Sequence record: MT446394.1
DNA: 40,001 bases
Origin: Escherichia virus TH20
Reading direction: 5' to 3' (one strand)
Shown: positions 1 to 40,001 of the stretch, one piece after another
Numbering within the stretch: the stretch's first letter is position 1
Layout of the letters: each line of letters begins with the position of its first letter
Translations under genes and position numbers: made by a program
The notes under the pieces: generated by a model
Databases searched by the model: none
Seen by the model: only the letters and a program-made list of their open reading frames with translations
What the model was told of the DNA's origin: nothing

Positions 1-807
1 GTTGACGGTAGGCTGAAGGTTGAATGACCCTAAGAACATCAGGTTCAGACGAGTGGTATCCTTCTTGCGGTATTCCTGCCAGACCGGGAAACCATCAGGT
101 GTGACCCAGTGTACCGGAAGGCAAGGCTTCAGGATTTCACCCGTCTTCTTGTCCTTCACTTCAGCAGCCAGCAGCTTGGCAGCACCTTGAAGCCACTTCA
201 TAGCGTCTACCGCAGCAACTACGGTCACGCTCACAGCTTCCCAAATCATCTTAGCCATGAATCGGGACGCTTGGCTTGGCTCGGTGAACATAGCTCCAGA
301 CCCTGCGTCAATTGCGGGCATCACGATGTCCTCGTAAACTTGGTCTGCGAAGCCGTACTCTTTCGACCCGTAGGCCAGAGTCATGACTGAGCGCTTAGTA
401 ACCTTGCGTGACATACCGTAAGTCAGCCACTGCCGGGCCAGCTCTCGTGTCCCCAGCTTGAGACGTTCGGTAATCTCACCAGTTTTCTTGTCCTCGTGAG
501 TTACCATCTCGTTGTCCGTGCCGTTAACCAACAGGACTTTAAGCTCCTCCTCAATGCGGTCAGACACGATGCGGTAGATGTCTTGGACCTTACCGGAAGG
601 CGTCAGGTTTACTGCATGTCCACCGATGTGATCACGAAGCATCGCGCTGAAGTGCTGAATCCCAGAGCAGGACCCATCGAAAGCTATCGGCAGCGAGCAG
701 GAGTAAGACAAACCGTGGTGCATTACGCCAGCATACTCGAAGCAGAACGCTAGGAAGCAGAACGGAGAGTCTAACTTACCCCACCACTCAATGCTGTCCA
801 TCGGTGC
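1..807. repeat. Window-end duplication, copy 1 (same sequence as 39195-40001); artefact of wrapping a circularised or permuted assembly
   Basis: Track ORFs 109..390 and 496..753 have identical translations to 39303..39584 and 39690..39947 (offset 39,194); first 46 nt match by eye. Confidence 0.9.
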
Positions 808-2316
808 CTTAGCGGTAGCCATGATGTTGTCGTGGTTATCTTCCACCCACTTGATGCGCTCATCGAAGGTTACTTTATCGACACCCGCACAGTTTGCACC
901 GTGGACCTTCAGCCATTTGAAACCATCAGCACCAATAGGCTTACCGACTGCCAGAGTCAGGAGACCCTTTTGCATGTCGTTACCCTGAGGGTTGAACATC
1001 GGCACAGCGTAGACGCGACCGCGCCAGTCCATGTTATACGGGAACCAGATGGCCTTGAACTGAGAGAACTTGTTCGCTTGGTTAACGATAAAGCTCAGTG
1101 ACAATCTGCGTGACTGGCGGGCCTTCTCTCGGCGGTAGATACCAGCAGCAGTCTTCTTCCATGCCTTGAGTTCCTCTTCAGTCTCACCCGCATAGTCTTC
1201 AGGCTTCAGTGGCTCCATCTGAGGGATGTCATCAATAGGCGTGTTGTTCAACTTCTCGACCATGTTCACCACGTCCAGAACCTTCTTGTTCACTTTCCAA
1301 GGCGTATTCTGGATGATATTCACAGCGTCATAGACTTCAGGCATGTACACGTCTTCATAGCGTGCCACCGCAGACTTAGACCCTAAGCGAATCAATGGTA
1401 GTGGTCTGCGACCTTTGGCCCAGTACCCACCGCCTACGACACCAGTCCATGGCTTAGGTGGAACGACGCAAGGTTGATAGACCGGAGCGATACCCGCAAG
1501 GCTGAAGCCTCGTTGTGCCATCTTCTTGACCCAGAAGTCTGACAGGTGGACCATCTCTACATCAGCCGCTGCATTGCCAGCACCGTAGCGCTTAAGCTCG
1601 ACCAGTTGTGTTGACTGGATGACAATCTCAAGCATCTTGATTCCAACGTGGACAGCCTCGGTCGGACTCCAAGTCCCCCACGCATCTTCCAGTTGTCCTT
1701 GCTCCAGCATGGATGTCTCAACCGCTTGCATGTAGGCTTTTTTGTAGGATGCCCCGGCCCGCTTGTTCAGGTTCTCAGCTATCGCCTTCTTGAAGTGCTC
1801 CTTCTCCTTGTCACGGATGCGACCGAAGCGGATTTCGTCCTCAAGTGTGCGACCTATCGCGGAGGCCATCGGTGTAATCGGTATCCCTTCAGGCTTGACC
1901 AGCTTGGAGAGTATTACCTTCAGTATGATGACCGCAGCAGACTCGCAGGAGATACGCAGATAGCGGTCCTTGACGGCCTTCTCTTCAGTGCTCAACATGG
2001 TGAACGCTACGCTAGGACGAGAGGTTGACAGCTTCCCGTCTGGACCTTCATGCCACTCCCTGACGGCTTGCGCAATCTTAGGGACCAGAGTCTGCATCAA
2101 AGGCTTGGCGACCTGATTGTCTGCCAGTTCCCCACGCTCAGTCTGTCGCTCAAGGTTCTTGATGAAACGTCGCTCGCCTTCAGTGTATGCCTCATGCTCA
2201 AGCTGAAGCTGTTTGACTGCAAGGTCTTGTCCATAGTGGTCAGCCAGCAGGTTAAACGGCTCAATAGCGTTAGACACATCAGAGAAGTCGTGTTTGTCAA
2301 TAGAGATGACGCTCAT
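1..2316 (-). CDS. T7-type single-subunit DNA-directed RNA polymerase (gene 1), N-terminal 772 codons; continues at 38829..39194 (full length about 893 aa)
   Basis: ATG at 2316-2314 with AAGGA upstream; hand translation MSVISIDKHDFSD... runs co-linear with T7 RNAP (FPYNMDWRGRVYA, NPQGNDM, HGANCAGVDK); no stop before window start. Confidence 0.95.
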   Translation of the reverse strand, partial: MSVISIDKHDFSDVSNAIEPFNLLADHYGQDLAVKQLQLEHEAYTEGERRFIKNLERQTERGELADNQVAKPLMQTLVPKIAQAVREWHEGPDGKLSTSRPSVAFTMLSTEEKAVKDRYLRISCESAAVIILKVILSKLVKPEGIPITPMASAIGRTLEDEIRFGRIRDKEKEHFKKAIAENLNKRAGASYKKAYMQAVETSMLEQGQLEDAWGTWSPTEAVHVGIKMLEIVIQSTQLVELKRYGAGNAAADVEMVHLSDFWVKKMAQRGFSLAGIAPVYQPCVVPPKPWTGVVGGGYWAKGRRPLPLIRLGSKSAVARYEDVYMPEVYDAVNIIQNTPWKVNKKVLDVVNMVEKLNNTPIDDIPQMEPLKPEDYAGETEEELKAWKKTAAGIYRREKARQSRRLSLSFIVNQANKFSQFKAIWFPYNMDWRGRVYAVPMFNPQGNDMQKGLLTLAVGKPIGADGFKWLKVHGANCAGVDKVTFDERIKWVEDNHDNIMATAKAPMDSIEWWGKLDSPFCFLAFCFEYAGVMHHGLSYSCSLPIAFDGSCSGIQHFSAMLRDHIGGHAVNLTPSGKVQDIYRIVSDRIEEELKVLLVNGTDNEMVTHEDKKTGEITERLKLGTRELARQWLTYGMSRKVTKRSVMTLAYGSKEYGFADQVYEDIVMPAIDAGSGAMFTEPSQASRFMAKMIWEAVSVTVVAAVDAMKWLQGAAKLLAAEVKDKKTGEILKPCLPVHWVTPDGFPVWQEYRKKDTTRLNLMFLGSFNLQPTVN

Positions 2317-2385
2317 ACTTAAAGTCCTTGTTATTAGTCTTTCACTTAAAGTCTCTTTGGTCTTTCACTTGGAGTCTTAGACCTT

Positions 2386-2408
2386 GAGTCCTATAGTGAT
2401 AATTAAGT
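2386..2408 (-). promoter_or_regulatory. Phage-RNAP promoter-like site (variant TTAATTATCACTATAGGACTC) about 70 nt upstream of the RNAP gene
   Basis: CACTATAGG core on minus strand, +1 G at 2391; differs from window consensus at -10 and +3 to +6. Confidence 0.45.
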
Positions 2409-2413
2409 CAGAA

Positions 2414-2674
2414 TCACTTGAATATCAGTGGGTTAGCGTGAAGATGGCTGAAGTCACCATGAGTCGTGTGCTTGATGGTTGACCGTTGGTCTATCGCCGT
2501 CCAGCCTGAGACTAAAAGTTTACCATCGTCAGTGATTGGTCGTCCACCATACGCCAGACACATCAGTTCGGACTTATGGCCCTCAGCCATCATGCGGCGC
2601 TGTAAGAACATGTCACGCTGCGCTTGCTCAACACGGCTACGGCTAGAGGGTTTGTTAGTGTATACGGTTTTCAT
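2414..2674 (-). CDS. Hypothetical early protein, 86 aa
   Basis: ATG at 2674 overlaps stop of upstream ORF (TAATG); last ORF of the early operon before gene 1; no family recognised. Confidence 0.5.
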   Translation of the reverse strand: MKTVYTNKPSSRSRVEQAQRDMFLQRRMMAEGHKSELMCLAYGGRPITDDGKLLVSGWTAIDQRSTIKHTTHGDFSHLHANPLIFK

Positions 2675-2871
2675 TACAGTTTGCTCCCAAGAGTTGCTAT
2701 ATCCCAGACGTTCGCTAAGTTGCGCATGAATCGTCCGTTAGGTTGACGTACAGTCCAGCGACCCAGACGTACATAGTTAAATTTGTAGACTTTACGCGCT
2801 TTGTTGATGTCTCTCACCAGCACGTAGGTGATAAGTCCATAGCCGAAGATACCCAGAAGTATCCAGCTCAT
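2674..2871 (-). CDS. Hypothetical early protein, 65 aa, hydrophobic N-terminus then basic tail
   Basis: ATG start overlapping upstream stop (TAATG); N-terminal WILLGIFGYGLITYVLV looks like a TM helix. Confidence 0.5.
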   Translation of the reverse strand: MSWILLGIFGYGLITYVLVRDINKARKVYKFNYVRLGRWTVRQPNGRFMRNLANVWDIATLGSKL

Positions 2872-2960
2872 TAGAATGACCCTCGCTTGATTGCGTCAAG
2901 AAGGCCCCAAGCTATCAGGAAGATGACCGGAGACAGGCATACCCAGTAACCTATATTCAT
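2871..2960 (-). CDS. Hypothetical small hydrophobic peptide, 29 aa
   Basis: Hand translation MNIGYWVCLSPVIFLIAWGLLDAIKRGSF; TAGGAG 6 nt upstream of ATG; stop overlaps next start; below track size cutoff. Confidence 0.3.
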   Translation of the reverse strand: MNIGYWVCLSPVIFLIAWGLLDAIKRGSF

Positions 2961-3030
2961 AGTTAACTCCTATCAATGTAAGTGAAAATCTTTGAGGCCA
3001 CCTATCAGTCGATGACCTCTCGTCTATCAC

Positions 3031-3156
3031 TCAGTACCCGCCTGTCAGCGTTATGGTCAGGCTATGGTGATTAGCCACGTAGCAGGCCCCGCGCTTCATC
3101 ATCTCGTAGCACCCATCGTAGAACGCCTGTTCACTACTATAAGTTATCTGGTACAT
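3031..3156 (-). CDS. Hypothetical early protein, 41 aa
   Basis: Hand translation MYQITYSSEQAFYDGCYEMMKRGACYVANHHSLTITLTGGY; GAGGA upstream; below track size cutoff. Confidence 0.3.
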   Translation of the reverse strand: MYQITYSSEQAFYDGCYEMMKRGACYVANHHSLTITLTGGY

Positions 3157-3158
3157 GT

Positions 3159-3314
3159 TTACTTGTCCTCAGAGTGTAAGCTGTCGTGTATACGCTTGCG
3201 GCCCTCATAGACCGCCTTCAGGTGACGCATAGTCGCATCATGGTTTAACTGCCCGGTCTTGACCATAATCCGGGCGTTAGCGACGTGGTGCTGGCAGAGA
3301 CCATAAGTTACCAT
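3159..3314 (-). CDS. Hypothetical early protein, 51 aa
   Basis: ATG overlaps stop of Ocr-like gene (TGATG); hand translation [51 protein letters not shown]. Confidence 0.35.
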   Translation of the reverse strand: MVTYGLCQHHVANARIMVKTGQLNHDATMRHLKAVYEGRKRIHDSLHSEDK

Positions 3315-3823
3315 CACTCGCAGTCCTCCTCAGCAGCCGCAGGGTCGAACACTACGTTATCGTTGATGTCTTCGACCTGCATGTGAAAACCTTCCTCATA
3401 GAGTTCTTTTGCACATGCAATAGCCTCGTAAAGTGATACAGATGCCTCAATTATCTCGCCTGTTCTAGTGTCAACTACCCAATATTCAGCCTTTTCGTCT
3501 TCCTCCTCAGCCTCAAACCAGACCACATCCGAGCTATTAGACACATCGTTATATAGTGCCTCATAAATGCGAGCTTGCAGTATACGCGTTACGTCCTTGG
3601 TCTCAGGCATCAGCCCAGAGTCTTCAAACTCGTGGTCGATACCATCAGCAGCCATCACCGTGAAGATCTCGTGGTAATAGTGCGGAACCTGACCGTCTAC
3701 GACTTCATGCAGCGCATCGTAATAATCATCACCTTCAGCTATTTCGTCGTACTGAATGCGCTCGTTAAACGCTTCAACAGTTGCAGCTAGCAGCTCATAG
3801 TATGCGTTAGCGTTACGTTCCAT
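3314..3823 (-). CDS. Ocr-like anti-restriction DNA-mimic protein (T7 gene 0.3 homologue) with C-terminal extension, 169 aa
   Basis: Acidic protein; N-terminal 95 aa share [42 protein letters not shown] with T7 Ocr; ATG 3823 preceded by GAGAGGA; first gene after the host-promoter region. Confidence 0.8.
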
Positions 3824-4134
3824 AATTATATCCTCTCAGTTGTTAGTGACTATCAGTCAGAGCCTTCAGATGTAGACTCAAAGACTCTGTAGTTAGTCGC
3901 TATCGGCGCACATTAAGAGTTTATCCAGATTGTTAAAGAGCGTTGAGGTCGTCAACCTCCGAGGTATTCGGTAGTTCCTAACCTTGTCTGTCACCGCGCT
4001 ATAGGTAGTGACTTAGTATCCGACAACCAGACCTTCTTCACTCGGTGAAGCCCGACCTCTCAATTTACTCTTAGTGAGGTGCTTAGAGTGTACCTGCTGC
4101 CAGTCCTTGGTAGCGTCTTGCTGCTTGGTGAATC

Positions 4135-4164
4135 ATACTACTTTAAGTCGTTACTGCTTGTCAA
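4135..4164 (-). promoter_or_regulatory. Candidate host sigma70 early promoter (T7 A2/A3-like): TTGACA, 18-nt spacer, TAGTAT
   Basis: -35 at 4164-4159 and -10 at 4140-4135 on minus strand; flanking AAGTAGACAGCCTGATAAGTC resembles the T7 early promoter region as I recall it. Confidence 0.35.
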
Positions 4165-4276
4165 CTACTTTCTGTCATCTGCCTGTTGTTCGTATGACTT
4201 ATCAGGCTGTCTACTTAACCGGGATGACCCGGCGTCTTCACTATCCGGTTGTTGCCGTGTCGTGTTGATGGAAGCT

Positions 4277-4305
4277 ATTAGGCCCTAGTCTGGACCTATA
4301 GTCAA
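4277..4305 (-). promoter_or_regulatory. Candidate host sigma70 early promoter (T7 A1-like): TTGACT, 17-nt spacer, CCTAAT
   Basis: -35 at 4305-4300, weak -10 at 4282-4277; overlaps a degenerate phage-promoter-like CTATAGG element. Confidence 0.25.
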
Positions 4306-4417
4306 TAGGTAATTTGAAATAATATTGATTGAGCTATCGTCGGCCCCATGGTGTAAGAGGATATAGTCTTTGACTAACATGTCTTTGACCTTAAGTCTAT
4401 AGCCATTGTGTCTATTA

Positions 4418-4485
4418 ACTGTAGGTTTAGACTGTAGGTAGCGGCATTACCGATGGTAGATGACTGTAGGTAGTTAGACTGTAGG
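4418..4485. repeat. Array of four CCTACAGT octamer repeats (minus-strand sense), left-end side of predicted terminal repeat
   Basis: ACTGTAGG on plus strand at 4418, 4431, 4463, 4478; analogous in position to the CCTAAAG arrays of T7. Confidence 0.6.
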
Positions 4486-4499
4486 TAGTGACTCAAGGT

Positions 4500-4689
4500 C
4501 TGATACAGATAGAGACTCAAAGACAGACCCATAGTCCCAACCTATCGTCCTTCCCTAAGCCATAGCCTCTACCTATCGTTGACCTGAAGTCTTTACCAGC
4601 GGTCAAACCTTATGATAGACTGGGGTAGGGCCTTTGGTCTGGACTGAAAGAGGGCCTATGGGGAGACTTGAGGTTCTTGAACTGTGAGA
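4500..4689. repeat. Predicted direct terminal repeat (single collapsed copy); physical left terminus near 4689 on the minus strand
   Basis: Minus-strand TCTCACAGTTCAAGAACC at 4689-4672 matches the conserved left-end start of T7/T3; distal boundary (about 4500) is a guess from similarity to the T7 repeat end. Confidence 0.35.
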
Positions 4690-4727
4690 TGTGGTCTCAA
4701 ACTTTTGGTCCAAAACTCATCGTCACT

Positions 4728-4765
4728 ACTGTAGGCCACAGCCACTGTAGGTCAAGGACCGTAGG
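4728..4765. repeat. Array of three CCTACAGT-type octamer repeats, right-end side of predicted terminus
   Basis: ACTGTAGG at 4728 and 4744, ACCGTAGG at 4758 on plus strand. Confidence 0.55.
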
Positions 4766-4926
4766 TCAGGCGACACTAGGATAGACCAATAAGTAGGATG
4801 ACCCTAAGTGAGCTTCTCTTAAGGTGTTACCTAAAGTCCTTGACTACAGTAGCTAAGGTCAGTAGAGTAGCGTCAGCTATGAACTGACCTTAGGTCTTGC
4901 TTTCGTTGATTGTTACCATGATTGCG

Positions 4927-5085
4927 TTAATTACACTCAGACACCAGAGAACATACGAGAGTCTCGACCCACCCGACCCACTGACTTCCAGCAGTAACGC
5001 CAGCAGCAAGTAGAACAGCAGCAAGAAACCTGTATGTAGCTCGATTGGTCGCCAGAGCTTTAAGTACAGCTTTGGTCTTTGCCAT
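4927..5085 (-). CDS. Small protein at the gene 19.5 position, 52 aa
   Basis: Hand translation MAKTKAVLKALATNRATYRFLAAVLLAAGVTAGSQWVGWVETLVCSLVSECN; GGAGG upstream (10-nt spacer); lies between the rightmost phage promoter and the genome end as in T7. Confidence 0.4.
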   Translation of the reverse strand: MAKTKAVLKALATNRATYRFLAAVLLAAGVTAGSQWVGWVETLVCSLVSECN

Positions 5086-5264
5086 ATGCTACATACCTCC
5101 TGTATCTATGGTCGGTGACTATCTGTATTGGAGGGATTATGATTAATATCACCTCCTTCCATCGGTGCAAGCCTTAGGTAAGAACTAGGAGTCTGCCTCC
5201 TAAGGTCTTGCATAAAGTCTGCATATGTATATTCACTACAGTAATACTATAAGTAACCGGGGGT

Positions 5265-5287
5265 CTTCCCTATAGTGATAGTTAAGT
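5265..5287 (-). promoter_or_regulatory. Phage-RNAP promoter (phiOR position, downstream of large terminase): ACTTAACTATCACTATAGGGAAG
   Basis: Near-consensus 23-mer on minus strand, +1 G at 5270. Confidence 0.7.
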
Positions 5288-5381
5288 CCAAACTCCTTGT
5301 AAAACAGTAGGTTAGACTGGTAGCAACTATAGGTTACTAACTGCGTATTCATGCAGCTTTCACCTATAGTTATTCATTCAG

Positions 5382-7145
5382 CTAGTGGAACGTAACGTAT
5401 GACCCTAGTCCAAGCTCGTCGTCCGTATCGTGAGTTACCCGGACCCCATTGTCCCAGAACTCAGTGTGGATGGACTCGAAGCCTTTCCGTGGGTTCTCCA
5501 TCTGTTCCTCCAGCCACTCCTCAGTGACTTCACGTTCGCCTTTGTTGGCATCCTTAGCCATAGACTCAACGAAGAACTGTACACCGATAGCTAGCGCATC
5601 AAGTCGGTCATCGTGTGCCAAGGCCCCACGTTCACGAGAGATACGTGTCATCTGGTAGAAGAGAGAGTAGATAGGGTTACGAACACCATCCTTATCAGAG
5701 GCCGACTGGTAGTCTTGGACGATAGCAGCAGCGTTAACGATAAGTCGGTGAGACCCCATGATAGGCTCCAGAACGTCACAGATGCGGAGTTCTTTCTGAC
5801 CCTTACTCTTCACTTCAGTTACAGCCGCAGGATGGATACGGGCCGCTACAGGCTTGAATAGCTCAAGGTACATACCATCACCGAAGTTACCCTCAATGAC
5901 GTATTCGTTGACCTTCCACTTACGACCAATCTTAGCCAGCGCTTCAAGCGTAGAGTCTTCATAACCACCCCGCATACCACCAACTTCCATAGCGAAGATG
6001 TAGCCGTTGAGCTGGTACAGTACCGCATAGCCAGTTTCATCCTTACCACGACCACTAGGGTCAATGACCAGAATCTTCTGGGTGTACGAACTGAAGGCAG
6101 AACCTACAGTCTGATACGTGTGGTATGAGTCACCCATGAGTCCAACGTTAGGAACGTCCTCACGCTTGTTCTGAGGGTTTGGCAGCCATTGGTAGACCAT
6201 TGGGCTGGACGCTGGGTCCAAGTCGGCTACGATAAGGTCACGGAGCTTCAGAGGGTACTTCTCAGCATCACTTAGGTTCGGGTTAAGCATGAACTGTAGA
6301 GCGAAGCCGGCTTTACCATAGGACAGCTCACGTTCCTTCAGGTCAGTATCGTCGAATCGAACTTCATCGGTCGGACGCCAGTAGAAGGCCTCAGGGTCCT
6401 CTTCAAGCTCTGCCTGAAGCATAGGAGCCAGACGGTCTCCGTAAGACTGCCAGTCCTTCCTGTCGCGTGGATAACGAGCAGGCCAGATAGTAGTGGTGTA
6501 CCCACGGCCTTCCAACTCACGATACAAGGTCATCTCGTTCTGAGGAGTACCCAGATAGATGATCGTACCTCCCGGCTTCAGGATAGCGTCGAACTCTTTC
6601 ACAAGCTCTGACAGACGGTCTCGTGCGGCCTGAGTCGCTGAGTTGTTTGGAACCTCCACGTCGTCGGCAATCAGGATGTCGGCACGACTACCAGTCAACT
6701 GACCAGTGATACCAACGGACTTAACCGAAGGTGAGTGGTCTGGCTTGGCTGGTCCAACATCGAAGCTGATAACCGCATCTCGCTGCCCCTGCTTAGGTTT
6801 GAGCTCCTGAAGCTGAGGCATGAGGTCGATGATTCGCTTGATGAAGATGGAGTTAGCATCGGCTCGTTCCTTTGAGGCCGACACAATCATGAACTTCAAG
6901 TCTGGGTTGTTCCATAACTTCCAGACCACGAAGGCACACGTAATGAAGGACTTCCCGATACCACGGAACGCTTGTAGGATGAAGCGCCTGTTGCCCCCAG
7001 ACGATAGTTTCTTCGCCATGTCAATCTGACAGCGAGTCGGGACTGGGAGTGACAGAGCTTTCCACAGGACGAACAGGAAGAACACGAAGTCTGCCTTCAT
7101 ACGGGCAGTCATTAGCGCCTGACGCGCCACTAAATCTTTACTCAA
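5382..7145 (-). CDS. Terminase large subunit (T7 gp19-like), 587 aa
   Basis: Co-linear with T7 gp19 ([39 protein letters not shown]); start is TTG at 7145 with AAGGAGG 6 nt upstream, overlapping spanin stop. Confidence 0.97.
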
Positions 7146-7591
7146 TGCGTCACCTCCTTATCTTGCTGCAAGGCTCTCACAGTGTCCTGAAGGGCCTTAA
7201 TCCACTTGTCTCCTTTCACTCCGATGACGATAAGACGTTTAGCATCTCGTTCGTCAAGTTCGGCGTAACCATCAATGACGCATCGACCGTCACTTTGCGT
7301 GGTTCCACTCGTTGGTTTGACTCGGATGCGCAGCCGCTTATTGTCAGACTGAAGGTCAGCAATAATCCTATCAGTGCTGCCTTCCAGCGAGGACATTTCG
7401 TCCTGAAACCGTTTGGACACTTTGTTGACTTCATCTTGGACAGCAAGCCTTGTATCTTCCGATGCCTTAAGATTCGAGGTGTATTCTTCATTGACCTTAG
7501 CCTCCCACTTATTGTTAGCGGTGTGGTAGCCACCAGCAAACATCACTGCTGCAAGTAACCACGGAGCCGCTCTCTTTAAAAATTCGAGCAT
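7142..7591 (-). CDS. i-spanin (T7 gp18.5 / Rz-like), 149 aa
   Basis: N-terminal TM segment [14 protein letters not shown], coiled-coil body; position between small and large terminase; GGGAGGG upstream of ATG 7591. Confidence 0.85.
7216..7491 (-). CDS. o-spanin lipoprotein (T7 gp18.7 / Rz1-like) embedded out of frame in the i-spanin gene
   Basis: [25 protein letters not shown] with lipobox LTISGC aligns to remembered T7 gp18.7; start could be ATG 7491 or 7434. Confidence 0.6.
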   Translation of the reverse strand: MKNTPRILRHRKIQGLLSKMKSTKCPNGFRTKCPRWKAALIGLLLTFSLTISGCASESNQRVEPRKVTVDASLMVTPNLTNEMLNVLSSSE

Positions 7592-7644
7592 AGTTGCCCT
7601 CCCGGTTTATCAGATTTCACGTAGAGTCTCCTCCACTAGTTAGT

Positions 7645-7690
7645 GTTAACCATAAAGGCCACTACATATAGTAATGACCTTGAGTCTAAC
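7645..7690 (-). promoter_or_regulatory. Conserved stem-loop, candidate RNase III processing site (R18.5 position)
   Basis: One of three copies of AATCATAAAGGCCAC...ATGACCTTGAGTCTA; the stem needs a G-U pair on the minus-sense RNA but is a C-A mismatch on the plus strand. Confidence 0.4.
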
Positions 7691-7692
7691 AC

Positions 7693-7956
7693 TTATTGAA
7701 CACCATACCCGGTGTCATTATCTTCCGTAGATGAGAGCACCTTATCGTACTCTGCGTTCAGGGCCTCCATATCAGCCAGAGTCTTCTCGTCGACAGACAC
7801 CTTGCTTAGCACGAAGTTGTGACGAGCCAGTAGCTTCTCAATGGCGTTGTAAAGCTGAGGTGAACGCTTAGTGTCATCCCGCAGGTCTTGCAGCATGAGT
7901 CGAGCACGTTCAGTATCTAGCATCAAGAGGAACTTCTCTAAGTCCATCTGCGTCAT
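7693..7956 (-). CDS. Terminase small subunit (T7 gp18-like), 87 aa
   Basis: Size and position; ATG 7956 overlaps holin stop (ATGA). Confidence 0.8.
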   Translation of the reverse strand: MTQMDLEKFLLMLDTERARLMLQDLRDDTKRSPQLYNAIEKLLARHNFVLSKVSVDEKTLADMEALNAEYDKVLSSTEDNDTGYGVQ

Positions 7957-8147
7957 GTTTTACCCCCTCCTTTAATCGTTTTGTAGACTAGCACACCAAT
8001 CTGGACAACGGTGTACGCGATAGCTGCAACGTAGAACCATTCGTTAAGTGTGAGTCCGAAGAAGAACCGACTGGCACCATCAGCCGCAGCGGTCCCGACT
8101 ATAGGAGAGGCTTTAAGGACCTCATTCTTGAAGTCTAACTCAATCAT
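7953..8147 (-). CDS. Class II holin (T7 gp17.5-like), 64 aa
   Basis: GLTLNEWFYVAAIAYTVVQIG matches T7 gp17.5; GGAGGT upstream. Confidence 0.85.
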   Translation of the reverse strand: MIELDFKNEVLKASPIVGTAAADGASRFFFGLTLNEWFYVAAIAYTVVQIGVLVYKTIKGGGKT

Positions 8148-8255
8148 AAAACCTCCAGTTTAAAGCGGGTCGTCCGTGACCCAAAGTTGTTACCATAAGT
8201 TGGTCAGCGTGTAGTTAGCCTCTACCCCCTTCCACACACGCCGAAGAGGTTTTTT

Positions 8256-10805
8256 TTAAATGGTTGCTATTTGCCACCGTCGATCATAGTAATGGGAGAA
8301 TCCGCTATACGTCAAAGTCATATGAACAATAGCCATTGATATTGATGCTGACGGGCAGCTGACACGGATGAATGTTTGTCCGCCTCTAACTAATTTCTGC
8401 ACATTAAACCCTGACAGGCTTTTATCCCCGGCATCAAGATTACTCCATAAAGCCCCCGATGCTACGTTGGACTCGCTACTACCAGACATACTAAACATCA
8501 AACGCCCTCCAGCCTCTCTACCACCAAGTCCATTTTTGTTTACGGGTATGATTGACATTTCCCCGGCAAGGAAGCACGCACCATACCTTGATTCTTCACC
8601 GACAGTGGTTAGCAGAATGTCTACCGCTCTGTTCCACGGAAGTATGAATGTCGCCTGCTCGGTTTTTACTTCATTAAAATACGCGTCAGCTGTCACATTT
8701 ATTGACGAAAGAGTTACGCCGTCATAGGAGTTACGCCCTTCTAGTGGTGCATGGCCATATACCCTATTTCCTGCTCTGACGCTTCGGATTCTGGTGTCTG
8801 CTAATCTTGAGGCGTCAGCAGCTTTAACGAATCTGAAATTATCTCCTAAAACCAGAGAGTTACCGTAAGCATTAACGTTTCCTGACGTATTTTTGTTTAT
8901 TAAGGCAATATGGTAATCCGCCTTAACATAACCGGAGTCCAGCACAATACTTCCATTCGGCATTCTTGCCTCGCTTGTCGGCATTTCAATGAACCGAGTG
9001 ACACCAGTGTTCATTGAACTTTGAATCCAACATGACAATCCCTTAAGGGTGAACTTAAACTGGTCATCTGTTTCTGCATAATCAGAGAAATCAATACCCA
9101 CAGTGCCGTTTATGCCCTCGATACCCATGCCGTCTATTGTTACGGACCGCAACTGCCCACCTACACGATGTGGTCGTATACAACCATCAGCGGCGATATT
9201 TGACGCAGTTACATACATGACAGGGTATCCACCAGCTACCGGTTCGTACGTACTTCTGTCTATGGAATAACCCCAGAGAAAGCCATCGTCGCAGTGGTGC
9301 GCCCATATAGAATTAATGTTGGTGCTGGTATTTCCACTAAGAGCAATGCCATACTTGCAATCGTACATATAGATGTTTTCTATTGTACTGACGAAAGTAA
9401 GCGCCGGTAGCGCGAATTTATAATGATAGAACTCAACATTACGAATCGTGCACAGTTTACCACCACCACCCGATAATTCGGACCCACTTATCATCAACGG
9501 GCATCCAACATAATCTGCGTCAGCATTTCTGAAAGCAATGTTTTCAACAGAAAGGCTATGGCCCCACGAGGTACTTACGAACCCACCAGTTGTCGATGTG
9601 TATATAATGCTTTTACGGGGAGAGTCACCGATAAGGCTAAGCATTACCCCATCCCATCTATACGCGCTAATGTCAATCTGTGTGCTGCCCATATAGATTG
9701 GCTGTTCGATTAATAAAGGAATATTGTGCGCAATACTTGCGGTATACGCAGCCAGCATCGCGGCCCCGTCGTTATGGGTTCCGGAAAGGTTGGCAGCCCC
9801 CATGCTTGGCGCTTTAGGATATGGAGTACCCTGAATGGTGCTGCCGACGATATATGGAGCATCCATCCATGCGCCAAACATTTTAGGAGTAATTCCCCGA
9901 ACGTTTGATAAGTCCCTTTTCCAGCGCTTACCTCCACTAGTAATTATAACAACGCCATTATCATCATTAGTTGTGGAATCTGCTAAGTCCGCATAGAACC
10001 ACCCACCACCAGAATCACCAGACTCATTTGGTGCAATTGATGTTGTATGTTTTTCTACAAAAATGCGCTGGCCATCAACATCAGGTTCAATAGTTCTTAA
10101 TGTTGATATATCATCGCATTTGCCGATTAACTTAAATCCATCGCTTTTATTTAATTGACTCCTTAATGAAGCATCACCTACACTAACCCACGCACCTACT
10201 CCAATCCCACCGGAAGTTTCAGGAGTTGAACCAGCAGGAACGTTCTTTGGAAGAGTACCATCCCAGCGGTAATAATCACCATCCTCTTCCCATAGCAGGA
10301 CCGTGTTCCATGTTGTAACGTTGAAGCCTTTCTCGAAGGAGCGACTGGTAATATAGCCAATTCGACCAGCTTCCTTGATACTCGCAGCTATTCCTCGTGC
10401 TTCGTCCTCGCTATCCTTAGCGTTGCTAGCAGAGCTACCAGCAGCAGCGGCATATTCCTTCGCTAAGTCAACCGTTTGGTCTCGACCTTCTTCTGCAATA
10501 TGGATAGCCTGAAGCTCTGCATTGGTCAGGTCACTAGCTGTCAACACTGAGCCATTCCTGAAGTCTACCACTAAGTCAGTTCCAGTCTGACGGTGAATAC
10601 GAACGATGTCGAAACCTGATTGGTCAACCAGCATCTCAATCATCGTTGGATTAAGGAATCGGTAATCTCGACCAGCTTCCAGTACACGGTTCAGGGCAGG
10701 GTTAGAGCTATTCACCAGCGTAACAACAACAAACGTTCTGGCTAGGTAGTCGAACTCAATCCTGTACTGAGTGTTTCCTGAAGGGAATTGTGTAATCGTG
10801 GACAT
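8256..10805 (-). CDS. Tailspike: T7 gp17-like N-terminal anchor fused to a depolymerase-like beta-helix body, 849 aa
   Basis: N-terminus FDYLARTFVVVTL...VDFRNGSVLTASDL resembles T7 gp17 1-150; remainder is Gly/Ser/Thr/Asn-rich as in pectate-lyase-fold capsule depolymerases; AAGGAGG upstream. Confidence 0.9.
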   Translation of the reverse strand: MSTITQFPSGNTQYRIEFDYLARTFVVVTLVNSSNPALNRVLEAGRDYRFLNPTMIEMLVDQSGFDIVRIHRQTGTDLVVDFRNGSVLTASDLTNAELQAIHIAEEGRDQTVDLAKEYAAAAGSSASNAKDSEDEARGIAASIKEAGRIGYITSRSFEKGFNVTTWNTVLLWEEDGDYYRWDGTLPKNVPAGSTPETSGGIGVGAWVSVGDASLRSQLNKSDGFKLIGKCDDISTLRTIEPDVDGQRIFVEKHTTSIAPNESGDSGGGWFYADLADSTTNDDNGVVIITSGGKRWKRDLSNVRGITPKMFGAWMDAPYIVGSTIQGTPYPKAPSMGAANLSGTHNDGAAMLAAYTASIAHNIPLLIEQPIYMGSTQIDISAYRWDGVMLSLIGDSPRKSIIYTSTTGGFVSTSWGHSLSVENIAFRNADADYVGCPLMISGSELSGGGGKLCTIRNVEFYHYKFALPALTFVSTIENIYMYDCKYGIALSGNTSTNINSIWAHHCDDGFLWGYSIDRSTYEPVAGGYPVMYVTASNIAADGCIRPHRVGGQLRSVTIDGMGIEGINGTVGIDFSDYAETDDQFKFTLKGLSCWIQSSMNTGVTRFIEMPTSEARMPNGSIVLDSGYVKADYHIALINKNTSGNVNAYGNSLVLGDNFRFVKAADASRLADTRIRSVRAGNRVYGHAPLEGRNSYDGVTLSSINVTADAYFNEVKTEQATFILPWNRAVDILLTTVGEESRYGACFLAGEMSIIPVNKNGLGGREAGGRLMFSMSGSSESNVASGALWSNLDAGDKSLSGFNVQKLVRGGQTFIRVSCPSASISMAIVHMTLTYSGFSHYYDRRWQIATI

Positions 10806-10851
10806 TATGCCTCCTTTGTGATTTAAATGGAGGCCTATGGTAGCGCCTCCC

Positions 10852-10874
10852 GTTTCCTATAGTGATAGTTTAGT
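10852..10874 (-). promoter_or_regulatory. Phage-RNAP promoter upstream of tailspike gene (phi17 position): ACTAAACTATCACTATAGGAAAC
   Basis: 23-mer overlaps gene 16 stop; followed in the leader by hairpin GGAGGC-N10-GCCTCC (10831-10852) and the RBS. Confidence 0.7.
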
Positions 10875-13800
10875 CCTTGATGTGGATGCCTTGCTCCTCA
10901 AACGTTCCAAGCAACAGCTTCTGGGTAATTGGGTCGTTAGGAACCAGTTCACGGAACGTATTATACATCCCGGTCATGTAGTCTCGCTCGTTGACACGAG
11001 TATCAGCCTTGAGGTAGCCAGCCAAGTTGTAAGCCGAAGCACCAACGTTAGCAGCATATCCGAAAGCGGGAACCTGCTCCAAGAAGCTACCAACAACATT
11101 CATCACAGGGTCACTTGTAGCTGCACCATACGCGATGGCACGTTCAGGTTTCTCTGTAGGTGAACGAGGAAGGATAGACGAACGTAGCATCTTAGTGTCC
11201 TCATACCCAGCGATCCCGCCCAGAATGTTGGCGACACCTAGTGGTCCACCGAGATGTGAACTACGTGATAGAGCTGCATATCCAATCATCGTTGGGTCCA
11301 GAGCTTGCTTGAGGTAGTCACGGTCTCGACCATCCTGCATAGCGTAAGCCTTGACATGCACCTGAGCCATGTAGTAGATACCAGCAAGACCCATAGAGAT
11401 CACAGTGGACAGAGCGGCGTCCATCGCTCGGTTGTTCTTCGTGGCGTTATAGAAGGTTCGCATGGTACGTCCATTGATGGACTTGATGACGAAGTTCTTA
11501 AACTGAAGGACAGTCTTAGCGAGAGGACCATAAGCCTTGGCGTCCATGTTTGACAGCTTGTGGGGCCGGAGTAACGTTTCGTCAGCGATGGTGTCACCCA
11601 TACGCCACAGGTCCATAGCCCTTGGGTCCTGACTGAACGCCTTCTTATCCTTGATGGTATACTTCCCGTCTGGACCACGAGTCACTGACTCACGGATTAA
11701 TGACTTAATGCCCTTCCACTGCTCGTCGGAGATACCAGCGGTCTTAAGCCAGCGGTCATCGAACTTACGCTTACTACCAGTCAGGCTATGCTCAACGATG
11801 TCAGACAGGAAGCCTTGACGTCCAGCATCTAACAGGTAGTTGGTCGTACCATTGAGGACTTTAGTGAACGGAGAGCGTACTGCAAGTTCACCAGTGTAAT
11901 ACTTAGCAGTCCCCAGAGCTGTAGCTGTACCACGACCGAGGTCACTGTAAGACCGCAGACGGTCAATGACGTCCTGTTTAGACGGGCGGATTGAGTCATC
12001 AAGTTCCTTACCGAAGAGAACATTGTGAAGGTCCTTAATCTCTGAGGCTCCGACCTTCTTGTTACGGAAGGCTAGGTCACGGAACATCGGGACTCCATGA
12101 AGCATTGCACGAACGTTACCGCGAGCCAGCATACCACCAATCTCCGTTAAGTTCTGAACACCCATGTAGGCATTCTTAGCGAAGAACGATAGGTCTGTCA
12201 TTGTGCGCATCACGGTAGCGAAGGCTGCATCGTCAGCACCATCACGTCGAGCACGACCAGTGAGAATCTTCAAGGTGTCACGTAAGGTCGAGACCTCACC
12301 TTTCAACTTACCGTCATCACCAGCCTTGTTCATCATGGTCTCAACCAAGTCCTTCATTTCCTTCGTGGTCTTGCCTGTACCAGCCATGATAGCAATGTCA
12401 CCATTAACTCGACGGTTGTAGGCCGGGACAATCTTGTCCATGTCCCACTCACGCAGGTTGTTGACACTGAAGGTCTGCCCATTAGGTAGGACGATTGACA
12501 TATCGCTATCGAACAGGTTACGAGCCTCAAGGAAGCTGTTGTTCTCCAGACCAACCAGACCGCTGATGTTCTCTTCCATTACGGATGAACGTTCGAACTG
12601 CTCGGTGTGGGAGATACCGTAAGCCTTATCGTTGGCGTACTTATCTACCGCAGCAGCAAGTCCCTCTGGAGTCAACGTAGGGTCAGCCTCTAAGAGTGCC
12701 TCGTCCACGCGTTTCTTGACTTCAGGTCTGGACGCATAGCTGGTCAACCATGACTTCTTGATGGCCTCCTGCAACGCCTCTTGACTCCCAAGCTCCTTGA
12801 TGTACAGCTCCTTCATCTGTTTGCTATACACGTGAGGGACGTAGGTTCCCTTGAAGCGGCTACCCGGAAAGATAGACTGAGCGTCTGGCCGACCAAACAT
12901 AGCTGGGTTCTCCATCATCTCACGCTTGGCGTCAAACTGGTTCTTCAGTAGGTCATAGACTTTCAGTTCTCCCGGAGTCAGTTCAGCCTTCAGGTTTCCG
13001 CTACCATCTTCGATAGCCATAGACACGCGCTGGTAGATGTCCTGACGGAATGCTCCAGAGTCTCGCCAGAATGCTGTCTGGAAGTACGGGTCCTTTAGTG
13101 CCTCAGTAACCGCATCGTCGATGTCGTTGTAGAACCGATGGTCCACAGCACGAAGTCTCTCGAACACGTCTGACGATGTTGTCCCGATTTTACCTGAGGC
13201 CCCAGACTGCATACCAGTAGGTGAACGCACTAAGTCAGCAGCTACTCCACGAATCTCAGGGTTCTCAGACCGAAGCAGCTTCAGGCCAATCTCGGTAAGT
13301 CCACCAAGGTTCACACCAGCAGCGGCACGTTCCGGCTCAATCACTTCGTCAAAGACTTGACGTGTCTTAGGGTTCAGAGGGTTCTCACCAATCAGGATTG
13401 AACCGTCTTCTAATCGTACACTTCCCGGCTCATTCGGAACGTCAGCGAACTTAACGCCTTGATGACTAAAGGTCTGCTCACCTTCCTGAATAGGGAGACG
13501 AGACAGGTCCTGACCAACAACGTTACGAGCGGTCTCACGAGCTTCCAGACGTGTAGCTGGACCAGCAAACTCGTTGGTTGACTTGCCTAGGGCCTTGCCG
13601 ATAGCGTCCCCGATAGCTGTCATTCCCCCACCGAAGAGAGCACCGCCCATAATTGCCTCAGCCACGTGAGCGTCCCCACCAGCAACTGAGGTTCGAGCAA
13701 TCTCGGATGCCCCAGCCAGAGCACCAGACTGAGCAGCCACAGTGAACATCTTGTTGACTAGCTTCCCACCTTTACCTACCTGCCAAGCAATAGGAACGTA

Positions 13801-14757
13801 GGTCAGAGGGTCCACGCCAGCACCAATCACACCAGCCGCCAGTTGAGCGCCAGTCCCAGCCTTGGCCTTCTCTTGGTCCAACTTCTGGTTCTCAAGCGCC
13901 AAGTTAATAAGCTCGGTCAGGTTCTGAGGAGAACCACCAGTAATGACTCCGTAATACTGAGGCATAACCCCAGCGTTACGAATCTGGTCCAGCTCTTCAC
14001 GAGTCCACTTATGGTTGTTCCATCTGGTCGGGTTGAACACATCGCCAATGACATCCAGTGAATCCTCAGTCTGGCCAGCCCGGATAGCCACGCCTACCAT
14101 AGAGTTCTTCACTTCAGCTTCTGTCGCCGCACCGAAACCGAACCACGTAGAGCGGTCCTCACGCTCCTGCATGGTCTCTCCAGTAGCCTTATAGAACATC
14201 TCACCGAACGATTCGTTGGGAGCTTCAGGTGCTTGACCCTCAATGTTCAGACCAGCAGCGGTCGGAAGGTTCTCACCCAGAGCTACTTTAGGTTTAGCCT
14301 TGAGTCCTTCCGTGAGTGCGTCAAATACGTTAGCGCTTACTGGTGGAGTCTTTGGGCTAATGCCGTTGAGTGCCCGTGCGACTCCCTTCTGATAGACTTC
14401 AGGGTCGTACCGTGAGCCTGTCTCATGGAAGCTGATAGCTTGTGCCAGAGAAGACAGGGTGTCAGGGTCCGATAGGTCGAGACTCTGTGTAGCTGGAATA
14501 CCAGTTGCAGCCACCACTGAGTCAATATAAGCCTTAGTGTCGTTCTCGTTAGGAGGTGCCCATCTGTTGATAATCTTCTCGATGGAATCATAACCTTGGC
14601 GACCGTAGGACAGCAGGTTTTTACCTAAAGCTCGGACGCCAGACTCTGGACTATCGAAGGTGACGAATGCGCCATCATCTCCAGTCATTCCTTCCCATTG
14701 GTCCTTACTTACCCGGATGTTACCCGGATTGTTATTGCGAATACCACGAGTCGCCAT
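10870..14757 (-). CDS. Internal virion (core) protein with N-terminal lytic transglycosylase domain (T7 gp16-like), 1295 aa
   Basis: Size, position, N-terminal NNPGNIR...HETG-type transglycosylase region; ATG 14757 with AAGGAG upstream. Confidence 0.95.
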   Translation of the reverse strand: MATRGIRNNNPGNIRVSKDQWEGMTGDDGAFVTFDSPESGVRALGKNLLSYGRQGYDSIEKIINRWAPPNENDTKAYIDSVVAATGIPATQSLDLSDPDTLSSLAQAISFHETGSRYDPEVYQKGVARALNGISPKTPPVSANVFDALTEGLKAKPKVALGENLPTAAGLNIEGQAPEAPNESFGEMFYKATGETMQEREDRSTWFGFGAATEAEVKNSMVGVAIRAGQTEDSLDVIGDVFNPTRWNNHKWTREELDQIRNAGVMPQYYGVITGGSPQNLTELINLALENQKLDQEKAKAGTGAQLAAGVIGAGVDPLTYVPIAWQVGKGGKLVNKMFTVAAQSGALAGASEIARTSVAGGDAHVAEAIMGGALFGGGMTAIGDAIGKALGKSTNEFAGPATRLEARETARNVVGQDLSRLPIQEGEQTFSHQGVKFADVPNEPGSVRLEDGSILIGENPLNPKTRQVFDEVIEPERAAAGVNLGGLTEIGLKLLRSENPEIRGVAADLVRSPTGMQSGASGKIGTTSSDVFERLRAVDHRFYNDIDDAVTEALKDPYFQTAFWRDSGAFRQDIYQRVSMAIEDGSGNLKAELTPGELKVYDLLKNQFDAKREMMENPAMFGRPDAQSIFPGSRFKGTYVPHVYSKQMKELYIKELGSQEALQEAIKKSWLTSYASRPEVKKRVDEALLEADPTLTPEGLAAAVDKYANDKAYGISHTEQFERSSVMEENISGLVGLENNSFLEARNLFDSDMSIVLPNGQTFSVNNLREWDMDKIVPAYNRRVNGDIAIMAGTGKTTKEMKDLVETMMNKAGDDGKLKGEVSTLRDTLKILTGRARRDGADDAAFATVMRTMTDLSFFAKNAYMGVQNLTEIGGMLARGNVRAMLHGVPMFRDLAFRNKKVGASEIKDLHNVLFGKELDDSIRPSKQDVIDRLRSYSDLGRGTATALGTAKYYTGELAVRSPFTKVLNGTTNYLLDAGRQGFLSDIVEHSLTGSKRKFDDRWLKTAGISDEQWKGIKSLIRESVTRGPDGKYTIKDKKAFSQDPRAMDLWRMGDTIADETLLRPHKLSNMDAKAYGPLAKTVLQFKNFVIKSINGRTMRTFYNATKNNRAMDAALSTVISMGLAGIYYMAQVHVKAYAMQDGRDRDYLKQALDPTMIGYAALSRSSHLGGPLGVANILGGIAGYEDTKMLRSSILPRSPTEKPERAIAYGAATSDPVMNVVGSFLEQVPAFGYAANVGASAYNLAGYLKADTRVNERDYMTGMYNTFRELVPNDPITQKLLLGTFEEQGIHIKD

Positions 14758-14761
14758 TATG

Positions 14762-17044
14762 TTACTCCTTACCGATTAGTACGTTTGCGATACCCTCCAA
14801 TGAGACGTCATTGTACATCCCTCCGCGCTTCTCGATGTTGGCCTCTCGGTCAGCTCGACGTTTGTCACCAGCAGCTTTAGTCCCGACTATACGCGCTCGC
14901 TTGTTAGCGTCAAGTTCTGCCTGAGCGTATGCGGCATCTTGTGCCTTCTGCTGTTGTTCGCGGTAGAGTTTACCTACAAGTTCTTTATCGTAGCGAATAC
15001 GAATAGTCCCTGTAGCGTCTTGGAGGAAGATAGAGCCATTCTGTTCAACAACGGACAACTGAGAGTTCACTACCCAAGGGTTGGCCTTAATGAGCTGCTT
15101 ACGAGCGGTGTCGATAATGTCTCGACCAACCTGCCACGACTCTGGGTTATCCCCGACCATAAGCTGGTGCTTGGACACCATGCCGATGGACTTACCGTCC
15201 GAACCTTCAGATTGGAACGTTACGGTGTTCTCATTCAGCCAGCGTTGAGTCTGCTGAGTTGCAGCGTCAGCGTTACCTGTACGATAGTACCATGAGTCCC
15301 ATACCTTACGAGCACTTGCGTCCAGAGACGTTGGTAGACGAGACAACTTGGTGTTCTTGGAGTCGTTCTTCAGCTCCTGCCACGCCTTGTCTGACTCCAT
15401 GCGCATCTCACGGCTTTGACTTGCAGCTTGCTTATCAGCTTCAATCATCGTCTGAGGGTCCAGACCCATCTTGTCCATCTGGTCAAACGTAGAGAACAAC
15501 TGAGCTTGGTCAGGATACAGAGCAGCGAAACTTGAAGGGTCCTGAGTGTAGGCACGACGAAGAGATTCGAAGCGTTTCATCTTGTCTGGGTCGTACTGCC
15601 CACGGATGACAGCAGCTTGCCACTCACCAGCGGCGTCCTGAGTCAGCGTCTGGAAGGCATTACGGAACGGACCGTTGTTAGTGTCAGCTCTTAACAATGC
15701 CACCTTCTGAGCGTCCTTAGCAGCCTCAGGGATGTCCATCTGGTCAATCTGCTGTAGCTTAGCAGACGCATAGTTGTTCATGTCTGAACGCTTGAACTCT
15801 CCTGTAGCTTCAGATACCGGAAGGTCCTCATAGTTGGTGGACACGTTGTCACCAGCCAGACGTCGCTGATAAACTTGGTCAATGACCAGTTGCTTGTTCT
15901 GGGTCTGGATTAACTTCGTGTTCTCCTTTGCCTGTTCAGCAGACTTACGCTTTACCGCTTCCAGTAGTGTGACTTCGGCGTTAATAAGCATCTGGCGCTG
16001 AGGAGTGAGTTCTTCACCGGGTTGAAGCTGGTTGTTCTGCTCCTTGAGTTTTTGAATCTGGGCCAGACCGATGGTTGGGTCATCCTGAAGAATCGCAGAC
16101 TGAACGCCTAACGCCAAGTCTTCCTGATACTTAGCCACCAGTTTATACTCAGTACCTTGGGCCTCAACCATAGCAGCATTGAAGACGTCAGGTCCTACAA
16201 TCTCTTCGATGGTAGCGTCAACACCATTAAGGGTGATACGCTCGCCACGGACTTGCTGTAGGAAGTTTGAGCCTCCTGACTTCTGGATTGCGTCACGTAC
16301 CGTCTGGGCGATGACCTCTCGTGCTCGCTGGTCCGAAGGGATAGCAGCAGTTGTTAGACCATCCCGCAGGTAGGCCATGAAGGTCTTTCCAGACTCAGGA
16401 GAACGCATCAGGTCCCCATCGTTAAGGAACGAGTTCATCTCAATACGAGTGTTCAACATTGCTGTCTCTTCAGACTGCTTACTGAAATACTTATTGAAGG
16501 ACCCGTAGATAGCGATGTTTCTGTCCGTGATGTTATCGTTGAATCCACGCTGGAAGAACTCGTCGGTAGGGTTAATACCCGCCTCTTCAGCATAGGACTT
16601 AGCGGCATCCTGAAGTCGCTGGTGGCGATACTCTTCCATGTCCTGACGTGTACGGAACTCACCGTTCTGAATCTTAACGTTAATCTCGTCGTCTACAGCA
16701 AAGGCGGCATTACGACCAGTCTTGACTCGAAGTGCTTCCATAGCGTAAGGGTCGTCCTGATACAGCAATGTGCCGTTCTGGATAGCCTCACGTCTCTGCT
16801 GAGGTGTCAGTTTGCGGATAATCTCGTTAGACCGCTCGTCAGCTCTTGTCTTCTCATCGTCTTTGAACTGCTTGTACAATCCGGTCCCAGACTCAACGAA
16901 GTTGGTTAACGCACGAGCCAGCCCGGAGTCCCCAGTAGGAGCCTGAACGTTGGCTGCTTGATAGTTGACGGCGATAGTTTTACCCGGCGCTCTGCCGCGA
17001 CCCATAGTCCGATTAGCCAGAGCTGATTCAATATTACTAGCCAT
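14762..17044 (-). CDS. Internal virion (core) protein (T7 gp15-like), 760 aa
   Basis: Size and position between gp14 and gp16; GAGGAGG upstream. Confidence 0.9.
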   Translation of the reverse strand: MASNIESALANRTMGRGRAPGKTIAVNYQAANVQAPTGDSGLARALTNFVESGTGLYKQFKDDEKTRADERSNEIIRKLTPQQRREAIQNGTLLYQDDPYAMEALRVKTGRNAAFAVDDEINVKIQNGEFRTRQDMEEYRHQRLQDAAKSYAEEAGINPTDEFFQRGFNDNITDRNIAIYGSFNKYFSKQSEETAMLNTRIEMNSFLNDGDLMRSPESGKTFMAYLRDGLTTAAIPSDQRAREVIAQTVRDAIQKSGGSNFLQQVRGERITLNGVDATIEEIVGPDVFNAAMVEAQGTEYKLVAKYQEDLALGVQSAILQDDPTIGLAQIQKLKEQNNQLQPGEELTPQRQMLINAEVTLLEAVKRKSAEQAKENTKLIQTQNKQLVIDQVYQRRLAGDNVSTNYEDLPVSEATGEFKRSDMNNYASAKLQQIDQMDIPEAAKDAQKVALLRADTNNGPFRNAFQTLTQDAAGEWQAAVIRGQYDPDKMKRFESLRRAYTQDPSSFAALYPDQAQLFSTFDQMDKMGLDPQTMIEADKQAASQSREMRMESDKAWQELKNDSKNTKLSRLPTSLDASARKVWDSWYYRTGNADAATQQTQRWLNENTVTFQSEGSDGKSIGMVSKHQLMVGDNPESWQVGRDIIDTARKQLIKANPWVVNSQLSVVEQNGSIFLQDATGTIRIRYDKELVGKLYREQQQKAQDAAYAQAELDANKRARIVGTKAAGDKRRADREANIEKRGGMYNDVSLEGIANVLIGKE

Positions 17045-17055
17045 TAGTCCTCCTC

Positions 17056-17643
17056 TTAGCTATGACCTGTAGGTGTGCCTTTAGCAGCACTAATTGGTGC
17101 AGCACCACCAGAGCTGGACGCTCCAGCGATTGACTTACCAGCGGCGTAGCCTTGCATCCCGGCGTTAGCAACATTAAGTGCATGAGCCAGTGGGCTGGTC
17201 TTGATGATTTTACCTTGACCACGGATAGCAGACTTGGTGTTCTCAATGTTGGCGATACGGTTCCCAAATATAGCCGCATAGTCACGGTTGTAGCTTTCGG
17301 TAATCCCTGCTCGCTCCTTGACCGTATCTCCTTCGACCTGACGTTCAATCCTGTCCATAGAGTTACCTTCCAGACCGGACTCAGCCACCGCAGCTCTGAC
17401 CATACCCTGATTGCGGATACCGTTTAGCGTGGTCTCTGTCAGTTCAGCCATCTGCTGCTCCTTCAGGTCTCGCTCCTGCATCTTCAGGTTGGCGTCAGAG
17501 TAGTTCATCTGCTTAATCATCTCCTGAGACTGACGGTTCTGAGCATCAATTGCTGCACCTTCGGCCTTGGCCTGCTGGGATGCGGACATAGTGGCCCCGG
17601 CTACAGCCATGATCCCTAGACCGATGGATACTGGTTCACACAT
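17056..17643 (-). CDS. Internal virion protein (T7 gp14-like), 195 aa
   Basis: GNSMDRIERQVEGD...YNRDYAAIFG resembles remembered T7 gp14; GGAGGT upstream. Confidence 0.85.
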   Translation of the reverse strand: MCEPVSIGLGIMAVAGATMSASQQAKAEGAAIDAQNRQSQEMIKQMNYSDANLKMQERDLKEQQMAELTETTLNGIRNQGMVRAAVAESGLEGNSMDRIERQVEGDTVKERAGITESYNRDYAAIFGNRIANIENTKSAIRGQGKIIKTSPLAHALNVANAGMQGYAAGKSIAGASSSGGAAPISAAKGTPTGHS

Positions 17644-18037
17644 GGTTCACCTCCAGATAGTTGATAGCGTTTCTAAGCAACTGGACGTCATCCTTCAGCT
17701 TGCCTATAGCTTGATTGCAGTTGGTACATAGCAGCCCTCTAACCTTTCCAGTTGAATGGCAATGGTCTACCGCTAGTCTTCCTACAGACTCTGTACCATG
17801 ACAAATAGCACATGTTCCACCTTGCTCACGAAGCATTTTATCATACTCCTCAGGTGTTATTCCGTATCCTTTCTTCAGGTTATACCTCCTGTTGTGCTCT
17901 GGGGTTCTATCCTTCCGTATCTTGGACCAACAGCTTCTGCAATGAGGCTTGCGCCTGTTCGGGTCTTTCTTGGTGGCCTGTTTGTGAAACTCAGTGATTG
18001 GTTTCTCCAGACCACAAGTTAAACAAACCTTGGTCAT
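17636..18037 (-). CDS. HNH endonuclease (endonuclease VII-like), free-standing, between genes 13 and 14
   Basis: CAICH...LAVDHCHSTGKVRGLLCTNCNQAIG; likely start ATG 18037 (AAGGAG upstream); track start 18100 is GTG inside gene 13. Confidence 0.8.
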   Translation of the reverse strand: MTKVCLTCGLEKPITEFHKQATKKDPNRRKPHCRSCWSKIRKDRTPEHNRRYNLKKGYGITPEEYDKMLREQGGTCAICHGTESVGRLAVDHCHSTGKVRGLLCTNCNQAIGKLKDDVQLLRNAINYLEVNHV

Positions 18038-18039
18038 CT

Positions 18040-18495
18040 TTACTCCTTGGTGATTGTGAATAGAATGAATACTTCTCCAGTCACTGGACTTCTGGTCCAC
18101 TTATCGTCGTGGAACTTAGCGCCTATTGACTTGAGAAACCGGATGTGGGACGCATTGCCTTCCCAGACGTAGTTCCATAGTACCGGATAGTCCTCCAGCA
18201 TCTTGTCACGATACTCCATGATTCTCTCACGGAACTCTCGCTTACCTTTAGGTGGGAGACGCTCGGTCATTCTGGTTGTCAGGAACCAAACGTTGTCACC
18301 TTGGTTGCCGCCATAGGCGTAAATATCCCCAGTAGCGTTAGTTAAAACCACAGATGAAGACGTTAGGTGTGCTTGCAGCCTTTCAGTGAGACCCTCAGTG
18401 GTCCCGTAGTTGGCTTTACACTCCTCTAAGTCGTCATCTGTAAGTTGTGCAGCAGCGTGCCAAACGTCTACATCTGTAGCCTTGCGAATATACAT
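18040..18495 (-). CDS. Virion assembly / internal protein at the gene 13 position, 151 aa
   Basis: Assigned by position downstream of the phi13-type promoter; no motif recognised. Confidence 0.5.
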   Translation of the reverse strand: MYIRKATDVDVWHAAAQLTDDDLEECKANYGTTEGLTERLQAHLTSSSVVLTNATGDIYAYGGNQGDNVWFLTTRMTERLPPKGKREFRERIMEYRDKMLEDYPVLWNYVWEGNASHIRFLKSIGAKFHDDKWTRSPVTGEVFILFTITKE

Positions 18496-18514
18496 AAAGT
18501 CTCCTTATAACCTT

Positions 18515-18564
18515 AAGGGCCTATAGTCCCTATAGTGATAGTTAAGGTAAATCTATAGGCCCTT
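18515..18564 (-). promoter_or_regulatory. Perfect 12-bp inverted repeat (AAGGGCCTATAG / CTATAGGCCCTT) enclosing the phi13 promoter; candidate RNase III site
   Basis: Arms at 18515-18526 and 18553-18564, 26-nt loop; sits between tail tube B stop and gene 13. Confidence 0.45.
18525..18547 (-). promoter_or_regulatory. Phage-RNAP promoter (phi13 position): CCTTAACTATCACTATAGGGACT
   Basis: Near-consensus 23-mer, +1 G at 18530. Confidence 0.7.
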
Positions 18565-18571
18565 CAATAAG

Positions 18572-20929
18572 TTAGACGGAACGAGCTTTCTTAGCGTATG
18601 ACGCCTCCCAGCCACACCCAACGATGGACACTGGGGTAGGATAGTCTGACTCTAAGGTTAGACTCGTGGTTAATGCGTTACCATTCATAGCGAAGCGATA
18701 CTGACCGTCCCCAATGTTGGTAGTCCCGATGGTTTGCTGACCAAGGGTGTACCCATTAAAGGTGTTAACGAACTCCCGCTCACCGTTTCTGACAATGAGT
18801 CTAAGAGCGCCAGTGTCCTTGTAGTTGACCCAAGCCCGACGAAGTTGTAGGCGTCCAGTGTCTTCAGACTGAGTGCCCCTCTCGTCTTCAATCTTAATCA
18901 GGAACCGTGAGAACTTGTAGGACATCAGATAAGACCGTCCGATGAACACTGTACGTCCTGACCAATCGCCATTGAGCACAGCCACAGTTGAGATGTCGGT
19001 CAATTCACCAAGGTCCACGTAGGCACCCTGACTGTCAATCAGATAGTACCGACCGGGAGACGGAGCGTTTCCACCATAAGCAGAACCAATGTCAACCGTA
19101 GTCTTATAGGTGTCAGCGTTGTATGAGCCAATTGGTATTACCATAGACACCTTGGAGTCAACGTGGAGTCTATATGGCTCTAACGGAAAGTCAGTTGCCT
19201 CCTTGATGAACTTAAGGTGCTCAAGGTCCACTCCTCCTTGGTGCTGACGAACAATGAACATGGTAGAGCCAATCGACGCAGACGCCAGAATCTTATCAGC
19301 TTTAGGGAACTCCCAGTGCGACCAAGAGGCTTGAAGCTGTACGCCGTCCTTAAACAAGAACTTGTAGATGTAGATTCTGTTGTATGCACCTGTAGAGTTG
19401 ACGCAGATGTAGTTCTCAGTCCCTGTCCCCTGAATGTCAAACACCCCGTTAGGGATATAGGACAGTACGTGTCCAGTGGTATCATCGGCATCCTTCACGT
19501 CAGACACATCTGCTACAGCGAAGTATCTCTTAATGCTGGTGAATGACCCACGAGGCGCTGAGAAGAAGACTGAGCGTCCTACAGCGAACGGTCTGGCATT
19601 ATCACCTAAGGCAAACTCTGAGCCTACATCAAGCTGGATAGACTTCGAGGTAAGGACCCCTGAGCTTGTCATCACGAACTGCACCTCATCTGACCAAAGT
19701 AGTAGCTGCTCGCTAAACGGAACGGCATACTTAAGGATTGAGATTCTAGGGTGACTTACAGCTACGTCAATAGGATCATCATCACTCAGTGTAGCCACAC
19801 TCTTAGGGAAGAACGCAAAGTAGCTGGCTGAACGGCTCATGATTACGTTCTCACCTGACAAGAACCCTAGCCTGTTCCTGTAGAAGAACACATCGTTAAT
19901 CGTAGCATCCACGAAGCTAGGCATAGGGTTTATGTCATCATTACCAGCGCCACGCTTGGACCAGTCCAGAGTCTTGAACTCAAAGGATCCATCAGACTTT
20001 CTTACCAGAGCATGCGGCATTGTGGTGACATCGAACCCAGTTACCACTCCCGGCTCTACTGTCTCCTTCCACGTCTTAGTGTTGGAGTCATACATCACGT
20101 AATATTCATCGGCGCTACTGTTGGTCTCACCTTGAATCTTAATGATGTACCCATTTGGAGCCGCAAGGGGCAACTTAGAGATTGTTTGCACCGTGTCGAG
20201 GACTGGGCTGATTAGTTGGTTAGCGTAGCCATCCTCAGTCTCCACTGAGTTAATGTCAGTCCCTGAAGGGGCAGTGATTAACAGGAATCCAGACCCAAGG
20301 TCGAACGTGAAGGTAGGATAGGCAGCAACAAGAAGGTCTCTCAGAGCTGCACCGATAGCCTGAGCATCAACCTTAGGAGGGTCATTCTCGGCATCATTAC
20401 CTGCTGGTAGCTTATGCGAGACCTTAACGCCACCGTTGATTCCCACCTTAAGGGTGCGACCATACTGTCCACCGCGCAGGTTAATTAAAGCGCGTGCTTT
20501 ACGATTATAACCAGAGTGTGACTTCTCGCTTCCACCTTTAACGACAACCTTACGGTTAACGACGAATGTATAGTCTGCCACAGTAACGACACGGATGTCA
20601 TCTCGCGGGTTGGACGACTTAACGTAGTCTACCGCACCGGAAACTGAGTATTGATTACCGCTCAAGTCAACTACCTGAATGTTGGTCCCGTTGAACACGA
20701 TGTAATACTGCTCCTGCTCATCACGGTTAATCAGGTGGAACTTGGGGTTACTCCCAACGTCGATGTTAAGACGTCGCTTGAAGACTGTAGGTGGGCGCTT
20801 CTGGAGGCCATCACTCTCGGATGACCAGCAGTTAACTTGAGCCTCGCCTTGGTCTGAGAACCTCAGGATGTCAGGCTGTTGGCTAATGCCACCCTTAAGA
20901 TTTTTTATGCTTTGCGTAATAAGCGGCAT
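18572..20929 (-). CDS. Tail tubular protein B (T7 gp12-like), 785 aa
   Basis: Size and position; AAGGAGA upstream of ATG 20929. Confidence 0.95.
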   Translation of the reverse strand: MPLITQSIKNLKGGISQQPDILRFSDQGEAQVNCWSSESDGLQKRPPTVFKRRLNIDVGSNPKFHLINRDEQEQYYIVFNGTNIQVVDLSGNQYSVSGAVDYVKSSNPRDDIRVVTVADYTFVVNRKVVVKGGSEKSHSGYNRKARALINLRGGQYGRTLKVGINGGVKVSHKLPAGNDAENDPPKVDAQAIGAALRDLLVAAYPTFTFDLGSGFLLITAPSGTDINSVETEDGYANQLISPVLDTVQTISKLPLAAPNGYIIKIQGETNSSADEYYVMYDSNTKTWKETVEPGVVTGFDVTTMPHALVRKSDGSFEFKTLDWSKRGAGNDDINPMPSFVDATINDVFFYRNRLGFLSGENVIMSRSASYFAFFPKSVATLSDDDPIDVAVSHPRISILKYAVPFSEQLLLWSDEVQFVMTSSGVLTSKSIQLDVGSEFALGDNARPFAVGRSVFFSAPRGSFTSIKRYFAVADVSDVKDADDTTGHVLSYIPNGVFDIQGTGTENYICVNSTGAYNRIYIYKFLFKDGVQLQASWSHWEFPKADKILASASIGSTMFIVRQHQGGVDLEHLKFIKEATDFPLEPYRLHVDSKVSMVIPIGSYNADTYKTTVDIGSAYGGNAPSPGRYYLIDSQGAYVDLGELTDISTVAVLNGDWSGRTVFIGRSYLMSYKFSRFLIKIEDERGTQSEDTGRLQLRRAWVNYKDTGALRLIVRNGEREFVNTFNGYTLGQQTIGTTNIGDGQYRFAMNGNALTTSLTLESDYPTPVSIVGCGWEASYAKKARSV

Positions 20930-20938
20930 ATGCTCTCC

Positions 20939-21166
20939 TTAAATCATACTCATTAGGACGTATCCCTCAGCGATGTTACCAACGTCAGCAATGTGGACAA
21001 CCTTACGTGCTACCTGTTGTCCAGTATACCCGTTGTCCCACTCATTCAGGATAAGCCAGTCGCCAACCTTAAAGTCCCGGTCGTTAAGTCTCAGCTCTGC
21101 TGTCTTTAGACCTAGTTGTACCGGGCCAAAGTGCTGGCGGTGAATCTTCAGGTTGTGACTAGCCAT
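20939..21166 (-). CDS. Small ASCH/DUF3850-like (PUA-fold) protein, 75 aa, between tail tubular A and B
   Basis: Pattern GxKTxExRLNDRDFKVGDWLxLxEWD...YTG as I recall for DUF3850; ATG overlaps gene 11 stop (TAATG), GGGAGGG upstream. Confidence 0.55.
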   Translation of the reverse strand: MASHNLKIHRQHFGPVQLGLKTAELRLNDRDFKVGDWLILNEWDNGYTGQQVARKVVHIADVGNIAEGYVLMSMI

Positions 21167-21732
21167 TAGTCCCTCCCGATGTCGGACATCATGTTGTAGC
21201 GACCAGTATCCATCTCGTATTCCATGACCTGCTGATAGAGTTCTGCTTCCTGCTCACGAAGGTATAGTTCAGACTCTGGGCTACCGAAGAACTTAGCGTT
21301 GAACTCACGGCTAGCCTTGGTAACGATGTAGTCCCTGAAGACCACTGGCATCTCAGAGAATGGTTTCATCTCAACAAGCTCTACCGTTATAGGGTCGGTG
21401 AAAGTGGTTGACTGAGTGGACAGGTCGTACAGGTATCCACCCATGTTGCTATAATAGCTGGTGGCCCCGGCAGTCATTACACGAAGGTATGACGGTAGGA
21501 ATCTAATCCTGTTGTCTTGGACATCAGGTGTCAGGACAGCAGCTTCATTAATGTTAAAGTTCCATCCTTTAGCTTGGACCTGACGATTGACACGATGCAG
21601 GATACGTTGAGCATTCGAGACGTCAGCATTGCCTTCGTCAAGCTGTAGGACTGCTGGTTCACCGATAGCAGCTAACATATCGTTGATGGCGTCTAAGTCA
21701 TCGTTAGCATTCAGTGGAATGTATTGAGCCAT
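21166..21732 (-). CDS. Tail tubular protein A (T7 gp11-like), 188 aa
   Basis: Size and position after capsid terminator; AAGGAGG upstream. Confidence 0.9.
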   Translation of the reverse strand: MAQYIPLNANDDLDAINDMLAAIGEPAVLQLDEGNADVSNAQRILHRVNRQVQAKGWNFNINEAAVLTPDVQDNRIRFLPSYLRVMTAGATSYYSNMGGYLYDLSTQSTTFTDPITVELVEMKPFSEMPVVFRDYIVTKASREFNAKFFGSPESELYLREQEAELYQQVMEYEMDTGRYNMMSDIGRD

Positions 21733-21747
21733 AGGCCCTCCTTAAGC

Positions 21748-21787
21748 AAAAAAAAAACCCCTCAAGCACCCGAAGGCACCCAAGGGG
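21748..21787 (-). terminator. Tphi-like intrinsic/RNAP terminator after the capsid gene
   Basis: Minus-sense CCCCTTGGGTGCC-TTCG-GGTGCTTGAGGGG with G-U pairs followed by T10; same position and style as T7 Tphi. Confidence 0.7.
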
Positions 21788-21793
21788 TTTAAA

Positions 21794-22084
21794 TTAGTTT
21801 GTGAACGAAACGTTGAATGACCTAACGGTAGACCCGTCATATCCAACAGTTACAAGACCTGTCACAGCATCGGTGGCCTTGAAGTAGAGACTTGAAGTTC
21901 TACGAGAGTAGCTCACACCATCCGGCATGGTTACATCCAGCAGAGACCAGTCGGTCACATCTGCCAGCTCAGGGAAGTCCACCTTAATACTGACACCAAC
22001 TGAGGACTCCAAGGTTTCCAAGGTAGGACCCTCAGTAGAGAGAGTCCTGAAGGTCATTAACCCGCTGCTGCTGGACTGAAAACC
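21794..22084 (-). CDS. Capsid 10B-type C-terminal extension, reached by -1 frameshift at GGTTTTC (22084-22078), or a separately translated 87-aa ORF
   Basis: -1 frame is open from the heptamer near the 10A end through ORF 21794..22057; ATG at 22057 overlaps 10A stop (TAATG). Confidence 0.5.
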   Translation of the reverse strand, partial: GFQSSSSGLMTFRTLSTEGPTLETLESSVGVSIKVDFPELADVTDWSLLDVTMPDGVSYSRRTSSLYFKATDAVTGLVTVGYDGSTVRSFNVSFTN

Positions 22085-23106
22085 AGAGCACCAGCCGCTT
22101 CAGGACGCAGACCACCGTGACCCATAGCGTATTTACCAACAATCAGGTCGCCCTGAGCATCGACGTCACGGTCACGTTCCAGCGCCAAGTCACGCAGCTT
22201 CACAGTACCAACAGCGGAGCGGTGAGAGAATAGGCCCACAACGTTGTCCATAGCAACTTTAACGTCGTTAGCAGTAGTTGCCGGGAATGCGTGTTTCTGA
22301 CCGGAAGCGATAGAGATACCATCGGCACCACGGGTCTCACCAGCGCCACCCTGTACCAGATGCGGAACTTCAACAACAACGAAGCCCATCACGTTACGGA
22401 TGTTACCAGTCTCCGGGTCAATCAGCGCAGCGTAGTTAGCAGCGTTAGGCATCAGAGCTGCTAGAATCGCAGAGTAGTTGTTAGGCGTGGTGTAGAAGTA
22501 ACGGTCGCCAGCAGGAACGTAGTTGGAGGTCAGCTTCGCACGAGCAATGGTCAGTTGGCCGATGATTGCTTCACCAAGCTTAGCCGGAGTGTTAAGGTCG
22601 GCTTTAGTGCCAACTTCAAGTACGGACGCAGTGCCCAGACCAGCGATATTCTCGTTGGATGCAGCCGGGAGGTTACACAGGATAGCCATTTCAGCCAGAA
22701 CAGCACCATCAGCAGCGATAGCCAGAGCTTCACCCAACTGGTTGGAGTACTCGCCGGCCACGTCATAGTGGTTCATCGCGTCTTCAATGTCGAAAATCAT
22801 CACATCGGCAGTCAGCAGACCATCAATGGTAATCACTTTCTCGGTATGTTTGATACCTTTACGCTTATCGGACAGTCGCTCACCCGGAGCCAGATACACA
22901 CCAGAGGTGCGACCCATGACCGGGAACTGAGCAGACTTACCGTTCTGAATGGTACGGACAATATGCTTGTCAGCAGTTACAGAGCGGCGAGTGAATGCGG
23001 TCAGGACTTCACCAGCAAATACCTTCAGGAACAACGCCAGAGCGTCGGAACTGGATTTGCCTTTACCTTGGTCTGTACCAATTTTCTGACCCGGAACGTT
23101 TGCCAT
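22057..23106 (-). CDS. Major capsid protein (T7 gp10A-like), 349 aa
   Basis: Co-linear with T7 gp10A (LALFLKVF.GEVLTAF, EKVITIDGLLTADV, NVMGF.VVEVPHL, KYAMGHGGLRPEAAGA); AGGAGA upstream. Confidence 0.97.
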   Translation of the reverse strand: MANVPGQKIGTDQGKGKSSSDALALFLKVFAGEVLTAFTRRSVTADKHIVRTIQNGKSAQFPVMGRTSGVYLAPGERLSDKRKGIKHTEKVITIDGLLTADVMIFDIEDAMNHYDVAGEYSNQLGEALAIAADGAVLAEMAILCNLPAASNENIAGLGTASVLEVGTKADLNTPAKLGEAIIGQLTIARAKLTSNYVPAGDRYFYTTPNNYSAILAALMPNAANYAALIDPETGNIRNVMGFVVVEVPHLVQGGAGETRGADGISIASGQKHAFPATTANDVKVAMDNVVGLFSHRSAVGTVKLRDLALERDRDVDAQGDLIVGKYAMGHGGLRPEAAGALVFSPAAAG

Positions 23107-23208
23107 ATGATAATTCTCCTATTCAATTGAAAGATAAAGTTTATTACTTACTGTACGCCCAATCCGTATGGACTGAAGTAATAGGGAAACCTTGAGTCTT
23201 TCTCTCGG

Positions 23209-23231
23209 TCTCCCTATAGTGATAGTTTAGT
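23209..23231 (-). promoter_or_regulatory. Phage-RNAP promoter upstream of capsid gene (phi10 position): ACTAAACTATCACTATAGGGAGA
   Basis: Best match to consensus including GGGAGA start; +1 G at 23214. Confidence 0.8.
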
Positions 23232-23232
23232 C

Positions 23233-24117
23233 CTACAGGCTTGAGGCAGCTACCTTAGCGCGAACTTCCATCGTGTACTTAGCGTCACGCAGGTATCGCG
23301 GGTCACTCATAGCCTTAATCATGTCAGCCTTAGAGCTGAATGCTTCGGTCTGAGGAGCCTTAGGTGCGACCACAGGTTTAGCCTGATTGATTATGGTACG
23401 CTGAGGTTTAACGCCTACAGCTTTACCCAGAGTCTTGCCAGCCAGATTCAGCAGAGCTTTGGTAGTCGCAATGTCCTTACGGACGATAGCAGCTTCCAGT
23501 GCCTCACGAGTTGACGGGTCGTTGGACTCAAGGTGAGACAGGATGCGGTTAAACTGTTCAGCTCCACCAGCGTAGCGAACCACTCCAGCAGCATACTGTT
23601 CAGCCAGTGCTTCCTGACCACGGACAAACGAATCTACGAAACGCTTGGTGTAACCTGCTTCCTGCAACTTAGCGTAGGATGCGTCAGACAGCTTACCGTC
23701 CTTGGCGTATTCAGCCTTGATAGCGGTAATTTCATCAGCAGTGACCTTGCCAGCTTCCACAGCAGAAGACACCATGTCGTCGAATGCAGCTTCGTTTTCA
23801 TCCAGAGCGGCGACACTTTCGGTCAGCTCTTTCGGTGCATCACCTAGTTCGATGAACTCAGGCTGCTCACCATCGGTCTCAGACTCTTCGTCATCTGACT
23901 CGTGGTCTTCTTCACCTTCAGCCTCTTCGACGTTCTCGTCTTCTTCGGCCGCCTCTTCGTTTTCGGCTTCCAGTTGCTTGAAGGTAATAGCATCATCGCC
24001 ATCACGAACCGCTACGTCCTGTTCAAGCATAGACTTCTGGTGTTCGTTCAGGTCCTCAACGGAACCAGTGATTGCATTAGAGCTAACGCCGAACTCGGCA
24101 TAAACTGATTGAGACAT
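23233..24117 (-). CDS. Scaffolding protein (T7 gp9-like), 294 aa, acidic
   Basis: Position between portal and capsid, Glu/Asp-rich; AAGGAGA upstream. Confidence 0.9.
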   Translation of the reverse strand: MSQSVYAEFGVSSNAITGSVEDLNEHQKSMLEQDVAVRDGDDAITFKQLEAENEEAAEEDENVEEAEGEEDHESDDEESETDGEQPEFIELGDAPKELTESVAALDENEAAFDDMVSSAVEAGKVTADEITAIKAEYAKDGKLSDASYAKLQEAGYTKRFVDSFVRGQEALAEQYAAGVVRYAGGAEQFNRILSHLESNDPSTREALEAAIVRKDIATTKALLNLAGKTLGKAVGVKPQRTIINQAKPVVAPKAPQTEAFSSKADMIKAMSDPRYLRDAKYTMEVRAKVAASSL

Positions 24118-24214
24118 TGAGTCATTCTCCTTTAAGTCGTTAATAGGTAAACACCTACTTGCAGTGTGGGACTAACGGCTACCATATGGTCGGCTTAGTC
24201 GCTCTTACTTTCAG

Positions 24215-24237
24215 TGTTCCTATAGTGATAGTTTAGG
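24215..24237 (-). promoter_or_regulatory. Phage-RNAP promoter (phi9 position): CCTAAACTATCACTATAGGAACA
   Basis: 23-mer overlapping portal stop, +1 G at 24220. Confidence 0.7.
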
Positions 24238-25801
24238 CTTGAGCCATGTCCTCACCCGCTCCCTGACCTACAGCAGCGCCCATGTTAGCACCAGCAGCAG
24301 ACGCACCGTTGACCACAGCTCCTTGAGCTGATTGTTCAGCAATACGTTGCATCTTCTCGTCCTGAGTCAGTAGCAGACCAGCAGTGTCAATGCCTAAGGC
24401 ATTCAGAAGTCTCAGCTTAAGGGTAGGCAAGTTAATGTCTGGGTCCTGTTGCAGAGGCTGTAGCCCGGTCATCATGTTGACTGCCTGAGTCAGTTTCTCC
24501 AAGTCCTGACCACGACCTAACGCTTCAAGACCTGTGGAGACAGTAGGCTCTACCGCTTCTTTCGGAAGGTCAGGAATCATGCCAGCAGACTGAAGCTGGT
24601 TCATCAGAACACGGACGATAGGTAACTGAAGCTCTTGGGATTGTACTGAGTACACGCCACCTAAGGTCGCCTCCAGTTCGCCAGCAACATAACGAATCTC
24701 TTCAGCAGTGACTCGCTCGGCATTACGCTGAACAGCACTATTAAGAAGGAAGGCCCAGCCTAAACGTTGCTCGATAGCGTCAGCCACCGACTTGGCAATC
24801 GTAAAGTCCTGACCTTTCGTTAGTTGCAGGAAGTTGATGTCCTCAACGCGACCAGCCACGAACTCACCTGTAGCCGCCTTGTTCAGACGACGAGGTTGCG
24901 TGATACCGTTCGGGTTAACGAGGCCCACCACCTTGGAGGCTACCTTAGCCATTTTGGTGATAGCTTCTGTAATCGTCTCCAGCGAGTTCAGGTCTCCCAG
25001 ATACTCCTCGCAGTAAGAACGACCATAGTCTTCACCATCTAGTCGAACCATTCGTACCGGGATGTATGGACATGCAGTCAGTGGGTAGGAACCCTCGGTC
25101 CCTGCTACCTCAATGCCTTCCACTTCTTCATAGCGCAGATACTCGTCGTCCTGACGGTAGATGTGCGTATACACTTCCAGCTCTGTGTCAGGCTCATAGT
25201 CGTCTGCGTTGAGTTGAGACTTCACGTCTTCCGGTAGAGCACTAAACGCTACCTTGTCGAGAGTCACAATCTGCAAGATGTTACCGAAAGCATCACGTTG
25301 AACAACGTAGGACACTAAGCGGTACATTCGCATTGGACTGTAGGTTCCCTGTTCAGGCTCTGGAATGTAGAGCAGACAGTTACCGGAGACGATAAGCTGC
25401 TTCAGTGCTTCGAACAATGGAACACGGAAACTATTAGTCTCCATGTAGGCCATCAATACACGTTCGACCATAGCCAGCCCTTCGTCAACACGCGCAGCAG
25501 CCTCTGAGTCCTGACTCAAGGTCTTGGCCTCATATTCGGAGACTGTCAGTCGCATCCACGGTGACTGAGGGAATAACGCCAACATCAGCTTTGCAGCCAA
25601 GTTGTTCAAGCAGCGAGCACCTACAGCTTGCCACGGAGTTGTGTACTCAGTAGACGAGTTGTCGGACTCCTTAGGAAACAGTGACGGGATAGTGACAGCA
25701 GCACAGTTCTGAGCGCGTGTCTCATATGGCTGTCTACCGTTCTTCAGTCGGTCATAGACCGCTTTGGCTCCTTCAGCAGCGAACCCTTCACGTTCAGCCA
25801 T
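24233..25801 (-). CDS. Portal (head-tail connector) protein (T7 gp8-like), 522 aa
   Basis: Size and position; AAGGAGG upstream of ATG 25801. Confidence 0.95.
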   Translation of the reverse strand: MAEREGFAAEGAKAVYDRLKNGRQPYETRAQNCAAVTIPSLFPKESDNSSTEYTTPWQAVGARCLNNLAAKLMLALFPQSPWMRLTVSEYEAKTLSQDSEAAARVDEGLAMVERVLMAYMETNSFRVPLFEALKQLIVSGNCLLYIPEPEQGTYSPMRMYRLVSYVVQRDAFGNILQIVTLDKVAFSALPEDVKSQLNADDYEPDTELEVYTHIYRQDDEYLRYEEVEGIEVAGTEGSYPLTACPYIPVRMVRLDGEDYGRSYCEEYLGDLNSLETITEAITKMAKVASKVVGLVNPNGITQPRRLNKAATGEFVAGRVEDINFLQLTKGQDFTIAKSVADAIEQRLGWAFLLNSAVQRNAERVTAEEIRYVAGELEATLGGVYSVQSQELQLPIVRVLMNQLQSAGMIPDLPKEAVEPTVSTGLEALGRGQDLEKLTQAVNMMTGLQPLQQDPDINLPTLKLRLLNALGIDTAGLLLTQDEKMQRIAEQSAQGAVVNGASAAGANMGAAVGQGAGEDMAQA

Positions 25802-25812
25802 TCGTCACCTCC

Positions 25813-26061
25813 TTAAATAGAAATACCGCCACCAGAGGTGCGAGAGACCTGAAGGCTCCGCTTACCGGAACGCTTCACTTTCTTCTCGTCAGATGCGGTT
25901 GCTTCAGTATCCACATCCTCCACTTTGTCGTTCGGTACTTCCACTGGTGCTGCTGGGGTCTGAGCCTCAACAACCTTAGGAGCATCGTCAGAGCCAAGAC
26001 CCACTGTCCCTAACGTACTTTTCACCACTTTCTTGAAAGCCTTACTGATTGATTTACCCAC
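25813..26061 (-). CDS. Tail assembly / host-range protein (T7 gp7.3-like), 82 aa
   Basis: MGKS...SRTSGGGISI matches T7 gp7.3 ends; GTG start with AAGGAGA 6 nt upstream. Confidence 0.75.
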   Translation of the reverse strand: MGKSISKAFKKVVKSTLGTVGLGSDDAPKVVEAQTPAAPVEVPNDKVEDVDTEATASDEKKVKRSGKRSLQVSRTSGGGISI

Positions 26062-26458
26062 GGTTAATCTCCTTAGTTGTTACGATGTCTACCGACCCTG
26101 AAACATGCTTGACACGGGAATACCAGCCAAGGCCCCAACGCTTGCACTCTTCGCCTATGATGTGCCTGACAGTCTCAAGAACCTTGCGGGAGGACTGCGA
26201 GTCACGACGAATAGCGACGATTGAAAGGTCCAGACCGGGAGTCGGTCGGTGCCAAGATGCGGTAGCCAGCATGTAGAGGTACGCTACTGGTTGACCTGAG
26301 ACATCGTAGATTGTGTACTCTTCACCGTCGAACTCGTCAGCCATACGGTAAGTATGAGCCTTGAAGTCCTCGAATGACTTGAAGTTAGACTGCCCGTCTT
26401 CCCAGAGGCGACAAGCGCACATATGGCGACCTTCGCGTGAGTTGAGATATGGTAGCAT
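26054..26458 (-). CDS. Hypothetical protein at the gene 7 position, 134 aa
   Basis: ATG 26458; assigned by position only. Confidence 0.45.
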   Translation of the reverse strand: MLPYLNSREGRHMCACRLWEDGQSNFKSFEDFKAHTYRMADEFDGEEYTIYDVSGQPVAYLYMLATASWHRPTPGLDLSIVAIRRDSQSSRKVLETVRHIIGEECKRWGLGWYSRVKHVSGSVDIVTTKEINRG

Positions 26459-26462
26459 TGTC

Positions 26463-26687
26463 TCACCCCATGTTGACGCCAGAGTTACGCATAGCGCGAC
26501 TTACTGACGATTTATCTTTAGGCGCAGACTCCTTCTTAACCTTCAGGTCTTTGATACCTTTGGTCTCGTTGGTGTCCACATCCGATTCAGCCCCGATGTC
26601 AACTGACGCAACTTCCTCACTCAGAGGTGCTGGTTCAGGTGCTTGGACCGAAGGCTTCGGAGTGCTAATCTTTGGACTGAAACACAT
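26463..26687 (-). CDS. Virion protein (T7 gp6.7-like), 74 aa
   Basis: N-terminus MCFSPKISTPK and EPAPL as in T7 gp6.7; AGGAGGG upstream. Confidence 0.75.
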   Translation of the reverse strand: MCFSPKISTPKPSVQAPEPAPLSEEVASVDIGAESDVDTNETKGIKDLKVKKESAPKDKSSVSRAMRNSGVNMG

Positions 26688-26701
26688 AGTCCCTCCTACA
26701 G

Positions 26702-26974
26702 TTAATCGAACTGAACGGTATCTTTCAGCTCACGACGCATAGCAATCGCAGAGTCGAGAGTGTCAGAGCAATACTGGAGACCCTTGATAAACCCGGCAAT
26801 GAACGCATCGCTGTAGCCCTGCTGCTTGAGGAGACTGATAGCTCCAGTCTTCTCAGCGTAGCTTGCGTTGAACAGTACGTGCATGAACTGGATGGCAGAC
26901 TGGGAGATGTTCGGGACATCAAGTCTTTCTTCCTGTAACTGCTTAACAACGTTTTCAATAGCATTAATCGCCAT
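26702..26974 (-). CDS. Hypothetical protein at the gene 6.5 position, 90 aa
   Basis: First ORF after the phi6.5-type promoter; AGAGGAGA upstream. Confidence 0.5.
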   Translation of the reverse strand: MAINAIENVVKQLQEERLDVPNISQSAIQFMHVLFNASYAEKTGAISLLKQQGYSDAFIAGFIKGLQYCSDTLDSAIAMRRELKDTVQFD

Positions 26975-27035
26975 CTTGAATCTCCTCTTTAAGTTAAGAC
27001 TAAAGTCTATCTTATAGTCATATCTTAGGTCCTAA

Positions 27036-27058
27036 AGTCCCTATAGTGATAGTTTAGT
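27036..27058 (-). promoter_or_regulatory. Phage-RNAP promoter (phi6.5 position): ACTAAACTATCACTATAGGGACT
   Basis: Near-consensus 23-mer, +1 G at 27041. Confidence 0.7.
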
Positions 27059-27184
27059 ATTTCACCTATGGATGACTGTTGGATTGATAGGATATGACTA
27101 TCGGTTAGACTCAGTGTTTAGGGCGGTTGTTCGACCCGAACCACTTGTACATGCAGTAAAGGGCCAGAAGTCCGGCCCAGTAAA

Positions 27185-28051
27185 TTACATGGATGGTGTC
27201 CACAGGATGACCTCCTTTGACTTAGGGTCATAGTCAGAGGCTCGACAAATACGAGCGACCTGAGCTTGGACCAGAAGTTCCTCCTCGGTCATCCCAGCTT
27301 TAGCAGCCAGAGTCACCATGCAGTCCCACAGCGTCATGTCTTCACGCTTTGGATACTTCTTCCACTCAGTCTTAATCTGGCCTTTGTTCTTACCAGTCTT
27401 AAGCTCACGGCTCTCCTGCACGAAGTAGTACGGCTCGTCAAGGAACGCACGAGTGGTGTCCTCACCCATCCCCGGAATGCCACCGTAGCCATCTGTAGTG
27501 TCACCCTTGATGGTTTGCTCCATGTGCCAGTAGTCTGCCTCAGCAGTCGTATGACTCAGGATTTCACCAGTGGTTAACCAGAAGAACTCACAGTTCGGGA
27601 TGGTCTTGAAGTCCTTATCGCAGGATACCAGAACCGCATGATCACAGCCGACAATCTGAGGTCGGGTCCCGATGATGCCCATACAGTCATCACCTTCAAG
27701 CATAGGACGCAGGAAGCTGTTGAACCGTGGGTCAGCCATCACTTCGGCTACGAACTTCTTGTATCCTACAGGCTTGCGAGAACCTTTACGGTTGGCCTTA
27801 TAGGTAGGTAATATTGACTTGCGCCAGTTCACGTCATCGGTGAAGCACATCACAATCTTAGCGTCTTTCCACGCCTTTCGCTTCTTAATGATTTCAGCGA
27901 TGGTGTTCTCAAGGATACGACGCGCCTTGGCGTGGTCACAAATCAGAGTATAAATATCATCGCCCCAATCGGTCTCATCCTCAGCCGCAGCCATAGATGA
28001 AAACACTAAGTAGTCACCATCTAACACAAGAGCTACTTTCTTTTCGCTCAT
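27185..28051 (-). CDS. 5'-3' exonuclease (T7 gp6-like), 288 aa
   Basis: HAKAR.ILE, KANRK, PMLEGDD, SCDKDFKTIPNC, WDC...AKAGMTEE match T7 gp6; real start ATG 28051 (GGAGG upstream); track start 28105 is GTG. Confidence 0.9.
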   Translation of the reverse strand: MSEKKVALVLDGDYLVFSSMAAAEDETDWGDDIYTLICDHAKARRILENTIAEIIKKRKAWKDAKIVMCFTDDVNWRKSILPTYKANRKGSRKPVGYKKFVAEVMADPRFNSFLRPMLEGDDCMGIIGTRPQIVGCDHAVLVSCDKDFKTIPNCEFFWLTTGEILSHTTAEADYWHMEQTIKGDTTDGYGGIPGMGEDTTRAFLDEPYYFVQESRELKTGKNKGQIKTEWKKYPKREDMTLWDCMVTLAAKAGMTEEELLVQAQVARICRASDYDPKSKEVILWTPSM

Positions 28052-28257
28052 AGACAGCCTCCGTGTTGGTTCAGGAACTTGGTGCCAGCAGCGGTAATCT
28101 CCCACGCACCGTTGTTACGCCCGTCCATAGACAAGCAGCTAAGATGTCCACGACTCGCAGCCTCAGCCACAAGTGCAGCGTTGTTGCGCACATAGTTGGA
28201 CTGGAAGGTCTTCGGGCAGGACTTAAGGGCCGCAAGGACCCGTAAGTATTCACTCAT
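28048..28257 (-). CDS. T7 gp5.7-like protein, 69 aa
   Basis: LKSCPKTFQSNYVRNNAALVAEAASRGH...GAWEITA matches remembered T7 gp5.7 nearly residue for residue. Confidence 0.8.
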   Translation of the reverse strand: MSEYLRVLAALKSCPKTFQSNYVRNNAALVAEAASRGHLSCLSMDGRNNGAWEITAAGTKFLNQHGGCL

Positions 28258-28538
28258 TGCTTGACCTCGAATCGCAGGTTGGATACTCCGAACTTGCCAT
28301 CATCAAAGGCGTCTACCAGCTCCTCCTTGATGACCTTCTTGGCGGCAATCTCAAGGGCAGACTCAGGGCCTGACTCGATTGCTGCTTTGACCAGAGCCAA
28401 CTGAAGTCCATCCAGCTTCTCACCCTCAGCGTAGGCTTTAGTCATCTCAGCCAGTTGGCGACACATGGTCTCTTCTTCTTTTGAGTTGACAACCATCTTC
28501 AGGTCGAAACTTACACGAATACGTTTAGTAATAGCCAT
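28254..28538 (-). CDS. T7 gp5.5-like protein, 94 aa
   Basis: Position and remembered gp5.5-like pattern (MA.TKR..V.FD.KM, GEK.DG); ATG overlaps upstream stop. Confidence 0.65.
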   Translation of the reverse strand: MAITKRIRVSFDLKMVVNSKEEETMCRQLAEMTKAYAEGEKLDGLQLALVKAAIESGPESALEIAAKKVIKEELVDAFDDGKFGVSNLRFEVKQ

Positions 28539-28726
28539 TAGCTTTCTCCTTGGGATTCAATGTGATTGGTCTTTCCACACAGTCTGCACTGAGTTACTTT
28601 GGGCTTGCCATCCTGCGTGCAGTAGACAAGTACCCAATCTGGATGTTTGCACCGCGACTGATGTAGCTCTTCACGCCTGCGTGTTTCTTCAGCGAACTCT
28701 TCGTATGCGCTGTCATAATGACCCAT
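28538..28726 (-). CDS. Hypothetical small protein with Cys/His-rich zinc-ribbon-like motif, 62 aa
   Basis: SRCKHPDW...CTQDG...QCRLCGK; ATG 28726 with AAGGAG upstream, overlapping HNH stop. Confidence 0.45.
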   Translation of the reverse strand: MGHYDSAYEEFAEETRRREELHQSRCKHPDWVLVYCTQDGKPKVTQCRLCGKTNHIESQGES

Positions 28727-28992
28727 TAGTGACACTCCTTCTTAACAAGTTTGCGCTCGCGGTTCGTCTTAATGACGTGTTCGCGCTTTGGAATACACTG
28801 TAGGTGCTCTATGTTGCAGCACCCACGGTTCAAGCACAAATGGTCTATCTCATAGCCATCTGGTATAGGCCCACGCTTCTGCTTCCACACCCATCGGTGG
28901 AACATGAAGGCGAACTTGTTGCCCTTCCTGTAGCTTCCCATGGGTGTGGAAGCGTAGGGTCTGGGTTCGAGGGTCAATGACACTCTTTCCAC
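28726..28992 (-). CDS. HNH endonuclease, free-standing, after the DNA polymerase gene
   Basis: GYEIDHLCLNRGCCNIEHLQCIPKREH; start uncertain (GTG 28992 inside DNAP end, or ATG 28941). Confidence 0.7.
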   Translation of the reverse strand: MERVSLTLEPRPYASTPMGSYRKGNKFAFMFHRWVWKQKRGPIPDGYEIDHLCLNRGCCNIEHLQCIPKREHVIKTNRERKLVKKECH

Positions 28993-31145
28993 GTTGGTCC
29001 AATCTTACCCTCCGTATCAAGTTCACACTTGAAGTTATAGAAGCGTCCGACCTCACGCATCGCCTCTTGAGCAATACGGACGACATCTTCTGCTATCTCC
29101 TGAGTACGACACGCTATCTGCAATTCATCGTGAATCCAAGCCATTAGCGCAAAGTCTCCGTCCCATCCGTTACCGTAACCAGCCTCTTCAAGTTTCTTCT
29201 CAGTAAGTACCATCCAGTGCTTACAGACTACCGCACCATCACCCTGAAGTAATGCGTTCAGTGCTGAGTGTGGAGACCGTATGTGGATACGGCGACCGTC
29301 AAGTCCACGCAACCAACGGCGTTTCCACTTAACGATGTTCTCTCCGTCCACCCACTTAGAGTCTGATATTAACGTATTACTCACAGCTTCCCTGAGGTCC
29401 TTGATGGCTGGTGTGCCCTCAATGAATTTCTTCATGAGAGCTGAACCTTCCTTCTTACCACCGCCGACTATCAGTCCAATCTTAGCGGCCCCTGCACCAT
29501 ACAGGAACGCATAGATGAACGTCTTAGCGTTGTTACGGAAAGCATCATGGTCGTGGTTCGACTTATCGCGTGGGACGTTAGGTGCTAACCCAGCGTTTAC
29601 TGCGTTGGCCCAGTGGATGTCACCTTCGACCACAGTCTTCGCATATGCACCACCATCAAACGGAGCCGCTCGGTTCCCCAGACAACGAAGCTCAAGACCT
29701 GAGGCATCCACACCTACTTGAATCCAAGGGTCTGGCTTACCGTCCTTCTTGTTCCACGCTGCACCGAAAGCACCACGGCAAGTCTCACCATACGGAGCAC
29801 CGTTAGCAGGGACCTGAGCCATGTTTGGTGAACTATGAGTCGCACGTCCGGTTACTGCCCCGCATGGGTTGATTGAACCGTGCATACGTCCGTCTGGACC
29901 TACAAGTTTCAACCATGCGTTCTTACCTTCAGCAGCCTGCCCGATTCTCTTCTGGACTACCAGATACTCACGGACCAGCTCTACGCAAGCCTGAGCCTCT
30001 GCGTCTGGTAACTTAACGTGTTCTAACGTCTCGTCATCGACTACAGGTTTCCCAGTGTCAGTGAAGTCCACAGGCTCCCATCCACGCTCTATCAGGACTT
30101 TCGCTAAGTGGTCGCCGCTTCCCGGATTAAACTCAACGTAAGTGATGGGCGTGAATGGTGCCCCCTCCATCGTGTCTCGTGAGTCGAACTCGCAAGGCTC
30201 CAGACCTAAGCGTTGTGCTTTGTTCTTCGGTTTCTTAAAGATGCCACCGACCTTAGGATACACGACTCGCGGATACTTCGGAAGGTCCTTACCTGTCCGT
30301 GGATGCCTGAAGAACTCCTTGCCTCCCTTTGGTGCATACCAGCTACCGAAAGTCGAGCGCAGCTTGTCCAGCAACTCCGCACGTTTGACAGTGAGTTCAC
30401 GATATAAGCCTTCGACCATCTCGGTGTTCATCGGATAGCCGTTACGTTCCATCTTCGCACAGGTCCACGCAGCATCATGTTCCAGACGCAACGCATAAAT
30501 CTGTTCGAAAGCGAACTGTTCAGACTGGAAGTAATACTTGTCAGTCAGGAACTTCTTGAACAACGCCAGTGTGACCACAACGTCTTGAACGTTATAGTCC
30601 AGCATCTCCTGAGATGGGAACAACCATTCGTCCCCAGCCTTATATTCGATACCCTCGGCCTTGCACTTGGCAACGTAATCATGTTTGTACTCACCCTTCA
30701 TCTCACCGAGACGATAACCCCAAGCCTCAAGAGACTGACGTCCCATCATCTTAGGTGGCAGACGACCCGCTTTCACCGCGCCCATGTCTGAGAACTTAAT
30801 GTTTGGATACATCAAGCGGCCCAGCACCAAGGTATCAATCATCTTGTGTTTCGGGAAGTTAAAACGTTTCCCAAAGTACAGACGCTTCAGCTTGTCTATA
30901 GCCGGGACGTCATAGTTGATACCATTATGGAAGACAAGCATACCATCAGGTGATGCGGCAATCTCTTCCACCTTCTGCACATACTCTTTGAAGCCACCGA
31001 CGATACCGACCATCGGAGCTACCCCATACTTAAGGGTCTCATTCGACTCGGCATTAATCAGGACCCCACAGTGAAACTGGGACACGGTGTCAAGGAGACC
31101 GTTGGTCTCGATGTCCGAACCCCAAATATCCTTAAGGTCAAACAT
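28974..31145 (-). CDS. DNA polymerase (T7 gp5-like), 723 aa
   Basis: Co-linear with T7 gp5 end to end; real start ATG 31145 (GGAGGA 6 nt upstream); track start 31181 is GTG inside the stem-loop. Confidence 0.97.
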   Translation of the reverse strand: MFDLKDIWGSDIETNGLLDTVSQFHCGVLINAESNETLKYGVAPMVGIVGGFKEYVQKVEEIAASPDGMLVFHNGINYDVPAIDKLKRLYFGKRFNFPKHKMIDTLVLGRLMYPNIKFSDMGAVKAGRLPPKMMGRQSLEAWGYRLGEMKGEYKHDYVAKCKAEGIEYKAGDEWLFPSQEMLDYNVQDVVVTLALFKKFLTDKYYFQSEQFAFEQIYALRLEHDAAWTCAKMERNGYPMNTEMVEGLYRELTVKRAELLDKLRSTFGSWYAPKGGKEFFRHPRTGKDLPKYPRVVYPKVGGIFKKPKNKAQRLGLEPCEFDSRDTMEGAPFTPITYVEFNPGSGDHLAKVLIERGWEPVDFTDTGKPVVDDETLEHVKLPDAEAQACVELVREYLVVQKRIGQAAEGKNAWLKLVGPDGRMHGSINPCGAVTGRATHSSPNMAQVPANGAPYGETCRGAFGAAWNKKDGKPDPWIQVGVDASGLELRCLGNRAAPFDGGAYAKTVVEGDIHWANAVNAGLAPNVPRDKSNHDHDAFRNNAKTFIYAFLYGAGAAKIGLIVGGGKKEGSALMKKFIEGTPAIKDLREAVSNTLISDSKWVDGENIVKWKRRWLRGLDGRRIHIRSPHSALNALLQGDGAVVCKHWMVLTEKKLEEAGYGNGWDGDFALMAWIHDELQIACRTQEIAEDVVRIAQEAMREVGRFYNFKCELDTEGKIGPTWKECH

Positions 31146-31160
31146 GGTTAATCCTCCGTT

Positions 31161-31205
31161 TAGTCTAATCATAAAGGCCACTCGATGTGAATGACCTTGA
31201 GTCTA
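31161..31205 (-). promoter_or_regulatory. Conserved stem-loop, candidate RNase III site upstream of DNA polymerase gene
   Basis: Second copy of AATCATAAAGGCCAC...ATGACCTTGAGTCTA. Confidence 0.4.
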
Positions 31206-31208
31206 GAC

Positions 31209-33088
<1,880 letters not shown>

Positions 33089-33136
33089 TCACTCCTTAAT
33101 CACAAATGCGAACAAAGGGACAGGACTCGCGGGTCC

Positions 33137-33159
33137 CATCCCTAAGGTGATAGTTTAGG
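33137..33159 (-). promoter_or_regulatory. Phage-promoter-like site with altered melting region (CACCTTAGGG instead of CACTATAGGG) upstream of primase-helicase gene
   Basis: Upstream half CCTAAACTATCAC is consensus; -4/-3 changed; function uncertain. Confidence 0.35.
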
Positions 33160-33370
33160 CTTTGAAGAACTGAGACAACTGGTCAGCTTTGGTGTCAGCC
33201 TGACGTGCCTTCATGCCAGCTTCCAGTGACGCGATGGTCAGCTTGTCAGCCAGAGCAGCAGCATCAGCCGCACCGTCAGCAGTCTTCTCTGCTACCTTTC
33301 GTTCCATAACCGCAGCACGACGATAACCACGCACCACCAGACGACCAAGAAATTCGATAAGTTTAATCAT
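33155..33370 (-). CDS. Hypothetical small Ala-rich protein, 71 aa
   Basis: ATG 33370 with AAGGAGA upstream; pattern MxKLIxxLGxLxVRxY...QLSxFF resembles a small T7 protein I cannot place reliably. Confidence 0.5.
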   Translation of the reverse strand: MIKLIEFLGRLVVRGYRRAAVMERKVAEKTADGAADAAALADKLTIASLEAGMKARQADTKADQLSQFFKA

Positions 33371-33393
33371 TTAGTGTTCTCCTTTAGAGTTTA

Positions 33394-33852
33394 TTAACCG
33401 CGGTCGGAAGTGACTAGTCCGTTGGTAGACAGCCAGCGCTGTAAGTCGAAACTTGGACACGCCTTTGGTGCTACGTCATGATGTGCTTTGATTTCTGCCT
33501 GAGGATACAGGACCTTCAGGTCAGCCAGCTTGTTGCGCAGGGAGTTCATCTGGGCTGGAGTGAAGTTAGCTTCAAACTTGCCCTTAGCGTCAATTCCACC
33601 TACAAGGCAGACGCCTACGGACCAGGAGTTCCAATCCTTAACGTGTGACCCTACGACATTGACCGGGCGACCCTCTTCCACAGTACCATCGCGCTTGATG
33701 ATAAAGTGGTAGCCTACGTCCAGCCATCCTTGCTGCTTGTGCCACATGCGGATGGTCTCTACCCCAATGTCCATCTCTGGCTTGGTAGCCGAACAGTGAA
33801 CGAAGATAGCGTCAGTTCGGGACCGTGGTTTGAACTGAACCTTACTTACCAT
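33394..33852 (-). CDS. N-acetylmuramoyl-L-alanine amidase / T7 lysozyme (gp3.5-like), 152 aa
   Basis: TDAIFVHCSATKP, HKQQGWLDVGYHFIIKRDGTVE, HHDVAPKACPSFDL, LVTSDRG match T7 gp3.5. Confidence 0.95.
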   Translation of the reverse strand: MVSKVQFKPRSRTDAIFVHCSATKPEMDIGVETIRMWHKQQGWLDVGYHFIIKRDGTVEEGRPVNVVGSHVKDWNSWSVGVCLVGGIDAKGKFEANFTPAQMNSLRNKLADLKVLYPQAEIKAHHDVAPKACPSFDLQRWLSTNGLVTSDRG

Positions 33853-34151
33853 TGTACACCACCAGCTCTACTACGACCAGATTCAGATGTGACAGGAGGG
33901 ACGCTTGATGCTGGCAGGACTTGAGGTTTATCCTCTACAATTTCCTCAAGATATTCATTTAAAACCCATGCTCCCCACATTCCGTCAGGCTGCGTGTTAG
34001 GACCCGCGCTACCGTGCTTGTAGTAGCCACGCTCGGAGGATTCTACCAGAGTAATGCCAAGCCGGGTTGATGGGTCTTTCACACATTTCGTAACGATAGT
34101 ACTTTTAGGCCACCCGTGGCGGCTAACTTTAAGTTTATATTTCTGAGTCAT
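33846..34151 (-). CDS. Hypothetical protein, 101 aa, inserted between endonuclease I and lysozyme genes
   Basis: ATG 34151 overlaps endonuclease I stop (ATGA), AAGGAG upstream; no T7 counterpart recalled; C-terminal half low complexity. Confidence 0.5.
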   Translation of the reverse strand: MTQKYKLKVSRHGWPKSTIVTKCVKDPSTRLGITLVESSERGYYKHGSAGPNTQPDGMWGAWVLNEYLEEIVEDKPQVLPASSVPPVTSESGRSRAGGVQW

Positions 34152-34603
34152 CACTTAACTCCTTTCTTCTTTGGAATGAGTATACCCGAAGGCAGACGTA
34201 CAGTCGCCTCTCGAAGCCACTCAACCGGGATGAACTTATCGGCATACTTATAGCCGTTCTTTTCGCACCATGCGCCATACGTGGTCGGAGACCCTTTGTA
34301 TAGCTTGGAGCGGGAACTTGAGAACACGAACCGGATGTCTAACTCTGGGTGCTGTTCTCGTACCAGAAGATGCTTCTTACGGTCATCACTATCGAAGATA
34401 CCTTTGGTCTCCACGATGATACCGTTAGGAAGGATAAAGTCCGGCGTGTAGAAGTGGTCCGAAGCAGGAACAACGTACCCAATCTTATATGCTTCATACT
34501 CTGCCTTGACTCCGTTCTTCTCGAGCCACTCTTGGTTCTTTGCTTCCAGTCCAGAGCGGTAAGTCCCGACTGCGTGTCCTCGTGATGCTGACCACTTAGC
34601 CAT
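34151..34603 (-). CDS. Endonuclease I, Holliday junction resolvase (T7 gp3-like), 150 aa
   Basis: FRSGLE, YTPDFxLPNGIxVETKG, SDDRKKHLLxREQHPELDIRxVFSSSRxKLYKGSPT match T7 gp3; real start ATG 34603 (GGAG upstream); track start is TTG. Confidence 0.9.
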   Translation of the reverse strand: MAKWSASRGHAVGTYRSGLEAKNQEWLEKNGVKAEYEAYKIGYVVPASDHFYTPDFILPNGIIVETKGIFDSDDRKKHLLVREQHPELDIRFVFSSSRSKLYKGSPTTYGAWCEKNGYKYADKFIPVEWLREATVRLPSGILIPKKKGVK

Positions 34604-35036
34604 GTTTGATTCTCCATATAATTGCTTGCGGAGTAACACCAAACATCTTGGCTAAATCTACAGGCTTCATATCAGACTTCAGGATAAACTCTACGTCTTC
34701 CTCGGTCAGCTTAGTCTTCTGGTTAGCTTCTCCTTTGAACACTGGCGGTTTCGAATGACGACCCCGCTTCACGCAATCCTGCATGTTGTCTGTCTGAGTC
34801 CCGACTTCAAGATGTTCCGGGTTACAGCAGCAAGGGTTGTCACATTTATGGCGAACTAGGAGGCCATCAGGTATTGGACCACAGTGCTCTCTATAAGAGA
34901 CTCTATGCGCGTAGTCCTGTTTCTGGTTGCCTATGGATATTCTACCATAACCTTGTTTGTACCGGGAGCGTTGCCACTCCCAGCAGCCAGAAGGAGAAAC
35001 TATAGAGTAAGCCTCCAGTTTCTCTTTCAGTGTCAT
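34596..35036 (-). CDS. HNH homing-endonuclease-like protein, free-standing, between SSB and endonuclease I genes
   Basis: HRVSYREHCGPIPDGLLVRHKCDNPCCCNPEHLEVGTQTDN; ATG overlaps SSB stop (TAATG). Confidence 0.8.
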   Translation of the reverse strand: MTLKEKLEAYSIVSPSGCWEWQRSRYKQGYGRISIGNQKQDYAHRVSYREHCGPIPDGLLVRHKCDNPCCCNPEHLEVGTQTDNMQDCVKRGRHSKPPVFKGEANQKTKLTEEDVEFILKSDMKPVDLAKMFGVTPQAIIWRIKHG

Positions 35037-35734
35037 TAGAAGTTGTAGTCACCGGCGTTGTTCTGACCATCGTCCTGACCATCATCGTCAGACCCGAAGT
35101 CATCACCGCCGAAGTCACCATCGGTTGACGCTTTGTAGCCAGTACCGAGGTCTTCATCATCACCCCAGCCACCATCGCCACCAGCACCATCACCTTTCCA
35201 CTCCTTCAGCTCTACCAGAAGGCAGGACTCAAGCTGGAGCTTAACGCTTGCACCAGTCGCAGCGTTCCACTTAAACGGCAGGACTTTAAACTTGACCTTC
35301 AGCTTAGACCCAGCGCCAATATTCGGGACGTCACGGATGAGTTTAGCATCAGTGTCGTAGAACCGTAATACGATAGGCTCGGACTTGCCGTCTTTCAGGT
35401 AAGACGCAAAGCATTTAAACTTAAGGGTAACAGTACCGTCACCATTCTCAATCCACGGCATATCGCCTTCACGCGGCTCGATAGGCTTCTTGCCACGCTG
35501 AACCTGAGGTGGGTTCTTCTCGTGGTCTGCGAGTGCTTTCGCATACGCATCGTCGTGAATCTTCTGTAAGACATCAATCATCTTACGGACCTTCGGGTCA
35601 TCCAGACTGAAAGTCAGGTTAACCTTATGCTCACCACGCTCATTAAACTTGGTGTCTGCTTTGTTCAGCCATGCATAAGGCTCAACGATACCAGCTACCG
35701 GAGTGGTGAAAGTCTTCAGTTGCTCTTTAGCCAT
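35036..35734 (-). CDS. Single-stranded DNA-binding protein (T7 gp2.5-like), 232 aa
   Basis: PPxVxRGKKPxxPxEGDMP, NGDGT.T.KFKC.AS, GASVKLQLES..LVEL and acidic tail ending in F match T7 gp2.5. Confidence 0.9.
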   Translation of the reverse strand: MAKEQLKTFTTPVAGIVEPYAWLNKADTKFNERGEHKVNLTFSLDDPKVRKMIDVLQKIHDDAYAKALADHEKNPPQVQRGKKPIEPREGDMPWIENGDGTVTLKFKCFASYLKDGKSEPIVLRFYDTDAKLIRDVPNIGAGSKLKVKFKVLPFKWNAATGASVKLQLESCLLVELKEWKGDGAGGDGGWGDDEDLGTGYKASTDGDFGGDDFGSDDDGQDDGQNNAGDYNF

Positions 35735-35773
35735 CGGTGTAAATCTCCTAATTTAAAGTTACGAACTGGACGT

Positions 35774-35796
35774 CTGTCCTACAGTGATAGTTTAGG
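35774..35796 (-). promoter_or_regulatory. Phage-promoter-like site with CACTGTAGGA core (phi2.5 position)
   Basis: Upstream half consensus; -3 A to G; overlaps stop of gp2-like gene. Confidence 0.5.
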
Positions 35797-35950
35797 TCTC
35801 AGGACGAATCCGTCCGACCACAAACCCAGCGTCCTCATACTCTTGGGACTTCAGGGTAGCCTCTTCAAGAGACTTTGCGTACACCGGAACATCGAAGGAC
35901 TGAATGCGCCCCTCAAGCTCCACGATGTATTTCTTCTCAACCTCAGTCAT
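35792..35950 (-). CDS. Host RNA polymerase inhibitor (T7 Gp2-like), 52 aa
   Basis: Hand translation; [14 protein letters not shown]...[13 protein letters not shown] parallels T7 Gp2 SFEVPIYAETLDEA...YVPAGFEVTRVRP; AAGGAG upstream; below track cutoff. Confidence 0.75.
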
Positions 35951-36028
35951 AGACCGCGCTCCTTCCATTGGTTGTATAACGTAATGTAGTCCGGGTTGAG
36001 AGTCTTCTCATACATCTCCCGGCACCAC

Positions 36029-36367
36029 TCACTCGGCAGCATAGCACTTACCTTTATGCAAGTCGAACAGCTTCTGATAGAAGGATGCTTTGTTCAGGTC
36101 CTTCTCCATAGTAGCCAGTTCGGACTTCTTACCAGCCCGGAGTCGATACTTCAGGACGTTGCCAAGGCAGAACCCACGGAACTCACTCACAGTCATTGAC
36201 CGTGCAATAATCTCAATGGATTCCACGCTATCAAAGACCTGATAGTGGGACGGCTTGCGGACGTCATCAATTTCTTGTAGTTTGTTACCTACAAGTTTAC
36301 CAACGTGCGGGAATCGGTCGTCACCATTACATGCTTCACAGTATGTGGTGCTATCACAGTATGTCAT
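36029..36367 (-). CDS. DUF3310-type protein, possibly T7 gp1.7-like nucleotide kinase family, 112 aa
   Basis: PSHYQ...SIEII...F.LGNVLKYRLRAGKK...EKDLNKA.FY pattern; N-terminal Cys cluster; family assignment from memory. Confidence 0.45.
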   Translation of the reverse strand: MTYCDSTTYCEACNGDDRFPHVGKLVGNKLQEIDDVRKPSHYQVFDSVESIEIIARSMTVSEFRGFCLGNVLKYRLRAGKKSELATMEKDLNKASFYQKLFDLHKGKCYAAE

Positions 36368-36621
36368 CAGAGCGCCTCCTTAATTACCAGAAGTGCCAGC
36401 TTAATGCGAGGCCATTTTGTAATGACCACAGGCACATCAACTTGTTCTTTATCCATAGCCTTCAGCATAGACTTGCGGGTGACTAGCGCATGAACTGCTG
36501 GAGACAGAGCCACTGTCTTACCAAAGCGGGGTAATGGTTGATTAGCTTTATGGAAGCTGAATGGGCTATGCGACAGGTGGAAGCTTCGAGTAAATCGGTT
36601 GAACATTAAGTTTTTAGACAT
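36367..36621 (-). CDS. Hypothetical protein (gene 1.6 region), 84 aa
   Basis: ATG 36621 with AAGGAGA upstream, first ORF after a phage promoter. Confidence 0.45.
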   Translation of the reverse strand: MSKNLMFNRFTRSFHLSHSPFSFHKANQPLPRFGKTVALSPAVHALVTRKSMLKAMDKEQVDVPVVITKWPRIKLALLVIKEAL

Positions 36622-36647
36622 AAGGTTTCTCCTTTGGTCGGTTAGGG

Positions 36648-36670
36648 TTGTCCTATAGTGATAGCTTAGG
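36648..36670 (-). promoter_or_regulatory. Phage-RNAP promoter (phi1.5/1.6 position): CCTAAGCTATCACTATAGGACAA
   Basis: One mismatch upstream of core; +1 G at 36653. Confidence 0.6.
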
Positions 36671-36729
36671 GTCTAGCTGGTGGCCCAGACGCAAAGAAAC
36701 CCAGCAGTCCTAAGACCACTGGGTTGACG

Positions 36730-36909
36730 TTAACGCATCTTAAAGTTGTTCACCTTAGCAGCCTTACGGTAGCGATGACTCATGGTTGATATTGTCTCTT
36801 CATCGAAGTAGGGCTTGGCCCACTTCTTGAGTTTACGATACCACAGCTCGCCATTTACCACAGCGTAGAGTTGACCACTTGCTATGTTGATATAAAGTTG
36901 TGTACTCAT
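36730..36909 (-). CDS. Hypothetical small protein after ligase, 59 aa
   Basis: ATG 36909 overlaps ligase stop (ATGA); track start 36948 is GTG inside ligase. Confidence 0.4.
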   Translation of the reverse strand: MSTQLYINIASGQLYAVVNGELWYRKLKKWAKPYFDEETISTMSHRYRKAAKVNNFKMR

Positions 36910-37988
36910 GACTTCACCGTTGGGTTGTCTTCGGTTCCACGCCAGCACTTGAAGCTGGGGTGACGAAGGGAGCCATCAGGGAACCGCTCCATGAAGAGGA
37001 CTTCACACTGCCAGCCTTCGTATGGGTTATCGAAGCAAGGTTCGTTACCACCAATGCCGTACGGCGCAAAGATGCCAACCGCAGCAAGCGTGTCCTCCTT
37101 GACCTTAGCCGTAAACTCGTCCTTCTGTTCTTCAGTCAGACCGCAGGCGTTGACCACCATGCCATCCTCCAGTAGAACCTCAAAGCCGATGACCTTACCT
37201 TCGTTAGCCTTACCCTGAGTCCCCCACACGAGGCCACACACGGTCCCGTCGATTGTCTCCTCAGGCTTCATTTTCCACATGCCTGACTTCTTGCCACGCT
37301 TCCACTTACCCAGCGGGTCTTTGACTATCAGACCCTCGTGTCCTTCCAGACGCTTCTCTTCGTACAGGGAGTTGAGCGACTCAAGGTCATAGACCGTGTG
37401 TGACTCAGACAGAACCCAGTCGATTTCCGGGAAGTATTTCTGGAGGAGAGGGACGATAGCTTCGGCCTTCAGGCGTGTGACGCTATGGATAGGACCTTCT
37501 GCTTTCGGGTCGGCTATGGTCGTCATGTCGACGACACCGTAGACCACAACCTGAAGTCGGGACCGGGCGACCCAGAACGGGACCTTCTTGCCACGGCCCT
37601 GATAGCATTCAGCGAACGCCTCGTTGTTAGGCTTCAGCCACTTCGTTCGGATGAGACCTGAGGAGGTGTTGAAGTCCACACCTTTGACCATTACCTCGCC
37701 ATCAATCATCAAGCCCACGCCTTCGTAGCCAGCTTGACGAAGGAACCATCGCCAGTCAGCTTGGGTCCACGCATTCCCTAACTCAGAGTTCATCCACTCC
37801 AAGGCTGGAAGAGGTTTAGACTCACGGCTCAGCCAATAGGTCTCACCTTCACGCAGGACCGGGAGGTTCAACCGGACACCATCGTACTTCACTTCAGCTT
37901 CCAGAGACCCGGCTGCTTCCAGTGCCTTCTTAACACCAGACTCAGAGTAATCTACAGCGCGGTGCGGGTTGGTTTTGATAGTTGTCAT
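36906..37988 (-). CDS. ATP-dependent DNA ligase (T7 gp1.3-like), 360 aa
   Basis: IKTNP, adenylation motif KYDGVR, EGLIVKDP, KRGKKSGxWKMKPE, GSLRHPSF match T7 ligase; preferred start ATG 37988 overlapping gp1.2 stop (TAATG). Confidence 0.95.
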   Translation of the reverse strand: MTTIKTNPHRAVDYSESGVKKALEAAGSLEAEVKYDGVRLNLPVLREGETYWLSRESKPLPALEWMNSELGNAWTQADWRWFLRQAGYEGVGLMIDGEVMVKGVDFNTSSGLIRTKWLKPNNEAFAECYQGRGKKVPFWVARSRLQVVVYGVVDMTTIADPKAEGPIHSVTRLKAEAIVPLLQKYFPEIDWVLSESHTVYDLESLNSLYEEKRLEGHEGLIVKDPLGKWKRGKKSGMWKMKPEETIDGTVCGLVWGTQGKANEGKVIGFEVLLEDGMVVNACGLTEEQKDEFTAKVKEDTLAAVGIFAPYGIGGNEPCFDNPYEGWQCEVLFMERFPDGSLRHPSFKCWRGTEDNPTVKS

Positions 37989-38251
37989 TATGCTTTGCTC
38001 CATGTGTCGATATGGTCAGCGAGACCGTTGAGGTAGTCTGTTGCAGTATTATACAGCACGTCTTCATCGTAGTGTGCGAAGGTCTCAAGCGCGAAGATGT
38101 TACCAGCTCGGTCCTCCACCCTGAGTTTCATGCACTCTTGGCACGACACATGGTCTTGAAACTCCTGAGATATAACAGCGAAGTCTAACTGATAAAGCCT
38201 GTTACACGCTGCTTTGAAAGCGTTGAGGTTGCCACTATAAAGTCGGCCCAT
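37988..38251 (-). CDS. dGTP triphosphohydrolase inhibitor (T7 gp1.2-like), 87 aa
   Basis: MGRLYSGNLxAFKAA.N.L.QLD.AVI and HxDEDVL.N..TD.LN match T7 gp1.2. Confidence 0.85.
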   Translation of the reverse strand: MGRLYSGNLNAFKAACNRLYQLDFAVISQEFQDHVSCQECMKLRVEDRAGNIFALETFAHYDEDVLYNTATDYLNGLADHIDTWSKA

Positions 38252-38255
38252 TTGG

Positions 38256-38435
38256 TTATGCTCCTACGAAGTATTTCTCTTGGTTGACCAGAGAGTCTTT
38301 ACCTTCAGCGTTTCGGAAAGCTCCCTTCACGCCACCACCACGTTTAGTCTTGTTCAGCTTGCGGCCCTTAGGAATGTAACCTTCAGTCTGCTGGCGTTCA
38401 CGGATGCGCTCAAAGTTGATAGTGTTCTGATACAT
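38256..38435 (-). CDS. T7 gp1.1-like small basic protein, 59 aa
   Basis: Hand translation; KGRKLNKTKR identical to remembered T7 gp1.1 segment; GGAGA upstream. Confidence 0.6.
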   Translation of the reverse strand: MYQNTINFERIRERQQTEGYIPKGRKLNKTKRGGGVKGAFRNAEGKDSLVNQEKYFVGA

Positions 38436-38475
38436 ATGGCTAAATCTCCAGTAATTTACGTTTAGTAGTAAGGGT

Positions 38476-38520
38476 TAATCATGAAGGCCACGACTTTGAG
38501 TCATGACCTTTAGTCTAATC
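38476..38520 (-). promoter_or_regulatory. Conserved stem-loop, candidate RNase III site (R1.1 position)
   Basis: Third copy of AATCAT(A/G)AAGGCCAC...ATGACCTT(G/T)AGTCTA. Confidence 0.4.
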
Positions 38521-38538
38521 CTATAGTGATAGTTTAGG
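38516..38538 (-). promoter_or_regulatory. Phage-RNAP promoter (phi1.1 position): CCTAAACTATCACTATAGGATTA
   Basis: Near-consensus 23-mer, +1 G at 38521. Confidence 0.7.
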
Positions 38539-38613
38539 GTTAACCTCTTCTGCGTTGGATTAAAGTGAATACTGCAAGTGCTCCCAGCCACAAGTCCAGT
38601 AACTGTAGGTCTG

Positions 38614-38814
38614 TCATTTGGTTGCCGCCTCTTTAAGCGCTTTCTCGTGTGCCTGCTCAACCTGCTGCGCCAGCCACTTGAATGGGACTTTAAGCTTCTT
38701 TGACTTCTCTGTAGGGATGACCGTGGTCTTCACCAGACCCTTGCCGTTGTGTTCTGTTACGGTCACGATTTGAGTCCCACCATTAACGCCAGTATGCTTG
38801 TGTGCAAATTTCAT
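38614..38814 (-). CDS. Hypothetical protein directly after the RNAP gene, 66 aa
   Basis: ATG 38814 with AGGAGA upstream, 14 nt after RNAP stop; Lys-rich; no family recognised. Confidence 0.45.
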   Translation of the reverse strand: MKFAHKHTGVNGGTQIVTVTEHNGKGLVKTTVIPTEKSKKLKVPFKWLAQQVEQAHEKALKEAATK

Positions 38815-38828
38815 AGCTCTCTCTCCTG

Positions 38829-40001
38829 TTAAGCGAATGCAAAGTCTGAAGACAAGATGTCTTCGATATTCAGTTTACCTTTCTTCGGAAGCTCTGGCAA
38901 CTTATCGCGCTGGCTCTCATGAAGCTGGTATTCAAACTGCTCATAGAAGTCAAGCAGCACATCGTTGTCTCGGTAGGTCTCGACCATCGTCTCACGGACA
39001 CCACGGAACAGATACTCAGCGTCAGCCGGGATGGTCCCGAAGCTATCATGAATCACTGCGAATGACATCACGTCATACTTGCGATGAGTGTGGACTACAG
39101 TCTTGCGTAGGTGGCTACCATCTTGTGAGTGGACGAAGTTCGGGCTAATGCCTGACTCCTGCTTGTGCTTGTCCAGCTCTTTCTTCGTGCCTTTGTTGAC
39201 GGTAGGCTGAAGGTTGAATGACCCTAAGAACATCAGGTTCAGACGAGTGGTATCCTTCTTGCGGTATTCCTGCCAGACCGGGAAACCATCAGGTGTGACC
39301 CAGTGTACCGGAAGGCAAGGCTTCAGGATTTCACCCGTCTTCTTGTCCTTCACTTCAGCAGCCAGCAGCTTGGCAGCACCTTGAAGCCACTTCATAGCGT
39401 CTACCGCAGCAACTACGGTCACGCTCACAGCTTCCCAAATCATCTTAGCCATGAATCGGGACGCTTGGCTTGGCTCGGTGAACATAGCTCCAGACCCTGC
39501 GTCAATTGCGGGCATCACGATGTCCTCGTAAACTTGGTCTGCGAAGCCGTACTCTTTCGACCCGTAGGCCAGAGTCATGACTGAGCGCTTAGTAACCTTG
39601 CGTGACATACCGTAAGTCAGCCACTGCCGGGCCAGCTCTCGTGTCCCCAGCTTGAGACGTTCGGTAATCTCACCAGTTTTCTTGTCCTCGTGAGTTACCA
39701 TCTCGTTGTCCGTGCCGTTAACCAACAGGACTTTAAGCTCCTCCTCAATGCGGTCAGACACGATGCGGTAGATGTCTTGGACCTTACCGGAAGGCGTCAG
39801 GTTTACTGCATGTCCACCGATGTGATCACGAAGCATCGCGCTGAAGTGCTGAATCCCAGAGCAGGACCCATCGAAAGCTATCGGCAGCGAGCAGGAGTAA
39901 GACAAACCGTGGTGCATTACGCCAGCATACTCGAAGCAGAACGCTAGGAAGCAGAACGGAGAGTCTAACTTACCCCACCACTCAATGCTGTCCATCGGTG
40001 C
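38829..40001 (-). CDS. T7-type RNA polymerase (gene 1), C-terminal 390 codons plus stop; the part above 39194 duplicates 1-807
   Basis: Translation ends ...DILSSDFAFA as T7 RNAP; contains HQESGI.PNFVHSQDGSHLR and IHDSFGT active-site region; stop at 38829. Confidence 0.95.
   Translation of the reverse strand, partial: APMDSIEWWGKLDSPFCFLAFCFEYAGVMHHGLSYSCSLPIAFDGSCSGIQHFSAMLRDHIGGHAVNLTPSGKVQDIYRIVSDRIEEELKVLLVNGTDNEMVTHEDKKTGEITERLKLGTRELARQWLTYGMSRKVTKRSVMTLAYGSKEYGFADQVYEDIVMPAIDAGSGAMFTEPSQASRFMAKMIWEAVSVTVVAAVDAMKWLQGAAKLLAAEVKDKKTGEILKPCLPVHWVTPDGFPVWQEYRKKDTTRLNLMFLGSFNLQPTVNKGTKKELDKHKQESGISPNFVHSQDGSHLRKTVVHTHRKYDVMSFAVIHDSFGTIPADAEYLFRGVRETMVETYRDNDVLLDFYEQFEYQLHESQRDKLPELPKKGKLNIEDILSSDFAFA
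39195..40001. repeat. Window-end duplication, copy 2 (same sequence as 1-807)
   Basis: See copy 1. Confidence 0.9.

Follow-up and report, generated by a model that had tools for sequence, protein, structure and literature searches.

The 3' end of the major capsid gene in the window (here the whole stretch of 40,001 nucleotides from Escherichia virus TH20 that was analysed) raises the question of whether a small open reading frame (ORF) overlapping the capsid stop codon is expressed as a C-terminal extension of the capsid protein through a programmed -1 ribosomal frameshift, or is translated on its own. The 1.55-kb region around this feature shares 96.6% identity with Escherichia phage PE3-1 and 90-95% with many further Kayfunavirus genomes, and the phage is a Kayfunavirus, that is, a K1F/PE3-1-like relative of T7. 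Genes on the minus strand are arranged in the order scaffolding protein, phage-type promoter, capsid gene, small ORF, terminator, and tail tubular protein A. The two features that define the capsid transcription unit are as follows.

23209..23231, minus strand: phi10-type phage RNA polymerase promoter, ACTAAACTATCACTATAGGGAGA, assigned from its sequence; it drives the gene 10 transcript
22057..23106, minus strand: gene 10A, major capsid protein (349 aa, 36.4 kDa), from the ORF list; stop codon TAA at 22059..22057

The PE3-1 record annotates a promoter at the position matching 23209..23231. The 10A ORF matches Pfam Gp10A-like (E 1.4e-104), is 98% identical to PDB 9vvq (E 3e-215), and matches the T7 gp10A structure 2xvr (E 1e-144), which identifies it as a homologue of the T7 major capsid protein; its C-terminal peptide is YAMGHGGLRPEAAGALVFSPAAAG. 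Unshifted 10A proteins of 347-349 aa are labelled 'minor capsid protein' in PDB 9vvq and in the GenBank records of Pkp-1, KKP_3263, and IME278, a naming error that has spread via annotation pipelines.

The candidate frameshift site, the region read in two frames, and the extension that would follow are located at the end of this gene.

22078..22084, minus strand: slippery heptamer G_GTT_TTC on Val342-Phe343, a site for a -1 tandem slip that is identical in sequence to the T7 gene 10 site
22057..22078, minus strand: dual-coding overlap; frame 0 reads F-SPAAAG-stop (10A C-terminus), frame -1 reads QSSSSGL(M)
21794..22078, minus strand: -1-frame extension of 10B, 94 codons, QSSSSGLMTFRT...SFTN, with TAA at 21796..21794; drawn from translation, dN/dS, and phrog_7473

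A preliminary description of this DNA had placed GGTTTTC at 22084-22078, shortly before the capsid stop, and we found it there on the minus strand, where the capsid ORF reads it as G_GTT_TTC; its Phe codon is residue 343, not 342, and is followed by six sense codons (SPAAAG) and TAA, with the 10A stop at codon 350. That description also proposed, with some uncertainty, that the T7 gene 10 site is similar, which is right, as both the T7 sequence and papers on T7 give the same GGTTTTC on the same Val-Phe codons. The T7 record reads ...GCA GTG GTT TTC AAA GTG GAG TAA TG..., in which the heptamer lies on the homologous Val-Phe codons, and 10B is annotated in that record as a joined CDS. In T7, 10B is made by frameshifting at about 10% efficiency. 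Passages in PMC1635266 and PMC5009743 state that the T7 gene 10 frameshift occurs on GGTTTTC and cite Condron, Atkins and Gesteland 1991 for the 10A/10B -1 frameshift, and a passage of Atkins et al. 2016 (PMC5009743) lists G_GU for X_XX in the gene 10 heptamer of T7.

There are three copies of GGTTTTC in the window compared with 4.3 expected, showing that the heptamer alone is not beyond chance. From C22078, the -1 frame reads QSSSSGLMTFRTLSTEGP...SFTN (QSSSSGL-MTFRT...SFTN) with open codons over 22078..21797; the run previously put at about 94 codons is exactly 94 codons long and extends to the TAA at 21796..21794. Stop codons make up 9.3% of the -1-frame codons in the genes of this phage, which puts the probability of 94 consecutive open codons at about 1e-4; within these genes, the -1 frame is open for 57 codons at most. 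The arrangement of site and open frame is therefore beyond chance, unlike the heptamer by itself. The extension ends just before a Tphi-like terminator, as had been described, the hairpin of which begins 3 nt past the stop. The predicted 10B consists of 10A codons 1-343 and the 94-codon extension, giving 437 aa and 46.0 kDa instead of the 436 aa proposed earlier. Its predicted junction tryptic peptide is YAMGHGGLRPEAAGALVFQSSSSGLMTFR (Arg-Pro uncleaved), and peptides within the extension are predicted from the translation, e.g., TLSTEGPTLETLESSVGVSIK. A protein identical to the 437-aa fusion was not found in the protein collection searched, and the 87-aa ORF appears as 'hypothetical protein' in the closest relatives of the window (PE3-1, HC12, and LS2).

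If the heptamer and the -1 frame work together, they should be expected in the same relatives. By combining 80 IMG/VR loci encoding capsid relatives with annotated GenBank loci and removing duplicates, we obtained 86 non-redundant capsid loci. GGTTTTC was detected in 50 of them, invariably on Val-Phe codons, and in 48 of these 50 the -1 frame continues without interruption for at least 42 codons beyond the 10A stop; the +1 frame shuts within 3-9 codons in most GGTTTTC loci. Loci in which Val-Phe is written with GTC, GTA, or GTG followed by TTC mostly have short -1 runs (3-57 codons), and therefore the synonymous choice of GTT tracks the presence of the extension. Long -1 ORFs found without GGTTTTC nearly all have a T3-type A_AAG site or run into gene 11. 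The very long -1 ORFs of some relatives (217-225 codons) were rejected as extensions, as they represent gene 11 in the -1 frame without a slippery site.

Several relatives deserve separate mention. The two GGTTTTC loci with a short -1 ORF (L011 and L049) have only 10 and 15 codons past the 10A stop, respectively; the open stretch of L011 (43 codons) is instead in the +1 frame, pointing to an indel or sequencing error in its extension. Nine loci (L060, which is IMGVR_UViG_651703078_000001, and L044, L051, L059, L063-L065, L071, and L076) lack GGTTTTC and have an in-frame A_AAG just before the stop. The -1 ORFs of A_AAG-type relatives in this group have 85-94 codons, and that of L060 has 176 codons, corresponding to two tandem Big_2-like domains. 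Two different slip sites thus serve one purpose within one capsid family. Two further loci (L027 and L028; IMGVR_UViG_2974510153_000001 and 2974581333_000001) have the variant C_GTT_TTC, with the Leu codon CTC instead of CTG, and a full 96-aa extension of the window's family lies downstream of it. Because the extension is intact in both, the first base of the heptamer may be dispensable, with slippage occurring mainly via the UUUC A-site slip.

Pairwise dN/dS values of the -1 frame are 0.16-0.37 (0.60 in one distant pair), and control frames of the same alignments have pN/pS of about 1-5, above 1 in nearly all comparisons. On the basis of these alignments, the -1 frame is under purifying selection, including the part that lies upstream of any start codon.

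What this frame encodes could be divided into two parts.

22019..22078, minus strand: linker-coding part (extension residues ~1-20), predicted to be disordered (AlphaFold2 pLDDT 46-49) and poorly conserved in alignments
21797..22018, minus strand: Ig-like beta-sandwich domain with seven strands (extension residues 21-94), predicted by AlphaFold2

AlphaFold2 was run with a 42-sequence alignment, on database proteins. The model of the extension has a mean pLDDT of 82.6, with residues 21-94 at 91-93 and residues 1-20 at low confidence. A fold prediction had been proposed as a check, and it gave a predicted linker followed by a seven-strand, two-sheet Ig-like beta-sandwich. The best Foldseek match in PDB is the C-terminal Ig-like domain of the lambda tail tube protein (E 2e-3, TM 0.55), and the best BFVD match is the 'minor capsid protein' of Pectobacterium phage PP81. 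As modelled, the extension is probably a linker of about 20 aa plus an Ig-like beta-sandwich. In profile searches, it matched phrog_7473, a family of 'unknown function', with E 1.1e-35; the match pairs residues 8-87 with positions 2-82 of the 82-position profile. The Pfam search gave no match for the window's extension and no credible family across the 42 members: Big_3 was matched weakly by 5 of the 42 (best E 0.0025), and the Big_2 profile had no significant match to the window's extension. A kinship to the Big_2 domain of T3 10B was also considered and rejected, as only a spurious, out-of-register match of 25 residues was found. Tblastn detected the domain in 451 phage records, including 283 of Klebsiella phages (among them K11), 53 of Escherichia phages, and 35 of Salmonella phages.

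The heptamer precedes three kinds of extension: (i) the T7/K1F-type tail of 45-55 aa (..TPQQKAARTRAAN..); (ii) a Big_2 domain, found in L029 (Pfam Big_2, E 1.2e-8); and (iii) the domain of the window, 91-96 aa long with the conserved motifs VTDWS and RRTN(S/T)LYFK. The extension, earlier termed '10B-type', does not resemble T7 10B in sequence and is an Ig-like domain of a different family. In two metagenomic loci (L054, IMGVR_UViG_3300034349_000001; L073, IMGVR_UViG_3300034127_000003), the capsid Val-Phe site reads G_GTT_TTT_A. The -1 ORF downstream of it encodes at least 411 aa before leaving the locus; it begins with an Ig-like (Big_2-like) part and contains the SGNH/GDSL-hydrolase-like motifs IFIHCGTNNY and DGTHSN. 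This ORF may be a very large enzymatic capsid extension that is produced via frameshifting.

Whether the extension is reached by frameshifting or by independent initiation depends in part on a start codon at the capsid stop.

22055..22057, minus strand: ATG overlapping the 10A stop (TAATG), lineage-specific and without a Shine-Dalgarno motif

The preliminary description had noted that ORF 21794..22057 has its own ATG overlapping the 10A stop, which is correct (ATG 22057..22055, within TAATG), and that independent translation is possible. The latter point stands insofar as the ATG is present and an 87-aa product is conceivable, but the comparative data favour frameshifting and the ATG is lineage-confined: it is present only in the window/PE3-1 lineage, Peacock-type relatives having TAACG and others TAACG or another sequence. 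No GGAGG-like motif was found in the 18 nt upstream of the ATG (TCCAGCAGCAGCGGGTTA). Depending on the lineage, the extension frame has its first ATG, GTG, or TTG at codon 8, 9, 11, 13, 14, 24, 27, or 31, and none of these lineage-specific start codons has a Shine-Dalgarno motif. Because the position of the start codon varies by lineage, gene callers give inconsistent N-termini, with versions of 54-87 aa among the matches listed; the 120 proteins listed, of 155 matches, are all stand-alone calls of 54-87 aa, and none of them joins the domain in frame to the capsid or another protein. In extension codons 9-26, which precede every possible start in most of the lineage group concerned, pN/pS is 0.27, close to the 0.20 of the remainder. 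Since selection acts upstream of the starts, these codons appear to be translated and to be reachable only by ribosomes coming from gene 10A. Independent translation is thus not a conserved route, considering that the ATG is found in one lineage and has no Shine-Dalgarno motif. That the downstream ORF is self-translated from ATG 22057 (e.g., by termination-reinitiation at UAAUG), yielding a free Ig-like protein of 87 aa and 9.4 kDa, we consider improbable. Such a route would agree with the overlap of ATG and 10A stop as TAATG and with the listing of the ORF as a separate 'hypothetical protein' in most GenBank records. T7 shares the GUAAUG arrangement, but its ORF, although also beginning with GUAAUG, is known to be frameshift-expressed according to passages of the T7 literature. 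The missing Shine-Dalgarno motif, the absence of the ATG from most relatives with the same domain (TAACG; first start at codon 9-31), and the purifying selection upstream of those starts (pN/pS 0.27) argue against it, as do the co-conservation of the slippery heptamer with the ORF and the fact that a free Ig-like domain would have no evident route of attachment to the capsid.

The same fused protein might instead arise in transcription, if the phage RNA polymerase slipped on the T4 run and the ribosome did not; the heptamer includes TTTT, and the annotators of CR8 flag 'tttt' as the site. Polymerase slippage normally requires homopolymers of at least about 8 bases, a length that four Ts do not reach, and the conserved phase G_GTT_TTC on Val-Phe matters for tRNA re-pairing but not for a polymerase. 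Moreover, a passage of PMC5009743 places what happens at this sequence in T7 among ribosomal shifts of the X_XXY_YYZ class, and we regard transcriptional slippage as very improbable here. A long -1 ORF could also be a chance or decaying open frame without a product, in line with the heptamer not being over-represented in the window, but this has an almost negligible likelihood given the probability of about 1e-4 for such an open run, the occurrence of the domain in 451 phage records, and its confidently predicted beta-sandwich fold; above all, dN/dS is well below 1 in the -1 frame only, and the selection analysis effectively refutes this explanation.

The programmed -1 frameshift giving 10B, called probable in the preliminary description, is supported by the T7-identical site, the co-conservation of site and ORF, selection on the -1 frame, and the annotation of a joined 10B in relatives. 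The feature very likely corresponds to the programmed -1 ribosomal frameshift known from gene 10A/10B in T7-like phages. Most ribosomes would read G_GUU_UUC normally and terminate six codons on, giving the 349-aa 10A, and a minority would slip back one nucleotide on the heptamer, with the A-site tRNA-Phe re-pairing from UUC to UUU and the P-site tRNA-Val from GUU to GGU. The slipped ribosomes would then read 94 codons in the -1 frame and stop just before Tphi, giving the 437-aa minor capsid protein 10B, which would comprise the full capsid fold to Phe343, a flexible linker of about 20 residues, and an Ig-like beta-sandwich of about 73 residues. Since the capsid body of 10B is complete and competent for assembly, 10B should assemble together with 10A, and it would show the Ig-like domain on the exterior of the head, likely as an accessory weak-affinity adhesion module for surface glycans or mucus. 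We infer the actual shifting in this phage and its efficiency, as well as the incorporation of 10B in the capsid and its adhesive function, from these comparisons and predictions.

We also examined which elements around the slip site may stimulate or modulate frameshifting.

22025..22048, minus strand: RNA hairpin in the linker-coding region, AGGACUCUC-UCUACU-GAGGGUCCU (9 bp; -15.6 kcal/mol, z -2.2)
L024:2240-2290, L079:2236-2286, and L081:2218-2268: counterparts of the linker hairpin in relatives
21748..21790, minus strand: Tphi-like intrinsic terminator, AAACCCCTTGGGTGCC-TTCG-GGTGCTTGAGGGGTTT followed by a T run, found by terminator scan and homologous to T7 Tphi

No canonical stimulator was found 5-9 nt 3' of the heptamer, and the 136-nt fold around the site has a z of -0.5. 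A local 3' stimulator was considered and rejected, since the cross-lineage consensus fold reaches no more than -5.7 kcal/mol and its conserved ACCUU/AAGGU pairing is explicable by conserved Thr-Phe and Lys-Val codons. A 5' stimulator (Shine-Dalgarno-like, of the dnaX type) was likewise rejected, as synonymous sites in the 10 upstream codons vary freely (Ala/Gly entropies 1.1-1.6 bits). An Rfam search returned sub-threshold chance matches only. The only local hairpin is that in the linker-coding region, which starts 29 nt downstream of the heptamer and 8 nt downstream of the 10A stop. Hairpins of differing sequence are located at the equivalent place in every lineage with the domain, 20-29 nt 3' of the slip site: CR8-like hairpins have a z of -3 to -3.5, and Klebsiella-phage-like lineages have an 18-bp helix (-26 to -29 kcal/mol, z about -6). 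Base pairing is preserved at 97-98% of pairs in these hairpins, with covariation at one or two pairs, and the stem includes the first in-frame AUG in some lineages. The spacing of the linker hairpin is too long for a classical stimulator, and the evidence for it is modest. The Tphi-like terminator consists of a 16-bp hairpin (21790..21755) and T10, starting 3 nt past the extension stop, and is present 3' of the extension stop in all relatives examined. It contains CCCC at 21787..21784; according to a passage of PMC5009743, frameshifting in T7 involves a terminator CCCC located over 200 nt downstream.

The slip site and the terminator also mark the borders of a segment that differs between close relatives.

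21800..22066, minus strand: swappable extension cassette, from blastn of the window against L007, L008, L026, L034, and L012

Capsids of L007, L008, L026, and L034 are 96-98% identical in protein to that of the window, yet these loci carry a K1F-type tail. DNA homology to them is 93-96% up to 22066, 11 nt beyond the heptamer, and is found again from 21800 on, where Tphi begins. Given this break in homology between 22066 and 21800, the extension behaves as a cassette swapped between two conserved anchors. Passages of PMC5009743 describe Ig-like domains that move by recombination and are then expressed by frameshifting, and cassette exchange fits this description. A tentative and rather unlikely joint reading would be that the hairpin is an RNA element tuning the 10B:10A ratio, either as a distal frameshift modulator or by a pause between the capsid body and the Ig-like domain, and that the slip site and Tphi are fixed recombination anchors for an exchangeable 'display cassette'. 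The contents of such a cassette could be the T7-type tail, Big_2, the Ig-like family described here, or the extension of more than 400 aa with SGNH-hydrolase-like motifs in some metagenomic relatives.

Because the 437-aa fusion is unlisted and the 87-aa ORF is a 'hypothetical protein' in the nearest relatives, the gap is one of annotation, not of knowledge. In this genome and in PE3-1, HC12, and LS2, a joined 437-aa minor capsid protein 10B should replace the separate 'hypothetical protein'. In addition, phrog_7473, which is encoded by some 450 sequenced T7-like phages, most of them phages of Klebsiella, Escherichia, and Salmonella that feature in therapy work, probably gains an identity as a capsid-displayed Ig-like domain made via frameshifting. 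The C-terminus of 10B is a natural display point, which is of relevance for phage display and engineering, and the feature bears on ideas about Ig-like domains in weak adherence to mucus or cell surfaces.

Among known systems, T7 10A/10B has a homologous capsid gene, the identical G_GUU_UUC, and the same ..VF-QS.. junction; its -1 ORF also ends just before a homologous, CCCC-containing Tphi, and its ATG also overlaps the 10A stop. It differs in the length of the extension (55 aa in T7 versus 94 aa here), in its nature (a T7 tail, ...TPAQEAARTRAANKARKEAEL..., versus an Ig-like beta-sandwich, the two having no sequence similarity), and in the distance from slip site to terminator CCCC (about 180 nt in T7 versus about 290 nt here). 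K1F, the type phage of Kayfunavirus, belongs to the same genus and has a -1 frameshift at the 3' end of g10, but with a T7-type tail, whereas a different cassette lies between slip site and Tphi here. In K1F, the -1 frameshift adds 44 codons, and GFP fused to the end of g10b (g10b::gfp) gave stable fluorescent virions (PMC6277420); the Penshu1 announcement gives the same description for another T7-like phage.

Further counterparts are found in GenBank. Peacock (Kayfunavirus) has a CDS for a 'minor capsid protein' joined by -1 frameshifting, the extension of which is 78% identical to that of the window, and the record of Citrobacter phage CR8 annotates 10B as a -1 frameshift product at the same heptamer with a 49% identical extension (E 2e-24). 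The CR8 record adds 'matches in mass spectrometry analysis', with extension or junction peptides not specified; the frameshift is stated in this record and is unmentioned in the CR8 genome announcement. Unlike the window, CR8 and Peacock have no ATG overlapping the stop. The PE3-1 record notes a possible extension via a slippery sequence. T3 10B likewise has a C-terminal Ig-like capsid domain gained by -1 frameshift, with two capsid products from one gene, as described in a passage of PMC5009743, but its site is C_CCA_AAG (T3 record) instead of G_GUU_UUC, and its domain is of the Big_2 type, whereas that of the window has no Pfam match. The mechanism is thus already known, and the feature in all likelihood belongs to the ordinary 10A/10B frameshifts of the T7 type, with an extension from a non-T7, Ig-like family that the records of some related phages already annotate as 10B.

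Follow-up and report, generated by a model that had tools for sequence, protein, structure and literature searches.

A degenerate, most likely inactive HNH homing-endonuclease gene of the T3 gene 5.3 type at the DNA polymerase stop codon of a Kayfunavirus

Phage T3 gp5.3 is a characterised free-standing homing endonuclease; its gene reportedly invades the empty sites of related phages, and the enzyme is said to cut intronless polymerase genes at the position of the intron-encoded I-TslI. Published accounts describe gp5.3 as a homing endonuclease with polymorphism between sister phages and add that the polymerase intron of phage K1F also carries a homing endonuclease (PMC4925675); T3 and T7-like phages have likewise been cited for homing-endonuclease/intron relationships and for gp5.3 homing endonucleases (PMC10055350). 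The slot between gene 5 and gene 5.5 that is occupied by T3 gp5.3 (and by gp5.3 of phiYeO3-12 and SH2) is also that of the HNH open reading frame (ORF) analysed here; the T3 protein and the proteins of our type are alike in being small and in having no extra DNA-binding domain, and both genes are polymorphic among close relatives. T7 gp5.3 is encoded in the same slot but is a PD-(D/E)XK nuclease, unrelated in fold and catalytic chemistry, and no sequence similarity was found between T7-type gp5.3 and the HNH protein. The HNH protein of the K1F intron (I-TslI type, also in PhiI and W31) has a core homologous to that of our type and is tied to the same polymerase site, the H/DE codons of motif C, but its gene lies within a group I intron that interrupts the polymerase gene, and it has a C-terminal extension of ~40 aa that is absent from the free-standing form. 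I-HmuI (PDB 1U3E), the ZRANB3 HNH domain and the GVE2 HNH protein (His-Me finger) are very distant (13–15% identity).

The window, that is, the whole stretch of 40,001 nucleotides of MT446394.1 (Escherichia virus TH20) that was analysed, holds a complete T7-like Kayfunavirus genome with its genes on the minus strand. Positions 1–807 are an exact repeat of 39195–40001 (0 mismatches over 807 nt), so the genome is 39,194 bp long, the window wraps round it, and any feature in the first 807 bases occurs again in the last 807. The nearest GenBank relatives of the genome are Kayfunavirus phages, at ~93.5% identity. Coordinates of the locus are collected in Table 1. Elsewhere in the genome, a second, apparently full-length HNH_3 gene (34599–35036, minus strand; Pfam E = 1.6e-15) occupies the "gene 2.8" slot, flanked by the genes for single-strand-binding protein and endonuclease I, and keeps an N-terminal GCWEW...GYGR segment of the type missing from the ORF at 28726–28992. 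Among the tail and internal-core genes, an ORF at 17639–18040 (minus strand) matches Endonuclease VII (PF02945, E = 2.2e-28) and is probably the third free-standing homing-type nuclease of this genome.

Table 1. Features of the polymerase-gene 5.5 region, in window coordinates
Feature	Position	Strand	Remarks
Primase/helicase	31385..33085	-	
DNA polymerase gene (gene 5)	28974..31181	-	PF00476, E = 1.3e-37; stop TGA at 28976-28974
Polymerase codons MAWIH/DEL, homologue of the K1F intron site	29121..29144	-	intron point 29130/29129
GGAGGG Shine-Dalgarno sequence	29008..29013	-	polymerase codons ACG GAG GGT
TTG, candidate ancestral nuclease start	29000..29002	-	within the last 10 codons of the polymerase
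Frameshifted 50-aa peptide from TTG (LDQRGKSVIDPRTQTLRFHT followed by HGKLQEG... to the stop)	28850..29002	-	translation
Cassette-linked polymerase end AAAGAGTGTCATTGA (K E C H stop)	28974..28988	-	
Surviving HNH-domain ORF	28726..28992	-	ORF list and Pfam HNH_3
Deletion junction CCC	28942..28944	-	
HNH_3 domain	~28774-28905	-	inside ORF 28726..28992
Second copy of polymerase end, "empty-site" version AAGGAGTGTCACTAATG	28724..28740	-	at cassette 3' edge
62-aa Cys-rich ORF, separate small cassette	28538..28726	-	variable among relatives
Gene 5.5 homologue	28254..28538	-	directly abuts polymerase in cassette-free relatives
Gene 5.7	28048..28257	-	
Exonuclease	27185..28105	-	

The HNH motif to which a sequence-only reading had pointed (GYEIDHLCLNRGCCNIEHL) lies in an ORF of 88 codons counted from a GTG at 28992, which is, as that reading had placed it, inside the coding end of the polymerase gene (by 19 nt) and in a different frame; the first start codon beyond the polymerase stop is an internal ATG at 28941, 33 nt away. 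Pfam HNH_3 (PF13392) matches residues 30–73 with E = 3.2e-19 (68.7 bits; cut-off 24.8) over profile positions 2–45 of 46, a match far beyond chance that confirms the motif, and zf-His_Me_endon gives a weak match to the same ORF. The product is 71% identical to T3 gp5.3 over 82 aa (E = 2e-44), and an intact Kayfunavirus allele (93 aa when read from the first ATG) shares 86.7% identity with the product of T3 15201–15470 (gene 5.3 HNH endonuclease) and ~51% with that of the HNH gene within the K1F split polymerase gene. Judged by sequence relationship, location and a presence/absence polymorphism with linked markers, the ORF belongs to the T3 gene-5.3-type homing-endonuclease family, whose location after the polymerase is known; no intron was found in the window polymerase, whose ORF is continuous through MAWIHDEL while that of K1F is a joined CDS, so the gene is not placed with the I-TslI type. 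A complete coding sequence, with the conserved N-terminus (pattern TLRFH.MPTGC..C.SH...DGYFRY) and a functional start, is not found in the window copy. As a degenerate member of an experimentally studied family, the ORF is of low novelty.

The start of the ORF had been called ambiguous between GTG 28992 and ATG 28941, rightly so: neither has a usable Shine-Dalgarno (SD) sequence and neither appears to be ancestral. The anti-SD duplex amounts to -6.1 kcal/mol for GTG 28992, at an unusable spacing of ~15 nt, and to +0.7 kcal/mol for ATG 28941, compared with -10.0 kcal/mol at a spacing of 5 nt for the TTG at 29002. The HNH frame is open back to this TTG in the eleven intact or near-intact alleles of the window type that were examined, the TTG is taken as the gene start in the annotation of MopsHU1, and cassette-free genomes have the synonymous codons ACC GAA GGT in place of those that contain GGAGGG. 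In the window, the TTG and GTG 28992 are in different frames, the TTG being in the third frame relative to the polymerase and the HNH ORF. Over the 31 nt from the polymerase stop to the first ATG, pN/pS is 0.15 in the TTG frame versus 1.1 and 3.1 in the other two; the value of 3.1 is that of the GTG 28992 frame, which has a stop codon in two alleles, and by this comparison the GTG frame was not coding in the ancestor. In intact alleles the 31-nt segment encodes ..RTQTLRFHT, the counterpart of MGGVATLRFHK in T3, such that TLRFH[KT]MPTGC is common to the N-termini of the window type and of T3. The two differ in that T3 gene 5.3 has its own SD and an ATG 10 nt past the polymerase stop, whereas the window-type allele starts at the TTG inside the polymerase gene. 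The N-terminus of intact alleles is strongly conserved (TLRFHTMPTGCIVCVSHKRNQDGYFRYS): across its 27 codons (TLRFH.MPTGCIVCVSHKRNQDGYFRY), pS is 0.29–0.84 versus a pN of 0–0.095, and a homologue of 62% identity, with an ATG overlapping its polymerase stop, keeps the same codons; this pattern indicates strong purifying selection across genera on the residues that the window copy has lost.

GenBank annotation of the HNH gene is inconsistent, with an internal-Met start, a reverse-strand ORF or nothing called despite the open TTG frame; the records concerned are Pipis (L150 in our set, 536–751), TM1 (L154, 536–751), UFJF_EcSW4 (L006, 1044–1262), L151 and L153, and in Pipis and TM1 the Met equivalent to ATG 28941 was called as the start even though the alleles are full-length. 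A 65-aa database protein (P0006) that begins at this same Met was considered as proof of a functional short form and rejected as a gene-caller artefact, since its contig has a full-length ORF with an ATG that overlaps the stop of the polymerase.

Compared with T3 gene 5.3, the window copy is short of 22 codons at its N-terminal end and no longer in frame with its own start. A window-private deletion of 65 bp, not a multiple of 3, between short direct repeats (CCATG/CCCATG) takes out 22 conserved codons (MPTGCIVCVSHKRNQDGYFRYS), those of the first Met and the N-terminal Cys among them, and breaks the frame, so that the HNH domain is no longer in phase with the native TTG; translation from the TTG now gives LDQRGKSVIDPRTQTLRFHT, followed by 30 residues of unrelated sequence and a stop at 28852–28850. 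The start looks ambiguous because the deletion cut the HNH domain off from its ancestral TTG, leaving only GTG 28992 and ATG 28941, which lack an SD. The junction sequence was not found elsewhere in GenBank phages (50,697 records), IMG/VR or JGI metagenomes. The core differs from that of the nearest allele, SP7, by only 2 nt, which marks the deletion as recent; intactness and constraint are therefore not to be judged from the window copy alone. The sole window-unique substitution among 19 alleles is a Glu-to-Lys change (28882–28884) at a position that is Glu in the 18 others, counted here as a likely sign of relaxed constraint or decay. Independent decay is seen in SP7, with a 1-nt deletion in the same N-terminal region, and in KM02, with an in-frame GGA-to-TGA nonsense codon, and from these alleles it appears that the HNH gene is independently inactivated in at least three genomes. 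We conclude that the window copy is a degenerate T3 gene-5.3-type HNH homing-endonuclease gene and most likely inactive. The reading of the ORF as a working gene is thus not supported, given the frame-breaking loss of the conserved N-terminal 22 codons, and the decayed pseudogene that had been named as the alternative to it is largely what was found, in the deletion and the lost link to the start, with translation by reinitiation left as an unlikely rival. What speaks against decay is that the 88 codons are free of stops and frameshifts, that the catalytic residues D50, H51, N60, H63 and H72 are all kept, and that a 71-aa product from ATG 28941 is conceivable at a low level via termination-reinitiation.

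The HNH catalytic His, structural Asn and metal-binding His/Asn are all found in a predicted beta-beta-alpha fold. D50-H51, N60, H63 and H72 are invariant or nearly so in the family alignment, and the AlphaFold2 model of the window ORF has strands at 47–51 and 64–68 and a helix at 69–87, with a core pLDDT of 76–89 and residues 1–23 predicted to be disordered. A model of a full-length homologue (mean pLDDT ~69) adds three N-terminal strands and a helix to the beta-beta-alpha core and matches HNH structures. The confidence of the models is only modest because there are too few relatives for a deep alignment (8 were returned by a word search of 5.8 billion proteins). Direct sequence matches to solved structures were marginal (I-HmuI, E = 0.41, and spurious hits to a TCR and a glycosidase); the weak I-HmuI profile match aligns the lost segment with the N-terminal, DNA-contacting strands of I-HmuI. 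The family also has a Cys/His-rich motif, H-x-C-x4-C-x4-H, that resembles zinc loops of the I-PpoI type, although the Pfam match is weak; the analogy with the I-PpoI structure suggests a zinc site with the deleted N-terminal Cys as a putative fourth ligand.

The rival explanation that survives best is that a truncated HNH protein, of 71 aa from ATG 28941 or 88 aa from GTG 28992, is still made, for example by reinitiation, and nicks or cleaves DNA, providing some homing or exclusion of competitors. The ORF does retain all HNH-motif residues and the predicted beta-beta-alpha-metal core, but the 22 residues that it lacks, besides being conserved across genera, hold the only upstream Cys and the three beta-strands whose counterpart in I-HmuI is, by alignment, the DNA-contacting N-terminal sheet, and the Glu shared by the other alleles is replaced by Lys. 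As for expression, ATG 28941 stands at the same distance from the polymerase stop as the MPTGC ATG of intact alleles, and neither a promoter nor a terminator was found inside the cassette or between this ATG and the polymerase transcript (the promoter scan covered sigma-70-type promoters only); yet both start codons lack an SD, the GTG frame is not the ancestral one, and ribosomes from the strong TTG site would pass ATG 28941 in another frame. In other phage enzymes, small HNH nicking domains (~76 aa) may show activity, according to one report (PMC8845596). Weighing these points, we regard a truncated but active enzyme as improbable.

A megablast search with the region matched 180 phage records, in which the distance from the polymerase stop to gene 5.5 varies greatly, and 6 GenBank and 23 IMG/VR loci were aligned. 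Among the Kayfunavirus loci, the gap is -1, 104, ~160, ~312–323, 375 or 435–499 nt. At the empty site (CR44b and many others) the polymerase ends in ...TGGAAGGAGTGTCACTAATGGCT, its stop overlapping the ATG of gene 5.5. CY1 has a small ORF only (~160 nt), MopsHU1, SH3 and others have the HNH cassette alone (~312–323 nt), and the window, SP7 and UFJF_EcSW4 have the HNH cassette together with a small ORF (435–499 nt); a cassette of the SFPH2/YZ1 type measures 375 nt, and Penshu1 has a remnant of 104 nt. On this alignment, the HNH gene is a presence/absence cassette sited exactly at the polymerase stop codon. The filled site is laid out as ...AAAGAGTGTCATTGA[cassette]AAGGAGTGTCACTAATGG, and owing to the second copy of the polymerase end at the cassette 3' edge, the HNH ORF ends in KECH and a stop, that is, in the last four residues of the polymerase, and the next gene retains its SD and overlapping ATG. 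T3 gene 5.3 does not run into such a duplicated end, and the 3' ends of HNH ORFs differ (AAGGAGAAGACTAATGG in other alleles, AAGAAATAAAGGAG in T3); with endings so varied, the 3' joint looks like the result of recombination within SD-like microhomology.

Mosaic HNH alleles are found in LI10P1, Emlis, pO91 and others (L009/L010/L028/L033/L156 in our set): their 5' half is T3-like, diverged, and has its own SD and ATG (MGGVATLRFHK), their 3' half is ≥95% identical to the window-type allele, and the polymerase haplotype to which they are linked, IMAFVH, is a third one. The 62-aa Cys-rich ORF between the HNH remnant and gene 5.5 (C..C...CxxC, beginning MGHYDSAYEEF...) has no Pfam match. At its slot, relatives have an unrelated 52-aa ORF (MAKTYSEQEVK...WWCGHEE...) or nothing, each small cassette there terminates with GGAGAANNCTAATGG, and the SP7 annotation gives a reverse-strand ORF only.

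The 375-nt cassette encodes a PD-(D/E)XK nuclease (PF11645, E = 5.8e-11) that is 48% identical to T7 gp5.3 (E = 5e-34). Its gene shares the TTG and SD with the HNH gene and lies next to the same polymerase 3' haplotype as in the window; the first ~10 codons ((M)DQRGK..ID) are common to the two genes, and the two cassettes diverge one base past the polymerase stop. The 104-nt stretch of Penshu1 is the PD-(D/E)XK gene internally deleted between TTCACTG repeats. In the records this gene is a "hypothetical protein" or unannotated (L012–L014, ~2073–2480; Penshu1, L005, 1027–1131). From these alignments, the "5.3 slot" holds a T3-type nuclease in some genomes and a T7-type nuclease in others, on one and the same polymerase haplotype. 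A joint reading would take the 30 nt with which the polymerase gene of Kayfunaviruses ends (GGAGGG, 5 nt, TTG, TGA stop) as a shared "docking and expression platform" for two unrelated nucleases and, in addition, the window HNH protein as still made by reinitiation with some activity; taken together, we find this doubtful. If the platform reading were true, selfish nuclease genes would be swapped as cassettes while their expression stays coupled to translation of the polymerase.

That homing endonucleases often target the polymerase gene of relatives had also been raised in the sequence-only reading, and this connection is well founded, for the presence of the cassette is perfectly linked to a variant polymerase 3' end, which takes in the site of the K1F intron with its homologous HNH gene. 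The K1F intron lies between the His and Asp codons of MAWVH/DELQ, and the window has Ile (ATT) instead of Val at this site. A haplotype block that starts ~80 nt ahead of the intron site and runs through to the polymerase stop separates the cassette-bearing from the cassette-free Kayfunavirus loci aligned. All 18 HNH-bearing genomes have WIH or FVH (LMAWIH in 12 of the window type, YMAWIH in T3 and IMAFVH in 5 of the LI10P1 type), compared with MAWVH in 17 of the 22 intron-free genomes that lack the HNH gene, including T7 with its PD-(D/E)XK gene, counts that are not independent, the genomes being related to one another. The five exceptions are all WIH and consist of three genomes with the alternative nuclease, the remnant-bearing Penshu1 and a recombinant; intron-free genomes with neither a nuclease gene nor the linked haplotype have WVH, as do two intron-bearing genomes at the exon junction. 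The association of three deviant haplotypes with one nuclease family fits a target-site immunity that is co-converted with the gene. We infer that MAWIH/DEL marks the cleavage site of gene-5.3-type nucleases, and the WIH polymerase of the window is probably a cleavage-resistant allele. The recombinant (L016, IMGVR_UViG_2757321099_000001) has no nuclease gene; its polymerase 3' end carries the cassette-linked haplotype, WIH included, until ~75 nt short of the stop, where it switches to that of cassette-free genomes, as if a crossover had taken place between the presumed site of cleavage and the cassette.

It could also be that the phage has an intact 5.3-type gene and that the gap reflects an assembly error or a deletion variant present in a minority of the lysate, as the short direct repeats (CCATG) that flank the deletion and the absence of its junction from the databases searched might suggest. 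However, a 65-bp loss between 5-bp repeats is typical of a genuine deletion, the alternative cassette of Penshu1 has an analogous repeat-bounded deletion, the same copy bears a private non-synonymous change, and there is no sign of low quality in the window, the two copies of the wrap-around overlap being identical; an artefact is very unlikely. That the gene is a conserved, non-selfish accessory nuclease of the replication module (e.g., a helper in host-DNA breakdown or packaging), as its place in a DNA-metabolism operon and the packaging roles of some phage HNH proteins might hint, is barely credible, since most close relatives lack it at a precise empty site, an unrelated PD-(D/E)XK nuclease replaces it in other genomes, it has been inactivated repeatedly and it is tightly linked to a polymerase haplotype, which is the signature of a homing element rather than of a required function.

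For the preferred reading, a degenerate homing-endonuclease gene, we propose the following course of events. In intact copies, the nuclease would be translated from the TTG, with its GGAGGG SD, in the last 10 polymerase codons. During mixed infection, it would cut the cassette-free polymerase gene near the MAWVH/DE codons, ~155 bp upstream, and repair from the cassette-bearing genome would copy the nuclease gene along with the polymerase 3' end, including the resistant WIH, the synonymous changes that create the SD and the TGA stop. The window phage would have kept the converted, probably resistant polymerase allele, with the active homing enzyme most likely gone, and its copy would represent the degeneration stage of the homing-endonuclease life cycle.

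These results leave the current understanding unchanged, the pattern agreeing with what is known from T3, T7 and T4. For annotation, the ORF should be labelled a truncated or pseudogenised HNH homing endonuclease of the gene 5.3 type and not an active enzyme, and the polymerase 3' end, as DNA that appears to have been horizontally converted, should be excluded from phylogenies. Within a single phage genus, the locus presents the homing-endonuclease life cycle as a compact natural series, with unoccupied sites, two alternative nuclease families that share a polymerase haplotype, independently inactivated genes (at least three of the HNH type and one of the alternative nuclease) and a recombinant that has kept the polymerase allele alone.

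Follow-up and report, generated by a model that had tools for sequence, protein, structure and literature searches.

Two putative attenuated middle promoters with altered melting elements upstream of genes 2.5 and 4 in a K1F-like phage

Results

The stretch of DNA analysed here (the window, 40,001 nt) holds the complete, circularly permuted genome of a T7-like coliphage of the genus Kayfunavirus (K1F-like phage) of 39.2 kb with its genes on the minus strand, and gene 1 is split across the window ends because the window goes round the 39,194-bp genome. Two promoter-like sites, one upstream of gene 2.5 and the other upstream of gene 4, fall within the DNA-metabolism block that separates gene 1 from gene 6, as expected of class II promoters. 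The features involved are listed below, with promoter positions counted from the predicted start site.

38829..40001, minus strand: 3' part of gene 1 (phage single-subunit RNA polymerase); the remainder lies at 1-2316
35792..35968, minus strand: gene 2 (host RNA polymerase inhibitor), whose TAA stop codon (35794-35792) doubles as the TAA at -15..-13 of phi2.5
35774..35796, minus strand: phi2.5 promoter (-17..+6), CCTAAACTATCAC TGTA GGACAG; predicted +1 is the G at 35779
35780..35783, minus strand: phi2.5 melting element (-4..-1), reading TGTA, not TATA (one change, -3 A>G)
35036..35734, minus strand: gene 2.5 (single-stranded DNA-binding protein, 232 aa), first gene downstream of phi2.5
33394..33852, minus strand: gene 3.5 (amidase/lysozyme), 70% identical to T7 lysozyme
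33155..33370, minus strand: 71-aa ORF (gp3.7-like); its TAA stop (33157-33155) is the TAA at -15..-13 of phi4
33137..33159, minus strand: phi4 promoter (-17..+6), CCTAAACTATCAC CTTA GGGATG; predicted +1 is the G at 33142
33143..33146, minus strand: phi4 melting element (-4..-1), reading CTTA, not TATA (two changes, -4 T>C and -3 A>T)
33117..33142, minus strand: stem-loop at the 5' end of the predicted phi4 transcript, GGGAUGGGAC-CCGCGA-GUCCUGUCCC (minimum-free-energy fold), beginning at +1
31385..33085, minus strand: gene 4 (primase/helicase, 566 aa), first gene downstream of phi4
23209..23230, minus strand: phi10, the consensus reference promoter, CTAAACTATCAC TATA GGGAGA, upstream of the capsid gene

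A preliminary description of this DNA had assigned the two sites to DNA-metabolism genes, which is borne out by the products encoded downstream, namely gp2.5 (SSB; the orthologue is annotated Gp2.5 SSB in MZ234024 and EcoDS1) and the gp4 primase/helicase (relatives 99% identical, with an orthologue annotated under that name). Both sites lie on the coding strand in the intergenic gap directly 5' of their gene, which carries a ribosome-binding site within a leader of 45 nt (AGGAG) for phi2.5 and of 57 nt (AAGGAG) for phi4. The cognate single-subunit RNA polymerase is encoded in the same genome as both promoters: the gene 1 product (893 aa) is 99% identical to EcoDS1 gp1 and 64% identical to T7 RNAP, with a specificity loop of the K1F type. 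The intercalating hairpin, which opens the promoter, reads GNAAAD in this polymerase versus GVVGQD in T7 (V237 region).

The pattern CTAAACTATCAC-N4-GG has seven exact matches in the window, all on the minus, gene-bearing strand, compared with 0.01 expected in shuffled sequence, and is therefore not a product of chance. At -4..-1, five of these copies carry TATA, one TGTA, and one CTTA. The last two are the flagged sites, whose coordinates are precisely those of -17..+6 in a T7-type promoter on the minus strand. As the preliminary description had stated, they keep the recognition half, agreeing with CTAAACTATCAC at 12/12 positions, and are altered at -4..-1, with TGTA at 35774-35796 and CTTA at 33137-33159. 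Both retain GG at +1/+2, and their initially transcribed sequences (GGACAG in phi2.5 and GGGATG in phi4) depart from the consensus GGGAGA. By nearest-neighbor energies over -5..+1, TGTA and CTTA stack more strongly than TATA, by about 1.4 kcal/mol. The late promoters of the window all carry TATA, and the phi10 site at 23209-23230, which reads CTAAACTATCACTATAGGGAGA, is the sole copy that agrees with the derived consensus throughout. Two further deviant sites were missed by the preliminary description: one at 36648-36669 has G at -13 with TATA intact, and the other, at 2386-2407 before gene 1, reads CTTAATTATCAC.

Comparison with relatives revealed that both sites are conserved in position in 24/24 Kayfunavirus genomes. 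The melting element of phi2.5 reads TGTA in 16 of these genomes and TTTA in seven, with one locus ending short of the site, while that of phi4 reads CTTA in 20, TAAA in two, CTAA in one, and TTAA in one; TATA occurs at neither site. Every one of the 12 binding-half bases is preserved in 23/23 copies of phi2.5 and in 20/24 copies of phi4. The late promoters phi6.5, phi9, phi10, and phi13, in turn, carry TATA in every copy present among 21 loci (phi10 in 21/21 relatives examined), and among the relatives compared, deviations in the melting element are confined to the region from gene 1.6 to gene 5. Thus, in the window as in its relatives, the two sites depart from the class III consensus, whereas the late promoters hold it. 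Much of the conservation at phi2.5 and phi4 reflects shared ancestry, identity in these regions exceeding 90% for most relatives.

Two further observations concern phi2.5. The site occurs as two haplotypes, TGTA-GGACAG and TTTA-GGAACA, whose flanks differ by indels, and each retains the 12-nt binding half and a non-A base at -3. In addition, in a sub-lineage whose promoters have another specificity (TAAACCCTCAC), phi2.5 reads ATAAACCCTCAC-TGTA, meaning that the binding half switched with the lineage and the G at -3 was retained. At phi4, the binding half of one relative (L029) differs from that of its other promoters at three positions (-16, -10, and -9), and the CCCT lineage is likewise off consensus at -10; judging from these mismatches, phi4 appears to be dispensable. 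A scan of positions 31000-38700 for host-type promoters and terminators returned no more than in shuffles and hence offers no support for a terminator rendering phi4 indispensable.

The predicted phi4 transcript starts on the first base of a stem-loop that is maintained in relatives by two-sided, compensatory changes (GAGAC/GUCUU and GACC/GGUU) around a variable loop, a coincidence that we count in favor of a live promoter. These changes were read directly from the sequences because in the MAFFT alignment of the leader the divergent lineage has its stem columns out of place. The loop of the window (CCGCGA) has one base more than its counterparts in EcoDS1 and K1F (CGTGA/CATGA).

The finding is real but ordinary: the identical 23-mers CCTAAACTATCACTGTAGGACAG and CCTAAACTATCACCTTAGGGATG are already annotated as phage promoters in the sister phage EcoDS1 (EU734172), where "promoter phi2.5" at 8719-8741 corresponds to window 35774-35796 and "promoter phi" at 11107-11129 to window 33137-33159. 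The flanking genes are the same, the polymerases are 99% identical, and nothing of substance differs between EcoDS1 and the window. The same sites are present in prototype K1F (NC_007456), with phi2.5 at 8501 and phi4 at 10868, and the window is another isolate of the genus to which EcoDS1 and K1F belong. Neither the annotation of identical sites in EcoDS1 nor the known class II pattern had been recognised in the preliminary description.

That pattern is found in T7 (NC_001604) at the same genome positions, where phi2.5 and phi3.8 (Dunn and Studier numbering; +1 at 9107 and 11180) precede gene 2.5 and the gene 3.8/4 block. Like the window pair, they are deviant at -4..-1, reading TATT and TAAA, respectively; accepted class II promoters of T7 thus break the TATA rule as well, with 6/10 deviating at -4..-1, these two included, compared with 0/5 class III promoters, and phiOR is not deviant either. 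The two phages differ in the details, since the substituted positions are -2 or -1 in T7 and -3 or -4/-3 in the window, T7 phi2.5 starts with A where the window promoter keeps GG, and the binding half has K1F specificity in the window, different from that of T7, where it is exact in phi2.5 and has three changes in phi3.8. A third variant of the pattern is seen in K11/KP32-like phages, in which a conserved promoter (ATTAGG..CAC TACA GGGAGA) located 180-740 nt upstream of gene 4 carries -2 T>C in almost all of about 40 loci, while nearly all other promoters, early and late, have TATA. These phages belong to a different genus and differ from the window in binding half and substituted position, and their promoter upstream of gene 2.5 has TATA.

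Literature searches for transcription-start, RNA-seq, or in vitro transcription data on K1F-like phages (Kayfunavirus) returned none, and the expected strength of the sites was gauged from T7 promoter variants. Among the variants listed in the supplement of Komura 2018, whose in vitro values are noisy, being based on single barcodes, the wild type scores 142-188 (mean, 169), -3 variants retain roughly 10-50% of wild-type activity (-3C, 53-83), -13T combined with -3T scores 29 and with -4C 11, and -2A is nearly neutral (138-161). The variant CAC-CTTA-GG, which has the melting element of phi4, scores 3.6, about 2% of wild type, compared with about 80-95% for T7's own TAAA, whereas TGTA and TTTA are found among the listed variants only in combination with upstream changes. 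These listed values indicate melting-element variants that are weakened rather than abolished, and if the T7 rules hold, CTTA would be near inactive, at about 2%. The T7 numbers may not be transferable to the polymerase of the window, given that it is just 64% identical to T7 RNAP and that its intercalating hairpin differs. More generally, changes to the region of melting and initiation affect initiation more than binding, and class II promoters are the weaker ones (reviewed in PMC11617373).

Discussion

Given their sequence, position, conservation, co-variation, and prior annotation, all of which are directly observed, we consider it likely that phi2.5 and phi4 are live but attenuated middle ("class II"-type) promoters read by the phage's own polymerase. 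With the -17..-5 half, which is bound as duplex DNA, at consensus, the polymerase should still locate both sites, while the -4..-1 element, which needs to be unwound, and the initially transcribed sequence are off consensus and, by analogy with T7, would destabilise the open complex. We infer that both promoters fire, less often than the late, consensus-type ones. Since T7 lysozyme moves T7 RNA polymerase off class II promoters (PMC6068830, PMC6938266), phi2.5 and phi4 may also be the first to lose out once the lysozyme gp3.5 binds the polymerase. As a result, replication genes would be made early and in moderate amounts, with later transcription concentrating on the structural genes. Genes 2.5 and 4 would also be reached by read-through from upstream promoters, so that each weak promoter may merely top up the transcript level.

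The preliminary description had left open whether the sites were deliberately weak or dead. The first option is favored by the positional conservation in 24/24 genomes, the co-variation of the phi2.5 binding half, the invariant late TATA, and the T7 class II parallel; the second is disfavored, least securely for the CTTA site. Dead relics would be former promoters that no longer initiate and that persist through close relatedness and the use of their TAA as the stop codon of the upstream gene. Such a reading could draw on the roughly 2% activity of the CTTA variant listed for T7, on the tolerance of L029 for a phi4 that mismatches its other promoters, and on the possibility that genes 2.5 and 4 are transcribed by read-through, there being no terminator-like signal above background back to the upstream promoters (in T7, a single terminator for T7 RNAP is described [PMC6068830]). 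A stop codon, however, needs just 3 bases, whereas the 12 bases of the binding half are kept almost throughout (23/23 and 20/24 copies). Decay would be expected to strike one particular 4-bp element no more often than the 13-bp binding half, and yet in phi2.5 this half was kept across two haplotypes with indel-differing flanks and, in the TAAACCCTCAC lineage, switched along with every other promoter. We therefore regard loss of function as improbable.

It seems equally unlikely that the sites are full-strength promoters, with a K1F-type polymerase indifferent to the bases at -4/-3 and substitutions there being neutral. The divergent hairpin tip (GNAAAD versus GVVGQD) and the near neutrality of some substitutions in the T7 element, such as the listed -2A, would fit this reading, but neutral -4/-3 positions predict drift at the late promoters, where every copy of phi6.5, phi9, phi10, and phi13 in 21 genomes has TATA. 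Moreover, the same split between promoters exists in T7 and in K11/KP32-like phages, and the increase of about 1.4 kcal/mol in stacking energy applies whatever the protein contacts. Finally, the deviant bases could be imposed by an overlapping function (a structure or a processing site within the RNA of read-through transcripts, or coding) and not by selection on promoter strength, which would agree with the conserved hairpin at phi4 +1 and with the RNase III sites located immediately downstream of several T7 promoters, including phi3.8 (PMC6938266). In the predicted fold, however, phi4 -4..-2 is unpaired, the stem beginning at -1/+1, and for phi2.5 the region gives a fold no better than shuffles do (z = -0.55), so that we reject RNA structure as what dictates the deviant bases. 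Coding constraint is rejected as well, with ORF overlap limited to the TAA stop at -15..-13 and both -4..-1 elements intergenic, past the upstream stop codon and well before the next start codon. An imposed origin of these bases is thus very improbable.

The importance of the finding is slight beyond annotation quality, and no open question becomes newly testable. On the practical side, searches for exact repeats miss sites of the phi2.5/phi4 type, as a result of which middle-gene transcription units in Kayfunavirus tend to be under-annotated; a 2026 Kayfunavirus genome report lists as promoters only the copies of CTWAACTATCACTATAGG. The tally of melting elements (non-TATA at phi2.5 and phi4 everywhere, TATA at the late copies examined) also provides a natural data set for tuning orthogonal promoters of the K1F type.

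At the level of the family, the sequence comparisons suggest attenuation via the melting element as a general design rule of T7-like phages. It is tempting to go one step further and to speculate, as a tentative reading that we hold at somewhat less than even chances, that the melting tetranucleotide of the replication promoters is actively held off consensus throughout the Studiervirinae, each lineage using its own substitution. The substitutions concerned would be -3G/T and -4C-3T in Kayfunavirus, -2A and -1T in T7, and -2C in K11/KP32-like phages. If this were true, the occurrence of G or T, and never A, at -3 of phi2.5 would reflect selection against the strong allele and not drift, and how strong a promoter is at a fixed genome position would be a trait that the family conserves and maintains convergently.

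Promoter copies with a perfect binding half and an altered melting element

With up to six mismatches allowed, a search of the window returned 11 promoter-like sites, every one of them on the minus strand. Exact matches to the strict pattern CTAAACTATCAC-N4-GG number seven, where shuffled sequence would give 0.01; five of the seven carry TATA at positions -4 to -1, and the other two are the sites ahead of gene 2.5 (phi2.5) and gene 4 (phi4).

Promoters and associated genes in the window
35774-35796, minus strand: phi2.5, CCTAAACTATCAC-TGTA-GGACAG
33137-33159, minus strand: phi4, CCTAAACTATCAC-CTTA-GGGATG
23209-23230, minus strand: reference site phi10, CTAAACTATCAC-TATA-GGGAGA
36648-36669, minus strand: phi1.6 copy, CTAAGCTATCAC; off consensus in the binding half (G at -13), TATA kept
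2386-2407, minus strand: promoter copy before gene 1, CTTAATTATCAC; off consensus in the binding half, TATA kept
35792-35968: gene 2, ORF ending within phi2.5
33155-33370: 71-aa ORF ending within phi4
38829-39194 and 1-2316, minus strand, across the junction: gene 1, single-subunit RNA polymerase, 893 aa

The preliminary description had held that phi2.5 and phi4 keep the upstream recognition half but change the melting region, and this proved real and correctly described: its coordinates span exactly -17 to +6, the binding half (-17 to -5) is perfect at both sites, and the melting element (-4 to -1) carries one change in phi2.5 (-3 A>G) and two in phi4 (-4 T>C, -3 A>T). In both, TAA at -15 to -13 (35792-35794; 33155-33157) terminates the ORF that lies before the site, so that -4 to -1 is noncoding, while part of the binding half is under dual constraint as promoter and as stop.

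In K1F-like phages, the two sites correspond to the middle promoters phi2.5 and phi4. They are already annotated in the record of the sister phage EcoDS1 (EU734172), whose 11 phage promoters include “phi2.5” (8719-8741) and “phi” (11107-11129), 23-mers identical to ours, as well as the equivalents of 36648-36669 and 2386-2407. Both sequences also occur in the prototype K1F, at 8501 and 10868, but no promoters are annotated in its RefSeq record (NC_007456). A 2026 Kayfunavirus genome paper gives as promoters only eight CTWAACTATCACTATAGG repeats and so overlooks variants like these.

When 8 kb of the region served as query, about 290 phage records matched, the top ones being Escherichia phages of the genus Kayfunavirus (K1F-like, Studiervirinae; 94-95% identity); the annotated genes of the best Kayfunavirus matches all run opposite to the window's plus strand. 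Since bases 1-807 recur identically at 39195-40001, the window represents a 39,194-bp genome in circularly permuted form, read past its start into an overlap. The gene 1 product shares 99% identity with EcoDS1 gp1 and 64% with T7 RNA polymerase; its specificity loop is of K1F type, and its intercalating hairpin reads GNAAAD versus GVVGQD in T7.

Conservation across Kayfunavirus

Gene 4 loci and capsid loci were taken from IMG/VR, and melting elements were tallied over 24 Kayfunavirus genomes (the window, EcoDS1, and MZ234024 among them), not all promoters being within reach of each locus.

Melting elements (-4 to -1) by promoter
phi1.1: TATA 7/7
phi1.6: TATA 19, TGTA 4
phi2.5: TGTA 16, TTTA 7, TATA 0
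phi4: CTTA 20, TAAA 2, CTAA 1, TTAA 1, TATA 0
Extra promoter downstream of gene 4 (not in the window): TGTA 8, TTTA 2
phi6.5: TATA 20/20

All copies of phi6.5, phi9, phi10, and phi13 carry TATA (21 capsid loci). phi2.5 occurs as two haplotypes, TGTA-GGACAG and TTTA-GGAACA, whose flanks differ by indels; the 12-nt binding half is retained in both, and neither has A at -3. The extra promoter, CT[AT]A[AG]CTATCAC-TGTA/TTTA-GGATAG, likewise with a non-TATA melting element, lies about 2.0-2.35 kb downstream of phi4, after gene 4, in ten relatives (loci L003, L009-L016, and L029); the window has no such site.

One sub-lineage, inside Kayfunavirus or adjacent to it (loci L011, L016, and L101; gp4 89-91% identical to the window's), has promoters that read TAAACCCTCAC, T3-like at -11 to -8. 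Its phi2.5 is ATAAACCCTCAC-TGTA: the binding half has switched along with all other promoters, and -3G is kept. This covariation is the best evidence here for phi2.5 as a functioning promoter. The case for phi4 is less firm. Within the TAAACCCTCAC lineage it reads TTAAACACTCAC, off that lineage's own consensus at -10. L029 is a mosaic genome whose other promoters are all K1F-type (CTAAACTATCAC), and its phi4 and leader (TTAAACACTCAC-TAAA-GGGATG...; L029 4900-5100) match the TAAACCCTCAC lineage (compared with L011) over the full 200 nt, probably a natural case of a phi4 mismatched to its polymerase. Given the deviation at -10 and this foreign cassette, phi4 is probably dispensable.

The phi4 leader

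The phi4 leader contains a stem-loop of 10-11 bp starting at -1/+1 (33117-33142, minus strand; stem GGGAUGGGAC/GUCCUGUCCC). Its stem is kept in relatives by two-sided changes (GGGAC/GUCC to GAGAC/GUCUU; GACC/GGUU in a divergent lineage), and its loop varies. The predicted hairpin fits a transcript starting at +1 and may be a 5' stabilizing hairpin or a processing site. RNA structure was rejected as the cause of the deviant phi4 bases, since -4 to -2 lie outside the stem. The phi2.5 region showed no notable RNA structure, and scans for host-type promoters and terminators gave background level only.

The short gap between phi4 and gene 4, directly behind this hairpin, is also an insertion spot, holding a tRNA-Thr(CGT) in one relative (L001 4908-4986) and a 59-aa ORF in two others (L017 and L019 4811-4990).

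Weak promoters or relics

A review (PMC11617373) sets out a two-domain promoter model in which -17 to -5 serve binding and -4 to -1 melting. By its account, a base change in the melting/initiation region has more effect on initiation than on binding, and class II promoters are of lower strength. Among the T7 promoter variants drawn from Komura et al. 2018 (PMC5937735), assayed in vitro as RNA/DNA read ratios with T7 polymerase and a single barcode each, wild type gave 142-188 (mean 169, taken as 100%), -2A 138-161 (~80-95%), -3C 53-83 (~30-50%), -2C 80 (~48%), -13T (itself neutral) plus -3T 29 (~17%), TGTA with three upstream changes 16 (~9%), -13T plus -4C 11 (~6%), and CAC-CTTA-GG 3.6 (~2%). 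These figures suggest that TGTA would keep roughly 10-50% of activity and CTTA a few per cent, an estimate that transfers only qualitatively because the intercalating hairpin of the window's polymerase differs from that of T7. Nearest-neighbor stacking energies over -5 to +1 (kcal/mol) come to -4.63 with TATA, -6.08 with TGTA, and -5.99 with CTTA.

The preliminary description had left two readings, deliberately weak promoters or dead sites. A dead relic is possible mainly for phi4, the copy with the lower expected activity and the deviating relatives; for phi2.5, the binding half switched in the TAAACCCTCAC lineage speaks for function. Overall, the comparisons argue for deliberately weak promoters as the best supported reading, and we consider it likely.

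Both sites fit a pattern long known from T7 class II promoters. Taking -17 to +6 around the annotated T7 start sites, 6 of 10 class II promoters deviate at -4 to -1 (TAAA in phi1.5, 1.6, 3.8, 4c, and 4.3; TATT in phi2.5), whereas TATA is kept in phiOR and in each of the five class III promoters. As T7 phi2.5 and phi3.8 occupy the positions that correspond to our two sites, the window shares this pattern, although its substitutions differ from those of T7. In T7, polymerase bound by lysozyme turns from class II promoters to those of class III, and a single terminator makes transcripts polycistronic (PMC6068830, PMC6938266); the lysozyme encoded in the window is 70% identical to that of T7. A parallel exists in another genus: in almost every K11/KP32-like locus (L036-L075), the conserved promoter that precedes gene 4 by 180-740 nt has TACA, while nearly all other promoters, early and late, have TATA. 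With this TACA pattern, at least three lineages appear to attenuate the promoter before the gene 4 block via its melting element, by a different substitution in each case.

Follow-up and report, generated by a model that had tools for sequence, protein, structure and literature searches.

The 101-aa open reading frame (ORF) between the endonuclease I and lysozyme genes of Escherichia virus TH20 (MT446394.1) is best explained as a deletion-derived, frameshifted allele of gene 3.2, a probable class II (DNA-metabolism region) accessory gene confined to K1F-like phages of the T7 family; we place the probability of this reading at about 0.88. The history read from the alignments involves: recombination or slippage between two GTCAC repeats, which removed 161 bp; loss of the C-terminal domain together with a shift of frame, because 161 is 2 mod 3; and translation that would now add 13 nonsense residues and stop at the TAA within ATGGTAA, the start of the lysozyme gene. 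The window is the whole stretch of DNA analysed here (40,001 nucleotides), and the features that matter for the argument are listed below in its coordinates.

35778..35802, minus strand: nearest upstream phage-RNA-polymerase promoter-like repeat, 5′ of gene 2.5 (reverse complement ..CTAAACTATCACTGTAGG)
34151..34603, minus strand: gene 3, endonuclease I, 150 aa from the ATG that relatives use
34159..34164, minus strand: Shine-Dalgarno sequence AAGGAG, 7 nt 5′ of the ATG of gene 3.2 and within the 3′ end of gene 3
33846..34151, minus strand: truncated gene 3.2 ORF, 101 aa plus stop, orthologue of K1F gp3.2
33936..34151, minus strand: codons 1-72, predicted N-terminal SH3-like β-barrel domain ("type A" N module), intact
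33888..33935, minus strand: codons 73-88, acidic, Pro-rich interdomain linker (EDKPQVLPASSVPPVT), in the original frame according to the alignments
33889..33893, minus strand: deletion junction with the single retained GTCAC (5-bp direct repeat), placed by pairwise alignment with the nearest relative, L004, and by four-way alignment
33849..33887, minus strand: codons 89-101, out-of-frame tail SESGRSRAGGVQW, the +1 frame of the ancestral last ~40 nt
33853..33893, minus strand: ancestral gene 3.2 3′ end, 41 nt retained 5′ of the gene 3.5 ATG (GCTGGTGGTGTACA), ribosome-binding region
33846..33852, minus strand: ATGGTAA, 7 nt, the gene 3.5 start overlapping the new stop of truncated gene 3.2
33394..33852, minus strand: gene 3.5, N-acetylmuramoyl-L-alanine amidase (T7 lysozyme homologue)

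The window holds a Kayfunavirus genome (K1F-like Studiervirinae, T7 family). Of the 246 phage records that match a 1.4-kb region, nearly all are Kayfunavirus, and Escherichia phage ST31 is the best match at 92%. The window wraps around a genome of 39,194 bp, bases 1-807 being identical to 39195-40001 (807 bp), and the RNA polymerase gene spans the two window ends. Every gene in this part of the window lies on the minus strand, in the order 2.5 (SSB), HNH, 3, the ORF, 3.5, 3.7 and 4. The upstream neighbour is endonuclease I (Pfam Phage_endo_I, E 2.1e-77) and the downstream neighbour an amidase/lysozyme (Amidase_2, E 1.4e-15; PHROG 822, E 1.6e-79). The ORF listing carries endonuclease I to a TTG at 34642; relatives use the ATG at 34603 (150 aa), which overlaps the end of the HNH gene by 8 nt. 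Between genes 2.5 and 3, this HNH homing-endonuclease gene (34596-35036, minus strand) takes the place that gene 2.8 has in T7. Hafnia phage Ca, a related Kayfunavirus, has a mixed population with a 397-bp HNH deletion (PMC8861465); identity of the window with this phage, or of the two deletions, is rejected, as the Ca deletion lies elsewhere in the genome. Three plus-strand ORFs (33706-33924, 33905-34000 and 34054-34146) are judged unlikely to be genes from their strand and position: they are antisense, they overlap conserved minus-strand genes, and all genes identified in the genome sit on the other strand.

Transcription of the region would follow from an 11-copy promoter-like repeat family (D2; reverse complement ..CTAAACTATCACTATAGG) that probably marks the phage-polymerase promoters. 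The copy 5′ of gene 2.5 is the probable source of a transcript covering 2.5-HNH-3-3.2-3.5-3.7. A further copy lies on the gene strand at 33141-33165, between genes 3.7 and 4, and across the whole window none of the 11 copies falls inside gene 3.2. The count of terminator-like sites is not above shuffle expectation.

The ORF itself reads from an ATG at 34151-34149 to a TAA at 33848-33846, giving a product of 101 aa; the ORF listing places the start one codon further upstream, at a GTG at 34154. The AAGGAG Shine-Dalgarno sequence is kept in alignments with K1F, ST31, PE3-1 and L004, and the initial annotation was correct in crediting the gene with a good ribosome-binding site and with an overlap onto the lysozyme start. 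The overlap that it described with the endonuclease I stop also exists, but it consists of one shared base (TGATG) rather than the four-base ATGA. Its statement that T7 has no counterpart here agrees with NC_001604, where gene 3 (10257-10706) abuts gene 3.5 (10706-11161). The composition that it noted is borne out in the N-terminal half, which is basic (residues 1-50: pI 10.0, 10 K+R). Residues 75-101 are 67% S/P/V/G/A, in keeping with the low-complexity C-terminal half that it described, but the truncation of this copy was not visible to it: the Ser/Pro/Val-rich character arises because the Pro-rich linker of the family (QVLPASSVPPVT) is followed by 13 out-of-frame residues.

The family to which the ORF belongs is readily recognized. 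Residues 1-89 match profile positions 1-90 of 157 in PHROG 16385 (E 1.1e-44), and the ORF matches 75 protein clusters at E 1e-6 to 1e-47, so that the call of a genuine gene at 33846-34151 stands. Over the first 88 residues, identity is 55-79% to the proteins of K1F, PE3-1 and ST31, and 98% over 88 aa to P0077. The annotated neighbours in K1F, ST31 and PE3-1 run gp3, gp3.2 (156-157 aa), gp3.5; the ORF shares with gene 3.2 both the start overlapping the gene 3 stop and the slot between gene 3 and gene 3.5. In sequence records the family goes under the names K1F gp3.2, CR44b 3.01 and PE3-1 gp3.2, with the labels "gp3.2 protein", "hypothetical" and, for CR44b 3.01, "conserved hypothetical phage protein". 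Relatives are 155-163 aa long, and an intact gp3.2 has ~156 aa in two domains with a C-terminal block YVKISNSHVFN..QMHTT..RF. The ORF lacks this full length, the block being deleted, and it also lacks the ~70-aa C-terminal barrel that characterizes PHROG 15211.

On these alignments, the ORF is a member of the gp3.2 family by descent, yet an incomplete one. The initial annotation had called it unassigned and had suggested a comparison with syntenic phages; K1F, ST31 and PE3-1 carry gp3.2 at the same position, and the ORF is K1F gene 3.2 (PHROG 16385), a known conserved gene of this phage group, which is the very finding that the initial annotation had named as refuting it. The annotation should accordingly read truncated gene 3.2 (K1F-type), not new gene. 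What is new here is a truncated member arising from a 161-bp microhomology deletion; the uncharacterised family itself (K1F gp3.2, PHROG 16385) was already known. The K1F records differ from one another at the 3′ end of gene 3.2: tblastn recovers only residues 1-134 in DQ111067 and all 156 in NC_007636, the RefSeq record derived from AM084414. This suggests a frameshift difference between DQ111067 and AM084414, or a sequencing error in one of the two.

The evidence for the deletion comes from protein, pairwise DNA and four-way DNA alignments, in all of which a 161-nt block present in K1F, PE3-1, ST31 and L004 is absent from the window. At the DNA level, the last ~40 nt of gene 3.2 align again 3′ of this gap. 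L004, a 39.9-kb Logan contig, is the nearest relative, with 92-97% identity along most of the genome that aligns. Within gene 3.2, the window differs from it by 2 substitutions and the 161-bp gap only, and in L004 the gap is flanked on both sides by GTCAC: CCTCCT[GTCAC]CGTT ... TTCCA[GTCAC]ATCTG. The one GTCAC copy that the window retains is, on this comparison, what a deletion between short direct repeats leaves behind. The tail SESGRSRAGGVQW corresponds to the +1-frame reading of the ancestral ...HLNLVVVELVVYNGK end, and the new stop lies 4 nt before the ancestral one. Both substitutions relative to L004 are non-synonymous: G17S (34101-34103, codon 17) and V63 vs F63 (33963-33965). At least 90% of relatives have G at position 17, and a test of relaxed selection since the deletion would need more than these two changes.

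The resulting form is rare. In a search of 5.8 billion sequences, the 101-aa form accounts for 1 of 76 protein clusters, the window's own, and nearly all the others are 155-163 aa long. The deletion junction was not found in other phage records. Relocation of the missing domain within the genome is rejected, since tblastn with the C domain finds no copy elsewhere in the window.

The significance of the loss depends on the architecture of the intact protein. Intact gp3.2 is predicted to begin with an SH3-like barrel and, after a Pro-rich linker, to end in a nearly invariant small β-barrel of ~70 aa; the N-domain model of a relative is SH3-like with pLDDT 89-96. Of the 219 phage records with the C domain, only 56 also have the window-type N domain. 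As the remaining ~160 records keep the C domain without the window-type N domain, the N domain is optional in the family. Genes of 74-75 aa that encode the C domain only (PHROG 15211) are common and include those of Dev2, SH1-5, pO91 and many Salmonella and Enterobacter phages. The constant barrel (~70 aa) occurs either alone or behind at least four unrelated N modules (L010-L012, L025; P0079, P0082-P0088, P0095-P0116), and one protein of 226 aa carries two N modules in tandem before the C domain. The two domains do not represent an internal duplication (hhalign probability 0.06%). By this reading of the domain content, it is the universal module that the window phage lacks and the optional one that it retains.

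Both halves of the gene are, by their substitution patterns, under purifying selection in relatives. For the C domain, dN/dS is ~0.12 at a mean dS of 0.83; for the N domain, it is 0.15-0.6. Conservation of the deleted segment as a promoter or other cis element is rejected: no phage-promoter repeat lies there and its synonymous sites vary, and its conservation is therefore at the protein level. Among L001-L009, the N domain has often diverged 2-4 times as much as the C domain at synonymous sites within the same genome pairs, which indicates mosaic ancestry or additional constraint on the nucleotides close to the start of gene 3.5. In another T7-like phage (L034, 3558-4429; MN855780.1), a homologue 44% identical over the C domain starts on the endonuclease I stop, with two extra small ORFs between it and the amidase gene; the conserved linkage is therefore to gene 3 and not to gene 3.5.

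The window is not the sole case in which gene 3.2 has lost its C domain. Two further lineages carry such alleles, which arose independently.

L029 and L030, 1501-1704 in each: 67 aa; runs SRR9897379 and SRR9897390; deletion of ~263 bp; junction CACGG
L031, 1501-1626: 41 aa; run SRR21291471; deletion of ~341-344 bp; junction ACCCAGC-like

Both come from near-complete Kayfunavirus genomes, and in both the C domain is lost and the N domain is also cut. As in the window, the deletions are 2 mod 3, the product ends in the same ..GGVQW* +1-frame tail, and the stop is the same TAA in ATGGTAA; recurrence of one frame in three deletions is weakly non-random, at about a 1 in 9 coincidence. At least 41 nt 5′ of the gene 3.5 ATG are retained in each. 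The common frame and retained leader are suggestive, and would be consistent with a need for the lysozyme ribosome-binding site and translational coupling. The ribosome-binding site of gp3.5 in related phages has been listed as GCTGGTGGTgtacaATG (PMC4925675). A different event is seen in L033 (1501-1716, 4 samples), where the N domain is cut at about residue 58 and followed by an unrelated tail, FVMAANGDTSNGH, and where gene 3.5 has a different leader and start (MVTKVQF); such a junction resembles the product of recombination more than a simple deletion. In-frame deletions within the N domain that retain the C domain are present in P0081, P0096 and P0101. These natural deletions show gene 3.2 to be deletion-prone and dispensable in at least some settings.

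For the window allele, the remnant of gene 3.2 would still be transcribed from the promoter 5′ of gene 2.5 and translated from its own AAGGAG, as we infer only from the ribosome-binding site and operon position. The 41 retained nucleotides and the overlapping stop would preserve the lysozyme ribosome-binding region and termination-reinitiation coupling, and such deletions may survive because both are preserved. Essentially all relatives keep the C domain and the N domain is optional; activity that depends on the C domain should therefore be lost. The 101-aa product is most likely null or at best a hypomorph, in the form of a free N-terminal binding module, and what the ORF chiefly still does may be to bring ribosomes to the start of the lysozyme gene.

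A functional stand-alone N-domain protein with the host-interaction or replication accessory role that the initial annotation suggested, for which loss of the C domain was neutral or adaptive, is an unlikely alternative to a degraded allele. The N domain and linker are left precisely intact by the deletion, which speaks against a remnant and would also fit a selected N-only product; the N domain left behind is one that folds with confidence in the model of the relative, N modules act as independent, exchangeable units in the family, and the ribosome-binding site and coupling to the neighbours are preserved. Set against this, the N-only form recurs in no further phage record or cluster of proteins, and the tail is plainly out-of-frame sequence. 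The N domain is also the part of the family that is optional, and its truncation in L029, L031 and L033 indicates that loss of the whole gene is tolerated.

Adaptive loss of the C domain is a more doubtful proposal. Here, the C barrel would be sensed by a host defence system, or be costly in its presence, and the deletions would be escape variants. Such selection would be in line with the three or more deletions that arose independently, each with its own junction, in near-complete genomes of separate sequencing runs, and with the recombinant replacement in the 4 samples of L033. In T7-like phages, escape from abortive-infection systems often maps to non-essential early or middle genes, a general pattern into which gene 3.2 would fit. 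In non-essential genes of the T7 family, however, short-repeat deletions are common and neutral, by far the most relatives keep the C domain (219 records), and the in-frame N-domain deletions suggest that the gene may simply be deletion-prone. An extended form of the proposal is similarly speculative: gene 3.2 would encode a modular host-interaction factor, or an anti-defence or defence-triggering factor, whose C barrel (SNSH..QMHTT..R) binds a conserved partner; loss of the C domain would be a selected escape or host adaptation; and the N module would act alone in the window phage.

An origin of the deletion in faulty assembly or sequencing, or its presence only as a minor variant in a phage that truly has the full 156-aa gene, is very improbable. 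The junction is in one genome only, and mixed deletion populations are documented in Hafnia phage Ca (PMC8861465). An independently built Logan assembly of SRR11772942, which may share reads with the deposited record and does not distinguish a minority from a majority deletion sub-population, is 100% identical to the window over 6,306 bp including the junction; the reads themselves thus carry the deletion, and editing of the record did not create it. A loss of exactly 161 bp between direct repeats of 5 bp is, moreover, the mark of a biological deletion and not a typical assembly error, and analogous deletions occur in other runs. That the ORF is a chance reading frame, as its small size and the lack of a Pfam or NCBIfam family might suggest, can be dismissed given the PHROG 16385 match, the 75 homologous clusters, dN/dS below 1 in relatives, the ribosome-binding site and its place on the coding strand of a unidirectional genome.

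Returning to the truncated gene 3.2 allele, the function that it may have lost has few leads. Pfam gives only a sub-threshold hit to DUF7903 for the ORF (E 0.16), nothing for full-length relatives, and only a sub-threshold hit to Imm11 for the C domain (E 0.037); NCBIfam has no family for gp3.2. A PDB sequence search with the family profile returns 0 matches at E up to 10, and Foldseek against the BFVD viral structures returns nothing below E 0.03. An HMM search of 1.84 billion cluster representatives yields 17 matches, all within the same narrow family, and no distant relatives of known function among those representatives. A literature search found no study of gene 3.2, with K1F gp3.2 appearing only as a table entry in PMC4925675. 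The host-interaction or replication-accessory role that had been suggested for the 101-aa product is neither supported nor excluded by these searches.

The indirect clues are: small, non-enzymatic-looking barrels; a fixed position after endonuclease I; and the combination of a constant C module with variable N modules. Our best guess, held with low confidence, is that intact gp3.2 acts by binding, not as an enzyme, and serves as an adaptor within the DNA-metabolism module. Its constant C barrel would engage one conserved partner, either nucleic acid or a phage or host protein of that module, and the variable N modules would add lineage-specific specificity.

The window documents a viable phage, assembled as a complete genome, that does without the domain best conserved in an uncharacterised family with members in more than 200 T7-like phages. 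L004, two substitutions apart and with an intact gene, forms with the window and the other deletion alleles a natural pair for testing the dispensability and role of gp3.2. For catalogues of Autographiviridae accessory genes, the constant C barrel, the exchangeable N modules and the position after endonuclease I provide a modest lead.

Among known systems, the closest is K1F gp3.2 (CAJ29361, 157 aa), which shares with the window copy its locus, start overlap, ribosome-binding site and linker, and N-terminal 88 residues that are 55-98% identical. In contrast to K1F gp3.2, the window copy is without the C-terminal domain (residues 89-156), has the 13-aa frameshift tail and stops 4 nt earlier. 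The Dev2/SH1-type gp3.2 (74-75 aa; PHROG 15211) occupies the same genomic slot and belongs to the same gene family, but it consists of the C domain only. This is the one domain that the window lost, and the two products have no residues in common except through out-of-frame DNA. At the level of fold, both gp3.2 domains are predicted to have a five-strand barrel topology that may be shared with SH3-like barrels such as eukaryotic SH3, KOW, the L2 C-terminal domain, FeoA and EF-P domain I.

Classical T7 genetics provides the parallel for the deletion itself, in the form of spontaneous deletions between short direct repeats in non-essential genes. The gene 3.2 cases resemble these in the short (5-7 bp) direct repeat, the one copy kept and the dispensable early or middle gene affected. 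They differ in occurring in natural or environmental isolates, not selected laboratory stocks, and in the recurrence of one frame outcome in three gene 3.2 lineages.

Follow-up and report, generated by a model that had tools for sequence, protein, structure and literature searches.

The window analysed here, the whole 40,001-nt stretch of Escherichia virus TH20 (MT446394.1), comes from a Kayfunavirus (K1F-like, in the T7 family) with about 93-94% identity across 25 kb to phages of the vB_EcoP-101136BS1 type. The coding strand is the minus strand; the map is circularly permuted and has ocr at 3314-3823. Between the gene for a gp2.5-type single-stranded DNA-binding protein (SSB) and gene 3, which encodes endonuclease I, the Holliday-junction resolvase, lies an ORF for an HNH endonuclease (Table 1). 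Both of its junctions are overlaps: the SSB stop codon TAA and the HNH ATG have one base in common (TAATG, at 35036), and the HNH stop codon and the endonuclease I ATG (at 34603) overlap by 8 nt, in the sequence ATGGCTAA. The 3′ end of the HNH gene also contains a GGAGA run, 7 nt upstream of the gene 3 ATG, as a putative Shine-Dalgarno sequence. The HNH gene would in this way supply gene 3 with both its Shine-Dalgarno sequence and its start codon, so that both neighbours are intact despite the insertion.

Table 1. Features of the HNH locus and related features elsewhere in the window
Feature	Position	Strand	Basis and remarks
Phage-RNAP promoter (phi2.5 equivalent)	35776-35795	minus	Match to CTAAACTATCACTATAGGGA; predicted to drive the SSB-HNH-gene 3 unit
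gp2.5-type SSB gene	35036-35734	minus	PF21265, E 6.9e-73
Divergent SSB 3′ end (acidic tail)	35037-35134	minus	52-75% identity to all database relatives, 92-100% upstream
HNH endonuclease ORF, 146 aa	34596-35036, including stop codon	minus	ATG to TAA; Pfam, PHROG, T7 gp2.8 homology
Segment missing from HNH-less relatives, 433 bp	34604-35036	minus	Alignment; junctions of 12 kayfunaviruses
HNH_3 catalytic core	34779-34913 (residues 42-86)	minus	Pfam coordinates, AlphaFold2 secondary structure
Motif HKCDNPCCCNPEHL	34809-34850 (residues 63-76)	minus	Six-frame motif scan
C-terminal three-helix helix-turn-helix (HTH) domain	34602-34712 (residues 109-145)	minus	Predicted fold; presumed sequence-specific DNA-binding module
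GGAGA, putative Shine-Dalgarno sequence of gene 3	34611-34615	minus	Read from the sequence
Endonuclease I (gene 3, Holliday-junction resolvase)	34151-34603	minus	PF05367, E 1.5e-77
Divergent gene 3 5′ part	34420-34603	minus	58-83% identity to relatives; presumed co-conversion tract and altered, immune target
Second HNH_3 gene	28726-28992		Family HMM finds two HNH_3 genes in the genome
Endonuclease_7-type (Endo VII-type) gene	17636-18100

The 20-nt phage promoter consensus, CTAAACTATCACTATAGGGA, has ten matches in the genome, where none would be expected by chance. One precedes the SSB gene; the next along the transcript is at 33139-33158, ahead of the primase/helicase gene. A simple consensus scan of positions 33000-37000 for sigma-70-like and terminator-like sites gave no excess over shuffled sequence. 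With no phage promoter between these two, the HNH gene has none of its own and is carried on the transcript that runs from the SSB gene to gene 3.5.

A sequence-only reading of the window had placed a free-standing HNH gene at this position, coupled to the SSB stop codon, and had described a classic HNH motif and a helix-rich C-terminal tail. The ORF was found exactly there, flanked by genes whose products match PF21265 and PF05367 and sharing a base with the SSB stop codon, and both parts of the protein are recognisable: the motif falls within a match to the Pfam family HNH_3 (PF13392), and the tail is predicted to fold as a three-helix bundle. The Pfam match is far above chance: it scores 56.9 bits, where 24.8 would pass the gathering cut-off, has an E value of 1.6e-15, and extends over positions 2-46 of the 46 in the profile. 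The protein also matches the PHROG endonuclease families 1872, 59, and 6254, with E values down to 7e-36, and a protein search returned 119 homologues, with E values down to 1.6e-98, the best of them 99% identical.

A PDB search with the protein sequence gave marginal matches only (I-HmuI, E 0.49; a repressor HTH, E 1), so that a usable comparison required a predicted structure. The AlphaFold2 model, built with 58 homologues as input, has a mean pLDDT of 89.5. Its N-terminal part consists of a helix and an antiparallel sheet. This is followed by a predicted beta-beta-alpha-metal element, in which a first strand (residues 60-63) is closed by the putative catalytic His63, a second strand occupies residues 76-79, and a helix (81-90) carries Asn84 as the putative metal ligand. 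Residues 91-110 are modelled as a flexible linker (pLDDT about 70), and the C-terminal bundle (helices 112-120, 125-132, and 136-145) matches HTH DNA-binding domains. The predicted HNH fold has I-HmuI as its best match, and I-PpoI is matched as well. Across the 58 homologues C18, H63, C65, C70, and H75 are invariant, and D66, N67, N72, and N84 are conserved in at least 90%, a pattern compatible with a structural zinc site and an intact catalytic centre.

The gene is not a regular part of these genomes. In six HNH-less kayfunaviruses (K1F, 101136BS1, ST31, yong1, BUCT788, and CR44b) the SSB stop codon overlaps the gene 3 start; the fused junction is TAATG in five of them and TAGTG, with a GTG start, in ST31. 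Alignment of this genome and Penshu1 against 101136BS1 and K1F shows 433 additional bp in this genome, with an ATG at both ends of the segment, so that its boundary is ambiguous by 3 nt. With a 2.2-kb query, the HNH gene is covered by only 7 of the 220 matching phage records, while a 210-nt probe for the empty SSB/gene 3 junction matches without a break in 208 out of 222 records of related phages; the gene is thus absent from about 94%. These results describe a presence/absence polymorphism at a fixed locus with precise boundaries, the indel that the sequence-only reading had suggested looking for in close relatives. As a counter-case it had named a gene conserved at this position in all relatives and bearing no insertion signature; here, the gene is found in few relatives and insertion signatures are present.

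Where it does occur in this slot, its distribution is sporadic and extends over five genera of Studiervirinae. There are orthologues in the Kayfunavirus phages Penshu1, PE3-1/JSS1, pO91, and TM1, in PP74 (Berlinvirus), K42PH8 (Przondovirus), and SH1 (Teetrevirus), and in T7 itself (Teseptimavirus), as gene 2.8. T3, which belongs to the same genus as SH1, has no HNH gene and a fused junction. The annotated orthologues other than that of T7 are 62-90% identical to the present protein in amino acid sequence, and all are intact. They differ in how they are fitted between their neighbours: at the gene 3 end the overlap is 8-37 nt, and at the SSB end the two genes meet as TAATG or TAAATG or are separated by a spacer of 3 nt. 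The closest allele in GenBank is that of Penshu1 (87% identity in nucleotides, 89.7% in amino acids), and 99% amino acid identity is reached only with a metagenomic protein (P0001). By these comparisons the allele is a distinct variant, new to GenBank phages, of a well-known kind.

The reading made from the sequence had also counted three HNH genes in the genome and taken them as marks of a mosaic. Three nuclease genes are indeed present, and all three vary among relatives, in keeping with the mosaic; only two belong to HNH_3, the third being of the Endo VII type. Further HNH-like regular-expression matches at 4303-4350, 7469-7525, 12385-12450, and 38030-38074 were discarded as false, the family HMM finding the two HNH_3 genes and no others. 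One candidate ORF from that scan, at about 7142-7591, is an Rz-like lysis gene according to Pfam.

The position of the gene, together with its rarity, also bears on whether the protein might be a conserved core component associated with packaging, like the HNH partner of HK97-type terminases. HNH proteins encoded next to terminase genes play such a role in some siphophages (PMC8861465). The present gene belongs to the DNA-metabolism unit. The large terminase gene (5382-7145) is about 27 kb away and has the Rz-like lysis gene, not an HNH gene, directly upstream of it, and most relatives do without the present gene altogether. T7-like phages package concatemers with direct terminal repeats, and do so without an HNH partner. 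On position and distribution a role as terminase partner was therefore rejected, and we give it practically no chance.

A much closer relationship is with T7. Judged by alignment, the ORF is a homologue of T7 gene 2.8 in the same genomic slot: in the T7 reference (NC_001604) gene 2.8 occupies 9857-10276, between the end of the gp2.5 gene at 9856 and the start of gene 3 at 10257. A tblastn search matches residues 3-139 of the HNH protein (94% of the query) to T7 gp2.8 (NP_041971.1), at 9864-10232 of T7, with 40.6% identity and an E value of 3e-23; an end-to-end alignment, in which HNH core and C-terminal HTH both find their counterparts, puts the identity of the two proteins at 45%. The T7 gene 7.7 protein (gp7.7), a paralogue of gp2.8, is about 42% identical to the HNH protein. 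The protein therefore has both full-length homology to the gp2.8/gp7.7 family and the location between genes 2.5 and 3. The two also differ: T7 gp2.8 has 139 aa and a GTG start, as against 146 aa and an ATG start here; a few residues are missing from its N-terminal sheet and its linker; and its gene runs 20 nt into gene 3, against 8 nt here. In several GenBank records of relatives the orthologue is entered as an HNH or a homing endonuclease, in one of them with the label "Gp2.8/Gp7.7 contains HNH endonuclease motif," and T7 genes 2.8, 7.7, and 3.8 have been handled as the three T7 homing endonucleases (bioRxiv 10.1101/2025.09.07.674715). A literature search for experiments on T7 gene 2.8 found nothing past the deletion mutant in that preprint; for gp2.8 and members of the slot family it found no cleavage, nicking, or homing assay, and for gp2.8 or the HNH protein of this genome no published cleavage site.

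Several comparisons suggest that the gene has moved independently of the genomes that carry it. Relative to PP74, of a different genus, the HNH protein is better conserved than its two neighbours (76.8% amino acid identity, against 45.9% for SSB and 62.9% for endonuclease I), while within Kayfunavirus the HNH proteins (76-90%) are more diverged than SSB (93-94%). A kayfunavirus that is clearly a different one is represented by a metagenomic Logan contig (L017, from SRR10822048). Its identity to this genome reaches 97-100% only at about 35900-34400, a block of about 1.5 kb in which the HNH gene is 100% identical; the region around the block is 45-95% identical, and the neighbouring genes 45-85%. 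The similarity of the HNH gene is thus decoupled from that of its host genomes. Loss has occurred as well. In ZG49, which has no HNH gene, gene 3 opens with 15 codons of a TM1-type HNH gene fused in frame, a deletion scar of the HNH cassette.

Losses of this kind raise the question of whether the present copy is itself a relic, i.e., a decaying or catalytically dead remnant, kept as a passenger ORF or as a DNA-binding protein. Homing-endonuclease genes (HEGs) are expected to degenerate after fixation, ZG49 demonstrates that this one can disappear, and in PE3-1 the GenBank annotation gives an HNH CDS of only 198 nt. The real PE3-1 ORF is intact, with 149 codons, so the short CDS is an annotation artefact. 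In the present genome the ORF is full length, all nine of the invariant or highly conserved residues listed above are in place, and the structural model is a confident one. Among eight orthologues dN/dS is about 0.15, with values of 0.06-0.22 in the 26 of 28 pairs that are informative; the two pairs set aside are the near-identical PE3-1 and pO91 (0.54, with almost no substitutions) and one that was saturated and gave no estimate. Such values indicate a protein under purifying selection and no decaying relic, and we consider the relic explanation very improbable.

The sequences flanking the insertion are unusual too, and unequally so. On the SSB side, the divergent tail has its like (about 95%) only in the metagenomic contig described above, and is specific to this allele. 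On the gene 3 side, identity to relatives is back at 97-98% from about 34418, and divergence of the 5′ part was seen in every HNH-bearing genome examined. Comparing five HNH-bearing and six HNH-less kayfunaviruses, the start of gene 3 is 63-71% identical between groups; within groups, it is 97-100% identical among those without the gene and 65-82% among those with it. A 288-nt probe made up of the two flanks finds about 75-76% identity in the best-matching HNH-less records, and reaches at least 80% at its best place in only 12 of 222 matching records. In the database searched, then, foreign-looking flanks accompany the HNH gene. The Teetrevirus pair gives a similar picture: between SH1, with the gene, and T3, without it, SSB is 90-100% identical up to the junction, gene 3 60-78%, and the lysozyme gene 92-93%. 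It was also considered whether the start of gene 3 in HNH-less phages, apparently 100% identical in six genomes, is under some special constraint; this was dropped when a wider search showed a spread, in which 63 records had at least 99% identity, 84 had 95-99%, and 59 had 90-95%.

A flanking polymorphism linked to the gene, of the kind left by co-conversion or by alteration of a target site, is thus present, with the endonuclease as its presumed cause. The asymmetry of the flanks is what would be expected if the break were made on the gene 3 side and its repair copied the cassette along with the stretch of gene 3 in between. The divergent tract in gene 3 could instead come from ordinary mosaic recombination, rather than from conversion initiated by an endonuclease.

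Taken together, the locus displays all the features by which a free-standing HEG can be recognised computationally, and the HNH ORF is most likely such a gene, of the T7 gp2.8/gp7.7 family, inserted as a selfish element in the gene 2.5/gene 3 junction. The most probable location of its target site is within the opening ~180 nt of gene 3 or at a position spanning the junction, as taken solely from where the divergent tracts lie.

A course of events can be proposed on this basis. Ribosomes that reinitiate once the abundant SSB has been translated would produce the enzyme in small amounts. In a mixed infection the enzyme would bind, as a monomer, to an asymmetric site in the HNH-less allele by means of the HTH domain and the N-terminal sheet, and its beta-beta-alpha-metal site would nick or cut the DNA there, with His63 as general base and Asn84 as metal ligand. 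Recombinational repair of the T7 type, with the HNH-bearing genome as template, would then copy the cassette and the adjoining gene 3 sequence. Carriers would be immune by virtue of their gene 3 polymorphisms and the split junction, and the cassette could be lost again by deletion, as in the ZG49 scar.

The age of the alleles is harder to place in this scheme. Within Kayfunavirus they are old (dS 0.47-1.1 between alleles), so that long vertical persistence is possible, something that purely selfish cycling does not require; such persistence may point to a benefit. The gene might accordingly be kept because it is of use to the phage, and not, or not only, by homing. One benefit could be interference competition, or marker exclusion, in which the DNA of relatives that lack the gene is cut when they infect the same cell; an intron-encoded endonuclease of PhiPA3 is a documented case of interference competition (PMC11620839). 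Another could be the blunting of a host defence that senses DNA breaks, possibly without catalysis, which other phage homing endonucleases are reported to do: T7 lacking 2.8, 7.7, and 3.8 is reported to lose to the wild type under GAPS4, and a catalytically dead T7 gp3.8 to weaken GAPS4 (both in the preprint bioRxiv 10.1101/2025.09.07.674715), although the first of these experiments used a joint mutant, not one in gp2.8 alone. The steady purifying selection and the old allele lineages would fit a benefit of either form. Against this, some 94% of related kayfunaviruses manage without the gene, its loss by deletion is evidently possible in ZG49, and nothing anywhere in the present genome links it to a defence system. 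We regard retention for such a benefit as unlikely; it is, in any case, compatible with homing rather than exclusive of it.

A broader proposal, possible if on the doubtful side, is that endonucleases of the gp2.8 family target the 5′ ~180 nt of gene 3, that their homing is the main driver of endonuclease I mosaicism across the five Studiervirinae genera, and that they might also give the carrier an advantage. If so, repeated homing would have dragged segments of gene 3 between phages of all five genera. An advantage, if there is one, would be over co-infecting kayfunaviruses without the gene or against break-sensing host defences, and the HNH gene would then be a maintained weapon and not a pure parasite.

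Free-standing HNH homing-endonuclease genes are a familiar source of mosaicism in T7-like phages, and finding another changes little by itself. For this genome, the cassette marks a recombination boundary and would account for the foreign look of the SSB gene and gene 3 where they border on it. No member of the family seems to have had its cleavage site mapped, and the cassette leads to a concrete prediction of one: in HNH-less kayfunaviruses the target should fall within the first ~180 nt of gene 3. Alleles that have the gene, alleles that lack it, and the scar in ZG49 make up a small natural set in which gain, maintenance, and loss are all represented.

Among known systems, the nearest in predicted structure is I-HmuI of the Bacillus phage SPO1, an intron-encoded, strand-specific nickase. 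The model of the HNH protein has the same modular plan as I-HmuI (PDB 1u3e), with an antiparallel sheet at the N-terminus, then a beta-beta-alpha-metal core, and a helical module at the C-terminus, so that the likeness extends to both nuclease and DNA-binding modules; the weak sequence match (identity about 23-24%) aligns the catalytic His. The setting of the gene is different: it lies between two complete genes, interrupts no host gene, and is not encoded inside a self-splicing group I intron. With no intron, and with a stop codon overlapping a start codon at either end of the gene, the protein would resemble I-HmuI in its predicted working while standing outside the intron-encoded class. Asp74 of I-HmuI, beside the catalytic His, aligns with Arg62 of the HNH protein, which suggests that metal ligation is not identical in the two. 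The Cys-rich motif, with its invariant C18, C65, C70, and H75, suggests a structural zinc site, and is in this respect closer to His-Me fingers of the I-PpoI type.

In genomic arrangement the better parallels are T4 SegG, MobE (characterised in PMC2790892), and the cyanophage enzyme F-CphI (characterised in PMC6083498). They represent other families or subfamilies (the Seg proteins are GIY-YIG enzymes, and F-CphI has an Endo VII motif), and for all three cleavage sites and homing have been measured, whereas here they are predicted from sequence. Like the gene described here, each is an intergenic insertion beside a conserved DNA-metabolism gene, has a sporadic distribution, and is accompanied by co-converted flanking polymorphisms on the presumed cut side. 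The position of the HNH cassette at a recombination boundary likewise follows a pattern already described for nuclease genes (PMC10448857).

The sequence-only reading counted three HNH genes in this genome. One besides the studied HNH gene holds up: a second HNH_3 gene directly follows the DNA polymerase gene, in a position like that of T7 gene 5.3, and its product shares 43% identity with the studied HNH protein across the 47-residue core. Matches covering at least 80% of its region come from only 9 of 141 related records, so that this gene is variable too. The supposed third HNH gene, flanked by the genes for gp13 and gp14, instead encodes an Endonuclease_7 domain. Just 7 of 220 records match it over its full length at the nucleotide level, with EcoDS1 closest (97.7%), and it is probably another mobile nuclease cassette.

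Features of the window, with coordinates and supporting matches
Feature	Position	Strand	Remarks
ocr	3314-3823	-	
Endonuclease_7-domain gene, gp13.5-like	17636-18100	-	154 aa; Pfam E 3.3e-28
Second HNH_3 gene	28726-28992	-	88 aa; Pfam E 3.2e-19
DNA polymerase gene	28974-31181		second HNH_3 gene directly after
Gene 3.2, truncated	33846-34154	-	compared with ST31 gp3.2
SSB acidic C-terminal tail (…DDFGSDDDGQDDGQNNAGDYNF)	35037-35134	-	52-75% nt identity to GenBank relatives
RNA polymerase fragment	38829-39995	-	window ends within the gene

Compared with the standard T7-type gene order, the map is circularly permuted, and all genes are on the minus strand. Among GenBank phages, none exceeds about 94% identity over 25 kb, and the window therefore probably belongs to an undescribed Kayfunavirus species.

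The acidic tail of the window SSB differs from that of every GenBank relative, and is common only to L017, a metagenomic contig from a different kayfunavirus. In T7, the polymerase and helicase of the phage make contact with the gp2.5 tail, and because of these contacts the tail swap might have functional consequences. In gene 3.2, residues 1-88 match the 156-aa gp3.2 of the HNH-less phage ST31; after these residues the reading frame changes, owing to an internal deletion. Just upstream of the amidase start, a different frame encodes the conserved C-terminal HLNLVVVELVVYNGK. Penshu1, pO91, and L017 have a different, 74-aa version of this gene.

In Escherichia phage ZG49, the first 15 codons of gene 3 (coding-strand positions 2465-2971 of the locus) are those of a TM1-type HNH gene (MKLKEKLEAYSEVSP), joined in frame to endonuclease I, which is thereby N-terminally extended, to 168 aa. 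This gene start is a deletion scar, of about 390 nt, recording loss of the HNH cassette. For Escherichia phage PE3-1 (KJ748011.1), GenBank has only a 198-nt CDS (“putative HNH endonuclease”) at the HNH locus, suggesting decay; this is ruled out by an intact 149-codon ORF there, orthologous to the studied HNH gene, which makes the short CDS an artefact of annotation.

The same indel is found in Teetrevirus: the gene 2.5/gene 3 junction is fused in T3, while Citrobacter phage SH1 has an HNH gene there. Between these two phages the whole of gene 3 is 60-78% identical, compared with 90-100% for the flanking SSB and lysozyme genes.
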